Positions 1 to 64,000 of a stretch of DNA of 64,000 nt are shown piece after piece. The DNA comes from Schmidtea nova. Lineage: Eukaryota. The translations under genes and the position numbers were made by a program. How positions within the stretch are numbered: position 1 is the first letter of the stretch; every line of letters starts with the position of its first letter. Location of the stretch: assembly GCA_044892505.1 (NCBI GenBank), contig CM097884.1, positions 40,176,001 through 40,240,000 on the forward strand. Direction: 5' to 3'. The notes under the pieces are model-generated. The model did no database searches and was not told the DNA's origin. It saw only the letters and a program-made list of their open reading frames with translations.

Positions 1-900
1 TGATGTGATTGCGTGATCTACATGCATATGGTATTTCACTGCTCTCGATCTCATATGGTCAGTTTGAGTCCGAATTTCTGATTTGCGTCTTCTTTGGCTT
101 ACTTGATTAGCAACTGAATTTGTTGTTGGTCCCTGTTTATCTTCTCTGCAGAGAACCATATCGCTTCTAACTTGTGAACATGTTTCAACAATTTGTCCAG
201 ACGAAGTTCAAAAGTTCGATTTTCTGTTGTAATGTTTTTGTTGTCACCCTTTTATAATGCCAATTGAGATAAGAAAATATCAATTATCATCTCCATTTCT
301 AAAATTCAACGTTATCTAAATACAGATCTTCCAGTTAGTTATAGATTCAAAAATAAAAATAATGAAAATAATTTTTTTAAACATTCATCCCACAACAACA
401 AAGCATTTAACACATCATTAAGTATATAATACAACTACGGACACAAATTGAACCGGAATTGATGATAAATGAAAAATTTAATTTAATTTAATATTTTTCA
501 GAATTTTGTCCCTTAATCGTTTGTAGTGCCTCCGTCATTTATCTATTATTTATATATTAAAAGTTAACTAAAATTTAATAAAACATATCTTTTAATTATA
601 TCACATTATATATAGATTAAAATAAAATATCAATATAGTTGTTGTTTAAGAGAGATTTGTTTTAAAGAGAAAAAAAAAGAGTTTAAAAAAAGAAGTAGGA
701 AAAAGCAAGCCATCTGTAAAGCACTATATACTTAAAAAGCAATAATTCACGAGCAGTTTTAAAAGAATAAATTTAAATCAATAATTCTAGAAGCAGTTTT
801 AAATCCTACAAGTTCCAAATAATTCAACAATGAATATTTTAATGAAATATATTTTATTTCTCGTTTTACCAATTTTTGATTTAATTGCGTTCAACAAAAA

Positions 901-912
901 TGGTGTCAGAAG
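901..912 (+). promoter_or_regulatory. Primer-binding site (tRNA-Leu type) of the outer, decayed LTR element
   Basis: TGGTGTCAGAAG follows ...ttcaaca-aaaa. It is complementary to the 3' end of tRNA-Leu(CAA) (..CTTCTGACACCA) and matches the PBS of the nested element at 9166-9178. Confidence 0.75.
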
Positions 913-1504
913 ATCTGATCATGCACCCTATGAAAAATCTTTTACCGATTTCTCTCGTAGTTAGAATTACAGTTTCAAGGCTCCTAACATGACAAATCCA
1001 TTGAACAATTCCAATATGCAATCAATACCGAATAATTATCTAAATTGGGACAACATTCATGAGCACTCTTCACTGTCCAACTATGTTCACAATAATAAAA
1101 TCATTTCAAACGAATCAACAATCGATTCAACACATATTTTCTTCTTCAACCAACAGCTTAGATAATATATCAAATAATGAAACCACAATTACAATCAATG
1201 CGTCATCAATTATTAAATCACTAGAATTGCTGCCAAAATATTTTCAAAAATCAATAGATCTCGAAACATTAGCGTTAGAGACTCGTGAACTACATTACGG
1301 ACCACACGGATGGCTATCAAAGTTAAAAACGTACCTTGGAGGAAATCAACATCAATCCGACAGTTATTTGGGATTATCTGGCAAGTGGTATTTTATATCA
1401 ATTATTTATATTATTATATTACATATTATATTATATTTATTTACATTATTTTTATTCATATCACATTTTAAAATTATTTATATCCTTCTTCACAAAATTC
1501 ACAA

Positions 1505-2577
1505 ATGCTCTGCCCAGTTTTTCTCGACACGCTCAATACAAGTCACGCCCACAACCCTACACAAATTTCTTGGACAACAGATTTTTCGACCACCACCGAT
1601 ATTTTTTCCCCAAAATATGTCTTAACGCACTTCAATAACAAAATAACTCAAGTAAATATCACTCCAGATCTATACACAGATATAGCTGCGTTTCGCCACA
1701 TTTACAGCACATCTTTTTATTTATCGACCAACGGATTTCGCATCGCTACAACCTCTGAAATCAAACCAAACTCGATCGTAGACGTCCATTTATGTATTTT
1801 TGGAGGCGCCTGACCTCAAACAGAACCGACTTCCTCACCCGGTTCCCGTCCAATTTTGTTTTTTTGGATCCCGACGGTACGCCCTAGTCGTGATTCCACA
1901 TTTTTGAATCGCATACGTCGTCTTCCCCAAAATCACGTGCAGATTATCTACTCGACAGAATACCCTCTGAGTTGATAGCCGAGCTTGCCCTGAAAATAGC
2001 TGATGCTCTTTATGCAGATAACCCTTACGATGATTTGAAATCCCTGATAGTATCCAAATATACCTCGTCACAGACCCAGGCTCTCACAAAACCTTTGGCA
2101 CCACAAAATTACGCCGGACAATAACTCAGTATTTAGTTAGCACAGATTGCTCGCTCCAACGACACCGACGTACCTGATCTTCCCAAAAACACACAGCTCT
2201 TAAAACATCAATTTCTTTCTGCACTTCCATACCATTTACAAACCTCCCTGCATTGGTTGACTCTTAAGACCCGTATCATATTGATAAAATAACCGATCAC
2301 ATTTACGCACTTCAACCCCATAAACCACGCACCGATAATTACACACTACCATCACCATCTCCCAACACATACACCTGATAACCACTACGCTCGCAACGTC
2401 GAAAGATATGCCAACCACACGCCGCCCTCGCATAATGTACAACATCCAAACCAACCACCAACAACACGCACACAAAACATACAACCCAATAATGGCCCAC
2501 AACTAATTTGCTTTTACCATAACAGATTTAGACAACAGAAATGCTGCATCGGTTGCACTTCCGAATTCCGTACGCGT
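1505..2577 (+). pseudogene. gag: Ubiquitin-like domain (..IVDVHLCIFGG) followed by degenerate gag, 5' part
   Basis: ORF 1505-1813 ends FYLSTNGFRI..IKPNSIVDVHLCIFGGA*. The same frame continues toward gag motifs, with stops and an apparent 1-nt loss in the T-run at 1859-1865. Confidence 0.65.
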
Positions 2578-3896
2578 TTTGATATACCGGAAACCACACC
2601 AAGGTATTCAGATTTTTGGTGTGGTTGCCGATTCATCAATTTTATTTTTGTTCCCTGGCTGATTAATTTACATAAATTTACAAAAAAATATGAAGGTACT
2701 TTAGTTTTGTCGGATAACAGGGAAAGTAGGATGCCGGGTCGAATCAAAGCTCTATCGAAACCATCGGGTAATCTCCCAACGAGGATCTCATAAGATTGAA
2801 TAACCACGTAAAAACGATACACACATGGATTTGATAGTACAGTACATACGCTAACTACATTCACTTTCGGATCTTGATAGGACATCAACTGACAATAAAA
2901 TCGTAATTTTCTTAAGATTAATAAGTTCATCATATAAGAACCTTCAAAAATGCATATTGTACAGACAATGAATACAAACAATCCGAAAATAATGTCGATG
3001 TAATAATGTTGGACGATCATTGTCAAAGAACTATAGAGAGTAGCATTCAACATTAAAGCCATACCGGTGAACGGCATTTGGCCTTCCGACTTAAAACATC
3101 TACTAGAAGAATCACTTTTAAAAGGTTCGAGCAATTCCCGGGCACTTAAACTCAATCTGCCATAACTATTCACTGAAACCGGATAACGGGGGCCTTTAAA
3201 GTCACTCAAGCACATTTTTGGAGTCAAAATAGGCAAGTTATCCACCAAGAACTCGATCCTTATTTCCCACGGGAGTTGATTAAATATCAATTTTAAACGG
3301 AGAGATATATTCTGTACACATATTTCGATCTTTATAAATTTCTCTCTCTCGGTAACAAATTCAATGTTATCACTAAGATTGACATAAAAGTAGAGCACAA
3401 TAACAACTTTGGCATAGCATTGTTTATTAAAAATATTTAGTTTTAAAGTTTTAGATGGTTCCATAAATCCCTTCATTTCTAAGGCGACTATTTCTGGGAT
3501 TTCAGGCAGAATAATCACTGGCACGTTAGCGATGTAAATCGGCTGATAGCGCTTACCATGCGATTCAACTAATCTGCTGATTCCATGTTTATCATTGATG
3601 CGGAAATATCCCGACATTGATTCCTTGTACTCCGTAGTGATGTATCCATAGGAATTGATAGGCACTTCCAAACATTTACCGTTAGTTGAAACTTTCAATG
3701 GTCTGACATCTAGAAAGAATTTGTAATAAAAGACGTTTATTTTCCACTTCATATTGACAAATTCAACATTATAAGTTGCCGTAGCATTAACAGATTCAAT
3801 ATTCCTGGCGATGTCTGTCAGTCTAATATCTGCTGGCAACAAGTTGTTTGTAAAGATACTGTGGATGAATTCCAAAATATAAATTAATTTTATCAT
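2514..3896 (-). CDS. 3'-LTR copy of the LTR-encoded ORF, running out into flanking DNA; probably not the expressed copy
   Basis: Same as the first ~440 aa of ORF 7769-10498 except one V/D change; the two diverge at the LTR boundary. Confidence 0.5.
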   Translation of the reverse strand: MIKLIYILEFIHSIFTNNLLPADIRLTDIARNIESVNATATYNVEFVNMKWKINVFYYKFFLDVRPLKVSTNGKCLEVPINSYGYITTEYKESMSGYFRINDKHGISRLVESHGKRYQPIYIANVPVIILPEIPEIVALEMKGFMEPSKTLKLNIFNKQCYAKVVIVLYFYVNLSDNIEFVTEREKFIKIEICVQNISLRLKLIFNQLPWEIRIEFLVDNLPILTPKMCLSDFKGPRYPVSVNSYGRLSLSARELLEPFKSDSSSRCFKSEGQMPFTGMALMLNATLYSSLTMIVQHYYIDIIFGLFVFIVCTICIFEGSYMMNLLILRKLRFYCQLMSYQDPKVNVVSVCTVLSNPCVYRFYVVIQSYEILVGRLPDGFDRALIRPGILLSLLSDKTKVPSYFFVNLCKLISQGTKIKLMNRQPHQKSEYLGVVSGISKRVRNSEVQPMQHFCCLNLLW

Positions 3897-4197
3897 AATA
3901 AAATCGATTAGTAATAAGTTTTAATAAATTTGTTTAAAATATTTATTTTGTATTAATTTGTGCGCGGGTTAACCGCTTAACAATCTCTTTTAAACAATGG
4001 GCAATAAAATATACAAATAATAAAATTTTTACACATTTAATAATTCTTTCGCATAATCCTAAACAATGTACAATAAAATTTACAAATAATAAAATTTTCA
4101 CATGACTAACAACCTTTTTACAACTCCGATTCACACAATTTCGGAGGTACATAAAACACGCATGAACATCTATTTATGGTGTCCAAAGAACATTACA
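2580..4197 (-). repeat. 3' LTR (1618 bp)
   Basis: Direct repeat of 9182-10799. Confidence 0.95.
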
Positions 4198-4200
4198 TTA

Positions 4201-4210
4201 CCCCCCATCC
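4201..4210 (-). promoter_or_regulatory. Polypurine tract
   Basis: GGATGGGGGG 3 nt before the 3' LTR on the minus strand. Confidence 0.7.
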
Positions 4211-4286
4211 AGTAACGCGGAGCGTTTTTCTTAAAAGAAAACAAAAAAAAGATTTTAGAGGTGTTAGTATTGGTGCCCGCTCTAAG

Positions 4287-7200
4287 TTACAAGTCGTTAG
4301 TTCTAGATAGGCGGATTGGTAAGTTTGGGTTTTCGCCGATTCTTTTAGTTCGGTGCCATTCTGCTATACGCACTTTCTTAATTTGTTGTGCCTTGGGTAT
4401 CTTATTCGATGATTTTAGGATGGGTTTCAGAGTATATTTTGAAGTAGGAGTTGATTGAGTTTGCTGATCCAATATAGTTGCCGGGATAAACCATGTGTTA
4501 TCTGGTTGCGATGATTGTGTTGTTCTCTGTATTGGTATTTGTTTCTGGTTAGCTATTGGTTGTAATGTGCTGGGTGATGGGTTTTCGATTTCTAACTGAG
4601 TGGTGGGGTGATTAGTTATGAGGGATGGAGTGATTTCATTTTTGATTGGAAGTAATTTCGGTGGTGATAAAAATTGCTGAGGTAAGCGAACGACGGTCGG
4701 GTTATCCCTCTGCAGATTATGGGTTTGTATGGGGTCTGGAGGATTTGGTGGTGTAAAGTCTTGTGTCTCAGCATGCGATGTGATATTTGTAGGACTGGGG
4801 TCTTCTTCCATATAACCAAAAGCTGGCTTGAGACGGGATAGATTTATAATTGTATCCATTCCATTAATGGAAACTTTTGCAGTGCCGTTATCAAGTATTT
4901 GGAGAAGGGAATACGGTCCTTCGTAGCGTGGTTTTAGGCCGATATCGGCAATTGAGCGGATCCATACATGAGTTGCGCGATCAAAAGATCTTGGAATATA
5001 TGGTTTGTAAGTGTTTGACATTGAAAAATTTGGGTTTGAGTCCAAAGATAGGAAATGGTTTCTTGCATCCGCTAGATTTTCTAAAGTTGGTTCGCCGTTT
5101 AGCTCGACAAGTTCGTTTGGTAACATGACGTTAGTACCGAACAGTAGTTGAGCTGGAGACGAACCTGTTGTTTTTGATGGCGTATTGCGCCATCCTAGTA
5201 GAACAAAAGGTAGGGCCTTTGTCCAGTTCTTTGAAGTAGAAAGTATTCGGAGGGATGTCTTGAGTGTGCGGTGAAACCGCTCGACAGCTCCGTTTGTTTG
5301 TGGGTGGTAGGTACTAGTCCTCAGGTGTTTAATTCCTAGTTGTGTCGAAAGTTGTTTAAAAAGATGGGATTCGAATTGGGGTCCTTGATCGGTAATGAAA
5401 TGTAGAGGAACACCAAATATCGAGATCCAATGTTCTATGATCGCCGATGCTACAATATAAGCAGAAATGGATTTTAAAGGAACAGCGACTGGAAAACGAG
5501 TTTTTCTGTCCAGCATGGTTAATATATGTGTGTAACCGTTGTCTGGAGGAAGAGGTCCAACTAGATCGACATGCACCACTTCAAAACGGTTTCCCGTTGG
5601 AAAGTTATGTAAGGGTGGTCGAGTATGTCGGTGGATTTTGTGTTGTTGGCATCCTAAGCAAGATTCACACCAGTCTTTTACGTCTTGTCTCATACTTGGC
5701 CAAATGACACGAGAACGTAGTAGATTGTATGTTGCAGACGTGCCCGGATGGTGAAGGTTGTGGGTGTGGTTGAAAGCTTCGCGCCTTAACTTTTCTTGCA
5801 AAATTGGGCGGATATTTCCAGATAAGGCGTTGTCGTAGTAGATGCCTTTATCGAAAACCGTTGTATTTTGGAAGAATGACAGGTCTTTTGGGGAAGGTGG
5901 TAGAGACCTGAGAACGTCGTCAGTGAAGATCGGCTCAGTAGTGATCGTTGCAACAAGATTTCGCGATAGATAATCTGCTACAATATTCTGGCGACCTGGG
6001 AGATGGGTGATAGTGAACGCGAATTCTGATAGGTAGCTGATTTGACGTCCCTGTCTTGGTGAAGGGGTCTTCATTTCCATCATGTGAACTAGCGGTTTAT
6101 GGTCCGTCTGAATAGAAAAAGATCTGCCTTCGAGTAAGTAGCGGAAGTGGCGGACTGATTCATAAATCGCTAATAATTCGCGGTCAAACGTGGAATAGCG
6201 TTGTTCTTGTGTGGTTAATTTGCGTGAAAAGAATTCGATTTTCTCTTGACACCCTGTGTTGTTCTGTTCGAGAACTCCAGCAATGCCAATGTTGGACGCA
6301 TCGGTAGTTAAAAATAGGGGTAGATTGTTCTTTATATATGACAAAGATTGTGCTGTCGACATTGCGTCTTTGACGGATTGAAAAGCTCTTTCCAGTTCGT
6401 CATTCCACGGTAGGAGAGAGTGTTTTGGGCCGCTACAGAGAGCGGAAAGAGGTGCGGTGACCTCGGATATCCTTGGAATAAATCGGTGACAGAAATTAAC
6501 AGTTCCTAAGAAGCTGCGCATTTGGGAAACTGTATTTGGTCGTGAAAAATTGCGGATTGTATCTAGGCGTTCTGGAAGTGGTCTTACTCCGGACGTCGAT
6601 ACAAGGTGTCCAAGGAATTTTATTTCCGATTGAAAGAAGGAACATTTGTCCAAGTTAATTTGCAAATTGTTATTGTGCAATAACCTGAACACTTCTTTGA
6701 TATGTTCAAGATGTTCCGTTGCATCTTTGGACCCGATGAGGATGTCATCGATGTATGCCACCATGTATTTCTTGTCTCCTAAAATATTGTCAATGTGGCG
6801 CTGGAACGTTTGAGCTGCGTTTCGGAGACCGAATGGCATGTATTTGTATTCAAACAAGCCAAAAGGGGTGATAACAGCGGTCTTCGGGATGTCTTCTGGT
6901 GCTACCGGGATTTGGTGGTAAGCCTTTTTTAGATCTAGAGTGGAGAAGATTGTAGCTTCAGGTAATCTCGAAAGAACGTCTGATATAAGTGGCATGGGGT
7001 AAGAGTCATGTATAGTGACTTTGTTGAGGCGTCTGTAGTCACCACAGGCGCGGATAGATCCGTCTTTTTTTGTAACCACATGGATGGGTGATGCCCAAGG
7101 GGAATTCGATCGGTGTATAGTACCGGCTTCGAGTAGCTTATTGAATTCTTCCTTGACAAGTGTGAGCTTCTCGGGCGCGAGTGGTCGCATACGTTCTCTG

Positions 7201-7784
7201 TTAGGCATACCGTTATTGGTGACTATGACGTGTAGAAAAGAGGGAGTTTGTTTGTGATTGTTTGATCTCTTTTCGACGTTTGGGAACGTCTTTAGTAATT
7301 GTTGTATATAGCAAGGTGTGGCGGGTAAGACATTGAGGGCGTCGCTACAGAGGTGGTCAAGAACTTGAGCTCTAGGTGTGTGCTGTGAGAGGATTAATTT
7401 GCGTTCTCTGCAATCAGGGAGTAAACCTTCGGCATCAAGAAAATCGGCACCTAAGAGTGGATGAATCACCTCGGCGACTTGGAATGTCCATGAAAAAGTT
7501 TTGGACAGACCAGGAATTTGGAATATTAAGTTTTTTGTTCCAATAGTGGAAAAGTTTTCGCCACTGGCTGTCCGGAAGGACCTTTTTTGATTATTATCAA
7601 TTCCGAACCGATTAGGTAGGAATGAGATGATGGAACCGCTATCGATAACGAAGTGAATGGGGGCATCGACTTCATTAGAGTTCTGGGAATGAGGTACGGC
7701 GGGAACAGAAAAGAGTCCACAGGTTATGGGATCGCCATCAAAAACTGTGGGGGAGTTCGATGGCGTTTTCAGTTTTCCGAAGGC
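4287..7784 (-). CDS. pol: Pol (protease, RT, RNase H, integrase with GPY/F motif, Pro/Thr-rich tail), -1 frame relative to gag
   Basis: The frame is open from 7784, upstream of the track's start at 7469. Motifs: FVIDSG, YIDDIL, TTDAS, H..H/C..C, VHVDLVGP, TDQG, VERFHRTLK, RYEGPY. Confidence 0.93.
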   Translation of the reverse strand, partial: AFGKLKTPSNSPTVFDGDPITCGLFSVPAVPHSQNSNEVDAPIHFVIDSGSIISFLPNRFGIDNNQKRSFRTASGENFSTIGTKNLIFQIPGLSKTFSWTFQVAEVIHPLLGADFLDAEGLLPDCRERKLILSQHTPRAQVLDHLCSDALNVLPATPCYIQQLLKTFPNVEKRSNNHKQTPSFLHVIVTNNGMPNRERMRPLAPEKLTLVKEEFNKLLEAGTIHRSNSPWASPIHVVTKKDGSIRACGDYRRLNKVTIHDSYPMPLISDVLSRLPEATIFSTLDLKKAYHQIPVAPEDIPKTAVITPFGLFEYKYMPFGLRNAAQTFQRHIDNILGDKKYMVAYIDDILIGSKDATEHLEHIKEVFRLLHNNNLQINLDKCSFFQSEIKFLGHLVSTSGVRPLPERLDTIRNFSRPNTVSQMRSFLGTVNFCHRFIPRISEVTAPLSALCSGPKHSLLPWNDELERAFQSVKDAMSTAQSLSYIKNNLPLFLTTDASNIGIAGVLEQNNTGCQEKIEFFSRKLTTQEQRYSTFDRELLAIYESVRHFRYLLEGRSFSIQTDHKPLVHMMEMKTPSPRQGRQISYLSEFAFTITHLPGRQNIVADYLSRNLVATITTEPIFTDDVLRSLPPSPKDLSFFQNTTVFDKGIYYDNALSGNIRPILQEKLRREAFNHTHNLHHPGTSATYNLLRSRVIWPSMRQDVKDWCESCLGCQQHKIHRHTRPPLHNFPTGNRFEVVHVDLVGPLPPDNGYTHILTMLDRKTRFPVAVPLKSISAYIVASAIIEHWISIFGVPLHFITDQGPQFESHLFKQLSTQLGIKHLRTSTYHPQTNGAVERFHRTLKTSLRILSTSKNWTKALPFVLLGWRNTPSKTTGSSPAQLLFGTNVMLPNELVELNGEPTLENLADARNHFLSLDSNPNFSMSNTYKPYIPRSFDRATHVWIRSIADIGLKPRYEGPYSLLQILDNGTAKVSINGMDTIINLSRLKPAFGYMEEDPSPTNITSHAETQDFTPPNPPDPIQTHNLQRDNPTVVRLPQQFLSPPKLLPIKNEITPSLITNHPTTQLEIENPSPSTLQPIANQKQIPIQRTTQSSQPDNTWFIPATILDQQTQSTPTSKYTLKPILKSSNKIPKAQQIKKVRIAEWHRTKRIGENPNLPIRLSRTNDL
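7717..7778 (-). promoter_or_regulatory. -1 ribosomal frameshift signal (G_GAA_AAC plus predicted H-type pseudoknot)
   Basis: Gag/pol overlap is only ~5 codons. After a 6-nt spacer come stem CGCCATCGAA/TTTGATGGCG and loop CCACAG pairing with downstream CTGTGG. Confidence 0.7.
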
Positions 7785-10498
7785 TTATTATACGAATTTT
7801 GATTAACTTTACTGGTATTGTGATTACCAGTATGGAAACGGCAGCCTTCCAAGCATGTTTTGGCCTCGGTCTTAAATATTGCGTGATAGATGCAAAGGTT
7901 GCGAGGCAGGCATGTTGGAAGTCGGTTGTTCCACCTACAACCGACATAGCAATGTTGGGCTTTGTCTCCATACGTCTTATGGTAGGAGCATATGAGCCCT
8001 CGTGCAGATGTGGACCGATGTCGTTTTTGATTGTTGTCACGACTGTCTGTTCGACTTCGACCTCGGGTGTGTAGACTTGCGTCTAAATTGTCCATCCTCG
8101 CTGTTAAAGCAGCTATGGCGCTGACTAGTGCTCCTAATTCGGCGTGTGGGAGGCTTGTTGTTGCGACTACCGGTGATGGAGTAACAGGTGACGTGTTGAT
8201 TTCCACGATCTTGTCGGCAATTTTGGCCAGTTCTTCCAATGTTGTGTTTGGAACAACGGCCAGAATGGACTGTGCTGATGTAGGTAGTGCTTTTAGAAAG
8301 AACCTACGGAGTAGAGCGTCGTCTTTGGTAAGACCAGCCTGGATCCTCTCGAGTTGTTCCTTGGCTCGCTTGAGGAAGGCGCTTGGTCTTTCATTATTGA
8401 GAGGTTGATTTCGGAACCAAGCCTCATATAAATGATCTAATTTTGGTCGGTAGGCGTCTAGCACTGCCGATTTCAGTGAGTTGTAGGGCTCACTTGCCGT
8501 GGCTGCGGTTGCAATGGCGGTGGACAATGTGGTGTAAATAGTGCTTGGAAGCATGGACAAGAGTGCACCAAACTTCTGCCCTTGAGATTGAGTGGGTAGA
8601 AAGGTTGGAGTCACTTCTAGTGCCAGGAACCACGTTTGTGGGGAGCCAACGCCGTCTAGGAAAAACGGTATTGGGGTAATAACTGGTGTTGTTTGTTGTG
8701 TTGGCGGTTGTATGTGACTGATTTCACAGTCTGTGTTAGCCTCATCAGTTTGCATTCCTCCAGTCAAACGGGGAATAATGTCGAAATAGGTGGTGATGAC
8801 TGGGGTATGTGTCGCCGATTGGGACTTCTTGACAAAGAAGTGGCGGTGTGTTTCCTTTGGGACGCCAATTGCTAGGAGCAATGAAGACATTGAGGACAAA
8901 TGTGACTTCGTCGGACACAGAGGTTGCCATCCGGAAGTCTTGTTAGGACACCGGAAGAGGAACTTGTGTGATACTTGTTTCCTCTTAATGTTTAAAAACC
9001 CGGTTGTTCTTATGATGTGGTTTCCATGTACCGTCAATTCAGTTAGTCCCGCCCAGGATTGTAGCGCCTTCATTTGGGAAGGAATAGGAAAAATAATAAA
9101 TGTGGGAATAGAATAAAATAAAGTGTTATTTAGGGTAATATAAATGTTACTGGAGGGAGGGAGTAACTTCTGACACCAATTTGATATACCGGAAACCACA
9201 CCAAGGTATTCAGATTTTTGGTGTGGTTGCCGATTCATCAATTTTATTTTTGTTCCCTGGCTGATTAATTTACATAAATTTACAAAAAAATATGAAGGTA
9301 CTTTAGTTTTGTCGGATAACAGGGAAAGTAGGATGCCGGGTCGAATCAAAGCTCTATCGAAACCATCGGGTAATCTCCCAACGAGGATCTCATAAGATTG
9401 AATATCCACGTAAAAACGATACACACATGGATTTGATAGTACAGTACATACGCTAACTACATTCACTTTCGGATCTTGATAGGACATCAACTGACAATAA
9501 AATCGTAATTTTCTTAAGATTAATAAGTTCATCATATAAGAACCTTCAAAAATGCATATTGTACAGACAATGAATACAAACAATCCGAAAATAATGTCGA
9601 TGTAATAATGTTGGACGATCATTGTCAAAGAACTATAGAGAGTAGCATTCAACATTAAAGCCATACCGGTGAACGGCATTTGGCCTTCCGACTTAAAACA
9701 TCTACTAGAAGAATCACTTTTAAAAGGTTCGAGCAATTCCCGGGCACTTAAACTCAATCTGCCATAACTATTCACTGAAACCGGATAACGGGGGCCTTTA
9801 AAGTCACTCAAGCACATTTTTGGAGTCAAAATAGGCAAGTTATCCACCAAGAACTCGATCCTTATTTCCCACGGGAGTTGATTAAATATCAATTTTAAAC
9901 GGAGAGATATATTCTGTACACATATTTCGATCTTTATAAATTTCTCTCTCTCGGTAACAAATTCAATGTTATCACTAAGATTGACATAAAAGTAGAGCAC
10001 AATAACAACTTTGGCATAGCATTGTTTATTAAAAATATTTAGTTTTAAAGTTTTAGATGGTTCCATAAATCCCTTCATTTCTAAGGCGACTATTTCTGGG
10101 ATTTCAGGCAGAATAATCACTGGCACGTTAGCGATGTAAATCGGCTGATAGCGCTTACCATGCGATTCAACTAATCTGCTGATTCCATGTTTATCATTGA
10201 TGCGGAAATATCCCGACATTGATTCCTTGTACTCCGTAGTGATGTATCCATAGGAATTGATAGGCACTTCCAAACATTTACCGTTAGTTGAAACTTTCAA
10301 TGGTCTGACATCTAGAAAGAATTTGTAATAAAAGACGTTTATTTTCCACTTCATATTGACAAATTCAACATTATAAGTTGCCGTAGCATTAACAGATTCA
10401 ATATTCCTGGCGATGTCTGTCAGTCTAATATCTGCTGGCAACAAGTTGTTTGTAAAGATACTGTGGATGAATTCCAAAATATAAATTAATTTTATCAT
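7769..10498 (-). CDS. gag: 909-aa LTR-ORF / Ubl / Gag fusion; Gag proper starts at Met582 (8755)
   Basis: Uninterrupted ORF crossing the LTR end and the PBS. PRLTGG precedes MQTDE. Gag motifs: PFFLDGVGSPQTWF, RPSAFLKR, FFLKALP, and two CxxHx9Cx3C knuckles. Confidence 0.9.
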   Translation of the reverse strand: MIKLIYILEFIHSIFTNNLLPADIRLTDIARNIESVNATATYNVEFVNMKWKINVFYYKFFLDVRPLKVSTNGKCLEVPINSYGYITTEYKESMSGYFRINDKHGISRLVESHGKRYQPIYIANVPVIILPEIPEIVALEMKGFMEPSKTLKLNIFNKQCYAKVVIVLYFYVNLSDNIEFVTEREKFIKIEICVQNISLRLKLIFNQLPWEIRIEFLVDNLPILTPKMCLSDFKGPRYPVSVNSYGRLSLSARELLEPFKSDSSSRCFKSEGQMPFTGMALMLNATLYSSLTMIVQHYYIDIIFGLFVFIVCTICIFEGSYMMNLLILRKLRFYCQLMSYQDPKVNVVSVCTVLSNPCVYRFYVDIQSYEILVGRLPDGFDRALIRPGILLSLLSDKTKVPSYFFVNLCKLISQGTKIKLMNRQPHQKSEYLGVVSGISNWCQKLLPPSSNIYITLNNTLFYSIPTFIIFPIPSQMKALQSWAGLTELTVHGNHIIRTTGFLNIKRKQVSHKFLFRCPNKTSGWQPLCPTKSHLSSMSSLLLAIGVPKETHRHFFVKKSQSATHTPVITTYFDIIPRLTGGMQTDEANTDCEISHIQPPTQQTTPVITPIPFFLDGVGSPQTWFLALEVTPTFLPTQSQGQKFGALLSMLPSTIYTTLSTAIATAATASEPYNSLKSAVLDAYRPKLDHLYEAWFRNQPLNNERPSAFLKRAKEQLERIQAGLTKDDALLRRFFLKALPTSAQSILAVVPNTTLEELAKIADKIVEINTSPVTPSPVVATTSLPHAELGALVSAIAALTARMDNLDASLHTRGRSRTDSRDNNQKRHRSTSARGLICSYHKTYGDKAQHCYVGCRWNNRLPTCLPRNLCIYHAIFKTEAKTCLEGCRFHTGNHNTSKVNQNSYNKPSEN
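9166..9178 (-). promoter_or_regulatory. Primer-binding site, tRNA-Leu type
   Basis: TGGTGTCAGAAGT, 3 nt after the 5' LTR end. Confidence 0.85.
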
Positions 10499-10799
10499 AA
10501 TAAAATCGATTAGTAATAAGTTTTAATAAATTTGTTTAAAATATTTATTTTGTATTAATTTGTGCGCGGGTTAACCGCTTAACAATCTCTTTTAAACAAT
10601 GGGCAATAAAATATACAAATAATAAAATTTTTACACATTTAATAATTCTTTCGCATAATCCTAAACAATGTACAATAAAATTTACAAATAATAAAATTTT
10701 CACATGACTAACAACCTTTTTACAACTCCGATTCACACAATTTCGGAGGTACATAAAACACGCATGAACATCTATTTATGGTGTCCAAAGAACATTACA
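9182..10799 (-). repeat. 5' LTR (1618 bp), containing ~440 codons of ORF
   Basis: TGTAAT...ATATCA; direct repeat of 2580-4197. Confidence 0.95.
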
Positions 10800-10804
10800 C
10801 GCGT

Positions 10805-10918
10805 CATAACCCAATCATTCCAATGTGCATTCACCATCACCTTTTTAAGAACGAGGCCAAATCCTGCCTCAAAGGATGTACATGGCACACGAGCAGTCAC
10901 CACCATGCAAAAAATTAA
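10805..10918 (+). pseudogene. gag: 3' end of the outer element's gag (second CHCC knuckle)
   Basis: HNPIIPMCIHHHLFKNEAKSCLKGCTWH..AKN* parallels CIYHAIFKTEAKTCLEGCRFH..SEN* of the inner gag. Confidence 0.8.
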
Positions 10919-11157
10919 TCGAGTCATTGGATATTCATGGACGCTCCGACGACTTCCTTCCAGTGAGCACTCTTTATCACAGCAAACCACGTCCAACGCA
11001 CACAATATCAATTCCACCAGAAAATACCATTTCAGACATGACCGCTACTCTCACACATAACAATTAACTCACACAAGTCCACCCTCACACCTCTCGGCAC
11101 ACCTCCCGGAACACCTCGCACAACACAAATACCAACACCACCACCAGCAAAAACATC

Positions 11158-11454
11158 ATGCTCAGAACCACCAGCATCATTGAGAAATCAACATTCACAA
11201 AACCACCAGAAGCACCACTATCAATGCCAAAAACACCTCCACCAACAAAAATACCATACTCAGAACCACCAGCGTCACCACCAGCATCACCACCAGCATC
11301 ACCACCAGCATCACCACAAACATCAACATTCACAAAACCACCAAAAGCATCACTGTCAATGCCACAAACACCGCTCACCCCTCCTCACGACGAAATCCGC
11401 ACAAACAACACGAACATCCTACCACAGCGCCACCAATTACCACCGCCACCATAA
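11158..11454 (+). repeat. Pro/Thr-rich low-complexity region with (CCACCAGCATCA)n and a duplicated TCAACATTCACAAAACCACCA unit
   Basis: PPAS repeats and two STFTKPP units. Confidence 0.75.
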
Positions 11455-12048
11455 GCAAGGCAACCCTAACCACACCAATTTTAACCAGAGTTGGTGTATT
11501 GCTCTTTTAAAATTTAAACAAACCATTAAGATTTTACTTTATCCAATTATTTCGCTTTCTACCTTCGCTCCGCTCTACTTTCTAGGGTCGCAATACACAC
11601 ATAAAAAGCATACTGTTTATGTAACCGTGAATTTCCCTACTAGTTCACGTAGGTAATGTACATAACAGCCGATCGCAAGCCAGCAGGTGAGCTCCTTCAC
11701 AAGAACTACTCCTGGCTTGTCGCTTCGTTCGGGTTCTGACTGACAGATAGAAGGTCTCATTCATGCTATTTCCTCACCCAGTCACAGGTCTCTTCTTTAG
11801 AGTGAACTTAATACTCTAACTTTACCTTTCTATTTACTTCAACATGTCACTAAAACTTTTCCCTCAAGATCTATCCTATTCTCTTAAATAGAGTTTCCAA
11901 AATATCCGGTTTTTTAGTATCCGCGAATACCGGTTTTCATTATTCGAAAACCGCGGTTAACCGTTTGGATACGGATATTTTGGAAATAGCTAATTTAAAA
12001 AAGAAAAGATAAAAAAAACTCGAAAAATTGTCAATTTAAGATGAAAAT

Positions 12049-12255
12049 TTATTCACTTTTTTCATTTATATACAAATATTTTAGGAAAACTAAGCAATTT
12101 AGAGAATAATCAGATAAACGGGTTCGAAGTTTGCCACAAAAGTGGGAGGAAACAGAGAAAGTCCTTTCGGCTTCGGTTGATGATGGTTTTATTGTTGTTA
12201 AGGCTTCAAATAATTTTTCAAGTTTTTCAGGCCTTTGACCTGTTTTCTTAAATAT
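12049..12255 (-). pseudogene. hAT transposase C-terminal dimerisation domain
   Basis: FKKTGQRPEKLEKLFEALTTIKPSSTEAERTFS..RTRLSD; in frame with 27219 once one ATAT copy is removed. Confidence 0.88.
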
Positions 12256-13332
12256 TGTTCGGTTCGTATCAGTGGTTTACGACGAACACAGAAATATAAA
12301 TATATATTTGATACTTTAGTTTGATTATCGGACTCCAAACGATAATCCGCTTATTAATTATAAATAAATTATATGTTTTAGGTTGTGTGTAAAGAAAAAC
12401 AAGATCTAATTCCTTTTAATAATATGTATTGTGAAATATGTAAATCAATGTACAATATAATAAAATAGCTGCTAAGCAAAAGTTAGAGAATCGGTTATAC
12501 AAACCGTCCTAAGATGTTTAAGAACGAAAGCTGGACCTAAAAGGCTCAACAGCTCCGACTAAATGAAAGGACACAAGATGAGGGGTTTCCCTGTAGTTTA
12601 ACCGCGATAGTGACAACCCAGAATTGGTTGTCACTGTGACTTAATAATTTTCCCTTCTAATAATTTATTATTTAACGATTTTGCTGAAGGGGAAAAATAG
12701 TAATACAACTATTTCCCCGTGATCGATTTATAAGATTTAAAACAAAACTAGGAAAATTACCAGCTACTAAAGATTATTCCAATTTAGGGAAATTATCACG
12801 AACGAAATTCAAGCTAAGCTTCTTGTAATACTTCTGCCGTAAAATTAATTTCTCCAATTCACAAATTTGTCAAACTAAAATTCTAAAATTCACTTCGGTA
12901 AAATTTATGTTCTGTAAACACTTATGTTTCTCTCTCTACTTCTGTCAAAATTACTTTCTGTTTCAACTGATTTTGCAATCAGTTTATATACAAATTATTT
13001 TCTCTCATGTAGGTCTAGACGACCACCTATTACTAACTACGTGTAGGTCGAAATTGACCTTACAAAATATTACTTTTAAAGTAATTTATTATTACTATAT
13101 ATATCTTATTATTACTATTTAAATTTCTTATGTATTTATTTATTACTATATTTATTATATATTATTTAATTATTACTGTATTTAATCTATATTTATTTAT
13201 AGTAATTATTTATTTATTTTCTATTTATCTATCTATTTATAGTATTTTTTTTAATTACTATTTATATTTATTTATTTACTTATAATATTTAATTACAAAA
13301 ACCCCGAGATCCCTTGATCTCGAACCCTAACA
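12256..13332 (-). repeat. 3' LTR (1077 bp)
   Basis: Direct repeat of 26138-27214. Confidence 0.96.
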
Positions 13333-13334
13333 TG

Positions 13335-13344
13335 TCTTCCCCCT
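13335..13344 (-). promoter_or_regulatory. Polypurine tract
   Basis: AGGGGGAAGA 2 nt before the 3' LTR. Confidence 0.75.
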
Positions 13345-13627
13345 AACAAGATTTTCGTCCCGAAAATTAAAGCGGAAAAGACAAGAAGGTTCAGCAGCCA
13401 AAAATAAAAAAAATAAAACAACAACACATGCATATATACATAGAATGCACTTGGTCAAAATGAGTCTCATAAAACACATAATACATAATTAATGTTGATC
13501 ACAATCGATATCAAATAATAATTGTCTGTAAGCGTTGGATTGTTGATCACATAGCCGAAATGCTAATTGTTTGATTGATAGTTGTCATAGCTTATAGCTA
13601 GACCTTGAATTGAACGTAGCAGAAATG

Positions 13628-15592
13628 CTAGTTATCCTTCGCGAATAGGTTTTGAGCTGCTCTCTTGCGAATATGCGCTTGCTCGTTCTTGATGCGATCT
13701 TCCACTATATCTGGTCTATAGCTGACCACCAATGTTTCGCGTGTTTCGACTTCCTTATATACCAAAGACGAAATCACGTATGATTTTCCGTTGGCCTCCA
13801 ATACGCCATAGTAAGGGAAGTTTGAAACTGATGATTGGTGTACCGGTTTCCCGTCGTATTCTTTTATCCGAGGTACCCAATTTCTCTCTGGTCGCTGCCA
13901 AAAACTAGGGTCTTCATTGTCCAAATCCTGGGGTATCTTTGCTGAATTTCCCGTTCCAACGAAATCCCCTTCTCTTATAATAATAGGTTCGCCCTTAACC
14001 TCCGGAATCTGTTCCATATCGGGTGGGATGAATGCTGTTTCGATTAAATCTTTGTCTTCCGTCGAGATGGGATTTGGTACTTTCTTTTTGATCTTTAGAT
14101 CTTGTAACCTTACAACAGGTTCTTGACTTTTCTTTGGGGGTGACTTTTCTACTGAAGTCAATTTTTTAAAAGTCTTAGTAACTTTTTCCAAGAGCTTGTT
14201 CTCTTTCTTTGGTGGATTTTCTGGCACGATCTTTGTAATTGTACGGCTGTCTCCGTGTAAAGTTAAACGCATCTCTGTTTGCTCCTCACCCTCGCTTTCG
14301 CAGGTGGCGTAATCGTCTTCATCAGCTAAGGATATAGCTGGAGGGGATAGTGATTCTTCCTCAACTATCTTTTGCAATTTGGTTGATAATGGTTGTTCCT
14401 GGGGTAAGCTCTCAATAGCTTTCCTTTTACTCGTTTCTTGTGGCTGTATTGTATGAACCATTTTGACTTCTGATGTAATCGTCCCACTACGATTACCTGG
14501 GGTAATGTCATCTACCCAAACTTCTCTCAGTTTAAGGTAAATATTACGTGTCGTTTCCACGTCATTTTCCGTTTTCAGATCTGAACGGTTTAGTTCTTCT
14601 TTTTCGAGAATTGACTTTGATAAATACGCGAGTCGATAATGTCCGTTACATTTCTTTAGTTCTCTCGCTTCCAGGCATTTTGCTGCTCCTAGTTCTCTAA
14701 TGCCCAATACTCGTTGAGGGTGTAACTGGACTGCTTCCAAGAAATCGTTGACTTGGAGACCTATTAGAATTTTCCCATCACATAATTTTCTAATACGGTC
14801 TGCGCAATCCTCTCCATCAAATTGTCCGATGATTTCTTTTTCGGTCATACCATGCGCGTGCGATTGGTAATGTTTGACCTGGTTTCTGGGTGTAACCACC
14901 GTGTTTAGTATTAAATCACCACAGTAGTTTGCTATCGAAACAGCCACCAAAGCTGGCTTTAAATAATCTCGCAAAGTTGCGTAATGCGCTGCAACAAATA
15001 TTGACAATCTATCTTCTTGATTGGGGTGCAGATTCATCCGAACAAAGGATTTGAATGATTTGAGATCGTTCTCATTCACATTATAGGTCCAGGCAGGTTC
15101 ATTTTTCCACAATGATTGCACTGCCTTGCTAGGTTCCAAAATCTCTAATACCACAATAGTATTATATCCGTCACATTGGATGGAGATATTCTTTTCTCTG
15201 CCATCTCCGTTACTAATTTCTAGAGTTGATTCTGGTTGAAGTAGGATGGGTCCTGTGGCTCCTGCCATGAAGATTGTAAAGGGTTTATTGATCGCGTGAA
15301 TCAGGAGATGGTGAGTAAATGTTGATCTGTTAAATTCCGCCATGTGTTCAGTCAACCGGGTGTTCTCACGGCTGGTAATTGTGACTATGCACATTTGTCT
15401 CTTAGGCGATCCGAGAAACTTAAAATTGTTTGGGATGCCGGTGCAGTGCCCGTAATACCAATAGCGACGACCTTTCCGTGCTTCTGCGGATATCGCTTTT
15501 TCGATGTTTCGATAAATCAGTTTTTCCTTCTGTACTGTTTGCACATCGATAGTGCTATAACGCTGCTTGTATTGTGACACTTGATGCTTCAT
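13628..15592 (-). CDS. Accessory ORF2 with REX4/ISG20-like DEDDh exonuclease-fold domain (ExoI acidic residues absent); likely from a spliced mRNA
   Basis: ALVAVSIANYCGDLILNTVVTP..VKHY....HGM..KILIG..ENDVETTRNIY resembles REX4 motifs. A strong acceptor TTTTTCTTTCAG lies 2 nt before the ATG at 15592. Confidence 0.75.
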   Translation of the reverse strand: MKHQVSQYKQRYSTIDVQTVQKEKLIYRNIEKAISAEARKGRRYWYYGHCTGIPNNFKFLGSPKRQMCIVTITSRENTRLTEHMAEFNRSTFTHHLLIHAINKPFTIFMAGATGPILLQPESTLEISNGDGREKNISIQCDGYNTIVVLEILEPSKAVQSLWKNEPAWTYNVNENDLKSFKSFVRMNLHPNQEDRLSIFVAAHYATLRDYLKPALVAVSIANYCGDLILNTVVTPRNQVKHYQSHAHGMTEKEIIGQFDGEDCADRIRKLCDGKILIGLQVNDFLEAVQLHPQRVLGIRELGAAKCLEARELKKCNGHYRLAYLSKSILEKEELNRSDLKTENDVETTRNIYLKLREVWVDDITPGNRSGTITSEVKMVHTIQPQETSKRKAIESLPQEQPLSTKLQKIVEEESLSPPAISLADEDDYATCESEGEEQTEMRLTLHGDSRTITKIVPENPPKKENKLLEKVTKTFKKLTSVEKSPPKKSQEPVVRLQDLKIKKKVPNPISTEDKDLIETAFIPPDMEQIPEVKGEPIIIREGDFVGTGNSAKIPQDLDNEDPSFWQRPERNWVPRIKEYDGKPVHQSSVSNFPYYGVLEANGKSYVISSLVYKEVETRETLVVSYRPDIVEDRIKNEQAHIRKRAAQNLFAKDN

Positions 15593-15778
15593 ATCTGAAA
15601 GAAAAATAATTAACGTTAATATCAGATATACTGATAGGCCAATATTGGCTAAAAAGAAATGCATAAATCTCGATTTACGGGATCTACTTATGCTGTAAGT
15701 TAATGCTACTCGGAGCTCAACAAGATTATAGATTTTAATATATATATAAATACAAATATGCGATTTTATCTGTAATTG

Positions 15779-18700
15779 TCATAATCTCGTCATCATAATC
15801 CCATCAACCGACTCAATGGCCTGACTGAAGAATAGTTTCATCCAAACTCCCATTGCTATCAATGTAGTGATCATAGCTAATACTGCTGACGTAATAATCC
15901 ATACCCCAACGGGTAATTTTCCCAAGTGAGTAATGGGGTTTACTTCATTAACTTCACACTGACAACTTTTAATATAGCTTTCTGTTGATACTGTTGGTTT
16001 TACCATTTTCAATCCTTTCAATCTCTGCCATATTGCAGGATGAATGACGTAACTTTCTTTCCGTATCAATGATGTAACCGATTTCATTGTCGTCGATGAT
16101 TGTGGTAATTTCAAAGAGATAACTTCATAAAATACCTCATTCCATTCATCGACTCCTGGCTTTTGTTTATTATTCATATAAGTGATATGAGCTTCCCACT
16201 CCACTGAGCTGTTCCACTTGAGATTTTGTTTCTCAATATCTTCATTTAGCCACAATTCTTGTACTATTTCCTTGTCGGAATGGATTTCTATCTTTACTCT
16301 ATCCACTCCTTGTTTTGGTTGGCTGAAGGTAATCATACCTTGTTGGATATTTATTCTAACTTTCCTTTTGAAATCTGCTGTCTTCAACTTCCATTGTGAC
16401 TTTGAAAAATCTGACCATCGTCCAAACATAAAATGTTGAACAAGTATATCTAACAGATATTCCTTTTCTGCTCGTAAGTCCTTTATGACTTTCACTCTTG
16501 TGTTTGAATCCAATGTAAAATGGAAACAACGTCGTTCGCAAAACGAGAACTTGAATTTTGTATCATTTTCAGCTAATGATATTATCCTAAATTCCTGGAA
16601 AGATCTTCTAAATGCGAGATCTTGAATTTGTACCGCTGTTGGAACAAATGTCTTTACACAGGATATAAGGCAACTTATTATTACCAAAAACGTAACTGAT
16701 TTTGGCACGCCTCTTGATCGTAATGGATATCTGTCTGAGACTGGTTCTGACCCTTTATCCTCCTTTTTCTTAATCGGATCTTTCTCCGTGACCGCAACTT
16801 TCTTGCATCTGTTAGCATGTACCATTATTGGTTCAGCTTTTCTATTTGCTACTAATTGCAAGATTAAATTCGTGTCTGTGGTTCTCAAAACCTCATATGG
16901 TCCTTTGAAGTTTCTCATTAATTTAGGTGATAAGCCCTTTTTATTATAATGGCTTTCCAACATCACCTTGTCTCCAACTAACATGCCATGTCCTTTGGCT
17001 TTCTTATCATGATAATCTTTCGACGCTTCCTGACTGAATTTTATACTAAGACCTGCTTTTGTCCATGCTTCTTGCATTCTTTCTCTCATTTCCATGAGAT
17101 AATCCTCTTGGTCTAAATACTGCGTTGCTTTTGGGAAAAACAACAAGTCTATAGGCATTTTACTTTGCCTTAAATACATGAGATAGAACGGCGTTTGTCC
17201 CGTACCCTCATGAACAGCATTTCTGTATGCGAATAGGCATGATGGAATATGTATATCCCAATCCGTTTGCCCTGAATTTACGTATGATGCTAGCATATTT
17301 GCGAGCGTTCCGTTAAATCTCTCTACCAATCCGTCTGTTTGTGGATGGTATGGAGAGGTATTCAGTTTTAAAATGTCGAAATAATCATTTATTCCTTTTA
17401 GCAGATTACTCATGAAATCTGCTCCTCTATCTGTTAGTAGTTTTGTAGGTACTCCATACCTAAAAACAATTTGCTCTACGAAAATCCTGGCTATCGTATC
17501 GGCCTTGTGATTCGGTATCGGATAAGCCTCCGGCCATTTCGTCAAGTAATCGCAAAATACCAATATGTATTTGTTACCACTATTTGACTCTTTGAATGGC
17601 CCTAAAACATCCATTGCCGTCATTTCCATCGGTGTGGATGGTACTGGCATTGGTTTCATTGGCACATGCGGTTTCTTCCCCGTATTTCTCCTGGTGATAC
17701 AGATCTTACATGTCTGACACCATTCCTGTACGTCTTGTTTGATTGTCGGCCAGAAATATTTCTGCTTCAACCTTGACAATGTTTTCCTGGAAGACAAATG
17801 CCCTCCCAGTGCTCCATCATGATATTGTAACATCAAAGCTTCGCGATATTTCTTAGGGACCATTATGACATTATCCCTTACGTCTACATATTTGACTAAT
17901 CCTTCTTCTAGAATAAATTTGTCTCGATTTTTCTCCCAATATTTATTAAATTCCGTCGGTATGAACTTTGCTTCTAAAGCCTGTCTGATTTGGTTTATCT
18001 CTTCATCCGATTGTTGTGCTGCCATTAAATCCGCGAGTCTGTTTGCTTCTCTTGTAAGTGCGAAGATTGTTCCTTCTAATCTTCCTTCCTTAACGTCTTC
18101 TGCTTCATCACCCTGGTCCATTCGAGAAAATGCATCTGCATTCCCATTTTGGTGTCCTTTTCGGTAATGTATTTCGATGTCGTATGGCTGCAAGATCAAT
18201 GCCCATCTAACCAATTTTGATGTGTCCATAGTATGCTTTGTTAACCACTGTAATGGTCTATGATCCGTATACACAATGATCTTTCGACCCCATAAATATG
18301 TCCTGAATTGGTGTATAGCATACACAATTGCTAATGCTTCTAATTCGATAACTGCGTAATTCATTTCATGTGGTTTTAATCCTCTGCTAGCATACGCTAT
18401 GGCATATTCGTCTCCTAGGTCATCTCTTTGACCTAACACAGCACCAATACCCCGAGTGCTGGCGTCCGTCATGACCAAAAATTGTTTCTCAAAATCTGGA
18501 AACCGTAATATAGGAGGTTCCACGAGCATCCTCTTTAGCATATCAAATGCTTCCTGTTGTTCTTTTCCCCATACAAATTTGACATTTTTGCCCTCTAATT
18601 GTGTCAGAGGAAATGCTATTGCCGAAAAGTTCCTGATGAACTTTCTATAATATCCCACTAAGCCCAAAAACCCTTTTATATGTTTGACTGTCTTTGGCTC

Positions 18701-21700
18701 TGGAAAATTCTTTGCTTTCTCAACATTTGCTGGATCTGGTTTTACTCCATCCTTCGAGATAATGTGACCGACATAGACTACCTCTGATTCGGCCCATTTA
18801 CATTTCGATGGTTTTACCTTAAGATTTGCATTAATTAACCTTTTGAATACGTCCTCTAAATGTTCTAAATGTTTTTCCAAATCTGGAGAAAATACTATGA
18901 TGTCATCTATGTATACCATTGCATGATGAACATCCATTAACATTAGATTCATGGCTCTTTGAAACGTTGCCGGCGCTCCTGTGAGACCAAATGGCATTAC
19001 TGTATATTCGAAGTGTCCAAGGCTTGTAGAAAAAGCCGTAATTGGTATTGTCTCCTCTTTTAACTTGATTTGGTAAAATCCCTTCTGAGCATCCATCACT
19101 GAGAAATATTTTGAATTTCTCATGCGTCCGTAAATGTAATCCAGTAATGGTAATGGGTGACTATCCTTGCAAGTTGCTTCGTTTACCATTCGATAGTCGT
19201 TGCATAGTCGTACCGTTCCATCCTTTTTGGCCACCACTATCATTGGTGACTGGTATGGTGATTTACTATGCCTGATGATGTTATGTTTTAACATCAGTTT
19301 TACCTGCTTATCGACAGGTTCTTCCAAGCTAAACGGAATTCGATACGGTCTCAGTTTTATTGGTTTCGTGTTGTTAAGAACAATTTCATGTTCCAACAAG
19401 TTCGTCTTTCCCAGATCATATTCGTGCTTGGCGAATACTTGATCATATTTTCTTAATAACATGTTGACTTGGATATTCTCTCTTCGTGAAAGAGCTTTGC
19501 TATTTGCCGTTGGCGCATCATAGTACTCGATGTCTGATTCTCTATTTTCTGCCTTTATTGTCAGGACAGATCCTCCATTTGGTAATTGATCCGACTTTGA
19601 TACTCTCCCTACTCTTGTATCTGGGTACAATTTTAATGGTTTTATATCTAAATTGGCTACCCGAATTGGTATTCTGCCATTTTCAACTTTACCAATGCTA
19701 TGCGTAATTGGTAGATTATATTTTGCTGAGAACCTTTCATCTGGTTCGAATACAACTTCTCCTTCCCACTGTTCGCTAGTGGACACGAAACATACTGTTT
19801 CTGCTCTGGGTGGTATTATCATCGTATGGTCGATGAAAACTGTATCATCATTATAAACTTTTCTTTTCTTACCGATTGATCTAACTAACAATCCGGTAGC
19901 ACAGTCAAATACAACTCCTTTTAATCTTCTTAAAAGATCCATTCCTAGTAGACATTCTACTGGACAAGTTCTCATGACTATAATATCATGACGAAATTCT
20001 TGGTCACATAGCTTGATGTTACAAGCTAGAGTACCAATAATATTCAATGATGTGCCTGTAGCACCTGTTAGCGAAACTCTTGAGGTTTCCATTGATTCCA
20101 ATTCTTTTTGATTTAATAGTGTTGCCTCTATGATGGTGCCGTCTGCTCCTGAATCTATCACTGCATTAACTGTGTGTCTGTTTATTTTTATCTTTATCAT
20201 GGGTTTCTTATCCAAGTTCACCCCATTTGCCATCAAAATAGTAGCATGCGTTATCCCGATGGTATTTGCTCTGAATTTCTCTGCTTCATCTTGTTCGGTA
20301 TCACTCAATTTTGGATTATATTCCTTAAATTTAGCTTTTATTGCTTCTAACGACTCGATAGGATACAGTTTCCCTTCATTTTCTAACGATAATGATATGC
20401 TTTTACCAGTCTCTCGAGCATCTTTGTCGAGAATTTGTTGATGTTTAGAAATGTACATTTTGTTTCTTGGAGTGGTTAAAGCATAATTTTGTTTGCCCTC
20501 TCCTGATGTCTTTTGAAACTCTGGCGATTCCCCCTTTGGCGCTGTTGGCAAGCTTCTAAGATATGGTAATTGCATATATCTTGGGCTTCTTTTCAATCTA
20601 GGTGATGCTGTATTGATTGTAAATTTCTGGTCTGCACTATCGTATTCATCTTCTGAAATCATACTTTTGTCGAAAATCTGTTTTGTCGCTTCGTAAGGTG
20701 GTTGATAATCCCGATATTTCATTTTCCTTAACTGATGATTCGGTTTTTTATTGTAGTTTCTTTTTCGACTTCTACTTTGCCTCTGAACTGTATTAAGAGA
20801 GTCTCCATTACCTCCTCCTTCCGAATTGTTATCGTCCCGATAACTTGTATTACCCTCCATTTCGATTCCAATAATCTCGTGTTTTACCAAGCTTCTCTGT
20901 TTGATTGTCTTTATTTCTTTACGATGATGTTTAAACAATGCAAATTCCGCACACATAGGACACAATCCTAGTATCAACTTCCAAGACCATCCACCGATTT
21001 TGAATATACTGTATGTGGAGATTAATTGTGTTATTATTAACTTTAGAATTACGAATATTGCATATATTCCTGAGCAGCCTGCCACGAAAATACCAAAATT
21101 GGTAAACCTTCCCCATATTTTCATCATCACATTTTTAGCTGCTTCTTTATAATGATCTGGACCGAATAATAAATTGTAATCTGGTCTCATTTCGTTTGCT
21201 TGGTAAATTGTTCTTATGATTTCAGTGATACCTCTTTCTCTTACTTGAGGGAATAGCAATGTCTGTCTTGCCTCCTCAATGTCTGCTGAAGTGTAAATTC
21301 CTCCTTGTGATAATTCATCGAGTGATTTAAATTCCATGTTTTCCTCGAGTTTCGTGACTTCCAATGTTTCCACCTTTCTATTAGATGGTTTTCTGTCAGG
21401 TAATGAGATCCATCTATCATTTACCTTGTATAACGGTGATATTGCTGGATTGCAAATTGAAGGTTGAGGCTTTTGTTTTTCATCCAAAAGTCTCCTCGTA
21501 ACTGGCATTACAAATCGTATTTTGTTTTGATATGACACTGGTAATTCTAGAGTACATTCATTATACCGAGTTAATTGTACCTCTATGGGTTGACATTGAT
21601 AGCTGTATATAGCTTCCCCCATAATTCTGCCAAACATTCCATCTTCTAGCAACATAGGTGTCACTAGATCCGGATTCACAATTGATATCGCTAATCGATT

Positions 21701-24700
21701 TCGAACTATTTCGCGATTTAGTTTGCAATCATTGAGTATTACTTCCTGATACATTTCCTGCATTTGTCCTTGCAGATCATGATATAAATAATCTATTTTA
21801 TTATTTATATAGTTCGTGATTTTGATATCCTGGCTGTGAATATTCTTGGCTTTTTGGATGAATGTTTTTGACAAATATAATCCTTTATAGTTGGTCTCAT
21901 ACACCACTTTTCCGCATTTTGTCTTCTTATCTTTTCTGACAAATCTGATTGCATCTTTCTTATCTTCTGATACTAATACTAGAGGTGTGATTTCCTCACT
22001 AATATCCTCTTTTTGCTGTTTGTTGATCCTTTTCAACGTCTTTTCTTTATCCCAAATTCTTTCTCTTTTGGGTAAATCTCGATACTTTGTCCCGTTCAAC
22101 TTATGGAAATTAATTTTCTTTAGTAATGACAATTCGCAATGGTCTAGTATTTGATCGTATAATAATGTAATGACCCCTGTTCTGCAGCTTCCAAATTTCG
22201 CAAGGCACTGAGGGTGTGCCATTAATCTTCCTGATAATACATCGAACGTTCCTTCGTATTCTCTTAATTCGATTGAATAGTCCTCGATATCTACGACAAA
22301 ACTTACCAACTCCGATCCGCGAGTTTTCTTTCTTCCCGTACAGGTACCATCTGATCCGATTGATCCTCCTCGTGTAATGGTTACTCCCAGTGTTTTTCCT
22401 ACTTCCGCGGCGATGGTTACCTCGTTATCGATTCTTAAAGTACCTTTTCGAAAGGCGTCTAGACAATCCTCTGGCAATATGTTGACAGGTCTAGGTATTA
22501 GAGTGGCTGATAGAAAAGCTGTATAGCTGTGTGAACCACAATAATATTCAAACGTTGCTCTTTGGACTCTACATTCTCTTATCTTAGTTCTGAAGAATTC
22601 ACTTTCTTGGTAGACATAGTATTCGACCTTTTCTCCTGTTTGGACCTTTTCTGGATATGCCTCTTTGCACTCAATTGCATCTACGAGCGAATATATCCGA
22701 GCTAACTTTGGATCACTGCAATCAAACGCTGTCATTGTGTTTGTCTGTTTCATTATCCCCATCATTACTAAAAACATTAATATCATATTCGTCATATTCC
22801 CCATTCCTCCATTTTCGAGGTGGTTGTTATTCATAGCCTCTTCCACAAATTCATATCGTGGTTTATGTTTCTCCTCTTCCCAGAAATTATTTTCACTCAT
22901 CCACGTTCCGAGATAATGCTCCGTTATCTCCGTGATCTGGTCTATTTCTCGATTAATAAGCTTCTTCTCATTGCCTGCGCGGGCTAAAGCATCTTGAATC
23001 AACATAGATAATGCTGTCACTATTTTTCCTTTAGATAACCCATCTTGTATGAGTGTCTCTAACATACTCTGTATCTCGTTTTGCGGTACCCCTCTAGGTA
23101 ATCTCCTCATCGTCTTCGCGATTGACTGTGTTACTTTATCCACTTGAATTCCTTTAATCCGAGTAATCTGCCATTCTGGCTTTAATATTCCTATGATCTG
23201 TTTTAATCTCTTCCATGTCAGAGATTTTTCTGGTATATGTACACCTTCGTCTCTCATATCAACATCCCTGGCTATTCCTGACAGAGTTTTCATCTGAACC
23301 TGTTTAATGGTTTCTTGGTTTAATTGCTCCGTTGGTGGAGGTTTCATTTGATCTTTCCTAGGCCTTCCTCGCCTATCTTTCTTTGTCTGCCATGCTGGCC
23401 TGATAGTTTCTACCGCCTGAGAAGTTGAAGCTCCCACGTTAGTTTCCTCATTATTGAGTCTGATTTCCTCTTCTCCGTGATTATCGGCATCGATATCTAC
23501 ATTAAATGGTTGTGTTTCAACATTACCAGTGACCATTTCATCTGGTAACCGTAATGCTGACCATTGAGATTCAGGTGGCTCTACGGGAATGATTGCTACC
23601 GTTGTAGTTTCAAAAGGTAGACATCCCACATCTACTAAATATTCATCATCATCCACTTGTCCTCCATGAATCATAATCAAGAATATACCGGTAGTCTGCC
23701 CAGTATCTATTAAATCCTTTCTCAACGTTATCACTTTGCTAAAACAACGATATAACCTCGTCATGGGTTCTTTTCCCGATATTCGAATGTCTAAAGTTAT
23801 CATGCCTTGTCGATGTGCTTGATGACGTATTGCTGTTCCATTTTTTCTCATTAACATTTTTATTTCTGTTTGAAAAGAACTAGTTTCTTTTACTACAGGT
23901 AGTAATATAGGAATTATATTCTCCAATGATTCTACTGGTATGCGCAATACCAACATCCAGTCTAATATTTCCTTGATTGTTTCTCCATCCCTCGGAGATT
24001 TCTGCAGCTCTATCTTCAGACGTTGCTCTATTTGTTGGACCTCCTCCAACTGTGCAATTTCCATTTGTGTGAGTAGAAACACACTGTCTTGATCCACTAC
24101 TGGGACCGATATTCCTGTCAGTTTCGTTGTGAGTTTCGTTACCCTTCCTGGTAATACACCATTTTGTAGTAGTGTTTCCCCAACTACTAACTTTTCTCCA
24201 TATAAATAAAAATCATATCTATTATGTTTCAATTTCATCATTGTATCTGACAACTTATCTGTTCGACATCTTACATTCATGTCGATGTTAAACTCCTGCT
24301 CCTGAGGAAGTTTTATGTTTAAATGCGAATCCTGAAGATCCCATTCATGCTCCATTGCAGTTCCTATCTTTCGTAGGATTTTATGTATGTCGCTATTATA
24401 CCTTGGATCATCTTCGACCTGAGATATTAATTGTAATATCTTTCCAATTTCACTATTCTTGATATCACCTTGTGATAATTTCTCTAATTCTCTAGTCAGT
24501 CTCTGCTGATACTCATATCTGGAATCCACCAGTTTTAAACATTTTGCTAGGGTATCTGACCCTTTCTTGGCCTTTGTTTCCTTGAACAAAGCCTGGTCGA
24601 ACTCGCTCAGTATGGTACTCATACTGGGTTCGTCATCATTATCAGAATTTGTCTCTGATTCTATTACCTCATGATTCTCGCTGCTGGAATCCATGGGTTC

Positions 24701-26056
24701 ACTATTTCCTTGCTCATCTGTGTAAGCATCATGATTTTTCTCAGCTGAAATCATCAAAACTGTTCCTTGCCCAACTGTGTGAGCATCATCGCTTTCCTCA
24801 ATGGGATTCATTATAACTGTTCCTCGCCCATCCATGTGAGCATGATTTTTCTCAGCTGAAATCATAAAAACTGTCTCTTGCCCAACTGTGTGAGTCTCAT
24901 TTATTTCTTCAATTTTATTCATCAAAACTGTTCCTCGCTCATCTGTGTGAGCATGATTTTTCTCAGCTGAAATCATAAAAACTGTATCATCTCGATCCAT
25001 TAGCCGTGCTAATCGATTTTTCTCCTCCTGGATTTCCATTTCCAGTTGTTGCAAATACGTCAATTCTTTATCGTGATTGACCATGAACGTAGTTTTCGGC
25101 TTGCTGACATTACCACTATTGGTAATCCTACTATTCGTATTATTACTCTGATTTTGAGGACACGACCTCAGAATATGCCCGAATTTTCCACATCCGTGAC
25201 ATTTTATCTTCCCTGATGAATTCACATCATCCCTTTTAATATTAAAATTCCCATTCGTTGGGAGATTCCTAACTCTACAAACGGAAGCAACATGCCCTCT
25301 GCGTTTGCATTTATCACACTGCAAGTTCGTGACTCTACAGTTCTCAACACTATGATTATTCATACCACATTTAGTACACTGAATACCCCTACGAGTATCA
25401 GCTACCTTCTTACTGTGGCAATCTTTTGATATGTGCCCTTTCTTATGGCAGTTAAAACATTCAATTGCTGGCTTCTCATTATTTACCATAAATGATGTAG
25501 CTTTTTCTAAGCTGCTTTCGATTACGACAGCTTTTCTTGTTAATTCCCAAAAATCATCTCCCGTGTGGAGAATCAATGCATTTCTCATTACATTTGTGAA
25601 TCCAGCTAATAATTGGTCTTTAACCATAGCTTTAGTTGCATCATTCCAGGTAGTTCTGAGCCCAAATGCTCTTTCTGCTAATAACAATAATTGATAGGAA
25701 AATTCTCCTACATGTTCATTTGCATTCTGCTTCCTGTGATAAAATTGTTGTCGGAAAATTCTACTTGAATCTCCCGGTAATATTCTAGCCGTTAGTGATT
25801 CTCTCATCTTTTCCCATGTACCTGGTTTATCTGCTGCTGGTAACGCCATAATATCATTGTAATTTTCCCTTGCCATACCCTTAAGGTAAATTGGCAGTCT
25901 TTGTATCATTATTGCATCTGGATACCCATAGGCCTTTGCCATCTGATAATACTCTGACATAAACTCCGGAAATTCCCCTGGATCTCCGCTAAATGCCTTG
26001 ACAGGTAAAGCGGGATATCTAGCAAAAACATTATTCTCTTCAGCCATGTCCTCCAC
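15779..26056 (-). CDS. gag-pol: 3425-aa polyprotein: Gag (CA, 4 CCHC), repeats, 2x(helical+Ubl), AT-hook, chuvirus/gB-like glycoprotein, protease, RT, RNase H, integrase, second membrane protein
   Basis: Four CCHC knuckles (~25160-25460), RGRPRK, hydrophobic signal then AFDC (~22720), TM (~20930-21100), VIDSGAD, YIDDII, MTDAS, HHCC, DDE core, YPLRSR plus signal, C-terminal TM. Confidence 0.93.
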   Translation of the reverse strand: MEDMAEENNVFARYPALPVKAFSGDPGEFPEFMSEYYQMAKAYGYPDAIMIQRLPIYLKGMARENYNDIMALPAADKPGTWEKMRESLTARILPGDSSRIFRQQFYHRKQNANEHVGEFSYQLLLLAERAFGLRTTWNDATKAMVKDQLLAGFTNVMRNALILHTGDDFWELTRKAVVIESSLEKATSFMVNNEKPAIECFNCHKKGHISKDCHSKKVADTRRGIQCTKCGMNNHSVENCRVTNLQCDKCKRRGHVASVCRVRNLPTNGNFNIKRDDVNSSGKIKCHGCGKFGHILRSCPQNQSNNTNSRITNSGNVSKPKTTFMVNHDKELTYLQQLEMEIQEEKNRLARLMDRDDTVFMISAEKNHAHTDERGTVLMNKIEEINETHTVGQETVFMISAEKNHAHMDGRGTVIMNPIEESDDAHTVGQGTVLMISAEKNHDAYTDEQGNSEPMDSSSENHEVIESETNSDNDDEPSMSTILSEFDQALFKETKAKKGSDTLAKCLKLVDSRYEYQQRLTRELEKLSQGDIKNSEIGKILQLISQVEDDPRYNSDIHKILRKIGTAMEHEWDLQDSHLNIKLPQEQEFNIDMNVRCRTDKLSDTMMKLKHNRYDFYLYGEKLVVGETLLQNGVLPGRVTKLTTKLTGISVPVVDQDSVFLLTQMEIAQLEEVQQIEQRLKIELQKSPRDGETIKEILDWMLVLRIPVESLENIIPILLPVVKETSSFQTEIKMLMRKNGTAIRHQAHRQGMITLDIRISGKEPMTRLYRCFSKVITLRKDLIDTGQTTGIFLIMIHGGQVDDDEYLVDVGCLPFETTTVAIIPVEPPESQWSALRLPDEMVTGNVETQPFNVDIDADNHGEEEIRLNNEETNVGASTSQAVETIRPAWQTKKDRRGRPRKDQMKPPPTEQLNQETIKQVQMKTLSGIARDVDMRDEGVHIPEKSLTWKRLKQIIGILKPEWQITRIKGIQVDKVTQSIAKTMRRLPRGVPQNEIQSMLETLIQDGLSKGKIVTALSMLIQDALARAGNEKKLINREIDQITEITEHYLGTWMSENNFWEEEKHKPRYEFVEEAMNNNHLENGGMGNMTNMILMFLVMMGIMKQTNTMTAFDCSDPKLARIYSLVDAIECKEAYPEKVQTGEKVEYYVYQESEFFRTKIRECRVQRATFEYYCGSHSYTAFLSATLIPRPVNILPEDCLDAFRKGTLRIDNEVTIAAEVGKTLGVTITRGGSIGSDGTCTGRKKTRGSELVSFVVDIEDYSIELREYEGTFDVLSGRLMAHPQCLAKFGSCRTGVITLLYDQILDHCELSLLKKINFHKLNGTKYRDLPKRERIWDKEKTLKRINKQQKEDISEEITPLVLVSEDKKDAIRFVRKDKKTKCGKVVYETNYKGLYLSKTFIQKAKNIHSQDIKITNYINNKIDYLYHDLQGQMQEMYQEVILNDCKLNREIVRNRLAISIVNPDLVTPMLLEDGMFGRIMGEAIYSYQCQPIEVQLTRYNECTLELPVSYQNKIRFVMPVTRRLLDEKQKPQPSICNPAISPLYKVNDRWISLPDRKPSNRKVETLEVTKLEENMEFKSLDELSQGGIYTSADIEEARQTLLFPQVRERGITEIIRTIYQANEMRPDYNLLFGPDHYKEAAKNVMMKIWGRFTNFGIFVAGCSGIYAIFVILKLIITQLISTYSIFKIGGWSWKLILGLCPMCAEFALFKHHRKEIKTIKQRSLVKHEIIGIEMEGNTSYRDDNNSEGGGNGDSLNTVQRQSRSRKRNYNKKPNHQLRKMKYRDYQPPYEATKQIFDKSMISEDEYDSADQKFTINTASPRLKRSPRYMQLPYLRSLPTAPKGESPEFQKTSGEGKQNYALTTPRNKMYISKHQQILDKDARETGKSISLSLENEGKLYPIESLEAIKAKFKEYNPKLSDTEQDEAEKFRANTIGITHATILMANGVNLDKKPMIKIKINRHTVNAVIDSGADGTIIEATLLNQKELESMETSRVSLTGATGTSLNIIGTLACNIKLCDQEFRHDIIVMRTCPVECLLGMDLLRRLKGVVFDCATGLLVRSIGKKRKVYNDDTVFIDHTMIIPPRAETVCFVSTSEQWEGEVVFEPDERFSAKYNLPITHSIGKVENGRIPIRVANLDIKPLKLYPDTRVGRVSKSDQLPNGGSVLTIKAENRESDIEYYDAPTANSKALSRRENIQVNMLLRKYDQVFAKHEYDLGKTNLLEHEIVLNNTKPIKLRPYRIPFSLEEPVDKQVKLMLKHNIIRHSKSPYQSPMIVVAKKDGTVRLCNDYRMVNEATCKDSHPLPLLDYIYGRMRNSKYFSVMDAQKGFYQIKLKEETIPITAFSTSLGHFEYTVMPFGLTGAPATFQRAMNLMLMDVHHAMVYIDDIIVFSPDLEKHLEHLEDVFKRLINANLKVKPSKCKWAESEVVYVGHIISKDGVKPDPANVEKAKNFPEPKTVKHIKGFLGLVGYYRKFIRNFSAIAFPLTQLEGKNVKFVWGKEQQEAFDMLKRMLVEPPILRFPDFEKQFLVMTDASTRGIGAVLGQRDDLGDEYAIAYASRGLKPHEMNYAVIELEALAIVYAIHQFRTYLWGRKIIVYTDHRPLQWLTKHTMDTSKLVRWALILQPYDIEIHYRKGHQNGNADAFSRMDQGDEAEDVKEGRLEGTIFALTREANRLADLMAAQQSDEEINQIRQALEAKFIPTEFNKYWEKNRDKFILEEGLVKYVDVRDNVIMVPKKYREALMLQYHDGALGGHLSSRKTLSRLKQKYFWPTIKQDVQEWCQTCKICITRRNTGKKPHVPMKPMPVPSTPMEMTAMDVLGPFKESNSGNKYILVFCDYLTKWPEAYPIPNHKADTIARIFVEQIVFRYGVPTKLLTDRGADFMSNLLKGINDYFDILKLNTSPYHPQTDGLVERFNGTLANMLASYVNSGQTDWDIHIPSCLFAYRNAVHEGTGQTPFYLMYLRQSKMPIDLLFFPKATQYLDQEDYLMEMRERMQEAWTKAGLSIKFSQEASKDYHDKKAKGHGMLVGDKVMLESHYNKKGLSPKLMRNFKGPYEVLRTTDTNLILQLVANRKAEPIMVHANRCKKVAVTEKDPIKKKEDKGSEPVSDRYPLRSRGVPKSVTFLVIISCLISCVKTFVPTAVQIQDLAFRRSFQEFRIISLAENDTKFKFSFCERRCFHFTLDSNTRVKVIKDLRAEKEYLLDILVQHFMFGRWSDFSKSQWKLKTADFKRKVRINIQQGMITFSQPKQGVDRVKIEIHSDKEIVQELWLNEDIEKQNLKWNSSVEWEAHITYMNNKQKPGVDEWNEVFYEVISLKLPQSSTTMKSVTSLIRKESYVIHPAIWQRLKGLKMVKPTVSTESYIKSCQCEVNEVNPITHLGKLPVGVWIITSAVLAMITTLIAMGVWMKLFFSQAIESVDGIMMTRL
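24715..24995 (-). repeat. In-frame 111-bp tandem repeat (MISAEKNH units)
   Basis: ctcagctgaaatcat recurs at ~24740, ~24851 and ~24962. Confidence 0.85.
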
Positions 26057-26116
26057 AACTTTTGTCTTTTTAGGAGCTATTTTGTTTATAACAATATGCC
26101 CACTGATAATAATTGT

Positions 26117-26134
26117 ATCACGTCGGGCTCACCA
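26117..26134 (-). promoter_or_regulatory. Primer-binding site, tRNA-Trp type (18 nt)
   Basis: Plus strand ATCACGTCGGGCTCACCA matches the eukaryotic tRNA-Trp 3' end ATCACGTCGGGGTCACCA at 17/18. Confidence 0.85.
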
Positions 26135-26137
26135 AAA

Positions 26138-27214
26138 TGTTCGGTTCGTATCAGTGGTTTACGACGAACACAGAAATATAAATATATATTTGATACTTTA
26201 GTTTGATTATCGGACTCCAAACGATAATCCGCTTATTAATTATAAATAAATTATATGTTTTAGGTTGTGTGTAAAGAAAAACAAGATCTAATTCCTTTTA
26301 ATAATATGTATTGTGAAATATGTAAATCAATGTACAATATAATAAAATAGCTGCTAAGCAAAAGTTAGAGAATCGGTTATACAAACCGTCCTAAGATGTT
26401 TAAGAACGAAAGCTGGACCTAAAAGGCTCAACAGCTCCGACTAAATGAAAGGACACAAGATGAGGGGTTTCCCTGTAGTTTAACCGCGATAGTGACAACC
26501 CAGAATTGGTTGTCACTGTGACTTAATAATTTTCCCTTCTAATAATTTATTATTTAACGATTTTGCTGAAGGGGAAAAATAGTAATACAACTATTTCCCC
26601 GTGATCGATTTATAAGATTTAAAACAAAACTAGGAAAATTACCAGCTACTAAAGATTATTCCAATTTAGGGAAATTATCACGAACGAAATTCAAGCTAAG
26701 CTTCTTGTAATACTTCTGCCGTAAAATTAATTTCTCCAATTCACAAATTTGTCAAACTAAAATTCTAAAATTCACTTCGGTAAAATTTATGTTCTGTAAA
26801 CACTTATGTTTCTCTCTCTACTTCTGTCAAAATTACTTTCTGTTTCAACTGATTTTGCAATCAGTTTATATACAAATTATTTTCTCTCATGTAGGTCTAG
26901 ACGACCACCTATTACTAACTACGTGTAGGTCGAAATTGACCTTACAAAATATTACTTTTAAAGTAATTTATTATTACTATATATATCTTATTATTACTAT
27001 TTAAATTTCTTATGTATTTATTTATTACTATATTTATTATATATTATTTAATTATTACTGTATTTAATCTATATTTATTTATAGTAATTATTTATTTATT
27101 TTCTATTTATCTATCTATTTATAGTATTTTTTTTAATTACTATTTATATTTATTTATTTACTTATAATATTTAATTACAAAAACCCCGAGATCCCTTGAT
27201 CTCGAACCCTAACA
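26138..27214 (-). repeat. 5' LTR (1077 bp)
   Basis: Direct repeat of 12256-13332. Confidence 0.96.
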
Positions 27215-27218
27215 ATAT

Positions 27219-28833
27219 TATAAAGTCATCTTTGATGTTAAAGTTGGATTTTTGAAAATTTTCGCAAGTAACATAATTAATTGCAGCATCTAGCTCTGCT
27301 TCCAACGAAACTGGTGCATCCGTGTTCAAATCTACATGTTCTGGTGAAGATGAAGGTGATATAGATGAAGAAGATTCAAAAAGTCTAGCAAACAGATTAG
27401 ATGCAAATTCCAAAACAATTTTTGATGGTTTTATAGAGTTATTGGTGAGACATGCCAGAGTATCAATAATGGTAGAGTTTTCTCGTTCTATCATCCGTCG
27501 TTCGATATTTAATTTTAATATACTACAGATCACGTCATTACATTCATTCAATTTGTTGTACAGAAAATTCATCGCTCCCTTTGCTGTTAATAAATTGGCG
27601 TCTTGTCTCCGCCATTGTTTCAACAGCTAATGTTAATGGTTTTATTGCATTCATTAAGCTGGACAATTTTTCGAAATCTATTCCAGATACTAGGTACAGT
27701 GCATTTTATTCGATGAGCGTGTTTTGAATTGGAATTCGAACTCTGAGTAGTTTTTCTAACATAGGATGAATAGAATTCCACCTGTGTTTAACATCCAGTT
27801 GAAGTTCTAGTTCCTGCCCAATTTCATCGATAATTTTCTTTTGTAAAATTGAATTTCGAACACTAGATTTTTTCAAAAACTTAATCAAAATCCGCACGTT
27901 CTTCAGATTTTTTTGTATGTCGACATCTTCATCATCTGCGAATTCTTCTTCATTAACATCATCATCATCGAAAAATTCATTGTCTTGGAAGTCGTCATCA
28001 TCTTCTTCTTCTATAATGTCAACATCATTCGATTCAAAAACTTTCTTTTTATAAAATGTTTCAACTACCGCCAAATGCAGCCCGTGACATAAACATAACT
28101 GTGATTCAGATGGACAATCTCTCCCATACTTCACCATTACGCTGGCACCATCATTTGTAGTACGAACGATGTCGTTTTGGAACGACAAATTAAACAACTC
28201 CAAAGGCTTGGTTACAATTTCTAACACTACAGCTGCAGTACACGAACCAGTAGCTCTCACAAAACCTAGATTGTGGCGATTTCCATTATTTCCATGTACA
28301 TTAATATTAATAAAGTGACGATTTCGTGCACTTACCCACTCATCAAAGGTTATACTAAACTTACCACCATCATTTTTAATTGTTGTTAATTTTTTTATTA
28401 CCTCTTGTTTTCTATTTTCGAATTCAGTATGAATAAGGCGCATAACACTGTTTTCACTTTTTGGTAGGTTATATCCTCTGTCTACAAAAGATTGTCTGAT
28501 AAACTTGGAATTAGTAATTGCACGAATTGTTTTTCCGTCTTCAGCAGCTAATCTTGAAACAATCTCACTTAAACTTTGCCGTTTAACAAAATCCATCATC
28601 GTATTTCCTTTGATTTTCTTGAAGTTTTGCTCTTGCTCCCCCAAAACGGAATCATCATTATCCCGTTTACAATGGATTTTGTGTACCAGTTTCAGATGGT
28701 TTAGCATACCACCTGTGCTTCCATTACTATTTGAAATAAAAACCATACACTTTAAACACTGAGCTTTGGCAACTTTTTTATTGGTAGAAGGAATTTTTTT
28801 TAAATATTCCCAAACAGGAGCTGATGGTGCCAT
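27219..28833 (-). pseudogene. hAT transposase (BED finger, catalytic core) with premature stop at 27706 and frameshift near 27620
   Basis: VWEY..C..C..H..H BED finger, SITFDEW, TTNDGASV, CLCHGLHL, LDVKHRWNS, RQDANLLTA. A possible 66-nt 5' intron lies at 28837-28902. Confidence 0.88.
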
Positions 28834-29349
28834 GGGCTAAATAGTAGTACAATATAAATTTAATACAAGTTTTACGGTGAAAAAGAAATTAATTATAATT
28901 ACCTTTGATTTTTTTCAATTCTTTGATTTGAAAGCTTTACTAACAATTTCGCAATAACAAATTTTATCGATTTTTTATTCTATTTAAAATTTTATTCTAT
29001 ACATAATTTAAAATAATTTTCACTATCCGATAATCGCGAGTATATTTGAGCGGATACCGAATACGGATTTTTGTCTGCAAATTCGCGGATATCGGATACA
29101 GATAATCCGAACCGTCAAACTCTACTCTTAAAACAAAAAAAACAAACATTAATTCAACAACATTTATTACTACAGATAAATCAAATCAATACACAAAACA
29201 ATTCAGTCATTAATACACAGAAAATTCAATTATTGTTATTCATCGTATTGAGTTTCGTCACGGTCGCTCCTTGGATGGTATTTGATGTTGCCTTAACCCT
29301 TTCGTCGGCAAGCATCTGTTTCAACTGTAAGCGCCTTTGTGCATGGTAT

Positions 29350-30540
29350 TTTCTTTGGGCTTGTATTTATTGGGTCAGTATTTTATTTATTTGGTCAGTA
29401 TTTTTTTTAATAATTGGTCGGTATTTTATTAAATAAAATATCAGTATAAAATAATATTTTGGTCGGTATAAATAATTAAGTGTCAGTATATTATCCTGGC
29501 TGATAACAGTATAAATAATAAATATTAATAAAATTAATTACCTTCTTAAATTTTGAATTTTATTCTAATTTATGGCTTGTATTTATTGGGTCAGTATTAT
29601 TTGGTATTATTTNNNNNNNNNNNNNNNNNNNNNNNNNNNNNNNNNNNNNNNNNNNNNNNNNNNNNNNNNNNNNNNNNNNNNNNNNNNNNNNNNNNNNNNN
29701 NNNNNNNNNNNNNNNNNNNNNNNNNNNNNNNNNNNNNNNNNNNNNNNNNNNNNNNNNNNNNNNNNNNNNNNNNNNNNNNNNNNNNNNNNNNNNNNNNNNN
29801 NNNNNNNNNNNNNNNNNNNNNNNNNNNNNNNNNNNNNNNNNNNNNNNNNNNNNNNNNNNNNNNNNNNNNNNNNNNNNNNNNNNNNNNNNNNNNNNNNNNN
29901 NNNNNNNNNNNNNNNNNNNNNNNNNNNNNNNNNNNNNNNNNNNNNNNNNNNNNNNNNNNNNNNNNNNNNNNNNNNNNNNNNNNNNNNNNNNNNNNNNNNN
30001 NNNNNNNNNNNNNNNNNNNNNNNNNNNNNNNNNNNNNNNNNNNNNNNNNNNNNNNNNNNNNNNNNNNNNNNNNNNNNNNAATATACTGACACTTAATTAT
30101 TTATTAAATATTTATAATTATTATTAATTATTATTAATTATTATTAATTATTATTAATTATTTATAATTATTAAAAATACTGACCAAATAAATAAACCCC
30201 ATCATTTTATTTTATACTGATATTTTATTTAATAAAATACCGACCAATTATTAAAAAAAATACTGACCAAATAAATAAACCCCTTAAATACTGACCAATT
30301 ATTAAAAAAAATACTGACCAAATAAATAAACCCCTTTTGGCTGACACTTAATTATTTATTAAATATTTATAATTATTATTAATTATTATTAATTATTATT
30401 AATTATTATTAATTATTTATAATTATTAAAAATACTGACCAAATAAATAAACCCCATCATTTTATTTTATACTGATATTTTATTTAATAAAATACCGACC
30501 AATTATTAAAAAAAATACTGACCAAATAAATAAACCCCTT
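29350..30540. repeat. AT-rich modular inverted/tandem repeat (AATACTGACC sub-units) flanking an assembly gap
   Basis: Parts of 29380-29492 are the reverse complement of 30080-30104 and 30205-30280; 30086 and 30341 begin two tandem copies. Confidence 0.75.
29613..30079. other. Assembly gap (467 N); the three ORF-track entries spanning it are artefacts
   Basis: Run of N. Confidence 0.99.
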
Positions 30541-30569
30541 TTCTTTGATTCCGGGATTTCGGCTTACTC

Positions 30570-31752
30570 GACCCTACCGTTGCCTTGGTGTTCCTTTCTT
30601 TGTCGGATAAGTTGGAAAACCATCTCTCGAGAGTTAGGGGTCTGATTTGATCCCTTTCTCTTCGCGGCTACAGACTATTCCGTGATCATGCGTCTACAAT
30701 TTCTCACTTCGATCCTGGTAGCTTCCAACTCGATTCTTTGGTCTTCAATCGTCGCTCGCGCTCGTTGCGAATTTCCCTGGACTTTCTTCATCTCCGCAGG
30801 ATGAAAATAACTCTCCTCTAATTCAATTATACGACGTTTTAATTTTCCAATCATCTCGTTCTCCTATGTCATGGTTGATCTTAAGAAAAGAAGATTTTAT
30901 TCGTAGTGGGTTAAATATCCACCTCAGGGTATTCTATTAGGCGCCCTTCATTCCTTCCCTCTTTCATCGTAGTATATTACGAACTTTAAATTTTGTTAAA
31001 TTAATTAAGTAAATCTTTGCAAACACAATACACAAGAAAAATAACCAACAACGAATTTATAATATTTTAACACTAAAACAATTGTTAGGTAATAGAATAA
31101 ATGTTTAGCAAAAATCTATGAGTTCGAAACAGTCGTCCTAAACTCCGTCTTGTGAGGATCCGATGGGCTGAGAGGGGAATCGGAATTTCCTTCCGCTGGA
31201 GTCGGGCCTAATACGAATCGGCCGAGACTCCAGAATTCCTCGGCGAGTATCGTCCTGGTATAGTAGATTTTGAATCACCCGGCAATCTTGTTGGGCGATT
31301 CGACGAAATATTTCGGTACGTCCTCTGGGTGATCCTTGTTGACATCAACCGGCCATAATCGACTACTATGCCAGGTGATGATGTCTGGGCTATCTCTGTG
31401 CAAGCTAAATGGAGGCTCTCTTCCCTTCTCCCAGAATGATGTTCTATGCTCGTCGACGATCTGTTGCGCTAGATCTGTCGGAATATCCTTTAGGGGAAAA
31501 GTTCATACAAGAAAATTTTCCCTCGCCTCTGATTTCCGTTCTACCGATCCCTTCCCAGCCATACTGTGATCTACTGTTCTCAGGTGAATACTTAGTCTCT
31601 GCATTTACAAATTTACATATAATAAATAAATTACATAAGTTTAAGGAATTGGCAGGGAACGTATCTCGTGAACTGTAACAAATTAATGTACCTGGTATAG
31701 TCTCATTTCGTGTAAGTGGAAGGTTCCCCATATGTTCATTCTCGGAAACCAT
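30570..31752 (-). pseudogene. Decayed coding remnants of unknown family
   Basis: Higher-GC stretch with long nearly open minus frames broken by single stops (ENEMIGKLKRRIIELEE..; TFPLKDIPTDLAQQIVDEHR..). No recognisable domain. Confidence 0.3.
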
Positions 31753-33319
31753 AATACCCTGTCGTATGAAATCCCGTTTTGTTTACGCGAATTGTACAAT
31801 AACTTAACATATTAATTATTTTCGTTTCTATTATTGAGGGATTTCTATTTAGTTTAATTCAATTTTTTCAGTTAACTTGAATATCGGATTTGTCGCTAGT
31901 GTAGTATCGCTGGGTGACGTGGGTTTATTTAATGTCGATTTTATGAGAGGTGAAATCAACTACTCAATTTAAGTGGTATTTTCTAGATCGGTCATAATCT
32001 TTCGTATATTCTCCTGGACTCTCCACTGTACTCGATGAGACACTTATCCGCGTTCAATTACGAAAATTCTCTGCTCACCTGGCCTAAAGTGTTTTCACTG
32101 CCACTTCACAAATTTTAGAAATTTCTCTAAAAAACACTCGAAAATCTTTCCCTGCAATTTTGTTATGTGTCTCGAGTAGTTACGGTCGATAATTTCACGA
32201 TAATTTAACTCAGTGGAAATCCCCGGGTAAATAATTTTCACTGTTTATGCTGAAATTTCAGTTGAAGTAGGATAATTCGGAGAATCCCACAGAAAAATGT
32301 TTAACCTGATTTTATCACTAGTTAATTAATTCTCATGACGGATTTATTGGTGAATTTAAACTGGATTCTACCGACATCGCTCTCTTTTACTCTTGGAGGT
32401 GGTAACTGCTTAACTTTTGAATATCAACGGGTTATATCCCTCTTACAACGGGGTGGAAAAATTGACAGAAGGGAAATTATCACTGGCATGAAATACTCTC
32501 GTCTTAACATGGATGGCCCAATTTATTTTCACGAGTCTGGCATTCTCGATTTAACGTAACTCTTAGTGATCTATTACATAGGGAACCTGCATGGCGCGGC
32601 TCAGACATTCACCCTATTCATTAAAAATTTAACATAAAAAAGTCTTTAACGGAAATTCACACTTTCGCCCCGTTCCCAAGGGCCCGAAACGAAAGTGCAA
32701 ATTCCCGGAGATCTGACAAATCCGAACTGATTGTCGAGACCCTCGCATTATCTATATGCATAATATTAATGAATGAAAACAAATATGGTTATTAATATAA
32801 AATTTTATTGAAAACAACACAAATAGCTTACAGTTTCTTCCAATTCAAGATTACGTCAGAAAAGTGTTCCTCCAAGTATTGGGATAAAAATAATGTAAAA
32901 TATGTGCTGGATGCGAAAATTTACAGTTTGGTAGATACAAATGACATTAAAATGCTATCCCGAGCGCTTCCTTATATACTAAAATCAGGGCTCAGACAGC
33001 CAATCAGAATTCAGCTTATATTCTATTGGCCCAATGACCCGTTTTTATATATTATTTTATTATCCTGTTTTTATTTTGTTATTCTTTCTACTAATTGCAT
33101 TTATTTTCTTTAATTCTTTTTATTTTCCTAATTTCTACTCAATTTCGCATTTTTATCACTTTTTTTCTCGATTTTTATTTTAATTGTATTCCTTTTGTTA
33201 ATGATTATTTCTCAACTTGTTTATCATAATTTAATATTTCTCATTAACTTTTATCTTTTCCTAATTAATTATTTAATTCTCGCTATATTTCTTTCTGTAC
33301 TAACCCAACACCAGAACTC

Positions 33320-33530
33320 CTGGAAATTTCACGATCAACGCCGAATTGTTCGAAGAATACGGTCAACCCAAGCAAGGCACAATAACATTCCTTATAGACA
33401 CAGACTCGTCATATTCAATTCTACCCACTGCTCATCCCCTGCCATAGCCGCGAACGGTACCCACATACTACTCTCCGGTACAAAAACAATCGCGTTTCGC
33501 CTTCCAGGTTTTTTTACTCTGACCCTTGAA
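33320..33530 (+). pseudogene. Retrotransposon aspartic protease remnant (CsRn1-like)
   Basis: TITFLIDTDSSYSILP, then after a frameshift AIAANGTHILLSGTKTIAFRLPG. Confidence 0.7.
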
Positions 33531-33585
33531 TTCCTTTTCGCTTTTTTATATATATTTTAATTAGATGGAATATATTATATATATA

Positions 33586-34890
33586 CAGGGTGTTTTTTTA
33601 AAAATGCAATAGTAATTTTTTATTGATAATTTCCTTATATAATAGTATTATGAATATCGTTTTTTTGAAAATGCAATAGATAATTATAAATAGAAAAAAT
33701 AAAGTCTATTTTATGTTTACGGTTGAGGAAAAGATTCAAATTGTAAAATGGAGGAGTGGCAATCTAAGCTTTTCGCAGATACAAAATGAATTCATGAGAA
33801 AATTTACAGGACGCCCCGTGCCAAATATTTCAACCATATCAAGAATACTTGATAAATTTACAACTGGGGGTTGCATTAAAAGCGAGCACGCAACCCGAAC
33901 TAGAATTGAAACTGTTTTGACACCTTCGAAACAAACAGAAATTATTGGATATATTAATTCGAATAACAGATTGTCGACACAGGCCATAGCAACGCTCTCA
34001 AACGTCAGTAAATCGTCTGTTTATAAGACCCTGACCAAAAATGGTTTCAAATCATTCCACTTTTCACTAATCACCAGGAATTACTTGATCGAGATGAAGA
34101 GAAAAGAAAAGTTTTCTGCCAGGATATGTTTTCTAAATTGGAGTCAGACAATAATTTTGCCAAAAATATTCTATTTACCGACGAATCAACATTTACTTTA
34201 AACGATGAAATAAATCATCAGAATTGTAGATATTGGAGCTCCGTAAATCTACATCGCTTTCTTCCTACAAACAATCAAAATCAAGCAAAGTTAAATGTAT
34301 GGGCTGGGTTGATAAATGAATCGATAGTTGGACCGTTTTATATTAATGGGAATTTAAATGGTGATAAATATCTGCGTTTATTGGAAAATGATATTTTACC
34401 CGCATTGCGTGAAATGAATTTATATGAAACAGTCTGGTTTCAACAAGATGGGGCGCCTCCACATTACGCAATTGATGTTAGGCGGTACTTAAATGAAAAT
34501 TTTAGTGGCCGGTGGATTGGACGAGGAGGAACAATGAGCTGGCCTGCAAGATCACCTGATCTTACCCCAATGGATTTCTTTTATTGGGGTTTTTTGAAAG
34601 ATAATGTATATTTTGAACGGTCTGAAAGTCTTGTTTCTCTAAGAAATAAAATCGATCAAGTTTCGTTGACTATTACTACAGGTATGATGAGAAATGTTTT
34701 GGAGGGGTTTAAAAATCGAGTGCGAATATTTTTCGAACAAAATGGAGGTATTTTCGAAAACCTTTTATGAGTAAATGAATAGTGATTGGGATTTTACTTT
34801 TTGGTATTAATAAACCAGTTGGATCTATTTAATTAATAAGTATTTAATTATATATTAAATTGAATATTGCGTGTTAAAAAAAACACCCTG
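33586..34890 (+). mobile_element. Tc1/mariner transposon, DD41D (rosa/Visitor) type, 1305 bp
   Basis: TIRs CAGGGTGTTTTTTT, TA duplication, ILFTDE / QQDGAPPH / SPDLTPMD with 41 residues between D2 and D3. Confidence 0.93.
33713..34770 (+). pseudogene. DD41D transposase with one frameshift near 34065
   Basis: ORFs 33713-34201 and 34126-34770 join via HQELLDRDEEKRKVFC. Confidence 0.88.
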
Positions 34891-35493
34891 TATGTACAAA
34901 AAATGTCAATTGTTTTAATAAGATAACGCAGTCGAGAATTCGGAATTTGAATAATATAAAGCATTTTTAGAAGCAGAATTTGAATAATATAATGCACGTT
35001 AAAAAGATGAATATAAATGAAGAAATGCAAGCTGCGCCTGTTAAAGCCCAAAGCTAACCCAGAAGTTTTTGGAGAGTTATAAAGAAAAAGAAGCAGTTTA
35101 TCTCAATAATAAATATTTTCTGGTGTTTTATTTCGATTTAATTTTGTACCTAAATCAGTAAAACGCAGAATGGTGTACCTAAATTCCGAGGCCCACAACC
35201 CCTAAAAGGTATAAACGAATAATATGCCCACTGGGAGGTTTATTTGAATAAAACCCCTAGTGGGTTTTATTTAAGTAAATTAATTTCATTTTATAAAAAT
35301 GCAGTTCAGTGACTAAATAATTTAAAATATAGTTGGTCTTTTAAAAAATTTTTTGGTAACATTATTTTTAAAAATCGGTTTGCTACATACTTAAGACGAA
35401 AATCACAATACACAAAATAGCATTTATTGAAAATTGGTAACACACATTACGGAAATATTAATTTAAGTCAAAACTAAATATCAAAACCCAGGT

Positions 35494-36285
35494 AGTAGGA
35501 GGAAGTGTGGACGGGGGAACAAAGACATATGACGTCATCGCATGTGTGCATCCAATCAAAATCAAGTGACCCCCCGGGAGGGGGGTACTTTTTTTTTGCG
35601 ACTCCCCCAATTTTCTACACATACAAACGATGAGTCATAAAAATTTTTTTAAGGTCAACGTTTAAGGACATTGTGAGGACACTTTAAGGACAAGTTAAGG
35701 TCAAAATCTAAAAATTTCAAAATTTTTTTTCAAAAACACCAAGTGAGAATTTATCAACATTTATTAATAAATACACATATATATGACGACAATGTTATTC
35801 CAACTATGCAATTTTTGCGCTTTTTATATTCCAAATTGGAGACATTGCCTCTTTTGGATCGATTTTATATCCTTGGATGGATATATCTATAAACCAATTT
35901 TCATTATCCGTATATTCAACTGATCGAAATGCATCATGAAATTCGGTGTTCTTGTTGTTGATGAATATTGTTTCATTGCAAAATAATTTCTTGTTGATTT
36001 TCGTCAACACTTTATTGATTGCAACAACATCTTCTTTATAAATCTGACCAATTAAGTTGGAATATTGCGAAGTCGACAGCTTTACCGGATTCGGGACCTT
36101 GAAAGAGATTTCGTTTACCAAGAAAAACATTTGGTAATCGTGAAACATCTGAACCGGTCGTAAATCAAATTTGTTTTGAGTTGATTTGTTATCGTTCTTA
36201 ACTGGTTTCATTTTAATTGGACTAGATTTGCTGAAAATATTTTGCATTTTACGAACAATACTATTTTTGTTTTCTTATTTATACT
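35494..36285. repeat. Polinton left TIR
   Basis: Inverted copy of 47338-48173. Confidence 0.9.
35804..36247 (-). CDS. 147-aa TIR-encoded protein, left copy (possible OB-fold ssDNA-binding protein)
   Basis: Intact ORF differing from the right copy by one K/R. C-terminus FIDISIQGYKI..SPIWNIKSAK resembles viral SSB strand patterns (inference). Confidence 0.55.
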   Translation of the reverse strand: MQNIFSKSSPIKMKPVKNDNKSTQNKFDLRPVQMFHDYQMFFLVNEISFKVPNPVKLSTSQYSNLIGQIYKEDVVAINKVLTKINKKLFCNETIFINNKNTEFHDAFRSVEYTDNENWFIDISIQGYKIDPKEAMSPIWNIKSAKIA

Positions 36286-37094
36286 CGTCATTGTCTGTGT
36301 GCAGCCAATCAGATTCTTGCACATGTCTTGTAAATCAATTGCACATGTCTTGCTAATCGATTGGATATGTATTAATAATTGACTTTGTATGCATGTTGAT
36401 GATTATCTACTGCAATTTCTTTCTATATTTATATTGTAAGTTATTTACATATCTATCGCAATTTTATTGTCTATCGCAATTTTATTGTCTTTCTATTTAT
36501 TATTATTATTACTGTCATTATTATTACTAATATTACTATTATTAATAATATTACTATTACTAAAATTATTTTCCCTTATTATTTTCAATAAATATTCAGC
36601 ATCAACATTTTATAAAAATTAATTTTAACTACAAAACATCTTTCATAACTCGGTACGTTTTAAGAAAATAAATACTTTATAAAAAACTTAATAAAAAGAC
36701 ATTTTAACTATAAAAATATTTATTGTTCTAAAAAGTTTCTTAACTCCTGTTGGAGTAACCATTTGTGAGTCCTATTGACGCAACTTTAGCATCTATAGGC
36801 ACAGATAATGCTGGCGCTGCATTCTTCTTCTTCTATATTATGTTGATGGTCGAGCAACACCTTGTTGAGATCAATTCCGGTTAATGCCAATATTTTATAA
36901 GGAAGGAGCTCTGGAGCGCAGTAAACCAATTCGCGCATAAGTTTTGGGTACAAATCCTCCATTTTTTCAAGCAGAACGCTCATCAGTTTCTCTAAAAACA
37001 AAAGAACGCATTAATAAAAATTTCTAATCAAACGTATAGATCGAAACCTTATTGATGGGACTGTGAAACCGAAAATACTTGTTCATCATCAACA

Positions 37095-37355
37095 ATGTTC
37101 ATTTACAGTAACATTATTGAACCAATAATTGTCGGTGATTCTCTGGTTCCTCTACTGAAATCGGTATGGATCGAAAAATATGAAAAGGATGAAGTTGTAC
37201 AAATAGTAATGGATAATCCAATTTATTTACCTATTTCTACCTCATGTATAAACAATATAGAAATAAATATCCGTGACGATAGTGGTAAATTAATAAATTT
37301 TCCAAAATATTCAAAAACACATTTGACATTACATTTTCGTAAATTAAATGATTAA
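37095..37355 (+). pseudogene. Minor capsid (penton) C-terminal part
   Basis: FIYSNIIEPIIVGDSLVPLL..PIYLPI..IEINIRDDSG..LHFRK, typical of Maverick pentons; the N-terminus is missing. Confidence 0.8.
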
Positions 37356-37734
37356 TCCAGATACTATTTCACTGTATAGTAATAGCCAAACTGGTGGGGA
37401 ATTACCTTATTTTGCAGGTAAACAGTATGGATCAGGTTGGTTAAAAACTATAGGACAATTTGCACTCCCAGTTCTTAAGCGAATAGGTAGTTTTGGTTTG
37501 AAAACTGCCAAAGATGTGATCATGAATGATCAGAAAATACTACCATCATTGAAAACAAATGCCTTGTCAGTAATTGGTAAAGTACTGCCTACTGTGACTA
37601 GTATGATTCCTGGAGTAACAAGTATGCTTAATAAAGATGAACCGGAACCGGAACAAGTGGGGCCTAGACGTAAAAAGCATCGAAGGTATATAAACAATCG
37701 AATGAAAGGACATGGAACTATATTTGCAAAATGA
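37348..37734 (+). CDS. Maverick small basic/amphipathic virion protein (cupiennin-like)
   Basis: QTGGELPYFAG..GSGWLKTIGQFALPVLKRIG, lying between penton and major capsid. Confidence 0.65.
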   Translation: MINPDTISLYSNSQTGGELPYFAGKQYGSGWLKTIGQFALPVLKRIGSFGLKTAKDVIMNDQKILPSLKTNALSVIGKVLPTVTSMIPGVTSMLNKDEPEPEQVGPRRKKHRRYINNRMKGHGTIFAK

Positions 37735-38938
37735 TTTGTGGTTATTATGTCTTTTCGACCGACCATCTCTTCAAGCAGTCATTGAATATGGTGCATTTGA
37801 AGAAGTATTTCCCATGAATTATATTACATACGGTAGAAATGATGTGGAATTTTACATTAACGGATCTCAATCTGAATATTTGGATTTGAATGATACTTTA
37901 CTAACAGTTCAAATAAAAGTTGTAAATGCCGATAAAAAAGACTTGTCTGCAACTGATGATGTTATAATAAACAATTTTATGTTTCATACTCTTTTCAAGG
38001 ACGCGATTCTTGGTTTTAATAATATCAAGATTGAAGGTGGAAACAATACATATGCACACAAGGCAATAATCGAAACTATTTTAAATTATAATGATGAGAC
38101 TAAAAAAACTTGTCTTACTCCAATGGGATATGGAGATTCTGACGAGAGAAAAGCGTGGATCAAAGACTCAAAGTTATTTACAATGTGTTTATCTCTACAA
38201 GTGGATTTCATGGATCAACCGAAATATTTATTACCTGGTGTCAATGTTCACATCAGGCTGAAGCGTTCTGATTCTGCACTATCACTTTATTCAAAAAACG
38301 GTGCACCAAAATGTCAATTAGTTGATGCAAAGTTAATGATTCGTCACGTTTGCGTTGAACCATCTGTATTAGCTGGACATCAAGTTAGACTCAAAACACG
38401 CTAATTATCCAATGAAAACCAAAGAAATTGTACAATTTGCTATTGGTAAAGGTATATCATCTTTCTACAAGGAACAAATATTTGAGATCGAAGGATGCCA
38501 AATTTTATTCTGGTCGCATTTCAAAGTGAAACTCAATACAATGGATCATATAATGCATCAAGTTCGAAATTCAAACATTTCAATGTAACTTCCCTATCTC
38601 TATCGAAAAACACTGATTATAGAGAAACATATACTCAAGATTTTGAAAATGATACTTATTGTACTACATATATGCAATCGATGGTCAGAAATATGGGATA
38701 TTTAGATAAGAATTTGAATTGTGGTATAACACTAGCCGATTTTAAAAACAAATATCCTTTCTTTACATTTGTTTTGGCCCCGGATTTCGATTTAAATCAA
38801 AGTCAATTACCTCAAAATGAAAATTTGAGATTGGATATAAAGTTTTCTAAAGCTAATAAAGAACTAGTACATGTAATAATATATGGAGTATTTGAAAATG
38901 AAATTCAAATTACTGCTAATCGAACAGTTTTGGTATAA
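37731..38938 (+). pseudogene. Double jelly-roll major capsid protein, frameshifted
   Basis: LFDRPSLQAVIE..VEFYING...YLDLNDT..HTLF..PKYLLPGVNVHIRL..LRLDIKF; breaks near 38400-38490. Confidence 0.85.
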
Positions 38939-38951
38939 ACTACCAATATAA

Positions 38952-39190
38952 ATGTACAATTCAAAGATTTAACAATTTGTCATGGAGTAAGTTTTATTAT
39001 TTATTAAATAAATCTATTTATATAGTTCTATTCAGGTTAATCGAATTGGGAAATGAATTTATTGGAGTATATCCACTAGACAAAATCCTTTATTTAGATG
39101 ACAATCAAGCCATAGTCGTCAATACTCAATCATCTACTCTAGGTGTATGCATTCGATCCCTTCGGATGTTATTACCCTGGTTTATTAGTT
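38952..39190 (+). pseudogene. Adenain-like cysteine protease remnant with a 49-nt intron (38987-39035)
   Basis: FIGVYPLD..AIVVNT..FDPFG; the catalytic His segment appears deleted. Confidence 0.65.
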
Positions 39191-39393
39191 AGTAAACTAC
39201 AAACATTGGGTAATTTGTAATTGGTAAATCCATGTTGCATGTGTGCGAGCGAATCTTTTCTTCTCATAAACGATTTTCATTGGTTCAATTAATATTATGC
39301 AATATATCTTATATAAAGATATGTTTTCAATATTTTAGTCATTTTTTACTATAACCCAAAATTTCTTATTCATCTTATAATCGTTAATTAAAA

Positions 39394-41391
39394 ATGTACA
39401 ATAATGTTAAAAATACCAATATCAATGGATTCAATGGTAAGGATTTATTTTTATTTTATTATTATTTTTAAACGTAATTTATTTTAGGAATGTCAAGAAT
39501 TAATATGCGAAATGTTACAAATGTATACGGAAACGATAACAATAATGGTCGTTTTAGAAACGATAAAATTATATTTGTATATTTATTATTTTATTACATG
39601 TTTTATAGAACATTTAAATGCTCAAAATGTATCGGCGATGGAATTTAATGTCCCAAACGTATCTAGTAATGTATCGGAAAATGAAAACAATAATGGTTTT
39701 TATAGAAACAGTAAAACTATATTTGTATATTTATTACTTTATTTCATGTTTTATAGATAATTTAAATACCCAAAATATATCCGCGACGAATTTTAATTTT
39801 AATAACGCTTCAAATGTATCCGCGACGAATTTTAATAACGCTTCAAATGATGGAAATTCTTTTAATAATGCATCGATAAATTCCGTGACGAATGGTAGAA
39901 CAAAATGTAAGATTTTTAATTTTTAAAATGTTTTATAATAGTTTTATAGTAGTTTTTATGACATTTTAATATTAATATTTTCCCTTAATTAAATAATATT
40001 TTCAAATAACTGATATCATTTTTTTATATATTAGTATTACATTAAATAAAATAATAAAAGTAATATTATATTTTATAGAAGAAACTTAATGGTATTAATT
40101 TTCAATAATATTATAAAGTATTAATAAAAGTTATAATAAAAAAAATATTTAATATCTTATTAATAATATTAGTTATTTGATTATTATTGTTATTTATTAG
40201 ATAATAATAATAATAATAGTTTTTAATAAATAATATTAACTTAATGATAATAATTTAGTTATAATAATTATATAATCTTTTAAAAGTTGATATTAATACC
40301 TACCCTTCAATACTTTTAATGTCAATTAAAACACGTTATCATATTAGATACGGTGATACAATCATTAAATATAAATTATGATATTTATTTAATCGCAATT
40401 CACACAGTGACGTAATTTTTCAAACACAAACTTTATTTTTGTGTTGACATTTGATTATCCTATTATGTAATAGTTTAAACTGATAAAATAGATTAAACTA
40501 TTCCGTAATAAGTTAAACTTATGTTTATTTTTCAATTATTTTATAATTATTTTATAATTATTTTTTATTTTAAAGGTTCAAATTACCCTTTATACTGTAA
40601 TAGTACTTTACATAATGATTGCCATCAAATTATGGAAAAGTACTATTCGTATAAATATAGTAGAGTCACCTTCCTCATTTGCCCTGTTTGTAAAATCAAC
40701 AAAACCCTTCCATATACTGAGTTTTATGATAAACACCGATATCATTTAACTCAGTATATTGGTTCTAAAAAAGCTATTTTTAATAATAATAAAATTAATA
40801 TTCAAAATAATATACATAACAACATTATAAATAATAATAATAATTCCAACAACAACAACAACGTCAATAATTTCTCAAACAACAATAGAAATAATAATGA
40901 TAATAATAATATTAATAATAATAATTTTTCCAGCAACAATAATAAACGAAAAATTTTAAACGAAGAATCAATTCCTTGTAAATTTATTAAAAATGAAGTA
41001 ATTAATATTTCCGACGATGAGGATGAAATTACTCCTGTAATTATTAATTCGTATTCTATAATACATCCAAATAATTTTAATAATGATAATAATAATACAT
41101 CAATAAATAATATATTACCAAATGAAAATAACACATCAATAATTAATATTTTACCAAATGAAAATTATAATAATGGTGGGTTGTTGATCGTCAATATGAC
41201 CTTGACGTTGCTATGGCTCTCATCAACAACTCAACACATAAAACATTGAAATTACCATCTTGTTACCCGTCACTATGTAACGTTGGTACTGTAACAAATG
41301 GGTGGGTATTCGCAATCAGTGAGCGTCGTCAATACGAAACTATGATTGACCGAATATCTCCTGGGTCCAAGGGCTACCGATAGAAGGTTTA
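39394..41391 (+). pseudogene. Five-exon Asn-rich Polinton gene with Cys-motif and SIM-like segment
   Basis: All phase-1 introns give a continuous frame (39394-39436, 39488-, ~39610-, ~39758-39906, 40576-). One donor reads AT instead of GT. C..C..CPVC and VINISDDEDE motifs. Confidence 0.55.
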
Positions 41392-41826
41392 ATGCCCGTT
41401 TTGTCCCTTCTTACATGATTTAACTATAAGCATTCAACAGAATTTTATCGGAAATTCAACATAAATATTTTACATAACCATAAATTTATTATTGCATCCA
41501 AATAAACTATTCCGAGCATCAAAAACACTAGCATAACCTTAAATTTCACCAATATTGCAATTTATGATAGTTAATACATAAAATATTTTATTTTTACAGA
41601 AAAATTTTAATCTGCATTTGAAATTTAAGAAAAACCTTAATTATTACCGTAATTTTATCAAGTTTAGAAATAATAAAAATAAAATTTCCGTTTGTTTAAA
41701 ATTGCTAATTTAATCAAAAGGACAAATTTACTCAATTCAAAAGTCATATTAATTTTAAAGGTAAGTTTTTGAATTTTTTCACTAAATTGATTAAATAATG
41801 ATTTTTAAAGCTTAGATCAACAAAAA

Positions 41827-42097
41827 ATGGATATCCCCAGCAACTACGAAGTCAGAGAAAAATTCTCCCATCCAAAATGGGTCAAAAAACTAGAATTCCA
41901 GCTCCTACGAAGCAAAATTGCCAACACTATCGACCAGGTAAAATTTTGATTATTTTAGAATTATAATTTATTTTGAACGATTTTAGAAAAATTTCCAAAG
42001 CGAATACGAGGAACCCGGCCCCTTCAGAACCGAAAACAAGAAAAATCCTTGTCGGGGATTTTTATTCCTCAAACGGAATGAAGGCTATCAATTTTGA
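41827..42097 (+). CDS. Two-exon 73-aa protein of unknown function (intron 41938-41986)
   Basis: ATG, 37 codons, CAG|GTAAAA...TTTTAG, 36 codons, TGA. Confidence 0.45.
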
Positions 42098-44520
42098 ATA
42101 ATAAAATTTTTCTTTTGATATTAGTTTTTTATCCTTTTTCGTTTATTATTTATTATTTTTATGAATTTTTTGTAATCTGAAAAGTAAAAACTAATGTAGA
42201 TGGCCTATTACATTAAGTTGGCTGGGTAAATTTAATTTTATACATGGTATGGTTGAATGATAGCAATTTTTGTATGGTTTTTCTGTATGTGTGATGCAGA
42301 CTAACATAACTGTGTAGAATTTTTAAATTTATAATTTTTTTTGAAAGTAATGTAATAATAAAATTTCTAATTTTTATAATATACATTTTTATAATACTTT
42401 TTATAAATAATTTTATGAAAGTAATATAATAATAGAATTTCTAAATTTTATAATATACATTTTTAGATTCGAATTTTTATATTTTAAGTATATATATATA
42501 TTAATAGTAAAAATTTTTTCTATAAAATTTCGAAATTTTGGATTTTATAAAATGATAAAATTTTTCAATATAATAATAATATTTTCGATTTAAAATTTTT
42601 ATGGGTTTCAATATAAGTTTTGATTTATAAATTCTTAGGAATTTTATAAAATGACAAAATCTTTTATATCATAATAATATCAGGAAAATTTTTGGTTTAC
42701 AATTTTTCATTATAAAATTTTTGCAATATAATAAAAAGTAAAATTTTATTTTTTGATCAAAAACGAAATCCACATAATAATAAATTTTTATCCATAAATT
42801 TCGAAATCCAAATAGGCATTCGATCTAAAAAGTTTTATATACTGAAAAAAATAAAAATAAAATAAGTTATAAATTTTTCAACGAATATTTTTCGACATCG
42901 AGTGAAGTGAATTTTGGTTTCGTTCGAGCATGAATTTCCCAACCAAAGTGCGCGCGAATTTTTCGGGACACTTCACTTAGGAACTTCAGGCTCCCGAAAA
43001 CAAGGTTCACTGGAGAAAATTATTTATTTAATGAATGAGTTTTAATTCAGATCAATCAATACTTGTCCTAAATTCATTTCATTTCATTATCATTATATCA
43101 GTTTTGAGCATTATTTCATATGATTCTTTTCCAACACTAGCCTCCATTTACTTGCGTTTCGGATAAGATTACTTTTGTTGCGAGAGTGTAGGCGACGACG
43201 AGTAAAATGCTCTTGCATAAATTATTTTTCATAATGGAAAAGACATTACTGGAGAAAATCGTCTTTACGTTTACATGTGGTATTAATTTTTAAAAGATAA
43301 ATATGTCAGAAATTATAAATTCAGATAAACTACATTTATTATAAATTAAATATCATTAATATAACAACTTGCCTTTGGCCAAGCCACTGTTCCCCAGTTG
43401 GGATGAAGTGAACATGGATGTTTAGGCTATTCACCTGGACTCGGAAATATGGGCTGATCAATTTACGTATCGAACCAGCGATCCGCTCAGGCTACTTCCA
43501 CCCGATCGGCACAAGGCCAGACACAGGCTTCAGGGGGTACGGAAGCAAAAAATATTTATTTATTTACTTTTATCATTTTTTATGGTAATATCTTTTGTGA
43601 ATTTAACTCTGAGATTTGTGACAATAATCAAAAAAAAATAAAGAAATAAACAGTAAAAATTTTAATAGTCATTCTATAATCATAAAATAATATAACAATA
43701 ATAAAAAAAAATATTAAAATATTACCGGTATGGGGTAATTGGACAGGCATGGTGTTCAATGAACCCGCACCAACAAAAGAACGAGACTTACGATTTTCTC
43801 TTTTTCGGGAATTAAAATTTAGAAATTTTCTGGCATAAAATTTTCACCAATTCTGAATAGGAAAATTTTTCACAAAATTCTGATTCTTGCCATTTTGATG
43901 GCGGTATATATACCATCGATTTTGCGTTACCTTCAGTAGTGTAATAAAACAAATTGTTCTAGAATTTTCCTTTTAATTTTTCTAATTTAATTCTAATGAT
44001 TTTCCTAAAATTAAATTCATATTTTTGTGTAATAATTTTTTACAAAACACAAATAATTTATTTTAATTCAAATTTTTTATTTTTGAATTGAAATTTGTTC
44101 GATTAGATTTAATTTACGATATTTCGATTAATATTAGTTCTTTTTGTTGTTAATGTGAAATATTTTGATAAAATCACAATTTTCGGCTAAAATTTTGTTT
44201 ATTTTTTCTGCATGAAGGTTTTATAACACAATTCCGTTTTTATGGGTATTTTCAATGGGTTTTCCGCCTATTCTAACTTTTAAACGTTCTTCTTTTGATG
44301 GCATTCGATTTTTCTCGAGGTTTCAATGCAAGGGCTTTCAGACTCACAGCTAGCGCGTTCTCTACCGGTTGATGTGTTTTGAGTCCACTTCACCTTTTGG
44401 TGTTTTCTACTTAATCGTTTGGATTTTTAATGGATATTTGGATTAAAACTGAATCTTGCGCGCTCTCTACCTATGGGGTTATCGCTTTATTAAAACAATT
44501 TGTGGTTTTTGCCCAACAAT

Positions 44521-47337
44521 AATATCAGATCAATAATTAATATGTCAACAAATAATAATAATATTATTAATAATCAGATTGGATGCGGTTCACTAGAACC
44601 TGAAATAAGTACTGATTTAAACAGTACCCATTCGATTATTAAAATGGATTTTTCATCCTTAATATTAAAAACTGTATCGGTTCCCGATGTCTTATTAAAT
44701 AAACTAAATACTGTTATTAGTCAAATGGGGTAAGTCAAAATTCAATTTTGTCTGAAGGTGGAGTTTGAAAAAGATGACGAATTACAATCTTTTGTCATTT
44801 CAAATTCTGCCAGGCCCATGGGCGATAATTTCATTGATGAAGGTATTGCTTTATTAAACGAAAAAATTATTAATATTAATCAGAAGGGGAGTAACATGAC
44901 CATTAATAAAATAGAGTATATCAGCTTTATTGTTACAAAATTTGCGGAAATAAGTAGGTTAAGCGGCCGAAAATTTATAGATACCCCAAAAACTTTAAAA
45001 AATAAATTTTGTATTGTTAACGTAATTAATAATGACAACTTTTGTTTCGTGTATAGCGTCTTGGCTATTTTAAAATATGATACAATTATTCGACAAACTC
45101 GAAATAGACCTTCATCGTATAATCTTTCAGATCTTATATTTGATCCTTCACAAATGCCGATGAAACTTTCGAGCATTTCTAAATTTGAAATGCAAAATCC
45201 CGGCTTAGCAATTAACGTCCTTTCTTATGACGAAAAAGCTTTAGTAGATATTACAAATAAGGAGGAAGTAATGAAACACCCCTTCATAGATATAATTTAT
45301 CGTTCCAAAGTTGTAGGGGGAAAACCAATTAATTTATTAATACTTGAAAATTCTCAGACATATCATTATGCTGCAATAACTAACTTAAATAAATTTTTAA
45401 ATTGCAGAAATCCTGCAATTACAGCTGTCCGTATTTGTAATGAATGGTGTCCCTGATGTCTTAACGGTTTTCGAACCGATGATTCTTTTAATAGACATAT
45501 AGATTTATGTGCTAAAAATCAGTTAGGTACAACTTTGTACACTTTGTCTAAAAATAAACATCTTGAATTTAAGGATTGGGCGAAAACTGTCACTCCTCCC
45601 TTTGTTATCTACGCCGACTTTGAGGCAATATTACCAAAAGATGTTAAATACTTTCAACGCCACTTACCGATTTCTGCTGGCTTGTTACTCATCAATAATT
45701 TTACCGGCGAAAAAACTTATAAACACTTTTTAGGTCTTAATTGCGTTGATGAGTTTCTTTCAGAGGTAGAAAATATTAGTAAGAGAATTGTAACACCTTT
45801 CTTTTACCGTAATTATCAAAAGAAAATAATTTTTAGTGACGCAGATAAGTTAATTTTTGATGCTTCTACTAACTGTTATTTGTGTAAGAAAATTTTAAAT
45901 AACCCAGTTAGGGATCATGATCATTTTACTGGTCGATTCATTGGCGCTGCTTGCATGAAATGTAATGCTTCGTGGCAAATCCGACATACCTTACCGGTTG
46001 TCTTCCATAATTTGAGAGCGTATGATCTGCATCATATCCTCAAATTTGGGCTTTCAAAATATGAGTCATGGAATATTAGCGTTATTCCAATTACCAGTGA
46101 AAAATTTCTTTCACTTTTTGCGCGAATAGATTCACTTACAGTTAAGTTTATTGACTCTTGTCAATTTGTAAGTGAATCTTTAGATAAAGCTGTAAAGACC
46201 TTAAATACTCTTCCTTTAACTTCAATGGAATTTCAGGGCACTATCATAAATTCAAAAGGGATTTTCCCATAAGATGTTGCCACTAGCTTAGATGCTCTTT
46301 TATCTAATACTGAATTGCCTCTAATTTGGAAGGATGTAACTGAGGCCGATTATTCCATGGCAAAAGATATTTGGCGGGAGACCAACTGTAATAATCTTTG
46401 TGATTACATGTAGGTCTATCTTAAATTAGATGTTTTTCTATTGGCTGACTTTTTTCAGCAATTCAGAGCAAAATCACTTGCTCATAATAAACTTGAGCCC
46501 TTAAATTTCTTGGGCATTCCTGGCATGTCTTGGAGTTCGGCACTAATGACTTTAGACAAACCTATAGAGCTGATCCAAGACATGGAAATTTATAATTTCT
46601 TTGAGGGAGGGATTTGTGGGGGGCTTACCTTTGTTAATAAGCACTATGTCAAAACAAGTGAGGATACTGAGTTGTTGTATATTGACATCAACAACCTGTA
46701 TGGATGGGCTTTGAGTCAAAAGCTCTCCGAGGGTAATTTTAAATGGGTAACGGATGATATTTTATTAAATAATATTTTATTAGAGTGTGAAACATTAGAT
46801 TTAGATTTACTTACATACCCTAGAGGTAGATTTAGATATACCATCGTCGATTCACGACAAACTAGATGATTTTCCAGTTGCAGCTGAAAAGATGTGCGCA
46901 CCACATTCAAAGGTGGAGAAGCTGTTGCACACGCACCACTCCAAGAAAAACTACGTTCAGCATTGGAGGCTTCTCCAACTATTTATTAATATAGGAGTCA
47001 AAATATCTAAGGTACATTGTGCTAGATCTATCCAAACTGCGCATGTATCAGCTGCAGTATATTGATTTGGAGAAATACAGGAATGAATTTAATTGCAAAA
47101 TCAATATTATTGCTGGGGACACCGACTCATTTTTCCTAGAAATAAAAAATTGTAAATTAGATTGTCTCTTACCAGCAATGATTAGAGATAATCTATCAGA
47201 TACATCAAATTATGATCAGACTCATTCATTATATTCAAGAAACCCTGACTCGGTGATTGGTAAATTTAAGGATGGGAGTAAAGGCCTTGGATATGATGAA
47301 TGGGTATTTTTGAGACCTAAATGCTACAGTTTATTGG
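44521..47337 (+). pseudogene. polB: Protein-primed DNA polymerase B, fragmented
   Basis: NNDNFCF, YADFE, VRDHDH, FHNLRAYD, KGIFP, LDVFLLAD, YIDINNLYG, GDTDSFF. Motif B is absent (deletion near 47015) and the C-terminus is replaced by the TIR. Confidence 0.9.
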
Positions 47338-48173
47338 GTATAAATAAGAAAACAAAAATACTATTGTTCATAAAATGCAAAATATTTTCAGCAAATCTAG
47401 TCCAATTAAAATGAAACCAGTTAAGAACGATAACAAATCAACTCAAAACAAATTTGATTTACGACCGGTTCAGATGTTTCACGATTACCAAATGTTTTTC
47501 TTGGTAAACGAAATCTCTTTCAAGGTCCCGAATCCGGTAAAGCTGTCGACTTCGCAATATTCCAACTTAATTGGTCAGATTTATAAAGAAGATGTTGTTG
47601 CAATCAATAAAGTGTTGACGAAAATCAACAAGAAATTATTTTGCAATGAAACAATATTCATCAACAACAGGAACACCGAATTTCATGATGCATTTCGATC
47701 AGTTGAATATACGGATAATGAAAATTGGTTTATAGATATATCCATCCAAGGATATAAAATCGATCCAAAAGAGGCAATGTCTCCAATTTGGAATATAAAA
47801 AGCGCAAAAATTGCATAGTTGGAATAACATTGTCGTCATATATATATGTGTATTTATTAATAAATGTTGATAAATTCTCACTTGGTGTTTTTGAAAAAAT
47901 GTTTTGTAAAATTTTGTTTTTTTAAAAAAATTTTAAGTTTTAGGAAAATTTTTTGAATTTTTGAAAATTTTAGATTTTGACCTTAAAAAATGACTTTAGC
48001 ACGACCTTGGCTCCACGATGACCTTGAGCTTAACTTGTCCTTAAAAAATTTTTTATGACTCATCGTTTGTGTGTGTAAAAAAAAGAACCTCCCGGAGGGT
48101 CACTTGATTTTGACTGGATGCACACACGCGATGACGTCATGTCTTTGTTCTCCCGTCCACACGTCATCCTACT
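47338..48173. repeat. Polinton right TIR
   Basis: Inverted copy of 35494-36285. Confidence 0.9.
47375..47818 (+). CDS. 147-aa TIR-encoded protein, right copy
   Basis: Near-identical to 35804-36247. Confidence 0.55.
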   Translation: MQNIFSKSSPIKMKPVKNDNKSTQNKFDLRPVQMFHDYQMFFLVNEISFKVPNPVKLSTSQYSNLIGQIYKEDVVAINKVLTKINKKLFCNETIFINNRNTEFHDAFRSVEYTDNENWFIDISIQGYKIDPKEAMSPIWNIKSAKIA

Positions 48174-48317
48174 CCAGGTACGTCAATATTTTACAAAAGT
48201 ATTAAAAATTATTTCAATTTTCCTATATTATGTTTCAAAATTAAGTTATTTGAATTTATATGAATATGATTTTTAACTATTTATTTATAGATTTATTTAA
48301 TCTCAAAAAAGAAAGTG

Positions 48318-50200
48318 GAAAACGAAAATGATACTCTTTGCATTTCAAAATGCAAGTTATCAAGGAGTATAAACCAAACAATGCTGATCATGGATTAGCT
48401 GCATTAGCGAAAAACACAATCTGGATACACATACAGTTCGCGAATGGGTGAAAAATAAAGAGAAATTCTTTGCATCATTGGCAAACCCTAACGTTTCAAC
48501 GCGAAATGCAAGACAATTGGCTGGTGACGGAAGAAAAGAAGAATTTAAAGACCTTAACGACGAACTAATTAAGTGGGTTAGAAACAGAAATGAAAAAGGA
48601 GTTCGTGTAAAAGAGAAATATATTAAATCAATGGCACTGACAATGAAAAGTGAATTTAGTACCGAGAAATATAATAACTTAAAGGCATCAGATGGTTGGC
48701 CGTCGTCAAACTTCATCCCAATTTTTACCGGAGCATTCAGATCAGATTGCACGTGAATTCATTTATAAAATTCAAAAGATTATTGATGTCAAAAAATTTG
48801 ATTGGAAAAATATCCTTAATATGGAATAAGTTCCCAAGTACTTTGAATCGCAACCAAACAGTACTATAACGAAAAAAGTATTCGACACGCTGTAATGCAT
48901 AAAGCAAATAGTTCACACAAACGATTCACCGCAACTTTTACAATTACAGCTGCAAGAAAGATACTTTCATCATATTTGCTGTCTTCTAAATTAAAAAAAA
49001 GATCCTAAAGTTGTAAACGACTGTTTTTTTAATGTTAATAATACAGGGGTGGACTGGAGCCTCTCGGTTCGGTTCGGCTCGAGCGAGCCGGTTGTCAAAA
49101 TTTTTGAAACTCGGCGAGCCGCTTGTTAAATTAACCCTAAAACCAAAAATAAGCCATTTTAATAGTATGTTTATGCAAAATATGCACATCGCGCCGATGT
49201 GCCACACACTCGCAAACATATCATGTGCGCAACACAATACACTCATCATGTGCGTACGTAAAGTACGTAAAAAAACATATATCCAATCTAATGACAATAA
49301 ATTTATTGGGGAAACCAATAGCAAATTTCGATGCCATTCCTTTTGTTACATCTTGGATGAACCAGAATCACAGCAACAGAAACAAGGGTAAGAAGAGGGC
49401 ACAATAATGATGTTTCTGCAAATGAACAAGGCATATGAACTCTAAATTAATTAATTAGGCATATACATAGCATAGTATGTTAAATTTGGAATTTATCAGA
49501 TTTTTGTGCAATAAATATTTTGTTTAGTTATTTTGTGCAATAAATGTTTTGCTATATATATATATATATTTTATACTGTACAAAAATAAATGAAGACAAT
49601 GTACGCATTTACCGTTTTTTTTGAAATAATAGCGAGCCGGTTGTTCAAAATTTGGCAGCCCACCCCTGAGTATATGTTGAATGTTATAATGAAAAGACGA
49701 CAAACAAATTTGTTTCGGCAGTCGGTATTGCTTATAATTGATTCTTATGCACTGCACATTATTTTATTGAATAGCAAAATATACAATATCTTTATGAGAT
49801 AATTTCTCCAAAGATGACTGGATTGCTATAGCCATTGGATGTTCTGGTGAATAAGATGGTTCAGGACAGTTATAATGATTCATACGATACTTACATCACC
49901 GAAGCAATATCGGATGATGCAAAGTAATCCTAAAGTTCCATGTTATGTATCAGAATAAAAATGGGTTGTAGATTGGGCGAAAAATGTGCCCTAAACACGA
50001 TAACGAAAGCACTTGTTTGTTGTGATGAATTCCATATTGATGAATCCTATATTGCAAATTAACACAGCACATTGAATGAATTCTGAAATGAATATTTTGA
50101 TATCACCAGTTGGTTATCATTTTTTTTCAAATGAAGTTGCCGCGAAGGATGACTATTTCGAAACGATTAAAGACAGTGAGTTCATATGGCCGGAACATAT
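48318..50200 (+). pseudogene. pogo/Tigger (CENP-B-like) transposase fossil
   Basis: KRK*YSLHFKMQVI, L..ELIKWVR, KASDGW, LIIDSY..H, T..L*PLDV.VNK; many breaks. Confidence 0.75.
49044..49667. mobile_element. Non-autonomous TIR element (MITE-like)
   Basis: 13-bp TIR CAGGGGTGG(A/G)CTG and subterminal GCGAGCCGGTTG motifs; no clear TSD. Confidence 0.55.
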
Positions 50201-51775
50201 CTCAACCAGCTTTTAGAAATGTGTGAAATTCAATTTGCCGTTACAGAAAAATTTCAAGGACTGGATTCAGAATTATTCCACAAAAATAATCAATTATTTA
50301 AAAAACAAACTGGTGGACTTAATCGACGAGAAAGATGAAGATTTATTGAGAAATGGACATTCGATAGAATCAAACATTGAAGTGTTTGCATATCCATCAT
50401 TGAGGACTGGGATATTACGAAAATAACCCTGGACAGTGATTGTCATAAAATAAATGAATTCGTATATACTTGGGGACAATAATCTGCAAAAAAATGAAAT
50501 AAAAATTGAAGGTTATCATGAATTAAAAATATAAACCCAATTGAATATAAAAACATTAAGAAACGGAAATAATAAAAATAATTATTTGTATGTTAAATTG
50601 GATCACGTCATTATTAAAAGAGAATGTATAATTTGATATTTAATAATAGTGTAAGACATTATGTATAAAATAAAAACTGAATGAATTTTATTTTAGTACT
50701 AATAAATTATTATTTTAACAGTTTTTAAGGATTTTTAATTTCAATACAAATGAAAAAAAACCAAACAAGCAAAAAATATCGGGAAAAATTCGATTAAAAC
50801 CCCTGGGGGTTTATACAAGGAAATACGGTAAGGTTTCAAAATTATTGAATGTGAATTGTGAAACTTTGGTGATAAAATTGTTGGTTGTCTATCAATTAGT
50901 CGATACTGCTTAAAAGACTCCTTGGTATTCTTATAGGATTAACTCAACACATTAAGATTTATTTTTTACAACCACTCGACACAATTTTCGATAATAATAA
51001 GTCTCCTAAAGGAAGATCTCCCTTTTTGGTACGCTATGAAGAATAAATATGACCTTGACTAACACTGAAACTATTGTCTTGCAAATATTGAACTAATTTT
51101 TGTTTTCGAACTCTCTGGCAAATTTTGGAATTTGTGTCTTCTTTTTACAGTGTTCGTCATAATGAATTCTTCTTATCTGATAAGTTATCTGGAGGGTTCC
51201 TGTCAAATTTGAAAACTTCCAAGTCTAATTCATTACAAATAATAAAATCGATTAGGACTATTACTTTCCCATCAATTTGGGTTTCGAGTTACCTCTACAA
51301 TCAATTTCTTCGGTGATGGTTAAACTGTCTCGCTGATAATACGGGCTTCCAACACAACTTTGGTTCCCCATTAACCAATTTATCATTTCCTTCTTGAGGC
51401 ACCCATTGATTTTATTTTACCCGTTTGGATTCGTTTAACTATTTGGATACACCCATATCAATTTCCCCTTTAATTTATATTGCAAATTTTAATTCAGCGG
51501 TGGACAAACTACAGCCACTAAAAATTGGTATCTGAGATGTAGAAATATATTTTTAAAAATGGTGTTCTTTTATTTTTTTTAATGTAATTGTTTGGGAGAA
51601 TAAAATTTATTGGGTATTATTTGATTGGTTCAAGAACACGCGGAACCAAAATCTTCAGAAACCCGTATAAAAATCTATATTTAAAACTATTTTTAGCTTT
51701 TTGTGAAGGTTCATTTTCTGTTTTGAATTATTAAAGCAAAAGTTAACTACCAATTATATTAAAAATAAAAAAACA

Positions 51776-54700
51776 TCATAAATCGATTTTGGACATCCTG
51801 GGACTTTTTGGAATTTTCTTTTTGGTTTTCTTTTGAACTTTAATATTCTCTTCAGCAGGTTTTTTTTCTGTATCATCTCTATAAGGATTAAAGTAATCCT
51901 GTTCCTTTTCAATGAAACCTAACTCCTGTGAAGCCTAATTATCAAATCAATCCCGAAATTATTAATACACATCGGTTCTTACTAAATGAAACAATTTATG
52001 TTCTCGATTAGGAATGATTGGAGAACGAGTGGAGAACGATATAGACCAGTTGATAACTGGCAATGAATCGGTGGATTTCGATAAAAATAAATGAACGAGA
52101 TCTGGGAAACGAAGAGCAAGATCACTTATAAAGGCACTATTTTCTAGGCTTAGCAAGTACGCTAAAATATTGCATTAATTGAATCAAATATTTAATAGAA
52201 AAAAAATCAAACTACAGGTTGTTAAAAAAGAGTTTTAAGTGGTATCCGATTATGTAATTAATATTCATGAAGTCCGTGTGCAATTTAAATTACTTGTAGC
52301 ATGTGGTACTTGTTCTCAAGGGCGTGTTGTAAATGGCGATAACCAATAAATGGTAAAACAATAACAAAAACAATGCTATCATTCAAGTTACTTTTATTTA
52401 TTTCCATCTTTCGTGCCCATTACAACATCACCTGTTTCAATCAAAGGAGCACTATCAAGGGAATTAAACGTATTAAAACCAGGTGAAATTTTGTCATCAA
52501 TTTGATGATACACTTATCAACAGTTTCACAAACCATTAAAGATCCTCTACCGGTAAAAACCTTTACCGTTTACCGGTAATGCGGTAATTGTGCAAAATAG
52601 AAAAGAGCGTACAAAAAAATAAGATGTGTAAACCAAAAGACAAGACAGAACAACTGAAAAAAGAATTTTTTCCGTCATAAAAAAACATAATAGAGAGAAC
52701 TGATCAGAGTTCAATTGAAAATGAGGAAGACATTTTTTTAGAAGATGAATATGACAGTGACGCTGATATTGATGATGGTGATTCGGTTGAACCAGATGAC
52801 CAGATGGTAATTGAGAAGATAAACGAGGCAATTGATAATGGTGTATATAGTAATTCAATTTTTTTCATTCAATTGCAAGCCTTACGCAGCGTCATTAAAT
52901 ATTTTCGATTATCGTCATTAAAAAATGATTTTTTACAAGAGAAGATAAAAACCCGACTTGGCAAAGAACTGGAATTAAAAATAGATATAAAGACACGTTG
53001 GAATACCATAGATCACATGATAGAAAGATATTTACAAGTAAAAGAAGAAGTAAAAGAAGCCTTAGAATATTTTAATTCTCTTCATTTATTAGCTCCAATA
53101 GACGAGAAATATTTGATAAACATCCAAAAAATTTTAGAGCCAGTACGCATAGCCGCAGAAGCCTTAGCAAGAAATGATGCTACACTATTTACCGCGGAAA
53201 GTGTAATTGAATTGTTATGTTCAACTTTGGAAAAAAATAGCGATTCACCGATATCCTCTAACTTCTTAGTTTGTTTGAAAAGAGAAATTAATAAAAGACG
53301 TAATATTAAATTATTGTCTCTTGTACAGTATATGCTTCATCCAAAAAATTTAATGAAACGAAATGTTCACTTTGATTACTGTTCGAAGTTAACGACAGTG
53401 GCATTTGGGAAAAAAATAATTGAAAGATTATTCAAATCAGATGAGCAAGCAGAATCAGATTCAGAAGAGAATGACGAGCCTGAACTTTTAAATGCTGACT
53501 TGAAATCTCAATTTCAAAAAGCTATTTCTACAGCTATGGTTTCCATTTCCAGTAAACCAGAAGGACTATCATCATCAGTCCAGAAAGAGTTTTTATTTTT
53601 TGAAGTATCCGGAGAAAAAAGTCATAATCTCACACTGTTGTTCGAAGCTCTGCAAACCGCAAAACCAACCTCTACAGACAATGAAAGAACATTATCCATA
53701 GCGAGCCGAGTTTGTAATAAAATAAGAACTAGGTTATCGGATGAAAATTTGCACATTATCGTTTTCCTTAAATATTTCTTTTTGAAACAAAATGGTAAAT
53801 AGATTAACATTTCTTTTTAAATGTTGGGTAAATTATAAAAAAAAATAATTTATAATTTAAATTTTTGTATTTGTTCTTTTCTTGAATGATTTTTTTTTGT
53901 TCGTTTTTTGTATGAAATAAATATATTGTAATGTTTTTTTTTCTCACTTAAACCATGATTTTCTGTTAAAAAGTTTATCACCGAAATTTACCGGTAATAA
54001 GATTGAAAATTTACCGTTTACCGGTAAAAGAAAACATACGGTAATTGAGGATATATACATACCATTCGATGCAAGATTTTATTTATTGCTACAATAAAAA
54101 TATATCTAAGCAGCATACATTGTTATTAGTGCACGTTAGAATATTTTAACACCACTGATCCATTTAATTACATTGATAATGTTCCTTTGATTGAAGCAGG
54201 TAATGTTGTAATGGGAATGGATGAAGGTATTGATGGTAATAATAATGAGATAAATAGACATAACCTGAATGATAGCATTGGTTCTGTTATAGTTTTACCG
54301 TTTTCTGAGGGATTTGGAAATTTTAGAAAATGTATTTTAAAAAATATTGTTAAAATAATTTCTATGTCTTGCAAAGTTCGGGTTATGCTCAATAATAGAT
54401 CTGTGACGCCATTTGGACTGTGTTCTCATCTTGTATATTGCTTTATTTGTAACGGGTGTAATGGCACATACATTGGAGAGACTGTCCGTCATATATGTAC
54501 ACGAGTTCAAGAGTATGCCAGAAAGAGCGGAAAGAGTAATATTATTGAGCATAATAAGACATGCAAGAAAACCTTTATATTTCCAATTACAAAATATTGT
54601 CTAGGGCAGTGTTTCTCAAACCTGGGTACGCATACCCCTGGGGGTACGCGAAGGGTCTCCAGGGGGTACGCGAAGGATCCGTATGAGCTACGCGAAAAAA

Positions 54701-57700
54701 ATATTTTTTTCAACATAATAATCTATGCAGAAATGTACAAATCCAAAGAAAGTAAAAATAAAATGGACGAACACAAACGGACGAATCTAGTGACATTGCA
54801 AATTTAATTGTATTTGTCAGGTTTGAAAAAGACAAAAAGATACAAGAAGAATTTTTATTTTGCAAGCCCTTATTAGGGAATACGAGAGGAGAAGATATAT
54901 TTAATATAATTAATCATTTTATGCGAGAGAACAATATCGATTGGGATAAATGTATTGGTATCAGTACAGACGGAGCTAAAAATATGGTCGGCTCTAAAAA
55001 AGGTCTTGTAGCAAGAAAACAGTCTGTTGCAAAAAATGTAAAATCCACGCATTGTTGCATTCATAGGCAAGCTTTGGCAACACGGAGTATGCCAACAGAT
55101 TTAAAAAAATGTATTGAATGATTGTGTAAAAATTATTAATTATATCAAAGGCTGTCCATTGAATGCTCGTATTTTTTCACAACTATGGGAAGAAATGGGA
55201 GGTACCCATACTAACCTTCTCTACCATACAGATGTGCGTTGGCTCTCGAGAGGCAAAATCCTAAATCGTTTATTTGAACTTCGGGAAGAGATAAAAGAGT
55301 TCCTGATTGATGATAATTTTGACTTAAAATACTATTTATGTGACTGGAAATGGTTATGTAAATTATCTTATTTAGCAGACGTATTTTCTATGCTAAATAT
55401 TTTTAATTAATCTTTGCAAGGAAAAAATATTACAATAATACATGTGCAAGATAAAGTGAAAGCTATGTTATCAAAATTAAATCTGTACCACAGAAGGGTT
55501 ACTAATGGGGAATTTGATTCATTTACTTGTCCTCACGATTTAATTTTAAATTCAAACAATAACACGATCGATATTAAAAAGTATAAAAGAACATTTAAAA
55601 ACGTTACAAGCAGATACAACAAGATATCCATTTAATATATCTCCAGAATCTATGCCAGTAAGTCTAACAAGAAAAGAAGAGGAGCAATTATTGAATTTGT
55701 CCAATGATGGTTTTGTAAAAAATAAATATACTGAATGTTCACTGTCAACATTCTGGCTAGAAAATTTAAATGTATATCCAGAATTGCCGACAAATATTGT
55801 AGCATTTTTCCTCTTCCTATCTATGTGAAGTAGCTTTTTCTGCGCTTGTGGATATAAAGACAAAAAAGAAACAGGTTGCTAGATGTTGATCCGCATTTAA
55901 GATTGAAATTCTCAGACCGAGAGCCAGATTTTAATGCGATTGTATCTGATCATACGCAATATCACCCATCGCATTAATCAGGGTCGGTTCGATAGATTTT
56001 GGCGTCAAAATAGCTTGCTTTTTATGCAAAAAAAATTATTCTATAATTTTGACAGGAGGCCTAGGCGTCACCATATCGGACCGTCCCTGATATTAATAAA
56101 TACATATTATTATTATTTGTTTTTTATACAATATTTGTAGATTCTTGTATATATTTTCGAATCTTAACCTATATTAAAAATAGTAATACCTGATTAGGTT
56201 TTTTTTTAATATTAAATCCTACAATTTTCAGTAGGGGGTACACAGAGTTTGGAAAATGTTTGCAAGGGGTACGCACAAAGTTTGAGAAACACTTGTCTAG
56301 GGGTTTCAAGAACTATTATGAACGTATGAATTGTGCGGCATTGTTGATAAGATCATTTAATCCTAAAATAAACATACAAAATGCAATATTGAGAGTTTAA
56401 TTAATTTTACTAGGGATAATAAAGTTTTGCTGGATTGTGCACATGTAATTATGTAATCACTGATAAACGTATAAATATGATGAATTTTATTTTATTGAAT
56501 TTGTTTATTGTCTGAAAATGACAGCTGAGCTTGCGAAATATATTTTAGTAAAGGGTGTTCTTTTATTTATTCAAATAAATCACAATTTTTATCTAATAGT
56601 TTATAATAAAATATAATAAAAATTATTACAGTGAATATTAAAGCGGGAATTATTGGCCAATGCAGCTGTAAGATATATTGTAGTGCAGATTTGTGAATCA
56701 TTCAATCAAAACCAATGTTTCATGGCATCTGTCATTTGTTTTAGTTAACCTAGTATTGCGAATTATAACTCTTCATATTTCACCCGCTGATCGAAATCAA
56801 TTACTTTATTTCGGTTGAATATCAACCAATTGTAAAAGTAAGATGAAGAAAAGAGACTTTTCGAAGAAAGATCGAGTTGCGATTGTTCAGTTGCAGAAAG
56901 GTGCAATTATGTTGACTGCAAAAGAATTCAACAAGAGTTCAACAGAATGACTATATCGAGAATTTGGAAACGTGCTTCCGAAAATCATTGTCAAGATAAT
57001 GTTGATTCTTATGGTAATGTTGATTCGTTGATAAAACAAAACTGTGGCCAAAGATTATGGGGAACAGCTTGAAAAGTCACCTGAAGATCAGCAGCTCACG
57101 CCATACTAGATAATACGTTTTTGTCACTTCAACAAGTTATGCTGGAAGCAATGAAGAACTTTAGTTCCAATAACTTTAAGCTAATGCATATAGGGAAAGG
57201 AAAGCTTCGCAGCCAAGGGATTTAACCTACAAGTTCAAAATGCAGTGAGGAAACTATTAAAAAATGCAGAAACTATCTGAACACTCAAAATAATACTCCT
57301 AATTAGGAGTATTATTTGTTAAGTTATTGGATTGTTGGAGAAATATAAAAGTTACCAATCAAATCTCTGACTCCAAAGCGTGCTTTAATTGATCCACAAA
57401 ATAACATTTCTCAGACAATATAAACCCTTATTGATTATCACAGTTAGTTACACGAATTACAATAACACGATCGATTCAACACTCAAGTAGGCAATTATGC
57501 GGAGCTTATTACAACACTTCGTGAGGAATATCTCCAAGCGTATAATAACCAAATATTCTATTAATCACTAGCCACTGATTGACTCAACAATTGGGTAAAT
57601 TGCTTTCGATTGTCCTTGTGCTTTGACTTTATCAACTATACTCTGACTTTTTATTTAATCCAAATTTATTTATTCTTTTCAATTAAGTTGTCCACGTCTC

Positions 57701-60700
57701 GATTCTCCACAAAATCACGTAATTATACAATTTCAGTCAAATTTCTAACAACACTTTTCTTTTCCAACGTCGCTTCTGATTTAATTAAGATGGCTTTCGC
57801 ATATTATAGTTTGCCATCATTCGGCACTCATGGCATTTCGCCTTTCCCTCTCCTGTCTCTGGCATTTCACATTTTCTTTTTACAAATCCCATGTTTCCTC
57901 TGACAGCTCGGCACTCGGGATAATTTGTTTTTTTTCATTTCTGCTTCTGGCATTTCCCATATTTTTTATAGCTCCCGTGTTATCTTTGACAGCTGTCAAT
58001 ATACTGGTTTTCTTTTCTTTTCATGTTTTGTTTTTTAATTTTTAATTTCTGAATTCCTTTCTGTTTTCTTGCACTTATTAATTATAAGTGACCTTTCTCC
58101 GATTTGTTGTTGAGTTTCTTTTCTTTTGTTATTCCTTCATCATTTACCACTTTTTTGCTTTTCTTTTTTCTTTCCGAACTTCAGGATGCTATGTCAATTA
58201 CCAAATCGGTTTTCCCCCAAAATATTCAAATTGTCTATTATATTGTTTGTTATCCTCAACAAATTTTTAATATATTGCTTAATTATATCTACTTTTATGA
58301 TAATAAATGTTGTATTCTGTTATTATGGGACAAATTAAATTCACCAACTGCTACAATTATTATTATGGGACGGAAGGAGTATAAGTTATTTTGAAACTTT
58401 ACAATAAATTAATTTTTATTCACATTCACATTTTTATTCAAATATTATCTGAAAATAGACTTTTATCTATCGAATTATGCATTGTTTGTCCAATTTCGTC
58501 AAGTATTTTATTTCAAATCTGTTATAATAGGTTAAATAAATACAATATGTTGATTTGAATTGTTGTCTGATAATCATGGAAACGATAACTGCACTTTATA
58601 TTGTATATTTAAGCTCATTATTTTTTGAGGTTGCAATAAAACCCACCTTAATACGAGTACTTATGCTCTATTTTGTAATGGTGATTCCTGAGATGGTATT
58701 TATTAGAGTTAAAGGCGTGTAGCCAACTTAAAAGAGTATGCATTGGATAATGATGAGCATCAATAACTAATTATAGCGAATTCAGGTTAATTTGTCAAGT
58801 GAGAAAAGAGTATTGTTATAAAACCGGTTAAGTCAGCATAAAAGCACGTTCCGACTCGGGGAAATAAAAAGCATTTAAGTATTAACCAAAATAAATACAA
58901 TATGTTGATTTGAATTGTTGTCTGATAATCATGGAAACGATAACTGCACTTTATATTGTATATTTAAGCTCATTATTTTTTGAGGTTGCAATAAAACCCA
59001 CCTTAATACGAGTACTTATGCTCTATTTTGTAATGGTGATTCCTGAGATGGTATTTATTAGAGTTAAAGGCGTGTAGCCAACTTAAAAGAGTATGCATTG
59101 GATAATGATGAGCATCAATAACTAATTATAGCGAATTCAGGTTAATTTGTCAAGTGAGAAAAGAGTATTGTTATAAAACCGGTTAAGTCAGCATAAAAGC
59201 ACGTTCCGACTCGGGGAAATAAAAAGCATTTAAGTATTAACCAAAATTCACAGAATTTCAATAGTAACCTTCGTGAAGTTCTTTATTTTCAGGAATATTA
59301 TCACCGGGAAGAATCGCATTTTTTACAAGTGTATCTTGATTGACCTTTAAGATCTGCAAAATAATCACAATAAAGGGGAAAAATCAGTCTGAATATTTAT
59401 AAATAAATTGAGAACAGAATTTGCTAATTCTATCAGTTGACAGAAATAAAATTGATTTCAATTTAGGTTCATAATAATATTAATTAAAAAAATTTTATTT
59501 ATAAGTGGGTTCGGATTGTTCCCAAAAATAGTTCCATTTATATATGCAAGTACCCGGTCCCCACTATTTAAACTTAAATTACAATGCTGATTATCTATTT
59601 GAATGTTACCGCATTTCAAGTAATCCCCACCAGATGCAATGCACTTGTGACAACCTTTAACCCAGTCTTCGAGGTCTTTTTTATATTCGATATTCGTTAT
59701 AACCATAAGAGCCTCCTTCAATATTTATTTTCTCAGTGCTATTAAAATGCGTTCCTCGAAATGGCTTTTTCATTCTACTGAACAAGAAAAATGTCCAATT
59801 GTATTGGTATTGTTTTTAGTCAAAAATTGCCGCATTTTGTGATGGTGCGAATGAATTTTTCATCTGAATCATGGTTGGAAAGCATATTTTTAGCAAACTC
59901 AATACGTTGACTGTTTTGTAACAAATTCAGTTTAGTTGGCATAAGCCTAGCAGCAACACATTTTAAACCCAACTCACCATATAAAATTTTCTGAACGGGT
60001 ACAAATAATATTGAAGTCTCTAACTATCTCATTAACCTTTTAACTGCCGAGTTCTATTCGTTGATAAAAAAGGTGAGATATGTAGTAAGATTATGCCACG
60101 AATCACCCACTAAAAATGATAACGTCTACCAAAGATATGGAAAAGAGATTCTATTAATGATTGACGTAAAGACGCGTTGGAATAGTTTCAATTTTATGCT
60201 ACAACAAATATACGAAGCTATAGGCCGTATACTGAAATGTTAGATTGGTCTGAAGTCAATCTTGTCATTTGAAGACGAATTGAATCAAATTCATAATTTG
60301 GTGTCGACTTTTGAACCTGTGAAATTATGCGTCGAAGCGTTATATTGACGTGAAGCAACCTTACTTTCAGCATAAACAGCGATTTCATTCATGTTGAGCA
60401 ATTTAAGCATACGTGATTTTGCTATTCAATTGAATGAATTGATTTCGAGACAAATGAATGAGCGACGAGCAAATGCTAGTTATGGTATCTATAGTTATTA
60501 AGCTATCAAGATTGCCATCGAAAACAACAATTCTTCTGATTCTGAGGAGGAAAACGAAGTCGTTTAAGAAGATAATCCTAGCGTGACTTTGCAAGAAAAA
60601 CTGGAAAATGCCATAAAAACGAAAACTCCAACATCGAAAAATGTTACAAACATAATCAAAAAAAGAAATATCTATTTTTAAATGTTGAAGGCAGTCGGGG

Positions 60701-62627
60701 GACAAATTTTGAAAGGTGTCATAACAACTTAAACTCAATATCACCAGGCAATGTGGAGTCAGAACGAGTTTTCTCTGAATGTGGACAAATTGCAACAAAA
60801 ATAAGGTCGTCTTTTAACGATGAAACTTTGGATATTTTACGCCTTTTAAGATCCCACTTTAAGTTCGAAAAGAAATAAGTAACATGCATGCTTAAATATT
60901 ATTGCGATGTGTCGTAATAAAACGCTCTACTACCTAATTTTATTGAAATTTTTACGAAACATATAATTATACAGAATACTTCAGTGATCCTGTTTTGTAG
61001 TGGCATGTTTTTATATCACGAGGTTATTTTTCAGCAAGTTCGCACACGAATAAAGGAATTTTTATTTTTATTTTTGTTAAGTGCATAACCATTATCATCC
61101 GAAAATCAGAAATTTCCATATTTAAACAACAAAGAAATGCATTTCAGTATTGTGGGGTCCCAAGTGACTTCCAGTAAGATAAATCCGTTACAGATGAATA
61201 TATACTTTTGTAAATAATGTCAGCAAAATATGTAACGTGTAATAACATATTCATGTTGGCGCTACATGTATGCGATGTAAAATTAGCGAGGCATTCAATG
61301 TATTAAAACAAAACAAAAACTTGTATTCATTTAACTAAAATAAAAAGGAGAGTATAGTAATCCCTCGTTTATCGCTGTTAATCCGTTCCACACTCTACCA
61401 AGATTAGTGAATTTCCGCGAAGTATGATTTTTTTTGTAGTCAGAGCATATAAAACCTATTTGTGACACTTTAAATAAGGGTATTAACATTCTGGATTTAT
61501 AAGATCAAATTTATATTCTTGAATTGCTTTATTGCTCTGAAACTAAGTACGTTGTCATTTGAAAACCTTTTTCTATACCGAAACCGTAGAGCGTTTTATT
61601 AGTTGATCACGTGTCAAGAACAACTTTATTTAGTTGATAAAATTTTTTAGTTGCTGGATTGAATATTTTTGTTCCTCCTTAGATTTACTATTTATTCATT
61701 GGACAATAAAAAGGCTGGCTAGCTTTTACTACAATTGTTGTAAGATACAACCTCTGATAAGCATATTTTCATTCTATAGATTAAAACCGCACCTTGGTGA
61801 AAAGGGAACGAAGTATTCCTCGTTTGTAAGATATAAATTTCATTTATATACATTTGATGAGAGCGGTTCAAAAATGGTGATATTCGGTGTGGCTTAGTAG
61901 CAGAGTAGTAAGACTCTTGAGTCTGGTCATAAAGTTACTGGATCAATGGAATCGAATTTCTTACTGACAAGAACCCAATAAACCCAAAACTGCCTTTAGA
62001 TATCGCAAGGAATAATATAAAAAAAATTTAAATTAAAATTCCAAACAGATTATAATATACTCAGTTAAAGTCTATCAAAATATCGTTAAAAATTTGAAAT
62101 TATCGAATTAAAAATAATAATGTATGTGTGTGTGTATTTTAAAAATTCTCAAAAACAAATTTATCTCAATGAAATCTTTATCATTCATATCAAGAGTTAT
62201 TATTGAGAGGTATTCATGATTTTATGAACACTTGAAAGTGTCAAATAATTATTTATTATTAATGACATCTCAAAATTTAAAAAATTACAATTGAAAATTA
62301 ACATTTTAATGCAAAATTAGAAATTATATGAACTGAAATAATAATTTTAATTTATAAAAGTACCTGTACGATTTTTTTAATCATAATTGTTACTAGGTCA
62401 TATTGTTTTATTCGAGATTCATATTTTAAAATAGAATCTATGGCTTGTTTGTGCATAAAGCGCTTTGTTTCATACACTCGCTGATCTAAGAATGTCATAT
62501 AACAATTGAATGATTGAAAAAAAAATATTTAACCAGTTGAATTATCATTTTGATGGGAAAAATCGATACAAAAAATGACATACAAAACAGATAAAATATA
62601 TATTTGAAATAAATTTAAAATTTTCAT
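51776..62627 (-). CDS. CCDC134: CCDC134 ortholog, 5 coding exons, 212 aa: 62627-62534, 62485-62364, 59353-59269, 52161-51983, 51934-51776
   Basis: GT-AG introns with consistent phases, 639 nt. Signal peptide, YETKR..KQYDLV..ILKVNQDTL..LPGD.IP..ENSAFISDLALRFPDLVH..NWSISF..QELGFIEK..NPY..PRMSKIDL* aligns with human ENTAFFGDVVLRFPRIVH/QELGISEK/GPRISRSQSEL. Confidence 0.9.
52537..54057 (+). mobile_element. Internally deleted hAT transposon in CCDC134 intron 3
   Basis: Imperfect TIR (TAAAGATCCTC / GAGGATATATA), TSD CAAACCAT/CATACCAT, subterminal TTTACCGGTAA repeats. Confidence 0.8.
52804..53802 (+). pseudogene. C-terminal half of hAT transposase
   Basis: IDIKTRWNT, RNDATLFTAE, KPTSTDNERTLS..RTRLSD; no BED finger. 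Confidence 0.85.
54187..56390 (+). mobile_element. Penelope-like element 3' fragment (GIY-YIG endonuclease), split by a Charlie/Buster hAT
   Basis: LVYCFICNGCNGTYIGETVRHICTRVQE..H...C; resumes after 56302 as ERMNCAALLIRSFNPKINIQ. Confidence 0.8.
54607..56294 (+). mobile_element. Charlie/Buster-type hAT, decayed
   Basis: TIR CAGTGTTTCTCAAA, 8-bp TSD GTCTAGGG, fragments STDGAKNM, HCCIHRQALA, HTDVRWLSRG. Confidence 0.9.
56820..57250 (+). pseudogene. Internally deleted mariner-like (DD39D/plant-type) transposase remnant
   Basis: MTISRIWKRA.. and LDNTFLSLQQVMLEAMK..NNFKLMH. Confidence 0.5.
58534..59245. repeat. Apparently perfect 355-bp tandem duplication
   Basis: 58534-58888 repeats at 58889-59243. 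Confidence 0.9.
59620..60000 (-). pseudogene. mariner transposase remnant
   Basis: KILYGELGLKCVAARLMP..R and EDWVKGCHKCIASGGDY. Confidence 0.7.
60061..60880 (+). pseudogene. Degenerate hAT transposase fragment
   Basis: IDVKTRWNS, EPVKLCVEAL, ESERVFS..KIRSS..DETL. Confidence 0.75.
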
Positions 62628-64000
62628 TTTGGAATGATTAATTAAACAAAACAAATATATTTGTAAAGTAATTGAACTATTTAAATCGAATTATTATCCT
62701 TATTTTATTCTATTGAAAAAAGAATAAAAATATTTGTCTGCGACATTTATAAAATATTTTTAATAAATTACTTCACACTAATTTTGAATTTTGCTTTATC
62801 AAAACGACTATATATCGCAAAAACGAAAGAAATAGACAAAAATTCAAAATAAGTGTCACAAAAAATTTAATATGTATGTTGGGCAAAATTTGAATCCCAT
62901 CAAATTGGAAGCAAGCGGGAAAATATTATGTTGAGACCACGCATGAAGTATACTCAAATATCTGAGAAAACACCAAGTAAACAGAAGTAATTTAAACAAA
63001 AGTAAAATTTGGTAAGAACAAAAGCAAGAAGTAAATACAAAAAACACAAACAAAACAAATTAACTAAAAATTCATAAAAGAACTAGCTACATACAAAAAT
63101 TCTGAAAATTTTATAATTAATTGCCTTAATTTTAATATTATAAATGTAAAAATACTAAAGAAAATTGGAAAAATTAAAGTTAAAGTAGTGAAAATTTACA
63201 AAAAATAAAATAGTTTGATAAGAATAAAAATTTTTAAAGTACTGAATAAAATTTTATACAGAAATATAAATTTATTTCTGTAAAAATAAAATATTTAACT
63301 TTAAATTAAATTAAATTAAGTTTAAAGAACCCTCTAGAAGCATTTGTTTTAATGAATCAAATAAATTAAATGCTTTGAAATGGTAGTTTTAATACAATTT
63401 CTGAGAATTCGAGTAATTTTCACGAAAAAGAAGGAAAACTCTCTGCAGCCAAGAAATAGAACAGATGTGACGCATCGCGGTTCAGATTTTTGGATGGACG
63501 GCATTATTTTGTGCATATCAAATATGCCAGTTTGATGCTTTACCCATCCAGTTAAATTTTAATCGGCATCGGCTCATGCTCCAGTTATCTGTGTCTATGT
63601 CTATGAGCTTTTATTATTTTCATGGCAGAATAAAGAGTTTTTGAATGAAAAATCAGTTTATTTTTGATCAATAGCTAAAATGATAGCAAGCACTCAAATG
63701 AATTTTTTTTCGTTTTTCGTTTATTGTTTTAATTTTCTTGACCTTCCGAGTCACAAACTCTCTTTGCTATCCAAGCTTTTTGCGAGTTAGGTAGTCAGTG
63801 TGCGTTCACAAGTCCGGAGTGGATTCTCTGGAACAGCCCAGCTCCATGCTGTCAATATGACTTCCGATTTCAGCATCATACTCAAGAAAATGTGAGAGAA
63901 CGGCTGAAGGAGTATCCGCAAGAATTTTATAATAACAATTTTCCCTTAAAATAATTTTTTTGTTTAAATCAAAGCTGCATTAAAAATAGGAACAAGTTTC

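Follow-up and report, generated by a model that had tools for sequence, protein, structure and literature searches.

The window, by which we mean the whole 64-kb stretch of DNA that was analysed, is AT-rich eukaryotic DNA crowded with mobile elements. Two of these are nested (Table 1). The inner one, a young gypsy-type element on the minus strand (2578-10799) with unbroken gag and pol, is inserted in the Gag of an older plus-strand element, here called the outer element, between the two zinc knuckles of the latter. LTRs, target-site duplication, PBS, polypurine tract and the order RT-RNase H-integrase identify the inner element as Ty3/gypsy. RT, integrase and any other Pol match were looked for in the outer element and none was found, nor was there a repeat between 1-900 and 11461-12255 that could represent an LTR pair (score 35, shuffle mean 33); with neither an LTR pair nor Pol, it is assigned to Ty3/gypsy because of its Gag homology and its PBS. 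The outer copy is best explained as a dead, Pol-deleted member of the clade, a deleted remnant, and the best explanation for the two nested elements together is membership in a single Ty3/gypsy LTR retrotransposon clade, their CHCC Gag marking them as CsRn1-like. Both knuckles of the inner Gag match CX2HX9CX3C exactly, as does the second knuckle of the outer Gag, the first having 7 spacer residues instead of 9. We take the 12-mer common to both elements to match the 3' end of tRNA-Leu and hence to be a Leu-type PBS, which, if so, sets them apart from the tRNA-Trp type of CsRn1. No tRNA gene was found in the 64-kb window.

Table 1. Features of the nested outer and inner elements (window positions)
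Feature	Position	Strand	Remarks
Outer PBS-like 12-mer TGGTGTCAGAAG	901..912	+	identical 12-mer in inner element
Outer open frame, 193 codons	1044..1625	+	hydrophobic stretch near 1401-1457; frame differs from that of the Ubl
Outer ubiquitin-like (Ubl) domain, predicted beta-grasp, ending in GG	1613..1807	+	
Outer Ubl-Gag linker	1808..1866	+	two breaks: stop 1811-1813, frame change about 1853-1866
Outer decayed Gag, DUF7041 core, to first CHCC-type knuckle	1861..2577	+	Pfam DUF7041 E 6.7e-6; interrupted by inner element
Target-site duplication of inner element, CGCGT	2573-2577 and 10800-10804		
Inner 3' LTR, 1620 nt	2578..4197	-	
Inner Pol frame, unbroken	4287..7784	-	RT, RNase H, integrase (Pfam); overlaps gag end in another frame
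Inner 917-codon frame	7769..10522	-	LTR-coded region, PBS, leader, degenerate Ubl, Gag with two CHCC knuckles
Inner 5' LTR	9180..10799	-	1 mismatch to 3' LTR
Inner LTR open frame, 447 codons	9180-10522; copy 2578-3920	-	no stop at LTR end; 5' LTR copy runs in frame into Ubl-Gag
Outer Gag continuation after insertion	10800..10918	+	second CHCC knuckle 10823-10912; stop after A AAA AAT run
Outer Pro/Thr-rich remnant	10919..11600	+	carries CGCTCCGC, a motif also preceding the inner polypurine tract

The long inner frame is open without a break at the DNA level, from within the 5' LTR across the PBS to the end of Gag. Its LTR-coded part, which exceeds the longest frame seen in 500 shuffles (137 codons), has a hydrophobic N-terminus, four N-x-S/T sites and one membrane-like segment near 9604; database searches with it returned nothing usable (no Pfam match, PHROGs E 0.007 over the hydrophobic part, PDB E 0.27). 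Since an AATAAA lies ∼50 nt ahead of the first ATG of this LTR frame, we infer that the frame would sit in U5. The inner Pol frame also carries a protease-like DSG motif. The 193-codon frame of the outer element is a probable leader remnant: an open frame of that length occurred in 1 of 2000 shuffles of 901-1625, and searches of Pfam and PHROGs gave no match to it. We noted candidate -1 frameshift runs at both gag ends, G GAA AAC in the inner element (7769-7784, minus strand) and A AAA AAT in the outer (10907-10918, plus strand); many relatives end in KN.

The Ubl domains of the two elements

A preliminary description of this DNA had reported a Ubl ending in GG upstream of the outer Gag, starting at 1612. 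Reading from 1612 meets stops, and the frame of the Ubl is that of 1613, where its first K is encoded; with this correction the peptide is present as described, its tail L-C-I-F-G-G (GG at 1802-1807) being followed, again as described, by A (1808-1810) and a TGA stop (1811-1813). The same frame had been described as leading on to the gag start motif; past the stop it continues to ...SRPILFF, and the motif FLDPDGTP, from 1861, lies in another frame, 53 nt beyond the end of GG and thus at no multiple of three. The stop and the non-triplet spacing mean that two breaks separate this copy's Ubl from its Gag. Since relatives carry similar residues directly before FLD, the frame change can be placed within or beside the T run at 1859-1865, where the description had put it. 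Five further stops interrupt the outer Gag frame, at 1885, 1891, 2122, 2134 and 2290.

Used alone, the outer Ubl (66 amino acids) found no match in Pfam, PDB sequences or PHROGs. A family profile was built from 33 database Ubls and tested on 1385 six-frame segments of the window, among which the outer Ubl ranked first with 25.8 bits (E 7.9e-7), the runner-up scoring 11.4. It outscored 1000 of 1000 GG-ended shuffles under four profiles, and a profile from which its own sub-branch and two near-ubiquitin members had been removed still gave it 18.8 bits, the best shuffle reaching 12.4. The nearest relatives of the outer element, P0096 and P0040 (branch support 100/99), each encode a single chain from Ubl through GG-A into Gag. 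P0096, an unbroken Ubl-GG-Gag from another locus, is 37% identical to the outer Ubl over 68 ungapped residues. AlphaFold2 modelled the outer Ubl with the order beta-beta-alpha-beta-beta-beta at pLDDT 87, from an alignment that included two near-ubiquitin rows, and a Foldseek search with the model placed ISG15, NEDD8, SUMO and ubiquitin on top (TM up to 0.76). Because of these near-ubiquitin rows, a second search was made using a seven-row profile of the outer sub-branch alone. All 35 of its PDB matches at E ≤10 were ubiquitin, ISG15, SDE2 or Ubl fusions, the best at E 0.019 and SDE2 at E 0.048. The residues at the Ile44 and Lys48 positions of the outer Ubl are S and F. Profile scores and modelling both indicate that the outer element is the carrier of a real ubiquitin-fold (beta-grasp) domain ending in GG.

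The corresponding domain of the inner element, which ends at 8756, keeps the tail ...PRLTGG, followed by M. Its body scored 3.8 bits in leave-one-out profile tests, last of 36 and the sole one below 15 bits, and 10-78 of about 1000 shuffles scored as high. Its model has a pLDDT of 62, a best Foldseek E of 0.21 (no match at E 0.001) and a best Z of 5.9, to ubiquitin; searches of PDB sequences and Pfam returned no match. The inner element is young and unbroken, yet its Ubl body is the least typical and the tail alone is convincing. The place of the domain ahead of Gag and its clade membership lead us to read it as a putative Ubl that has worn down.

Relatives and history of the clade

To survey relatives we used the inner Ubl plus Gag core as a phmmer query against 1.84 billion representatives, obtaining 1144 proteins at E ≤0.001, the best 150 of which were examined; these matches were driven by Gag and not by the Ubl. 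The motif counted was hydrophobic-x-GG no more than 70 residues upstream of the Gag core. Within the best 150 of 1144, ranks 1-45 had the motif in 35 proteins, and in all 34 of those with at least 40 upstream residues, and ranks 46-150 had it in 2 of the 21 with at least 40 upstream residues, both inside the clade. GG matches in P0065 and P0093 were dropped, as they lie no more than 21 residues from the protein start and have no Ubl. A word-index search returned 8 proteins, 3 of them new and 2 of these with the GG motif; word-index searches with the inner Gag and for longer fusions gave no match, a null result of little weight. Altogether, the GG tail precedes Gag in at least 39 database proteins and in the two window elements. 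PF00240 matched 11 of the 36 relatives scanned at E ≤0.05, 3 of them above the Pfam cut-off, and matched neither window Ubl. Two CHCC knuckles occur in 32 of 40 clade members versus 8 of 114 others among the matches listed, and 17 more distant Gags with at least 45 upstream residues, again among the matches listed, have no Ubl-GG. Five Gags inside the clade (P0011, P0017, P0020, P0025 and P0045) have no Ubl; all start fewer than 45 residues from the Gag core, and either truncated gene calls or true loss may explain them. We are nearly certain that the Ubl-GG-Gag architecture is real and clade-wide.

The leaders upstream of the Ubl are known as DNA for the window elements only, those of database members being known as proteins. 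Several long database proteins bear pieces of host genes (histone H2A, 5'-nucleotidase, Rrp44/CNOT1), so splicing or chimeric gene models may account for their leaders. Of 40 proteins, 14 show a PBS-like peptide ahead of the Ubl, and the leaders are mutually unrelated, with 1 pair in an all-against-all comparison. As a separate observation, the residue after GG is Met in 5 of 40 members (P0001, P0005, P0015, P0026 and P0044), perhaps a former Gag start codon, kept once the Ubl was gained; P0011, near-identical to P0012, begins with Met at the equivalent place.

For the history of the arrangement, a careful Gag-core tree was computed from 74 rows, including 16 of the 89 rows with fewer than 45 upstream residues; 7 of 153 candidate proteins were left out for short Gag coverage, and P0155 was likewise outside the set. 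One branch, with support 99/91, parts 41 GG-bearing rows from 17 long Ubl-free rows, a split that appears as one change in 200 of 200 bootstrap trees and again, with support 92, in a 147-row quick tree. A Ubl lacking Met could be hidden upstream of the 89 rows with short N-termini, which are known as proteins alone. A single separating branch argues for one old acquisition and not for independent captures, and the wider diversity on the Ubl-free side makes one gain the simplest reading of a tree whose root is not fixed.

The preliminary description was borne out in regarding the arrangement as more than a one-off capture. Its extension to the lineage as a whole holds for the sub-clade with two CHCC knuckles, on one side of the branch, but not for all CsRn1-like Gags. 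Its pairing of two very divergent Ubls that both keep GG is correct as regards GG, with the outer domain the better Ubl and the inner body hardly recognisable. The outer element does not, as it had proposed, show the fusion independently of the inner one, both being in the same clade; what they have in common is shared ancestry, with near-canonical ubiquitin probably gained later on at least one occasion. This gain concerns P0024, whose Ubl is identical to ubiquitin at 55 of 76 residues (72%), and P0042. The two are nested in a sub-branch with support 100/99, where the six other Ubls are 19-28% identical to that of P0024 and the Gags of the same six members 58-71% identical to its Gag. The Ubls of P0024 and P0042 are 60% alike, both near ubiquitin, with I and F at the Met1 position. 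These values suggest that fresh ubiquitin later took over, the alternative being unusually slow change on the P0024/P0042 branch. Median identity across the clade is 25% for the Ubl versus 34% for Gag.

Proposed processing of the leader-Ubl-Gag chain

Conservation within the Ubl is concentrated at its end. We compared 40 tails, a set chosen by a looser form of the same motif, and the resulting statistics are overstated in that they treat related sequences as independent. The Leu73 position is L, I, V or A in all 40 (L in 34) and the Arg72 position R or K in 33 (R in 28). Pro never follows GG (0 of 40, linker background 10%), and S, A, G, T, M or V does so in 33 of 40 (background 31%). As a rule, Ubl fusions that are cut by deubiquitinases end the domain in a diglycine with a hydrophobic residue two positions ahead of it and have no Pro behind it, a pattern that the outer tail shares. 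Among 34 divergent members, 28 have T, S or C at the Ile44 position and 9 retain Lys48. These counts indicate that the tail has been kept and the binding patch has not. A Met 68-84 residues ahead of GG was found in 2 of the 32 proteins that are long enough.

From this analysis we infer that the internal Ubl-GG is probably a cut site for host deubiquitinases that frees Gag from the upstream leader. A ubiquitin-derived domain would have been placed in frame directly before Gag in the clade ancestor. Translation would start within a leader ahead of the Ubl; leaders vary from element to element, and that of the inner element may be the long LTR-coded frame with its membrane-like segment. Cleavage after GG by a host deubiquitinase would then release Gag with a fixed, mostly small N-terminal residue, and would do so without the element's own protease, which would be made only in the rarer Pol product. 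The body of the Ubl would be able to drift because only fold and tail matter, and on at least one occasion fresh host ubiquitin would have taken the place of the Ubl. A broader picture, which we put forward tentatively and with some doubt, is of a leader-Ubl-Gag chain for which host deubiquitinases are the first processing enzyme; some LTRs (probably in U5) would encode an envelope-like or anchoring membrane protein ahead of the capsid in the same chain, and the Ubl cassette would wear down and be renewed from host ubiquitin mRNA.

Other readings of the same data have to be weighed against release of Gag from a leader. The Ubl might be cut off for the sake of Gag yield or folding, or to set an N-end-rule half-life, as in ribosomal ubiquitin fusions, the leaders being incidental. 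The small residues after GG agree with this, as do leaders that have no common sequence and in part are probably gene-model artefacts, and SDE2 is an instance of N-end control after such a cut (PMC6486553). We nevertheless think it unlikely, as so few Ubls have a Met of their own and the inner LTR frame is so much longer than those of shuffled sequences. If the Ubl instead stayed on Gag, it could help in assembly or provide a docking site for ESCRT, the proteasome or ubiquitin receptors. Ubl domains often occur as integral parts of proteins, and the fold is kept, by the 15-bit leave-one-out measure, in 35 of 36 members; but the Ile44 patch is gone in most, and an uncut domain needs neither the GG found at its end in 40 of 40 nor the R/K-L tail, which makes retention quite improbable.

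It is still harder to credit that the purpose of the cut is the freed Ubl, which would be conjugated to host proteins or act as a decoy for ubiquitin enzymes and so weaken host silencing. The frequent R at the Arg72 position, a free GG once cut and the two members near ubiquitin would be compatible with such a role, but the surface is unconserved, the Ubl has diverged further than Gag and the released piece would still bear the leader. The remaining possibility concerns the fusion itself: the outer stop after GG-A might be original, marking a free Ubl gene with a separately started Gag, or the database fusions might be gene-model artefacts. It is common for ubiquitin precursors to have a single residue after the terminal GG, and some database proteins are chimeric. 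However, there is no ATG between 1814 and 1860, the outer Gag frame contains its five further stops, P0096 and P0040 run on without interruption, and the inner element is continuous as DNA. This reading is already largely refuted, and we regard it as extremely improbable.

If host deubiquitinases do cut at Ubl-GG, Gag maturation would begin with a host enzyme, giving the host a control point and leaving the leader free to change. The ∼40 divergent Ubl-GG sequences would also form a natural panel for how little of ubiquitin a deubiquitinase needs, and near-canonical copies nested between worn ones would clearly illustrate repeated uptake of host mRNA into one slot. Ubiquitin-Gag fusions are known as laboratory constructs. 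The kind of element is known as well, and ubiquitin as a processing signal is probably a known trick in a new place.

Comparison with known systems and other features of the window

The CsRn1 clade was defined by the CX2HX9CX3C knuckle and a tRNA-Trp PBS (PMC2582038). The window Gags share the knuckle with its members PwRn1 and AgCR, and the overlap of inner gag and pol in different frames is one of three strategies described in the same paper (PMC2582038); unlike CsRn1, the present clade mostly has two knuckles and places Ubl-GG before Gag. The main text of that paper does not contain the word "ubiquitin" (PMC2582038). The RT-RNase H of the inner element is 44-48% identical to two unnamed DUF7041-linked Pols versus 35% to the other gypsy element of the window. 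Since the CHCC knuckle is present and the RT comparison extends to those two unnamed Pols only, we file the elements as CsRn1-like and not as members of CsRn1.

Captured ubiquitin in a polyprotein is known from pestiviruses, where cellular hydrolases cut the inserts of BVDV Osloss, CP1 and CP Rit and thereby give NS3 its N-terminus, the CP Rit insert being without its first residues (PMC8310069). These viral inserts are strain-level recombinants with near-intact ubiquitin before NS3 (PMC8310069), whereas here the Ubl is fixed across a deep and old retrotransposon branch, has drifted to about 25% identity and precedes the capsid protein. Host genes offer a second parallel of a divergent Ubl followed by a partner protein and cut after the Ubl, as we propose here: FUBI-eS30, whose processing requires the diglycine and USP36 (PMC8354635), and SDE2 (PMC6486553). 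In those the Ubl is N-terminal; in the clade it is internal, and on a mobile element. The sole Ubl-type motif in an LTR retrotransposon polyprotein that we found in the literature searched is that of Burro/GYPSM1, a giant planarian gypsy, with a Ubi2/SUMO-like motif downstream of its CCHC Gag, between MATH and BCL-2 domains (PMC6431247); the available text reports no diglycine or cleavage role for it. Ginger and Helitron transposons have likewise captured parts of the ubiquitin system, there an OTU or Ulp1 protease and not a Ubl (PMC2836005); Pfam found no OTU/Ulp1-type protease in the ORFs of the inner element. As far as its available text goes, PMC11011659 mentions ubiquitin in its references alone. 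We found no description of Ubl-GG before Gag in a literature search that reached few subscription journals and neither bioRxiv supplements nor repeat databases such as Repbase.

Another young gypsy element occupies 12256-27214 on the minus strand, with identical 1077 nt LTRs and one 3449-codon frame in the order CCHC Gag, Monjiviricetes-type fusion glycoprotein (E 5e-89), protease, RT, RNase H and integrase. As in planarian Burro, Env lies in frame between gag and pol (PMC6431247). Adjoining the polyprotein stop is a 716-codon frame (13628-15778, minus strand) for an ISG20-like exonuclease (PDB E 1.6e-5), and since a single stop codon separates the two, read-through is possible. A weakly Ubl-like stretch after the Gag of this element (24113-24325, minus strand; 6.4 bits, a single terminal G, no Pfam match) was not accepted.

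Elsewhere in the window, inverted repeats of about 585 nt (98%) flank a broken type-B DNA polymerase at 35494-48173, probably a decayed Polinton-like element; its frames at 37706-38938, with no Pfam match, we presume to be capsid-like. There are also a BED-finger hAT-like remnant (27706-28836, minus strand), another hAT-like remnant (52348-54303) and a DDE_3 (Tc1/mariner-like) remnant with short inverted repeats on either side (33572-34904). An N run with repeated flanks at about 29600-30090 and an exact 359 nt tandem duplication at 58534-59247 may both be features of the assembly.

Follow-up and report, generated by a model that had tools for sequence, protein, structure and literature searches.

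The gag gene of Ty1 starts inside the 5' long terminal repeat (LTR), and the glyco-Gag of MLV is an N-terminally extended Gag with a transmembrane segment (TM). These extensions are short and native to the element, whereas the leader described here is built from interchangeable pieces of host mRNA and runs to hundreds of codons. In cytopathic BVDV, ubiquitin inserts in the polyprotein are released by host hydrolases.

Host sequences are known to enter LTR elements by LTR-mediated retroposition, which has been described in animals and includes Bs1-type chimeras (Tan et al. 2016, PMC5131818). As set out in the text of that paper, partial, intron-less pieces of host mRNA, derived from several parents, are joined with microsimilarity at the junctions and pass through further copying cycles, and in all of this the present element resembles them (PMC5131818). 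The retrocopies described there replace part of the internal ORFs, however, and the resulting elements are non-autonomous (PMC5131818), whereas here gag and pol are intact and the cargo lies inside the LTR, where it has been duplicated to both ends of the element and into solo LTRs. Furthermore, the present cargo is selected to remain in the Gag frame. The phrase 'within the LTR' does not occur in the text of PMC5131818, the supplements of which may list LTR-located cases. The present case is a variant of that process and extends it to gene capture within the LTR of autonomous elements.

Two other systems share part of the layout. According to the text of PMC13517609, cytopathic BVDV carries mosaic inserts of host mRNA in its polyprotein, with ubiquitin positioned directly before a core protein (NS3); BVDV, however, is an RNA virus and its variants are rare dead ends, whereas the present case is heritable, repeated and located in retrotransposon LTRs. 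The giant planarian Gypsy elements Burro/GYPSM1 have host-like domains in the polyprotein, including a Ubi2/SUMO-like motif (text of PMC6431247). In Burro the Gag is N-terminal and the cargo is internal and apparently stable, whereas the present cargo precedes Gag in the LTR, turns over and is neutral. Among the titles and abstracts covered, with most subscription papers and supplements lying outside this coverage, there was no case of in-LTR capture in the Gag frame or of a ubiquitin-released Gag.

The window, that is, the whole stretch of 64,000 nucleotides of Schmidtea nova DNA that was analysed, carries on its minus strand a Ty3/Gypsy-type element (Table 1) with the enzyme order PR-RT-RH-IN, two LTRs, a primer-binding site (PBS), a polypurine tract and a target-site duplication (TSD). 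RT, RH and IN were identified by Pfam, and the protease is taken to be marked by its DSG motif. Each LTR is 1620 bp long with TG...AA ends, and not 1618 bp with a CA end as given in the preliminary description. In contigs of four runs (kind unspecified), only the element itself and variant ends of the LTR are present.

By its CHCC motif the element resembles the CsRn1 clade of Ty3/Gypsy, from which it differs in the TSD and probably in the PBS, which seems to be of the tRNA-Leu and not of the tRNA-Trp type found in CsRn1; a search for tRNA genes in the window gave none. Shared with that clade, as defined in the text of PMC2582038, are the CX2HX9CX3C Gag motif, found here at aa 837 and 869, the order PR-RT-RH-IN, the overlap of gag and pol in different frames and the lack of env. 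The present element differs in having two CHCC motifs, a TSD of 5 bp instead of 4 bp, LTRs of 0.26-2.8 kb with coding cassettes and a candidate ubiquitin-like (Ubl) segment before Gag (PMC2582038).

Table 1. Features of the element, in positions of the window.
Feature	Positions	Strand	Remarks
5' LTR	9180..10799	-	1620 bp, TG...AA ends
3' LTR	2578..4197	-	1620 bp; identical cassette; 1 mismatch in 1620 vs 5' LTR, at 2803
Target-site duplication, 5 bp	10800..10804	.	partner 2573-2577
GCGG-loop-CCGC hairpin, conserved	10564..10583	-	probable start of R
AATAAA	10544..10549	-	probable poly(A) signal; cassette starts directly downstream
Captured host ADAM 5' part, aa 1-261	9718..10513	-	209/261 identical to L287:4981-7152; start codon (10498), signal-peptide-like N-terminus, prodomain, start of metalloprotease domain
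Captured ADAM juxtamembrane + TM, aa 262-323	9530..9717	-	51/62 identical; predicted TM ~9545-9607
Older captured module remnants, aa 324-415	9255..9529	-	nested sharing with other cassette types
U5 core	9180..9254	-	present in every LTR type; contains end hairpin and in-frame ATG M421 (9236-9238)
Primer-binding site	9164..9179	-	translated in frame (WCQK); presumably tRNA-Leu type
Candidate ubiquitin-like domain, aa ~510-581	8756..8971	-	ends PRLTGG
Gag proper, aa 582-909	7769..8755	-	DUF7041; two CX2HX9CX3C motifs
pol (PR-RT-RH-IN)	4287..7784	-	overlaps gag end, different frame
Polypurine tract	4198..4213	-	precedes 3' LTR

The stop-free minus-strand frame runs from 10522 to 7769. Its first ATG, at 10498, opens a continuous reading frame of 909 aa, of which 439 codons lie within the LTR. 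At the LTR end and the PBS this frame reads ...ISNWCQK, with S instead of I438 in 57 of the 66 other LTRs compared. The LTR reading frame of about 440 codons, in phase with gag through the PBS, that had been noticed in the preliminary description is thus real, and the matching frame that it reported in the 3' LTR is also present. The argument that such a stretch is unlikely to be open by chance holds as well: composition gives a probability of 8e-15 for 439 open codons, and the longest open frame observed is 447 codons against 160 in the best of 1000 shuffles. The hydrophobic, TM-like segment reported earlier was found at aa 299-317 with a Kyte-Doolittle value of 2.6.

Residues 1-323 of the leader are derived from a host ADAM metalloprotease gene, to which they are 80-82% identical. 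Three intronless host paralogues, clustered near G000:C1:19.62-19.67 Mb and without LTR ends, were found in a search of the own genome with a 33-aa query. They match Reprolysin with E values of 4e-14 to 7e-11, contain a HEIGH motif and a TM, and two of the three have a weak disintegrin match (E 0.006-0.01); an M12B domain with HExxH, a disintegrin domain (again a weak match) and a TM are all present in host genes L287/L288. The catalytic HExxH is absent from the LTR copy. It was lost together with 909 host nucleotides, comprising the catalytic site, the disintegrin and the Cys-rich part, which were deleted in frame at a short microhomology. Besides the start codon, some 27 nt of the 5' UTR were captured, and the captured piece begins immediately after the LTR's AATAAA. 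Microsimilarity is found at the 5', deletion and 3' junctions of the ADAM piece, as judged by eye and without null simulation. Basal LTR copies are 96.8-97.9% identical in nucleotide sequence to one of the paralogues, compared to 90% for the window copy, and the direction of transfer is therefore from the host to the LTR. The changes from host to window comprise 71 nonsynonymous and 25 synonymous ones (omega 1.03); omega among the host paralogues is 0.54-0.64.

The predicted TM of the window leader is, by this homology, the captured ADAM's own TM. An origin of the TM from a PAP2/sphingomyelin-synthase protein, for which there was a weak Pfam match (E 0.047), was rejected: the searches made for such a gene did not turn one up, and the TM is accounted for by its ADAM origin. 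Host gene sources for aa 324-415 were not located in the own-genome searches, which saturated before reaching host genes. Searches for the host source by an intron-gap pattern returned chance matches or one LTR copy only, the source turning out to be intronless. Public homologue searches yielded no relative of the LTR ORF or of the Ubl-Gag part, and a PDB sequence search gave no meaningful match. Because the ADAM source is intronless, intron loss is not usable as a criterion for the window's cassette.

Intron loss can be followed in a sister LTR. Subfamilies with interiors 92-98% identical to that of the window element differ in the cassettes that their LTRs, of 0.26-2.8 kb, contain. These cassettes start just past the LTR's AATAAA, are joined at microhomologies and read into the LTR end in a common frame. 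One of them, which reads in phase with gag, is a piece of TMEM131 (Pfam E 3e-23). Its host gene was located exon by exon: 12 exons match the cassette with 90-97% identity, the 11 introns are missing from the LTR, and GT..AG is best-scoring at 9 of the 11 host junctions. It was therefore spliced mRNA that was captured. Further cassettes match EF-hand (2.7e-5), ankyrin (0.005) and, weakly, TIR (0.049) domains, and others we take to be of PPP-phosphatase, C1 and RIIa-like type. One additional module is a 99% match to a putative host exon in the same frame.

Ten older elements were fetched whole, and four of these have two short LTRs (259, 267, 433 and 449 bp) and a TSD. The first AUG past the GCGG..CCGC hairpin is M421 in three of the four; the fourth has no hairpin match. 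M421 is in the gag frame, 19 codons inside the LTR end. Since cassette-free, short-LTR elements exist, the cassette is dispensable, whether these elements are ancestral or deletion forms.

The leader evolves in an unusual manner, in that its frame is conserved and its sequence is not. A total of 109 LTRs from 79 insertions, kept if at least 1150 bases were aligned at 86% identity or more, were compared with the window copy. Changes common to at least two insertions comprise 187 nonsynonymous, 72 synonymous and no stop changes (omega ~1.0). The neutral expectation for the three classes is 0.69/0.266/0.044, and there is accordingly a deficit of inherited stops (0/259, P 8e-6). Private changes, in contrast, comprise 194 nonsynonymous and 77 synonymous ones and 12 stops (of 283). 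The LTR copies were all taken from the results of protein searches, and a bias towards open frames is conceivable; stops among the private changes are as frequent as expected under neutrality, though, and the neutrality of the private changes throughout argues against ascertainment as the cause of the stop deficit. The own genome yielded 406 candidate copies, 125 of which were scored, and 123 of these are free of stops over aa 1-319. The shared indels in the ORF (-48, -36, +285 and +57) are multiples of 3 in four cases out of four; in the non-coding 5' part, where the alignment is ambiguous, this holds for 12 of 40. The spacer from the PBS to M476 also varies in length by whole codons.

The rest of the element behaves differently. 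In 26 full elements, used as controls, the omega of shared changes is 0.21 for pol (39 nonsynonymous, 77 synonymous, 1 stop) and 0.30 for gag. Pairwise Nei-Gojobori values, obtained by a method that ignores transition bias, are 0.57-0.76 in deeper and 0.9-3.7 in shallow pairs of the leader, and 0.13-0.55 in pol. No sub-region of the leader is spared: the ectodomain has 115 nonsynonymous and 39 synonymous changes, and the TM has 7 and 1, those in the TM core being all non-charged. The open reading frame is selected, and the amino acid sequence of the leader is not.

The proposal in the preliminary description that the LTR ORF is under selection is borne out for the frame, since stops are purged and inherited indels are in frame, but not for the amino acids, at which dN/dS across the copies is neutral. 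Stops or frameshifts in other copies, named there as grounds for giving the proposal up, are absent from the inherited changes counted above. The idea of a conserved, membrane-anchored leader is not supported, given the neutral omega, a TM that is an ADAM leftover, other cassettes without a comparable one and elements that have no cassette.

The Ubl placed before Gag by the preliminary description stands at the level of a motif. The GG of PRLTGG, directly before Gag, is kept in 66 of 67 copies; the candidate domain, aa 510-581, has no match in Pfam, the PDB or Atlas. An AF2 model of the domain has low confidence (pLDDT 37) and shows a strand-helix-strand-strand order, and a fold search with this model came back empty. 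The similarity to host ubiquitin amounts to z ~2 and disappears when the last 6 residues are omitted. A single-sequence AF2 model of the 909-aa fusion (pLDDT 34) is uninformative. To judge from the motif, the segment ending in PRLTGG may be a Ubl, with a di-glycine at which a host protease would cut and so free Gag from any leader.

In most ADAM-type copies no AUG lies between the hairpin and ATG 10498, and the first post-hairpin AUG likewise opens a gag-frame ORF in ankyrin-type and L143/L153-type LTRs. The exceptions are a 7-codon uORF shared by PPP-type LTRs and uORFs in L144/L188-type LTRs. In several copies with the TMEM131 cassette, the reading frame changes about 27 codons from the start.

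We consider it likely that the LTR frame, a mosaic of captured pieces of host mRNA, is kept open and in phase with Gag for the sake of translation: ribosomes initiating at the first AUG of the element's RNA would have to read through the leader to arrive at Gag, which would then probably be released by host cleavage after the Ubl di-glycine. The hairpin and AATAAA, at LTR positions 217-256, suggest a short U3 and R and a U5 of 1.3 kb, within which the cassette would lie. With this location the cassette would be present once per RNA, ahead of the PBS, and would be copied to both LTRs. Capture may occur by switching of the reverse transcriptase onto co-packaged mRNAs at microhomologies, which is a known route (text of PMC5131818). 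The survivors would be sense, in-frame captures only, owing to selection in cis for Gag translation, to escape from nonsense-mediated decay, or to both: with the native start of gag lying inside U5, an insert ahead of it that is antisense or out of frame would cause Gag translation and RNA stability to fail in cis. A deubiquitinase-type cut between PRLTGG and the following methionine would free a fixed Gag N-terminus (M582), and the sequence of the leader would thus be irrelevant. If the ADAM signal peptide is still active, the retained TM would leave Gag cytosolic. The TMEM131 cassette combines a signal-like N-terminus with the lack of a TM, and it fits poorly with an obligatory cytosolic Gag unless its copies move in trans.

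The frame could also be open only for the protection of the RNA, through nonsense-mediated decay or ribosome clearance, with functional Gag made from M421 or M476, either through leaky scanning or from an internal or spliced transcript, and with no fusion being cleaved. M476 lies downstream of the leader, is conserved in nearly all copies and is a possible independent start of Gag. The uORF exceptions also agree with such a role, as do gag-less deletion derivatives (L018/L043 and L121, two cases), in which the LTR frame is joined to pol in frame. Nevertheless, the leader contains 36 AUGs, 14 in frame and 22 out of frame, which make scanning to M476 unlikely, and M421 is lost in family B; it is GTG in 38 of 186 scored LTR ends, mostly of TMEM131 and PPP types. 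Protection of the RNA, which we regard as unlikely to be the whole explanation, would furthermore leave unexplained the conserved di-glycine before Gag and the selected ubiquitin that occupies this position in the BEL elements described below.

It seems quite improbable that the portion derived from ADAM functions as a membrane or env-like leader, comparable to glyco-Gag, with a role in anchoring Gag or an effect on the host and with relaxed or diversifying selection acting on it. Nothing comparable to its TM is present in the five other cassette types checked (hydropathy of the best 19-residue segment 1.15-1.79 vs 2.61 in the ADAM type), cassette-free elements are known, omega is ~1.0 overall with neither ectodomain nor TM spared, and the source is a host ADAM and not a viral fusogen. 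A membrane role would, on the other hand, account for the retention of the signal-like N-terminus, of 4 N-glycosylation sequons upstream of the TM and of the TM itself; it would suit omega values above 1 in some shallow pairs and the fact that the ADAM-cassette subfamily is the youngest and is large (~400 LTRs). In Atlas the leader also bears a weak resemblance to viral glycoproteins (0.87, recognition 1580), which lies under the tool's thresholds. A viral-glycoprotein identity, for which this was the lead, was rejected on that score, and no Pfam match of the leader to an env protein or fusogen was found.

The remaining explanation, that the frame is open merely as recently captured coding sequence and without selection, agrees with a young family, whose LTR pair differs at 1 of 1620 positions, and with pieces that were originally coding, but it is largely refuted by the stop and indel counts (inherited stops 0/259 vs private 12/283, inherited indels and inter-module junctions in frame) and by a window cassette that has diverged by 10% from the host gene, with 96 changes and no stop, and we find it hardly credible.

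Through the capture of host mRNA in frame with Gag, the LTR, usually treated as non-coding, becomes a gene-capture slot in autonomous elements, and the case is a clean natural example of a reading frame that is under selection while its protein is not. Every solo LTR leaves behind a promoter and an open, chimeric, host-derived ORF. Such ORFs are a possible source of new genes, of dominant-negative fragments (e.g. a protease-dead ADAM) and of small RNAs against host genes. Many annotated 'paralogues' in such genomes may be LTR cargo. A ubiquitin search of the own genome gave 2605 candidates, 150 of which were scored, and all 20 of the long-frame hits that were fetched belong to one BEL-type family.

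In copies of this BEL/Pao family with both LTRs in view, the ORF starts in the LTR and passes the PBS in frame. The leader is composed of varying HECT, RNA-polymerase and Hsp70 pieces and a piece that we take to be calmodulin-like, and is followed by a true ubiquitin (E ~1e-29) and then by Gag. The downstream part contains a DUF1759 Gag, Pao enzymes and Peptidase_A17. With its unambiguous, selected ubiquitin, this layout is by analogy the strongest support, albeit indirect, for the release step proposed in the Ty3/Gypsy element. The chances seem about even that two unrelated LTR superfamilies in one genome have independently placed a Ubl or ubiquitin release tag before Gag, licensing their LTRs as changing, translated exon-shuffling cassettes, in which pieces of host mRNA are fused in frame and dispersed in thousands of solo LTRs, each with a promoter, while only the frame is under selection. 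Such convergence would provide a concrete, testable reason for the tolerance of capture. The shared changes in the BEL/Pao copies are 135 nonsynonymous and 38 synonymous in the leader, 7 and 12 in ubiquitin, and 176 and 134 from Gag onward. The RLRGG motif is present in 22 of 23 copies.

Besides the main element, the window holds a second Gypsy element, which is intact and has 1077-bp LTRs identical to each other. In its 3449-aa ORF, gag and pol are separated by a domain that matches the Monjiviricetes fusion glycoprotein (E 5e-89); Burro is described as having an env in this position. A 716-aa ORF lies upstream in the same element and has no Pfam match.

The frame that runs through the LTR and PBS is joined to other coding sequence elsewhere in the S. 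nova genome. Two independent internal deletions, one at loci L018/L043 and the other at L121, have fused it in frame straight to pol, giving 1411 aa at L018. At L289, the frame of an LTR with the captured ADAM metalloprotease cassette continues unbroken into another ORF beside it, which is Gag-like but not the same (746 aa).

A large BEL/Pao family (L203-L222, at various genomic positions) has a mosaic leader that starts in the LTR, followed by true ubiquitin and then Gag. The genome ubiquitin search gave 2605 candidates. A frame at L288, upstream of more coding sequence, has another Ubl-like ending, CRVLGG, and is possibly a third element type bearing a di-Gly tag.

The ADAM source loci L287 and L288 contain at least three ADAM-type protease genes, which are in tandem, intronless and divergent. 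No public relative of these proteases was found with the LTR fragment as query.

The strong U5 hairpin (about -29 kcal/mol) ends at the LTR end and encloses the in-frame ATG, M421. The palindrome, lying outside both LTR pairs, resembles the core of the main element's R hairpin. A Maverick/Polinton-like stretch has 512-nt inverted repeats (99%) flanking DNA-polymerase-like and capsid-like frames. The element with 48-nt inverted repeats we take to be Tc1/mariner-like, with a split transposase.

Positions of the features described
Feature	Sequence	Positions
U5 hairpin	window	9155-9245
Palindrome	window	11950-11965
Second Gypsy element	window	12256-27214
Element with 48-nt inverted repeats	window	33572-34904
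Stretch with 512-nt inverted repeats	window	35515-48154
LTR-Gag-like frame	L289	1832-4069
ADAM-type genes (L287, L288)	G000:C1	19.62-19.67 Mb
Frame with Ubl-like ending	L288	263-838

Follow-up and report, generated by a model that had tools for sequence, protein, structure and literature searches.

The second gene (ORF2) of a complete Ty3/gypsy LTR retrotransposon is predicted to encode a two-domain protein in which a 2OG-Fe(II) dioxygenase-like fold is followed by an ISG20/REX-type DEDDh exonuclease-like fold, with the catalytic residues of both largely or entirely gone. The element lies within the 64-kb window, that is, the whole stretch of DNA that was analysed. With a probability of roughly 0.4, ORF2 is read as a double pseudoenzyme that would bind RNA without catalysis and would either shield the RNA of the element or sequester silencing RNAs, while those relatives with an intact nuclease site would trim. 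The original prediction had described an accessory ORF with an ISG20-like pseudo-exonuclease; the fold and the residue losses were both recovered, but the description was incomplete, the second, N-terminal domain having been overlooked. ORF2 and its parts were placed as follows.

13628..15592, minus strand: accessory ORF2, 654 aa (ATG at 15592, stop ending at 13628), second gene of the element
15125..15592, minus strand: ORF2 residues 1-156, 2OG-Fe(II) dioxygenase-like double-stranded beta-helix without an HxD/E...H triad
14498..15025, minus strand: ORF2 residues 190-365, ISG20/REX-type DEDDh pseudo-exonuclease
13823..14491, minus strand: variable tail of ORF2, charged and Pro/Ser/Thr-rich, with small basic clusters
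13706..13810, minus strand: short C-terminal motif common to close relatives, found by alignment

Homologues, folds and catalytic residues of ORF2

Relatives of ORF2 were obtained from an exhaustive homologue search only; it yielded 98 proteins with E ≤ 0.001, of which 37 had E ≤ 1e-10. A word-indexed search with either the ORF2 protein or the alignment as query returned nothing, Pfam assigned no family to the ORF2 protein alone, and two scans of prokaryotic genome contigs found nothing related to either ORF2 or the polyprotein. Because the query was itself a dead protein, the search favours dead relatives that retain non-catalytic residues; all relatives are protein sequences alone, none being tied to a retroelement through DNA context. 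The set used for alignment and modelling comprised 67 sequences (66 of the 98 matches and the ORF2 protein itself). An AlphaFold model generated over both domains from this alignment had a pLDDT of 93.5 and a pTM of 0.90; the fold of ORF2 as a single sequence was useless (pLDDT 30). Atlas searches gave no usable match for residues 1-180, and RNase_T clusters with scores < 0.9 for residues 1-367. The variable tail had no Pfam match and is probably disordered. A profile of the C-terminal motif recovered its 6 seed relatives and P0055 among 44 tails and was weak elsewhere.

A DEDDh pattern had been proposed at about 14530-15015, together with a profile (HMM) search as its check, and this search agreed: a profile of 31 sequences matched ISG20L2 (E 4.9e-28), ISG20 (1.2e-14) and SDN1 (9.5e-11). 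By phmmer, ORF2 residues 214-361 were aligned to ISG20L2 (7yw5) at E 5.3e-5. The predicted fold of this domain is DnaQ-like and of the DEDDh (REX/ISG20) type, closest to ISG20L2 (Z 18.7, rmsd 2.5, 158 aligned, 17% identity) and ISG20 (Z 18.4), with the next best structure at 14.4; Exuperantia was also among the structural matches (Z 10.2). The catalytic columns read A201, H203, F284, L339 and D344, so that four of the five positions are replaced. ExoI is IFVAAHYA, as had been claimed, with A201 and H203 in place of the catalytic Asp and Glu, and the ExoIII His is indeed missing (L339). The ExoII Asp column is occupied by F284, adjoined by an Asp at 283, and the ExoIII Asp (D344) is the sole catalytic residue retained. 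Judged from these residues, ORF2 is expected with high confidence to be without nuclease activity.

The N-terminal fold was read from the two-domain model, not from the domain folded alone. Residues 1-156 were matched to ALKBH1 (Z 11.0, rmsd 3.3, 139 aligned), P4H (10.9), ALKBH6 (10.7) and ALKBH7 (10.5), the ALKBH1 match covering the double-stranded beta-helix with the N-terminal strand and helix of the AlkB/2OG type. Among the best 50 rows of the wide structure search, those belonging to the N-domain were all 2OG-Fe(II) oxygenases (Z 9.4-11.0 over ~140 residues). Foldseek returned ALKBH7 (E 3e-4), an RmlC cupin (5.5e-4) and, in the range 3-6e-4, ALKBH6, and the viral structure library returned plant RNA virus entries for a replicase or polyprotein as well as 2OG-oxygenase entries. 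The modelled fold thus supports assignment to the 2OG-Fe(II) dioxygenase superfamily; since the ALKBH and P4H rows tie within 1 Z, the scores do not resolve a subfamily. Comparison of the N-domain by hhalign with 1 and 6 bacterial AlkB sequences, a shallow template, gave a probability of 0.1%.

Across the 57 rows with an N-domain, no conserved column corresponded to the HxD/E...H iron triad; just 4 rows had an H-x-D/E string in the stretch concerned, and it made up no conserved column. H99 is the only conserved His of the domain and is followed by hydrophobic residues. Nor did conserved columns of the last strand correspond to the RxxxxxR 2OG-binding motif, columns 145-152 being hydrophobic except for E150. 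Because both sets of columns are absent, the N-domain is, on the modelled fold, taken to be a pseudo-dioxygenase in all of the family that was sampled, perhaps with a pocket of a new kind. Other positions are well kept (n = 57: P54 in 52, N55 in 45, K58 in 38, R65 in 32, H99 in 48, and E150 in 48 with Asp in a further 6).

Catalytic residues of the nuclease were counted in 58 rows, 9 partial rows having been dropped from the 67. All five residues (D, E, D/E, H, D) are kept in 37/58 and at least three are lost in 21/58, with no row (0/58) having lost only one or two; RNase_T matched 31 of the 67 rows. The family is therefore old, and the dead form is either derived or an alternative within it. 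A captured, dead domain had been proposed at first; a recent capture that then decayed does not fit the 37 relatives that look catalytically intact and is rejected. The relatives nearest to ORF2 in the tree (P0003, P0004, P0007 and P0005) share ≤ 37% identity with it and are all dead, so the dead state is old. When the catalytic columns were included in the tree, the dead members all fell on one side of one branch; when they were removed, parsimony required 5 changes. When the two longest branches were omitted, the test did not reject a single origin of the dead state (p-AU 0.146), and repeated loss of the nuclease residues is for this reason not claimed.

The catalytic His is present in none of the 21 dead members, which hold the other conserved residues as well as the intact members do (P235, R236, D259 and G297 in 21/21; R299 and W359 in 18/21). 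These residues are better matched by selection on a pseudoenzyme than by decay, and ORF2 is very likely functional and under selection. The column of the ExoI Glu is K, R or H in 11/21 dead members against a background of 17.6%, in rows that are related and hence not phylogenetically independent; a basic residue here would be expected if phosphate were still bound without metal.

The carrier element and its envelope

The element carries the LTRs, primer-binding site, polypurine tract, target duplication and PR-RT-RH-IN order of Ty3/gypsy GAG-ENV-POL errantiviruses. Its features outside ORF2 and the junction were placed as follows.

27214-12256, minus strand: complete Ty3/gypsy LTR retrotransposon with two genes, the second being ORF2
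26138..27214, minus strand: 5' LTR, 1077 bp, TG...CA, 100% identical to 12256-13332
26117..26134, minus strand: tRNA-Trp-like primer-binding site, after the 5' LTR
15779..26047, minus strand: polyprotein, 3422 aa in a single ORF (Gag, spacer, Env, PR, RT, RH, IN, extra membrane unit)
25160..25459, minus strand: Gag zinc knuckles, four CCHC
20903..22795 (start approximate), minus strand: Env, chuvirus-like (Monjiviricetes) fusion glycoprotein with a TM helix (PF24664)
17000..20212 (lower end approximate), minus strand: protease, RT, RNase H plus integrase in Ty3/gypsy order (Pfam)
15839..16711, minus strand: post-integrase unit of a signal-like helix, a ~260-aa domain and a TM helix (hydropathy)
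13335..13344, minus strand: polypurine tract, ahead of the 3' LTR
12256..13332, minus strand: 3' LTR, 1077 bp, from comparison of the LTR pair

Both flanks of the element carry ATAT, a 4-bp target duplication. The identical LTRs and the two unbroken ORFs indicate that the insertion is recent. The first 12 nt of the primer-binding site have 1 mismatch to the tRNA-Trp 3' end listed in supplement 1 of PMC13524379. An Rfam search of the element returned zero families, and no recognisable host gene was found among the ORFs of at least 80 aa outside the two LTR elements of the window, a subset of these having been scanned further.

The pol part of the polyprotein matched the Pfam families RVP, RVT_1, RT_RNaseH, Integrase_H2C2 and rve. 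Env, located after gag and upstream of the protease, matched PF24664 at E 5.1e-89; its TM helix was called from hydropathy, and a comparison with the PDB gave no sequence match. The post-integrase unit had no Pfam match. In the ENA protein P0101 the domains are those of the polyprotein (48% identity in env, 50% in pol), and its post-integrase unit is laid out alike without significant similarity to that of the element.

ORF2 had been placed in the slot where env normally sits. Replacement of env is ruled out by the polyprotein itself: a fusion glycoprotein is already present between gag and pol, so ORF2 is not a stand-in for env. Elements of nematodes, flatworms and bryozoans with a GAG-ENV-POL order and a gB-type env have been described (PMC13524379), and in the planarian Burro env lies in frame between gag and pol (PMC6431247), as it does here. 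On the available text of these two papers, the carrier is therefore of a known kind, and ORF2 again no env substitute; neither text, as far as available, describes a downstream dioxygenase-exonuclease ORF or a second membrane unit after the integrase, and "nuclease" as the start of a word has 0 occurrences in the available text of PMC13524379.

Proposed routes of expression at the polyprotein/ORF2 junction

Two signals lie between the genes, and the sequence separating them is open.

15773..15781, minus strand: polyprotein stop TGA followed by CAA TTA, a CARYYA readthrough motif
15593..15778, minus strand: T-rich open linker of 186 nt (62 codons) joining polyprotein and ORF2 in frame
15595..15630, minus strand: candidate 3' splice site with branch-like motifs, a T-rich tract and TTTCAG

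A polypyrimidine/CAG acceptor had been reported to end at 15595, 2 nt before the ATG at 15592. The AG at 15595 does lie two bases ahead of that ATG and ranked first of 1168 AG dinucleotides in the element on a simple and crude pyrimidine score. The branch-like motifs were read by eye against the branch consensus. The sequence did not permit a choice of splice donor. Two candidates were noted by eye: a GTGAG that overlaps the primer-binding site, and a GTAAAT at 15678, use of which would remove an in-frame intron of 84 nt. A Met is found 30-66 residues ahead of a conserved Pro in 34 of 53 relatives, a position that fits independent initiation of ORF2; 15 of the 53 have longer N-termini.

A comparable acceptor is found in Cer1 of C. 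elegans, in which an accessory protein is spliced through the same TTTCAG (PMC10309623). That protein, CERV, is a non-env accessory ORF lying after pol and ahead of the 3' LTR, a slot like that of ORF2, and is needed for export of genomic RNA. ORF2 might by analogy be a Rev- or CERV-like regulator that binds unspliced genomic RNA in the nucleus, licenses its export and balances spliced against unspliced forms, a role that would suit a strong acceptor which unspliced RNA must retain, and also the small basic clusters of the ORF2 tail. Such clusters are however short and common, and the likeness to CERV consists of slot and acceptor; in the available text of PMC10309623 CERV is described without homology outside nematodes, and no fold is known in common with ORF2. 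An export regulator would also leave the full nuclease site in 37/58 relatives without explanation, and this role is considered unlikely.

The polyprotein stop and its CARYYA motif, which was noticed after the fact, constitute a cassette in which the next ORF follows in frame with no stop between. A stop followed by CARYYA is rare: of the 7885 stop triplets in the whole window only 14 have this context, and within the element 8 of 887. The linker was open in only 118 of 20000 shuffles (0.6%), and it would encode one hydrophobic helix whose hydropathy of 2.41 was matched by 15 of 359 open shuffles. In a mammalian reporter the CARYYA context gave ~15% readthrough, and it is functional with UGA (PMC4132726); in SIRE1 the ORF downstream of pol is expressed by stop suppression (PMC2829016). 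SIRE1 and TMV-type CARYYA systems (PMC2829016, PMC4132726) resemble the junction in having a leaky-stop context (in SIRE1 at the end of pol) with the next ORF in frame; the differences here are a UGA stop, a 62-codon linker, and a strong acceptor with a separate ATG. Given that UGA-CAA-UUA is in frame with ORF2 over an open linker, readthrough would rival or supplement splicing.

These features could also be those of a particle-associated replication aid, in which ORF2, appended by readthrough and either membrane-tethered or packaged, would chaperone or trim RNA, primer and cDNA ends. Against such an aid, the linker is non-coding-like in composition (T 0.40 and GC3 0.24, compared with T 0.22 and GC3 0.40 in ORF2), windows of similar GC elsewhere were open at 5.3% (1178/22082), a hydrophobic N-terminal extension was found in only 3/53 relatives, and no significant RNA structure was detected downstream of the stop (z -1.3). 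The linker helix could moreover put ORF2 on the luminal side. A replication aid of this kind is accordingly rated slightly below the export regulator.

Expression by splicing, as originally proposed, was thus borne out as regards the acceptor and was incomplete in that an in-frame UGA-CAA-UUA route coexists with it. Judged from the junction, ORF2 is somewhat more probably expressed by splicing or trans-splicing alone than by all other routes; use of both splicing and readthrough appears a good deal less likely, and readthrough alone would be improbable, as would an internal promoter or another route.

Proposed role and related systems

Under the double-pseudoenzyme reading, most of the ORF2 protein would come from a subgenomic RNA joined by splicing to the 15595 acceptor, with translation starting at the ORF2 ATG, and UGA readthrough would supply a lesser form. 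The dead exonuclease cleft would grip RNA 3' ends without cutting, and the beta-helix, packed against the exonuclease fold, would give a second surface for binding nucleotides or methyl marks. ORF2 would in this way shield the RNA of the element from host small-RNA and decay machinery, or sequester that machinery, and intact relatives would do the same job through trimming. Inactive DEDD derivatives that retain RNA binding include Maelstrom and EXD1 (PMC5408684), and ORF2, which falls outside both the DEDDh and the AlkB enzymes, may by analogy work like such proteins. ORF2 probably binds nucleic acid; that its role is counter-defence is a tentative proposal, put at a little under even odds. 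The antiviral role of ISG20 in vertebrates is no evidence for ORF2, the surroundings of which appear to be invertebrate.

A wider proposal concerns the accessory family as a whole, taken to be widespread, in which a modified-nucleotide reader derived from a dioxygenase would be joined to a 3' exonuclease. Host silencing RNAs that carry a mark would be recognised and then destroyed by the intact members or sequestered by the dead ones. In this element the protein would exist in a free spliced form and as a particle-borne readthrough form, so that counter-defence would travel with the enveloped particle; this we regard as doubtful.

The retention of both folds with loss of both active sites could also suit a protein decoy, mimicking a host nuclease and a host demethylase and titrating their partners without binding nucleic acid. 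ORF2 is far from the host enzymes (17% identity to ISG20L2, no AlkB signal by hhalign), which makes it unlikely that surfaces for the partners have been kept, and a decoy is improbable. Still less probable is an enzyme with a rebuilt site (D283, E342 and D344, or H99 with E150) for non-canonical catalysis or metal binding. Acidic residues do remain near the exonuclease site, and H99 and E150 are conserved across the family; against this, the two ExoI ligands are gone, as is the general-base His, and the H-x-D/E string never forms a conserved column. A once-active gene drifting towards loss as a passenger would account for the long branches of the dead members but is scarcely credible, as all 654 codons of the ORF are open, dead relatives at 28-36% identity still conserve non-catalytic residues, and there are no intermediate states.

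The exonuclease-like domain (residues 190-365) shares its fold and sequence pattern with DEDDh exonucleases of the ISG20L2/ISG20/REX type (7yw5, 1wlj) and with plant SDN1 (5z9x), from which ORF2 differs in its four replaced catalytic positions of five, its fused dioxygenase-like domain and its encoding by a retroelement. A 3'-5' exonuclease ORF also occurs in some nematode BEL elements. In the bdelloid LTR elements Juno and Vesta, the env slot is likewise occupied by an exonuclease-fold accessory ORF (PMC5408684). This ORF3 is an RNase D-like DEDDy enzyme with intact residues that stands in place of env, and, in the available text of that paper, has no clear link to copy number. ORF2, in contrast, is DEDDh-type, dead and two-domained, and belongs to an element with its own env; nor is its family RNase D-like DEDDy with intact residues, the DEDDh His being present in 37/58. 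A 2OG-dioxygenase fold in an extra ORF is also found in orchid Ty3/gypsy AlkB elements (PMC9289625), where HxD/E...H and RxxxxxR are kept and the protein is active and close to host ALKBH. ORF2 is without these motifs, has an exonuclease fold attached, and showed no sequence similarity to AlkB in the hhalign comparison with bacterial sequences.

A literature search that covered few subscription papers and no repeat-database entries returned no paper on a dioxygenase-fold and DEDDh fusion in a retroelement. The ORF2 family is apparently undescribed, accessory exonuclease and AlkB ORFs being already known separately. ORF2 unites in one protein these two enzyme folds, known as accessory genes from rotifers (exonuclease) and orchids (AlkB). 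At the polyprotein/ORF2 junction, splicing and stop-codon readthrough may compete for a single gene, which is open to test, and the family provides natural intact (for example P0009) and dead pairs of one two-domain protein, a test of whether binding or catalysis is the selected trait. Few element-encoded counter-measures are known that could help envelope-carrying retrotransposons to remain active in the face of piRNA and decay pathways.

Insertion site and neighbouring elements

The env-carrying Ty3/gypsy element was located within a hAT-type transposase gene (27706-28836 and below 12256), which it splits into a BED finger part on one side and a C-terminal-like part on the other. An assembly gap of 467 N lies outside the element, at window positions 29613-30079. 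Inverted repeats of approximately 850 bp were found at 35494-48173, bracketing fragmented pieces of a family B DNA polymerase along with other ORFs, which suggests that this region is a decayed Polinton-like element.

Additionally, a second Ty3/gypsy element was observed at 2578-10799 on the minus strand. Its LTRs are 1620 bp long and 99.9% identical to each other, and each contains an ORF of roughly 450 codons with a hydrophobic stretch, for which a Pfam search returned no match. From the 5' LTR, this ORF continues in frame across the primer site and into gag (ORF 7769-10522).

Splice-like sites and internal repeats of the env-carrying element

Within the primer-binding site, a donor-like GTGAG (26127-26133, minus strand) is created by a single difference from the tabulated tRNA-Trp end; the simpler reading of this mismatch is a host tRNA variant. 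The runner-up to the candidate acceptor of the accessory ORF was an acceptor-like site within each LTR (26566 and 12684, minus strand), which could serve as a leader or trans-splice site. Acceptor-like sequence was also present in the following feature:

24673-24967, minus strand: a tandem array of three units, each approximately 111 bp long, 3' of the Gag zinc knuckles

Each of the three copies carries a TTTCAG, as well as a motif similar to the boundary motifs of protease, RT, and integrase.

Predicted post-integrase membrane unit and related polyproteins

The related polyprotein P0102 has the same env as the env-carrying element, and several protease-like domains in tandem. Beyond its integrase, the element itself encodes a further fused unit:

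15839-16711, minus strand: second predicted membrane protein, with a signal-like helix, a domain, and a TM segment

No match to this unit was obtained in a Pfam search. The same post-integrase layout (signal-like helix, domain, TM) was found in P0101, an ENA polyprotein with the element's domain set, without significant sequence similarity between the two. The unit could be an attachment protein that acts as the partner of the fusogen.

Follow-up and report, generated by a model that had tools for sequence, protein, structure and literature searches.

A predicted tandem fibronectin type III membrane module with a C-terminal PDZ-binding motif follows integrase in a planarian gB-type errantivirus

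Ty3/gypsy elements in which an envelope gene lies between gag and pol have been published from flatworms, nematodes and bryozoans (Chary and Hayashi, PMC13524379), and the same Gag-Env-Pol order has also been described for Burro (PMC6431247). The gB of herpes simplex virus (HSV) needs gD, gH and gL, and the entry of gB-type errantiviruses is unexplained (PMC13524379). In the Atlas virus of hookworm, a Gn-like protein and Gc are encoded after Pol, Gn being the more variable, putative attachment partner of Gc (PMC9094657). The Env of HTLV-1 carries an SSL PDZ-binding motif through which it binds DLG1 at virological synapses, and motifs of class I are defined as S/T-X-hydrophobic (PMC4810129). 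From the MDG1 group, sORF2 is known as a retrotransposon membrane protein found at cell contacts and linked to direct transfer (Voichek et al., PMC11952523).

The window analysed here, a 64,000-nucleotide stretch of Schmidtea nova contig CM097884.1, contains an intact Ty3/gypsy LTR element of approximately 14.9 kb on the minus strand (12256-27214), bounded by identical LTRs of 1077 bp each with TG...CA ends and a 4-bp target duplication, ATAT. One unbroken frame (15779-26128, minus strand; 3449 codons) encodes Gag, gB and Pol followed by a further module after integrase, which occupies the final 317 codons of the polyprotein (15779-16731, minus strand), in frame with Gag-gB-Pol. The gB/chuvirus-type Env (PF24664, E = 5e-89) sits between the CCHC knuckles and the protease, and the LTRs, the target duplication and the order protease, reverse transcriptase (RT), RNase H, integrase (IN) are those of a Ty3/gypsy GAG-ENV-POL errantivirus of the gB type. 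Its features are listed below in coding order, family A being the family of the window copy.

26138..27214, minus: 5' LTR
about 26116-26133, minus: primer-binding site after the 5' LTR, 18 bases
22802..26047, minus: Gag, which has CCHC knuckles, followed by domains without assignment, one stretch of them weakly Bcl-2-like
21020..22801, minus: fusion glycoprotein of the gB/chuvirus type; an internal signal of its own at 22727-22801, transmembrane helix at 21020-21091
16793..20212, minus: Pol (protease, RT, RNase H, IN)
16712..16729, minus: Y-x-L/I-R-S motif (YPLRSR) closing integrase, retained in 7/7 lineages
16649..16711, minus: internal signal-like sequence with basic n-region; h-region 16658-16696
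16373..16630, minus: predicted fibronectin type III (FN3) domain 1 of seven strands, modelled at pLDDT about 87-92; contains the sequon NDT and, in the turn between strands C and C', CERRC
16559-16567, minus: sequon NDT
16103..16372, minus: predicted FN3-like domain 2, pLDDT about 60-88; sequon NSS
16205-16213, minus: sequon NSS
15911..16102, minus: stalk of 64 aa, the most variable part; CxC at 15956-15964
15839..15910, minus: predicted transmembrane helix (19-mer 2.17; a helix in the model)
15782..15838, minus: predicted cytoplasmic tail, 19 aa
15782..15790, minus: C-terminal class I PDZ-binding motif T-R-L, at the polyprotein's only genetically encoded C-terminus
15779-15781, minus: stop codon
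13628..15592, minus: ORF2 (Met at 15592), DEDDh-exonuclease-like, catalytic acidic residues apparently replaced in family A
12256..13332, minus: 3' LTR, 1077 bp, identical to the 5' LTR, TG...CA; target duplication ATAT

The primer-binding site, presumably resembling the 3' end of tRNA-Trp, has 972 exact matches in the genome against none for a reversed control, which points to a large clade. The Bcl-2-like domain (22799-23311, minus strand) adjoins the gB signal on its upstream side and scores under the Pfam cut-off (E = 0.027). Elsewhere in the window, a second, env-less gypsy element (about 2578-10720; Pol 4287-7784, Gag-like region with DUF7041 7769-10522) is flanked by long direct repeats near 2578 and 9180. 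Long inverted repeats at 35515-36284 and 47338-48154 (512 bases at 99%, about 11 kb apart) are possibly the ends of a large DNA transposon, and exact direct repeats occur at 58534-59188 and 30086-30540, with spacings of 355 and 255 bases.

In the module, YPLRSR leads into a signal-like segment, after which come an ectodomain of 246 aa, a single transmembrane helix and the 19-aa tail. The initial annotation had noted a signal-like stretch, the sequons NDT and NSS, Cys pairs and a C-terminal transmembrane segment after YPLRSR, and each of these is found there on the minus strand. The h-region, VTFLVIISCLISC (16658-16696), is the hydrophobicity maximum of the whole polyprotein (Kyte-Doolittle 13-mer 2.69); a basic n-region and an h-region of 13 aa recur in all lineages, and, with cleavage judged by the -3/-1 rule, the putative -1 residue is Ala in families B-F and the distant element P0004 and Cys or Thr in family A. 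No hydrophobic stretch lies between signal and transmembrane helix (19-mer maximum 0.42), and basic residues follow this single helix near the C-terminus, as in a type I membrane protein. The sequons and the Cys pairs (CERRC and CQC) are present but are the weak details of the layout: two sequons compare with 1.4 expected by chance, neither is kept in place in family B, and CERRC is absent from family B and has a counterpart of similar kind in just a part of the family C copies. Of the Cys pairs, A and B have only the membrane-proximal CxC in common. It is the recurrence of the layout in six other lineages that places it beyond chance. A link of YxLRS to chromatin binding, an idea drawn from the chromatin-binding Gag of foamy viruses, found no support and was set aside.

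Within family A the module is retained and constrained. A search of the genome returned at least 127 matches (125 of 339 candidates scored), of which 25, counted by hand and including the window copy, are whole and stop-free in frames of at least 3400 aa; the element thus has several intact, near-identical copies. Rather than being absent or unconserved in other copies, the module was matched within 1.5 kb of all 86 family-A integrase hits. Silent variants outnumber replacements by 77.5 to 24.5 (pN/pS 0.08; 24 of 29 copies), similar to integrase (0.11; 25 of 29 copies), in a set of the 29 best protein matches to the module, a choice that biases the ratio downward. Across these 29 copies no variation occurs in the signal, at the four Cys of the ectodomain or in the three C-terminal residues, and 12 of the 26 variable positions fall in the 64-residue stalk.

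The same layout was found in five sister families (B-F) and in P0004, which supports the view that the element has, besides gB and not related to it, another membrane protein of type I that is conserved. Family B shares with family A 83% identity in integrase, 60% in gB and 28-29% in the module (E = 4e-20); the decayed family C is 33% identical to A in the module; and families D, E and F are 43-45% identical to A in gB, 53-55% in RT and 63-65% in IN. P0004, with a gB 48% identical to that of A, also has YxLRS, signal, ectodomain, transmembrane helix and short tail, and P0005, which ends before RT, lies outside this comparison. Profile comparisons gave no link of the A/B/C ectodomains to those of D/E/F or P0004, and any homology between the A/B/C and D/E/F sets is hypothetical. 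Comparisons among D, E and F gave ectodomain dN/dS values of 0.10-0.17 (bootstrap upper bounds below 0.26, dS close to saturation), the corresponding values being 0.03-0.05 in gB and 0.02-0.03 in RT and IN; the ectodomain is under purifying selection and is at the same time the fastest-changing folded part of the polyprotein. The A-B dN/dS is saturated and was left unused, and the contrast in identity between these families (module 29%, gB 60%, IN 83%) is, judging from the sequences, the pattern of a host-facing module.

The second frame, ORF2, which looks like a DEDDh 3'-5' exonuclease, was compared among the window (13628-15592, minus strand), L031:2416-4521 and L064:7331-8875. Its acidic residues are retained in D, E and F (DAE; HSALED in F) and apparently replaced in A, B and C, yet the latter keep approximately 30% identity to the D/E/F proteins. 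Pfam RNase_T scores under its cut-off in family F (E = 0.001) and was not detected in ORF2 of the window copy. A splice-acceptor-like run directly precedes the ATG of ORF2 in family A, and CCAAT- and TATA-like boxes lie between both ORFs in D/E/F; four runs of unknown kind, with flat cover and no usable joints, are silent on expression or splicing. Downstream of ORF2, two family-B copies (L031 and L032, about 5750-6500) enter a trinucleotide microsatellite of several hundred bases, perhaps within the LTR.

A nine-row alignment of A, B and C ectodomains was used as input for AlphaFold, the best model reaching a pLDDT of 80.6 and a pTM of 0.64 (pLDDT 54-65 for the other four); a first model, from three full-length rows, was poor (pLDDT 41) and was used for domain 1 only. 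A Foldseek search with the predicted structure, one of the checks proposed with the initial annotation, matched tandem FN3 domains: 190 PDB matches were obtained at E <= 1e-3 (best E = 6e-7), and each of the best 50, those listed, comes from the FN3 array of an adhesion, matrix or receptor protein. Fibronectin FN9-10 aligns with the model at a Foldseek TM of 0.60 over 186 columns, and VIA gave a Z of 10.1 and an rmsd of 4.0 over 166 aligned residues for the same pair. Domain 1 superposes on FN3 with an rmsd of 2.5-3.1 over about 80 residues, domain 2 being less certain. The viral structure matches listed are mostly of FN3 type, including a cyprinid herpesvirus protein; gH, gD and Gn are not among the best 50 structure matches listed, which does not by itself speak against such a fold. 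A language-model Atlas, to be read at lead level only, points for family A to FN3/cytokine-receptor (0.85-0.88), and to FN3 alone in the case of family D (0.83-0.85). The ectodomain is thus predicted to comprise two tandem FN3 domains. The likeness in predicted fold and spacing extends to fibronectin FN9-10, tenascin, CD148, NCAM, Dscam and cytokine receptors, from whose FN3 arrays the module differs in its identity of only 4-18% and its lack of RGD and of canonical cytokine-receptor motifs.

At the level of sequence, no FN3 signal was obtained. The module never exceeds the family cut-off of Pfam fn3 (PF00041), and a profile of host FN3 domains (50 domains, drawn from 20 of 92 matches, with 18 seeds left once two containing stops had been dropped) scores it no better than shuffles or controls; no host donor gene emerged from own-genome searches or from this profile. 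Outside its own genome, no homologue was found in Pfam, a 5.8-billion set (at near and longer lengths), 1.84-billion representatives, PDB sequences or viral contigs. A PDB sequence match to Elf1 (E = 0.01) conflicts with the model and was taken as chance, and metagenome contigs yielded no gB relative. In class I cytokine receptors, WSxWS is membrane-proximal, four conserved Cys lie in domain 1 and the tail carries Box1. The module does not fit this class: its WSDFS stretch lies in domain 1 and is absent in family B, the Cys are not kept and the tail has 19 aa.

The C-terminus of the module reads TRL in A, TEV in B, SQL in C (in three of the five decayed copies with a transmembrane helix found), TFV in D and E and TIV in F, all of the class I form, while P0004 ends in SVLL and does not match. 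The motif is therefore present in six of seven lineages against a background of 3%; as the six are related, this reflects conservation and not six independent draws. The flanking residues have turned over. A W-x-x-Y-x-E-T-x-V pattern is common in the same register to B and D/E/F, whose ectodomains do not align, and its W-x-x-Y-x-E part is lost in family A. The PDZ-binding motif supports a cytosolic C-terminus and with it the type I topology. To judge from its sequence, the motif would fit a role at the cell surface better than one in the virion, and a host-directed decoy would be served by it equally well. The gB protein cannot carry such a signal, because its tail runs on into Pol.

A shared fold by itself says nothing of function, and class III fusogens such as rhabdovirus G and GP64 bind receptors unaided, so that gB need not have a partner. 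The predicted tandem FN3 ectodomain in combination with the PDZ-binding C-terminus nevertheless points to a cell-surface adhesion or attachment protein, and we assign a probability of about 0.5 to the module being an attachment or adhesion protein made together with the fusogen and acting at cell contacts or on particles. That the module forms part of the virion, or binds receptors as a partner of gB, as the initial annotation suggested, is plausible as a hypothesis. As an attachment protein, the module would be produced from a polyprotein threading the ER membrane in-out-in-out-in, with four crossings formed by the gB signal, the gB transmembrane helix and the signal and transmembrane helix of the module, so that Gag and Pol would stay cytosolic and gB and the FN3 pair would enter the lumen. 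Signal peptidase and the protease of the element would free the parts in equal amounts. The FN3 pair would then engage a partner on the surface or in the matrix of a neighbouring cell, or might do so from a particle; through its tail, the protein would attach to a host PDZ scaffold and be held at cell contacts, and the module would help the gB-type fusogen to carry the element between cells. In D, E and F there is no Met between the GPY motif of integrase and the signal, which makes a conserved independent start unlikely and favours the polyprotein route; a spliced message for the module may be an alternative.

We tentatively consider a broader proposal, that flatworm Gag-Env-Pol retroelements are two-component infectious agents in which a class III fusogen is combined with a captured, cellular-type FN3 adhesion receptor whose PDZ anchor builds a virological synapse and sets the cells entered. 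If true, a retroelement would have independently invented the herpesvirus-style split between attachment and fusion, and the fast-changing FN3 module would be the address label of each family.

Among the other explanations, one that we consider unlikely is that the module is a genuine cofactor of entry and contacts gB on the particle, serving as its chaperone, shield or trigger much as gH/gL/gD do in herpesviruses or Gn does in phleboviruses. Its location in the same frame as gB makes equal amounts likely, it is never lost in family A, and the dependence of HSV gB on helpers and the paired Gn-like and Gc proteins of Atlas virus provide precedents (PMC13524379; PMC9094657). On the other hand, ectodomain identity between D and F is 66% compared with 92% for gB, and the ectodomain measures about 250 aa in A/B and about 330 aa in D/E/F, lengths that differ while gB can be aligned over its whole extent; an obligate interface with gB would not be expected to change so fast or to vary in length next to a gB that is conserved. 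A cofactor needs no conserved PDZ motif, and many gB-type elements are reported to have only the usual three ORFs (PMC13524379).

Equally doubtful is a host-manipulating membrane decoy with no part in entry, in which the FN3 pair would soak up a host ligand or block a receptor, including for the exclusion of rival elements, and the PDZ motif would displace junction or polarity proteins. Two FN3 domains, a transmembrane helix and an enzyme-free tail do resemble a truncated receptor, cytokine-receptor clusters occur among the Atlas leads and the structure matches, and WSDFS is found in domain 1; moreover, related elements bear host-interfering cargo with BIR, Bcl-2-like and ankyrin domains (PMC6431247), and viral PDZ-binding motifs often sequester PDZ proteins (PMC4810129). 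However, the top structure matches are extended, adhesion-type FN3 pairs (the domain angles of the model being weak evidence), the WSxWS-like stretch occupies the wrong domain and family B lacks it, and neither the own-genome searches nor the host FN3 profile revealed a donor.

It is very improbable that the module is a membrane anchor and sorting signal for Pol and the assembling particle, with the ectodomain as a spacer. The signal would indeed tether integrase to the membrane until cleaved, and the signal, transmembrane helix and last residues are the best-kept features, but an ectodomain dN/dS with intervals well under 1 and a folded two-domain module in three families at about 30% identity speak against a mere spacer. 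A decaying captured host fragment without function, as might be imagined from the absence of homologues in public protein sets and the fastest change within the polyprotein, is largely refuted by a module that is open and present in all 86 family-A contexts, by the excess of silent changes over replacements and by a motif kept across lineages.

The attachment or adhesion role, if correct, bears on the question raised by the survey of gB-type errantiviruses, where entry is unexplained and HSV gB needs helpers: the module is a candidate helper in the same polyprotein, under selection and in a high-copy family (PMC13524379). It offers two handles, the FN3 ectodomain for ligand searches and the PDZ motif for scaffold binding, and in a planarian host it bears on how such elements gain access to stem cells or the germ line. 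A decoy role, too, would make the module retroelement cargo of a new kind.

The type of element is already known, and its FN3/PDZ module has apparently not been described. Searches of the openly accessible literature listed no description of an FN3 or PDZ module downstream of integrase in gypsy elements, and the main text of PMC13524379 contains none of the words 'fibronectin', 'FN3', 'PDZ' or 'exonuclease'. Smed_errantivirus_4, a GAG-ENV-POL element of the HSV/gB type, has a Ty3/gypsy Pol, a gB-type Env between Gag and Pol and a length of about 14.9 kb, as here, and its printed gB fragment is, compared by eye only, the nearest printed relative of the gB of this element; by eye also, the gB of Smed_errantivirus_1 matches families D/E/F (PMC13524379). 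The tree made here took in no published element. Burro/GYPSM1 likewise places an in-frame Env between Gag and Pol, preceded by a Bcl-2-like domain, and carries extra cargo, but exceeds 30 kb, with BIR, MATH and ankyrin cargo, and the consulted parts of its description mention no fibronectin domain or second membrane protein (PMC6431247). sORF2 is a short fusogen of Env-less elements, while the present module is larger, FN3-like and placed beside an intact gB (PMC11952523).

Atlas virus shares with this element a single polyprotein with two membrane glycoproteins, a fusogen and a more variable, putative attachment protein. It is a belpaovirus of Gag-Pol-Env order with a class II fusogen, and both of its proteins are adjacent after Pol and were captured together, whereas here the two flank Pol, the fusogen is of class III and the partner has a predicted cellular-type FN3 fold (PMC9094657). 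HTLV-1 Env and Tax show that the C-terminal S/T-x-hydrophobic motif occurs on retroviral proteins, the TEV of Tax being the ending of family B (PMC4810129, PMC3395148); in Env the motif is on the fusogen itself, and here it is on a separate protein (PMC4810129). As working models for the module, HTLV-1 Env and the Gn-Gc pair of Atlas virus come nearest, although it belongs to neither family.

Follow-up and report, generated by a model that had tools for sequence, protein, structure and literature searches.

The window, i.e. the whole stretch of 64,000 nucleotides of Schmidtea nova DNA that was analysed, harbors an intact Ty3/gypsy LTR element of 14,959 bp on the minus strand (12256-27214). From its 5' to its 3' end, the element comprises the following features:

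26138..27214, minus strand: 5' LTR, 1077 bp, TG...CA
26118..26135, minus strand: primer-binding site (PBS), immediately 3' of the 5' LTR
15779..26047, minus strand: ORF1, 3422-aa polyprotein from the first ATG (26047) to a TGA
25160..26047, minus strand: Gag, capsid-like region (Retrotrans_gag E 0.006, below cut-off) and four zinc knuckles (CCHC motifs)
23594..24295, minus strand: two ubiquitin-like domains with a helical segment between them (lead; profile against PDB and Pfam, all below cut-off)
22874..23161, minus strand: Bcl-2-like helical domain (lead; Pfam Bcl-2 E 0.011, below cut-off)
22736..22795, minus strand: putative internal signal sequence, hydrophobic segment 1 (hydropathy; relatives have stronger equivalents)
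21104..22735, minus strand: Env ectodomain, class III (gB/chuvirus-G type), ~545 aa, 14 Cys
21023..21103, minus strand: Env transmembrane (TM) anchor, segment 2 (hydropathy)
19916..20212, minus strand: aspartic protease (PR; VIDSG, RVP E 6e-12)
18182..19231, minus strand: reverse transcriptase (RT; YIDD, RVT_1 E 5e-33) and RNase H (RH; RT_RNaseH E 1.5e-36)
17099..17860, minus strand: integrase (IN), H2C2 zinc finger and core (Pfam)
16643..16702, minus strand: second signal-like hydrophobic segment, segment 3 (hydropathy)
15917..16642, minus strand: post-IN ectodomain, predicted two tandem FN3-like beta-sandwiches and a stalk (structure model)
15833..15916, minus strand: C-terminal transmembrane segment, segment 4 (hydropathy)
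15773..15784, minus strand: ORF1 stop context TTA TGA CAA TTA, a CARYYA-type readthrough context
15593..15778, minus strand: in-frame, stop-free spacer of 62 codons, containing a hydrophobic segment
13628..15592, minus strand: ORF2, 654 aa from the Met at 15592, 716 codons from the stop
13333..13349, minus strand: polypurine-tract-like stretch (PPT), adjoining the 3' LTR
12256..13332, minus strand: 3' LTR, 1077 bp, identical in sequence to the 5' LTR

Assignment to Ty3/gypsy (Metaviridae) follows from the TG...CA LTRs, a PBS, a PPT and a target-site duplication (TSD) within the 4-6 bp range (ATAT, 4 bp, flanking both LTRs on the outside), as well as from a Pol that runs PR-RT-RH-IN and matches gypsy-type profiles for RNase H and integrase. 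An RT tree took in only unnamed relatives and the neighbouring element. The PBS resembles what we take to be the 3' end of tRNA-Trp. Its 15-mer is found at 3064 places in the genome, vs 0 for the reversed control, and no tRNA gene was seen at such places in the 6 loci scanned.

The genome contains at least 40 copies of the element at 98-100% identity, and a 2.7-kb stretch of Env plus flank is present at 98-100% in all 40 scored copies. Clean LTR pairs with 0-2 substitutions, each with its own 4-bp TSD, are found in 5 of 10 further copies (LTR pairs of the remaining five could not be parsed). Among the Env matches listed, 27 of 92 lie in open frames of at least 3389 aa with the match itself stop-free (hand count), and all 30 bins of the element are covered by four public runs from one study. 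The element transposed recently and belongs among the Ty3/gypsy elements with a Gag-Env-Pol layout that are known from flatworms.

The surrounding region is rich in repeats, with nested and adjacent elements. Such surroundings would favor reading the long ORF as an assembly chimera of separate elements; however, the same continuous frame is found intact at dozens of independent loci with their own TSDs, which refutes this explanation and leaves it a negligible probability.

The ORF1 frame is open from 15779 to 26128 on the minus strand (3449 codons stop to stop) and encodes 3425 aa when counted from an upstream GTG, which is the length given in an earlier note on this DNA. All motifs that the note had placed in one frame are indeed there, with VIDSG in the protease. 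The order along ORF1 is Gag, two ubiquitin-like leads, a Bcl-2-like lead, signal, class III Env, TM, PR, RT, RNase H and IN. The continuous frame and the order of Pfam matches (i.e. Monjiviricetes_fusion PF24664, RVP, RVT_1, RT_RNaseH, Integrase_H2C2, and rve) bear out the in-frame Gag-Env-Pol polyprotein that had been proposed. Env had also been described as embedded between Gag and protease; the order holds, but the neighbors are not adjacent, with ~790 aa between the last zinc knuckle and the Env signal and ~270 aa between the Env TM and PR. Within the upstream interval, the first ubiquitin-like site resembles ubiquilin/IQUB (E 0.014-0.035) and the second ISG15 (E 0.07), both below cut-off (profile A7 against PDB). 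Pfam ubiquitin (E 0.0013) and Bcl-2 (E 0.037) are likewise below cut-off in a related family, D, and Pfam reveals no Bcl-2-like domain in another relative, L058.

The putative internal signal includes MILMFLVMMGIM (aa 1115-1126), followed by TAFDC, CRV and YYCGSHS; it is weak, with a 19-residue mean of 1.47 and an acidic N-flank. The TM region includes FGIFVAGCSGIYAIFVILKLII (aa 1678-1699), and a weaker hydrophobic stretch follows the anchor (20930-20989, minus strand). This second stretch is conserved and might form another TM helix or a re-entrant one. The ectodomain is shorter than the ~600 aa estimated before. Its match to PF24664 is strong (Pfam, E 5e-89), and the AF2 model, a monomer only (pLDDT 89.8), resembles chu-like G (Foldseek, E 1e-37, TM up to 0.71) and the herpes gB fold (E 4e-14, TM ~0.4), in agreement with the class III homology anticipated in the earlier note. 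The cysteines align by eye with rows of the flatworm C1a cysteine-bridge configuration (PMC13524379), a match of positions and not of bridges read from the model.

Over 11 close copies, pN/pS is 0.061 for Env and falls to 0.013 for shared changes; PR-RT is similarly low (0.094). Env is thus under strong purifying selection; it matters, but for what is not told by selection. That Monjiviricetes glycoproteins are the best fold and Pfam matches would suit a glycoprotein captured recently from a chuvirus-like RNA virus and lying idle, or a viral fossil inserted in frame by chance. Against this, Env keeps its in-frame position in families at 26-63% Env identity, and its nearest sequence relatives are other retroelement polyproteins (29-42%) rather than stand-alone G (~25%). 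These relatives and the strong selection effectively refute idle capture, which we regard as very improbable.

Two hydrophobic segments follow IN and an in-frame ORF2 lies behind the ORF1 stop, neither of which figured in the earlier note. The FN3-like model of the domain between these segments is of middling confidence. The region has a pN/pS of 0.13 over 12 copies, and the domain is under purifying selection. The module of signal, ectodomain and TM keeps its position in distant relatives, and the layout of four segments is found again in P0002, P0006 and P0014 (Env identity 26-37%), as well as in family D and L058.

Beyond the anatomy, copy number, domain order and Env fold class documented above, we consider it likely that the polyprotein is threaded four times through the ER membrane and cleaved to give Gag, a fusogen of the gB type, Pol and a second, FN3-like surface protein, most likely making enveloped particles that pass from cell to cell. 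Gag would stay in the cytosol, segment 1 would act as an internal signal with signal peptidase freeing Env near TAFDC, and segment 2 would serve as a stop-transfer that keeps PR-RT-RH-IN cytosolic, to be released by PR. Segment 3 would be a second signal and segment 4 would anchor the FN3-like protein, a candidate partner that could help Env by attachment or by modulating immunity. Since the number of strong hydrophobic segments before Pol is even (signal plus one TM, judged by hydropathy only), PR-RT-IN is expected in the cytosol and not in the lumen, as the earlier proposal demands. Spliced subgenomic RNAs, which may exist, would break the 1:1:1 ratio of Gag, Env and Pol that the earlier note proposes.

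A functional Env could also serve without free infectious particles, i.e. by moving the element directly from cell to cell, by budding inside cells or by blocking superinfection, with the element spreading mainly as an intracellular retrotransposon. Purifying selection on Env does not tell its purpose and the ectodomain has no furin-type R-x-K/R-R site, both of which would fit this explanation. However, a full gB-type ectodomain, signal and anchor are all retained, and a second predicted surface protein accompanies Env; we find a life without free infectious particles unlikely.

ORF2 consists of an N-terminal domain, a DEDDh/ISG20-like domain (~14609-15103) and a charged tail. It matches ISG20L2 (7yw5, E 5e-5), and distant homologues match RNase_T. 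In alignment A3, the ExoI acidic pair and the ExoIII His/Asp are kept in family D (L060) and L058, and lost in the window and its sister rows L014, L017 and L031. An active DEDDh exonuclease of the ISG20/RNase T type is consequently not supported for the window, where the canonical catalytic residues are missing. ORF2 is under purifying selection (pN/pS 0.06-0.12; 0.06 over 12 copies for the exonuclease-like region), and in this clade its sequence suggests that it is probably an RNA-binding pseudo-nuclease, not an enzyme. The catalytic state and the predicted mode of expression of this nuclease-fold accessory gene vary among clades of one genome.

CAR-YYA directly follows the ORF1 stop and an in-frame ORF lies downstream. 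The context TTA TGA CAA TTA is the same in 19 of 19 parsed own-family copies and is also seen in sister-family copies, where the stop codon itself is altered in two. CARYYA after UGA gives ~15% readthrough in a mammalian reporter, and the hexamer is the one that follows the stop in tobamovirus (TMV) (PMC4132726). The spacer is open and in frame in 16 of 19 parsed own-family copies and in 8 of 10 parsed family C copies, where it has two lengths (102 and 105 nt); by letter shuffling, a spacer both open and in frame has a probability of 0.002 for the window and ~0.015 for family C. With 7 changes, the spacer pN/pS of 0.37 lacks significance. Among 6 family B copies, a single one keeps the spacer in frame; the remainder are out of frame or unresolved, and several show altered lengths of a TA repeat. 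Readthrough is not general, because ORF1 of family D ends in TAG TGA and L058 lacks CARYYA.

At its 3' end, the spacer carries a splice-acceptor-like TTAAT...TTTCAG immediately before the ORF2 Met. We lean towards a dual mode, in which a minor share of ribosomes would read through TGA-CAA-TTA, adding ORF2 behind a further hydrophobic segment, and RNA spliced at this site would probably provide soluble ORF2. Alternatively, ORF2 would come only from spliced, trans-spliced or reinitiated RNA via the acceptor-like site, with TGA-CAA-TTA and the open spacer maintained for reasons at the RNA level. Every family seen (i.e. the window, B, C, L017, family D and L058) has a YAG acceptor-like site ahead of the ORF2 start, in frames relative to ORF2 that differ among them; ORF2 is still present where the CARYYA context is not, and spacer changes of either kind are few. 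In addition, a lumenal ORF2 reached by readthrough through a single extra TM is odd for a nuclease fold, which a soluble ORF2 matches better. Splicing alone leaves unexplained why two clades, with spacers of 62 and 34-35 codons, both keep the spacer free of stops and in frame after an identical 12-nt stop context, though the flanking proteins are only ~20% and ~40% alike; moreover, no strict donor pattern was found in the 5' LTR and leader. Expression without any readthrough is conceivable, and we give it less than an even chance.

Herpesvirus gB-type fusogens need partner glycoproteins, and because of this, a compact element in which a gB-like protein is joined by a single candidate partner can serve as a small, testable model for the targeting and triggering of class III fusogens. 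As this family shows, Gag-Env-Pol elements carry more membrane machinery than annotated, in the form of a second, predicted surface protein under selection 3' of the integrase. A bolder and rather doubtful extension is a metavirus whose labour is divided as in herpesviruses: the gB-type fusogen and a separate FN3-like attachment or trigger glycoprotein would be cut in equal amounts from one four-pass polyprotein, and a dead nuclease tuned by readthrough would shield the RNA from host silencing. If true, this would be a two-glycoprotein, complex retrovirus-like agent of invertebrates. As the family is young and its copies are abundant, the host can be searched directly for particles, transcripts and small-RNA responses.

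Anakin elements, to which the earlier note had likened this one, are BEL/Pao elements reportedly described by Dezordi in 2020 as carrying a chuvirus glycoprotein. The glycoprotein family is indeed common to both (PF24664), whereas the backbone differs: RT_RNaseH and integrase matches are gypsy-type here, and no BEL/Pao-specific Pfam match was found in the window element. The nematode endogenous retrovirus NERV is said to have a continuous gag-env-pro-pol ORF with an RNA-virus-type glycoprotein, and to be nematode-restricted with other accessory ORFs (the account is that of Sacco et al. from 2022). Its flipped Env-Pol order is cited in PMC13524379.

The gene order, which the earlier note had called unusual, is already published and not new here. 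In-frame Gag-Env-Pol is described for planarian Burro/GYPSM1, called the first example in which env lies in frame between gag and pol (Arkhipova & Yushenova 2019, PMC6431247), and GAG-ENV-POL elements for nematodes, bryozoans and flatworms (Chary & Hayashi, eLife 2026, PMC13524379). With the flatworm HSV/gB-type errantiviruses of the latter, the window element shares a Ty3/gypsy Pol, Env between Gag and Pol, a gB-like class III ectodomain between signal/TM and TM (monomer model), and multiple near-identical intact copies. Smed_errantivirus_4 (PMC13524379) is a different family member, its Env domains I-II being alike at ~151 of 230 ungapped positions (~65%, hand count). With Burro (PMC6431247), the element shares one polyprotein with Gag, CCHC knuckles and Env in frame before PR-RT-RH-IN, and the Burro ubiquitin/SUMO-like and BCL2-like domains before Env may correspond to the ubiquitin-like and Bcl-2-like leads here, which are below cut-off. 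Unlike Burro, it has four CCHC knuckles, and it is not a giant element (15 kb and 3422 aa vs >30 kb and ~4900-5100 aa; PMC6431247). The Burro cargo domains ankyrin, BIR and MATH have no Pfam match in ORF1 or ORF2, a result that does not amount to exclusion.

In the literature, we found no earlier description of an FN3-like second membrane protein, an ISG20-like DEDDh ORF2 or a likely leaky ORF1 stop leading into ORF2 in such elements. Neither an FN3-like membrane module nor a DEDDh ORF nor readthrough comes up in the Burro section of PMC6431247, and the main text of PMC13524379 lacks the terms fibronectin, readthrough, read-through, splic, exonuclease, single ORF and in-frame; its supplements or figures may annotate these parts. 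Partial parallels are found elsewhere. Rotifer Juno/Vesta (Rodriguez 2017, PMC5408684) are gypsy-like elements that also have a DEDD-superfamily exonuclease ORF 3' of pol; their ORF3 is of DEDDy/RNase D type with intact residues and they are mostly without a bona fide env, whereas ORF2 here is of ISG20/RNase T (DEDDh) type, degenerate in this clade, and sits beside Env. SIRE1 (PMC2194720) likewise has an ORF downstream of pol that is joined to it across an in-frame stop, but it is a copia element of plants and its readthrough leads into an env-like ORF; in the element described here, readthrough is a prediction and the ORF behind the stop resembles a nuclease.

The element on the minus strand of the window belongs to an LTR family with a giant Gag-Env-Pol frame (ORF1), and its features are as follows (hydrophobic segments are from hydropathy).

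LTR element enclosing ORF1, 14,959 bp: window 12256-27214, minus strand
ORF1, open frame of 3449 codons: window 15779-26128, minus strand
Four CCHC knuckles: aa 224-323 of ORF1
Segment 1, signal-like hydrophobic: aa 1112-1131 of ORF1
Segment 2, Env anchor: about aa 1676-1702 of ORF1
Segment 3, second signal-like: aa 3143-3162 of ORF1
Segment 4, C-terminal TM: aa 3405-3432 of ORF1

The two LTRs (1077 bp each, TG...CA) are identical to one another. A PBS and a purine tract are also present, and the target duplication reads ATAT. In the genome searched for copies, all 40 scored matches to a 2.7-kb Env-plus-flank query (411 candidates) are full length at 98–100%, and open frames of at least 3389 aa hold 27 of the 92 listed protein matches (hand count). 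Among 10 further copies, 5 have clean LTR pairs with 0–2 substitutions and distinct 4-bp TSDs, while 5 were not parsable. Because near-identical full-length copies, long open frames, and LTR pairs with their own TSDs are all found, the family is young and real. The PBS 15-mer occurs 3064 times in this genome vs 0 for its reversed control, and the primer is therefore common to many LTR families there.

ORF1 spans 3422 aa from its first ATG, or 3425 aa from an upstream GTG, and the motifs quoted in the earlier note were all found in place in its minus-strand frame. Its interior has 111-nt tandem units (window 24673-24951), and the 3411-aa frames of some copies would fit one unit fewer. The proposed placement of Env ahead of Pol in one frame is supported by Pfam, i.e. 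a Monjiviricetes fusion glycoprotein (E 5e-89) precedes protease, RT, RNase H, and integrase. The ectodomain is Cys-rich as described, with 14 cysteines, but measures about 545 aa rather than ~600. An AlphaFold2 model of Env (98-row alignment, mean pLDDT 89.8) matches chuvirus-like glycoproteins (Foldseek E 1e-37, TM up to 0.71) and herpesvirus gB (E 4e-14, TM about 0.4), which, with the Pfam profile, confirms the class III reading.

Selection was assessed in 11 close copies, picked as best DNA matches and hence biased to young ones. The distinct changes in Env comprise 48 that are synonymous and 11 that are nonsynonymous, giving a pN/pS of 0.061 (0.013 when only shared changes are counted); PR-RT has a pN/pS of 0.094. 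The same order was also borne out in relatives: the nearest in the library, 29–42% identical, are polyproteins that likewise carry Env in frame ahead of PR and RT. Given this selection and the in-frame Env of such distant relatives, Env is an old, maintained part of the element, and a fresh fossil is ruled out.

The four hydrophobic segments would leave Gag and Pol cytosolic and two domains lumenal. This layout recurs in the library polyproteins P0002, P0006, and P0014, in a further Gag-Env-Pol family of the same genome (family D), and in a metagenome locus (L058), which has additional segments. Segment 1 is weak in the window copy, and the Env anchor is followed by a weaker, conserved hydrophobic stretch.

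These relatives vary in other respects. Family D (e.g. L059-L064) is young, with many 3427–3442-aa open frames; its Env is 44% identical, and its ORF2 is separate and keeps the DEDDh motifs intact. In P0001-P0004, P0013, and L058, Env is followed by two or three aspartic-protease-like domains; P0002 has one more after IN. Between its protease copies, L058 has a TM-domain-TM module with an FN3-like motif seen by eye. P0006, a full Env-Pol polyprotein, is listed as a hypothetical protein from a metagenome-assembled genome of Flavobacteriaceae and is likely animal DNA in a bacterial bin.

The gene order had been regarded as unusual, a claim that falls because Gag-Env-Pol order is already published. 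Specifically, planarian Burro polyproteins are described with Gag, ubiquitin/SUMO-like and BCL2-like domains, and Env in frame before PR, and are considered there the first example of env lying in frame between gag and pol (PMC6431247), and GAG-ENV-POL elements with gB-type Env are reported in Nematoda, Bryozoa, and Platyhelminthes (PMC13524379, citing Sacco 2022). The window element bears the same upstream cargo as Burro in the form of weak leads, i.e. two ubiquitin-like sites (E 0.014–0.07) and a Bcl-2-like site (E 0.011). Of 230 ungapped positions compared with the published Smed_errantivirus_4 row of Schmidtea mediterranea (PMC13524379), about 151 match in its Env (hand count), a likeness that suggests a planarian flatworm as host. 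Identity with Burro is excluded by the element's size, and identity with Anakin by its backbone. An RT tree, which included no named references, groups it with sister family C (100/100), then more weakly with family D. The element is a new member of the Gag-Env-Pol gB-type group of flatworms, set apart by a predicted second membrane protein, FN3-like and under selection, a probable clade-specific pseudo-nuclease, and likely programmed readthrough. No earlier description of the FN3 module, DEDDh ORF, or readthrough was found in a literature search and a word search of PMC13524379, although mentions may exist in Sacco 2022, in Grohme 2018, in Repbase, or in the figures and most of the supplements.

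The nuclease-like ORF2 (716 codons) lies in the same frame behind a single TGA. The stop context TTA TGA CAA TTA is found in 19/19 parsed copies of the family (20 fetched), and the spacer before ORF2 is open and in frame in 16 of these 19. Sister families B and C (Env 55–66%, Pol about 70%) retain the context, and an open in-frame spacer occurs in 8/10 parsed copies of family C, with two lengths, but in only 1/6 copies of family B. By shuffling, a spacer both open and in frame has a chance of 0.002 for the window and about 0.015 for family C. The hexamer CAR-YYA, which tobamoviruses use as a readthrough signal, is also reported active after UGA in mammalian cells (PMC2194720, PMC4132726). On these sequence grounds, programmed readthrough of the TGA into ORF2 is predicted and probable. 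It is not general, because family D ends ORF1 with TAG TGA and the hexamer is missing from L058. These deviations, along with an acceptor-like YAG directly before the ORF2 start in all families seen, would suit production of ORF2 by splicing only, which we consider less likely than readthrough. Readthrough and splicing may also both operate.

The middle of ORF2 matches ISG20L2 (E 5e-5), and its distant homologues match RNase_T. In alignment, these homologues retain the DEDDh motifs, which are absent from the window and sister families. Because the region nonetheless has a pN/pS of 0.06 among close copies, a non-catalytic RNA-binding role would fit the ORF2 of this clade. Rotifer elements likewise carry a DEDD-type ORF behind pol, but theirs is described as DEDDy (PMC5408684), unlike the DEDDh-type ORF2 here. 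An ORF2 homologue at L016/L017 (45–48% identical) is not accompanied by any Pol or Env match across 17 kb of fetched upstream sequence; it would be either a derivative that is deleted or non-autonomous, or an ORF2 carried by a different element.

The window also harbors other repeats. A second young gypsy element (2578-10799, minus strand) has 1620-bp repeats that are 99.9% identical, Pol at 4287-7784, and a long open frame across the LTR; 468 codons of this frame lie within one LTR, and in the other it continues into a DUF7041-type Gag. Directly upstream of the 5' LTR of the Gag-Env-Pol element, a BED zinc finger and weak DUF659 frame (27706-28836, minus strand) is a hAT-like transposase fragment. 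HTH and DDE_3 frames within short inverted repeats (33572-34904) are a Tc1/mariner-like transposon whose frame is split. Long inverted repeats enclose a further stretch of about 12.7 kb (35494-48173) that looks like a decayed Polinton-type element and includes a fragment of protein-primed DNA polymerase B and a match to endonuclease VII (45457-46272). An AT-rich repeat cluster (29382-30540) has inverted arms around an N stretch (29613-30079), and at 58534-59247 a unit of about 355 bp is duplicated exactly in tandem.

Follow-up and report, generated by a model that had tools for sequence, protein, structure and literature searches.

The closest described systems are the planarian Gypsy-like retroelements Burro1-4 and GYPSM1, in which one open reading frame (ORF) encodes a CCHC gag, a Ubi2/SUMO-like domain (PF11976), a BCL2-like domain, a mononegavirus-type env and the protease (PR), reverse transcriptase (RT), RNase H (RH) and integrase (IN) (PMC6431247). 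Burro elements exceed 30 kb, encode proteins of 4873-5140 aa with MATH, BIR and ankyrin cargo, and contain a dUTPase-like region between PR and RT whose detection needed HHpred (PMC6431247). The same review proposes that Burro cargo meddles with apoptosis and ubiquitination (PMC6431247). The IAP cargo of Burro1 has been reported to be anti-apoptotic, protecting stem cells (PMC13465017), and Burro transcripts rise on PIWI knockdown (PMC8532177). For arthropods, one study is reported to have found no clear Gypsy capture of such glycoproteins (PMC10084718).

The window, by which we mean the whole 64,000-nucleotide stretch of Schmidtea nova DNA analysed here (assembly GCA_044892505.1, contig CM097884.1, positions 40,176,001 to 40,240,000), contains a Burro-like, env-bearing and recently active Gypsy LTR retroelement of 14,959 bp (12256-27214), which lies with all of its features on the minus strand. 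The 5' LTR (26138-27214; 1077 bp, TG...CA) and the 3' LTR (12256-13332, with a purine tract upstream at 13333-13344) are identical at 1077 of 1077 positions, and the element is bordered at both ends by ATAT, likely a 4-bp target-site duplication. The identity of the LTRs, their TG...CA ends and the ATAT flanks point to a recent insertion. An 18-mer at 26117-26134, which begins with TGG and is offset by 3 nt from the inner edge of the 5' LTR, resembles a primer-binding site and may act as one. A search of the genome of origin with aa 505-855 of the polyprotein gave at least 117 matches (116 scored of 1731 candidates), at least 108 of them at 84-100% identity and at least 26 in open frames no shorter than 3400 codons.

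A single ORF of 3449 codons (15779-26128; first Met at 26047) carries, in the order of its Pfam matches, a CCHC gag, an unannotated insert, a Monjiviricetes-type fusion glycoprotein, PR, RT, RNase H and integrase. Gag (25160-26047) comprises a capsid region and CCHC knuckles (Pfam zf-CCHC) and is 32-35% identical to the gag of sister families. The env, a mononegavirus/chuvirus-type fusion glycoprotein (20903-22732; Pfam PF24664, E 5e-89), is placed in frame between gag and pol, and the latter (17159-20212; Pfam RVP, RVT_1, RT_RNaseH, Integrase_H2C2 and rve) keeps the Ty3/Gypsy order. The gap of more than 200 aa between the PR and RT matches, where Burro has its dUTPase-like region, is without a Pfam match. 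Behind the integrase lies a domain of ~250 aa with two flanking hydrophobic helices by hydropathy (15866-16708); it is 27% identical in the L056 family, gave no match in a Pfam scan and is possibly a second membrane protein. ORF2 (13628-15778), which shares the frame of the polyprotein and comes after its stop codon, includes an ISG20L2-like exonuclease-fold stretch (aa 276-423; PDB 7yw5, E 5.6e-5), which may be inactive since its first acidic catalytic motif looks lost by eye.

This layout agrees with the published Burro/GYPSM1 plan in the CCHC gag, the Ubi2/SUMO-like domain followed by a BCL2-like domain before env, and the in-frame env between gag and pol (PMC6431247). However, the element, with 14,959 bp and 3449 codons against the >30 kb and 4873-5140 aa of Burro, is half the size. 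It also has features that the Burro section of that review does not mention: two ubiquitin-like domains (Ubls) that each follow a helical bundle, the AT-hook-type motif, the membrane domain after the integrase and the exonuclease-like ORF2 (PMC6431247). MATH, BIR and ankyrin domains had no Pfam match in either ORF of the element. It is classed here as Burro-like rather than Burro proper, the likeness being to the published description.

Other mobile sequences occur in the window and elsewhere in the genome (here G000). A second, unrelated Gypsy element (2578-10799; 36% identical in RT-RNase H) is bounded by direct repeats of 1620 bp at 99.9% identity; nearly all of a 468-codon frame falls within the repeat, where the 917-codon gag frame also starts. 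Pieces of hAT-type transposases, with zf-BED, DUF659 and a weak hAT dimerisation match, are found at 27706-28836 (minus strand) and 52681-53802 (plus strand), and short inverted and tandem repeats (29382-30540) surround a stretch of N at 29613-30079. On G000:C1, a high-copy repeat (L083-L084 and L088-L089) bears protease-ankyrin, RING-TRAF-MATH and 399-codon BIR-RING frames in a row, a Burro-type cargo, and a weak match to the helix and Ubl unit described below (iE 2e-5) is seen at L083:8421-9998.

The insert between gag and env is a cassette of a helix bundle plus Ubl, once or twice, an AT-hook-type motif, a Bcl-2-like domain and a hydrophobic tail. In the window, bundle 1 (24353-24556; aa 525-592) is modelled as three helices with pLDDT 85-90 and is followed by Ubl 1 (24113-24334; aa 599-672), and bundle 2 (23822-24067; aa 688-769), with four modelled helices and a possible TFIIS-N/IBD origin considered below, is followed by a ubiquitin/SUMO-like Ubl 2 (23579-23806; aa 775-850). 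The original prediction, made from the letters of the window, had already noted this tandem arrangement; its quoted motifs are all at the positions it gave, and the beta-grasp fold that it proposed for both Ubl-like modules is borne out by structure models and structure matches to Ubl chains, so that both are confidently predicted to have this fold. Neither Ubl has a di-Gly, and among 14 units none has GG within its last 20 aa; these are integral domains and not cleavage signals or modifiers. Bundle 1 appears to be a diverged copy of bundle 2, with homology that is weak in the window's clade and clear in L037 and L038. With a profile of eight second units, five of six first units score above all 200 shuffles; in the window's clade, the helical part alone scored little higher than the window sequence in reverse. 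Viral Bcl-2-like proteins (canarypox CNPV058) and viral Ubl inserts (pestivirus, giant-virus) are comparable in bringing host-derived apoptosis and ubiquitin folds into a virus-like element, whereas the domains here lie in frame within a retroelement polyprotein and the Ubls are without di-Gly.

Relatives were gathered because single-sequence tests on the cassette were blank. Searches with diverged copies and with the Pfam env and Bcl-2 families yielded eight subfamilies within G000 (the window, L022, L023, L024, L037, L038, L045 and L046), whose RT-RNase H identity to the window falls from 75% to 44% where measured. The order of cassette domains is the same in all eight, with two units in six of them and one unit in two. 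The cassette modules are under purifying selection: for each of them dN is much lower than dS (in L022/L023, for example, 0.10-0.20 against 0.9-2.0). A profile of the unit run against 1.84 billion proteins found 139 at E 0.001 or better, most of which are polyubiquitin-like repeats matched in the Ubl half only; the helical part is present in 22 stretches of 20 proteins outside G000. Gag, CCHC or env Pfam matches occur in eight unit-bearing proteins among the 24 scanned outside G000, and a Bcl-2 match lies downstream of the unit in 4 of 11 long outside proteins. These associations mark the cassette as old and tied to the Burro-like element class. The ten outside proteins that were looked up are singletons from ENA or JGI assemblies.

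The Bcl-2-like domain (22871-23311; aa ~940-1086), which the original prediction did not include, directly follows the AT-hook-type motif. Sequence comparison firmly indicates its homology to Bcl-2: a profile of eight rows matches Bcl-xL at E 2e-6, and sister copies are above the Pfam Bcl-2 cut-off. The domain of the window alone reaches E 0.025, which falls short of that threshold, and it has a degenerate BH1-like word, so that an anti-apoptotic role is not assured. It is separated from env by a hydrophobic helix by hydropathy (22751-22795; aa 1112-1126), which from its position is likely to serve both as the tail anchor of the Bcl-2 part and as the signal sequence of env.

The AT-hook-type motif RRGRPRK (23354-23374) lies in a linker predicted to be disordered (pLDDT < 50). 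Taking the AT-hook core to be RGRP with basic flanks, it occurs once in the polyprotein of the window; of 2000 shuffled versions of the insert, 11 contain RGRP. In five of the eight G000 subfamilies the motif lies after the last Ubl and before Bcl-2, whereas L037, L038 and L046 lack it at that place. Among the long outside relatives, 6 of 11 have a GRP core with basic flanks downstream of the unit (KGRP in one), and the other five, some of them truncated, are without it. The AT-hook-like character proposed earlier thus stands, with a core that the alignments indicate to be conserved in place.

An AT-hook-type motif beside a helical bundle is reminiscent of LEDGF/p75 and HRP2, which join an AT-hook-type motif in a disordered linker to a bundle of four long helices with similar spacing, the integrase-binding domain (IBD) (PMC3185499). 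The original prediction raised an element-encoded integrase cofactor, that is, a LEDGF mimic in which an IBD-like bundle would bind the integrase of the element and the AT-hook would hold the integration complex on chromatin. The co-occurrence of the two parts in LEDGF (PMC3185499) speaks for such a mimic, as do the scores of a LEDGF-like IBD from the own genome against the helical profiles (below). However, the contact of LEDGF with integrase is made by Ile365 and Asp366, of which Asp366 is essential, in the loop between helices 1 and 2, and this binding is confined to lentiviral integrases (PMC3185499), whereas the integrase here is of Gypsy type. A hydrophobic residue plus Asp is found in 0 of 36 rows at the columns matching Ile365/Asp366, in a register set by the LEDGF string of the original prediction; the own-genome LEDGF-like domain is likewise without such a pair. 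In addition, Pfam finds no PWWP in the polyprotein or the insert, a profile of 22 outside homologues reaches only 4.1 bits, and the cassette ends in a predicted membrane helix with the integrase ~1,600 aa away. Its order of parts and the Ubl behind each bundle also set the element apart from LEDGF/p75 and HRP2 (PMC3185499), to which the bundle is related, if at all, through a weak profile signal. The integrase-cofactor claim is therefore unsupported, and we regard a LEDGF mimic as highly improbable.

Whether bundle 2 belongs to the wider family of TFIIS N-terminal domains (TNDs) is a separate matter. The IBD combines four long helices with a short helix 3 (PMC3185499). The model of bundle 2 contains four helices whose lengths fit this pattern, with helix 3 not separate, and that of bundle 1 contains three. 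A LEDGF-like IBD from the own genome, picked independently through Pfam, reached 15.4 bits with a 14-row helical profile, in a gapless register over helices 1-4; 1000 shuffles by residue and another 1000 by block all scored lower. With a 36-row profile it scored 12.4 bits, where the best of 224 natural control windows had 6.2. In hhalign, the 36-row profile aligned in register with sets of host TFIIS-like (P 6e-4) and LEDGF-like (P 5e-3) sequences, and the Bcl-2, IWS1-like and reversed control sets gave 0.10-0.16. The score from the 22 outside rows alone was reached by 37 of 500 block shuffles, and a first hhalign run gave 0.6%. A second LEDGF-like exon scored within the shuffle range, seven TFIIS-like sequences gave at most 7.6 bits, no better than their own reversals, and the bundles of the window's own clade do not score the IBD. 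No TND appeared in a PDB sequence search or in the ESM Atlas listings for the bundle, nor was a TND chain among the listed structure matches, which were filled by Ubl chains and otherwise, for this region, were helical-repeat proteins. The bundle thus agrees with the TND family in being all-helical, ~80 aa long, of compatible helix lengths and weakly in register with own-genome TND proteins, and departs from it in the unseparated helix 3, a shorter loop between helices 4 and 5 and the lack of a listed structural match (PMC9987994). We hold the chances of a TFIIS-N/IBD origin of the bundle to be evenly balanced. Sequences of this kind were also seen elsewhere in the genome: a host LEDGF/HRP2-like gene with its IBD split over two exons (L080; G000:C1:106583000-106588000), a second LEDGF-like exon in L071/L081, and 27 near-identical short Med26/TFIIS-N-domain frames, mostly ~1.2 kb apart, at G000:C1:216191207-216252340.

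TNDs bind TND-interacting motifs (TIMs) via two pockets and a basic patch (PMC9987994). An env-bearing Gypsy clade may have captured a TFIIS-N/LEDGF-type domain and fused it to a Ubl beside an AT-hook, giving a TND adaptor on a Bcl-2 tail that would dock TIM-bearing host elongation or chromatin factors and so shield or steer the provirus; this is put forward tentatively and is on the whole unlikely. It is also possible, though still doubtful, that the bundle is unrelated to TFIIS-N. The helix and Ubl unit would then be a cytoplasmic decoy of the ubiquitin/SUMO pathway or an adaptor for the proteasome or p97, carried by a Bcl-2 protein that is anchored in the membrane, and RGRP would be no more than a basic signal for trafficking or RNA binding. 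Against such a decoy or adaptor stand the in-register hhalign alignments of the deeper profile and the retention, across very distant families, of the exact RGRP core beyond basic charge.

How the cassette might be released is suggested by tandem repeats of 54/57 nt just before it (24673-24985; aa 382-456), which contain five candidate protease-site words. A T-x-hydrophobic-M/A word occurs at nine places against 1.2 expected, an enrichment that is partly circular because the pattern was taken from the same sequence. Five of the nine are in the tandem repeats, and the others are at the capsid/nucleocapsid border, behind the nucleocapsid, ahead of PR and ahead of the integrase, several of these places being known domain borders; within aa 505-1132 there is none. 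On balance it seems somewhat probable that the cassette is excised as a single accessory protein with a modulating effect on the host cell. The protease of the element would act on the repeated sites upstream of aa ~460, and signal peptidase would cleave ahead of env at aa ~1133. The product, of ~670 aa, would keep the env signal helix as a Bcl-2-style membrane tail anchor. The Bcl-2 part may dampen cell death or immune signalling, each helix and Ubl unit could act as a non-conjugated protein-binding adaptor, and the basic motif could bind AT-rich DNA, whose minor groove is the target of AT-hooks, or direct nuclear import, provided that another cut sets a soluble part free. However, a DNA-binding motif on a membrane-tailed protein requires such an extra cut or a location at the nuclear envelope.

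A structural role, in which the cassette would be a matrix-like spacer that connects Gag with membrane and env as particles assemble and reuses captured host folds as scaffolding, would fit its position in frame between nucleocapsid and env and the membrane helix at its end; the ESM Atlas also gives small gag fragments for bundle 2, with scores of 0.79-0.80 that amount to a lead. However, the helical profile against the elements' own capsid regions stayed within the shuffle range in five of five cases (hhalign probability 0.08%), five repeated candidate cleavage words lie between Gag and the cassette, and the number of units is one or two depending on the subfamily. Such a spacer is improbable. 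The accessory, host-modulating nature that the original prediction gave to these modules is supported by the purifying selection, the adjoining Bcl-2-like domain and the match to the Burro cargo layout (PMC6431247).

For the Burro-type element class, Ubl, Bcl-2 and env have been described before. The helix and Ubl unit and the AT-hook as fixed parts of the cassette were not found in the literature searched, and primary Burro papers may already note them. The loosely annotated 'Ubi2/SUMO-like' cargo of Burro is here resolved into a fixed unit of helical bundle and Ubl, duplicated in some families. Even in very distant relatives this unit is accompanied by an AT-hook-type motif and Bcl-2, which marks the cassette as an accessory gene of great age that selection maintains, rather than junk. 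Compact 15-kb families are easier to study than the 30-kb Burro. Should the bundle prove to be a TND, the element would encode its own copy of a domain that lentiviruses hijack from the host; otherwise, these results add detail to a known element class.
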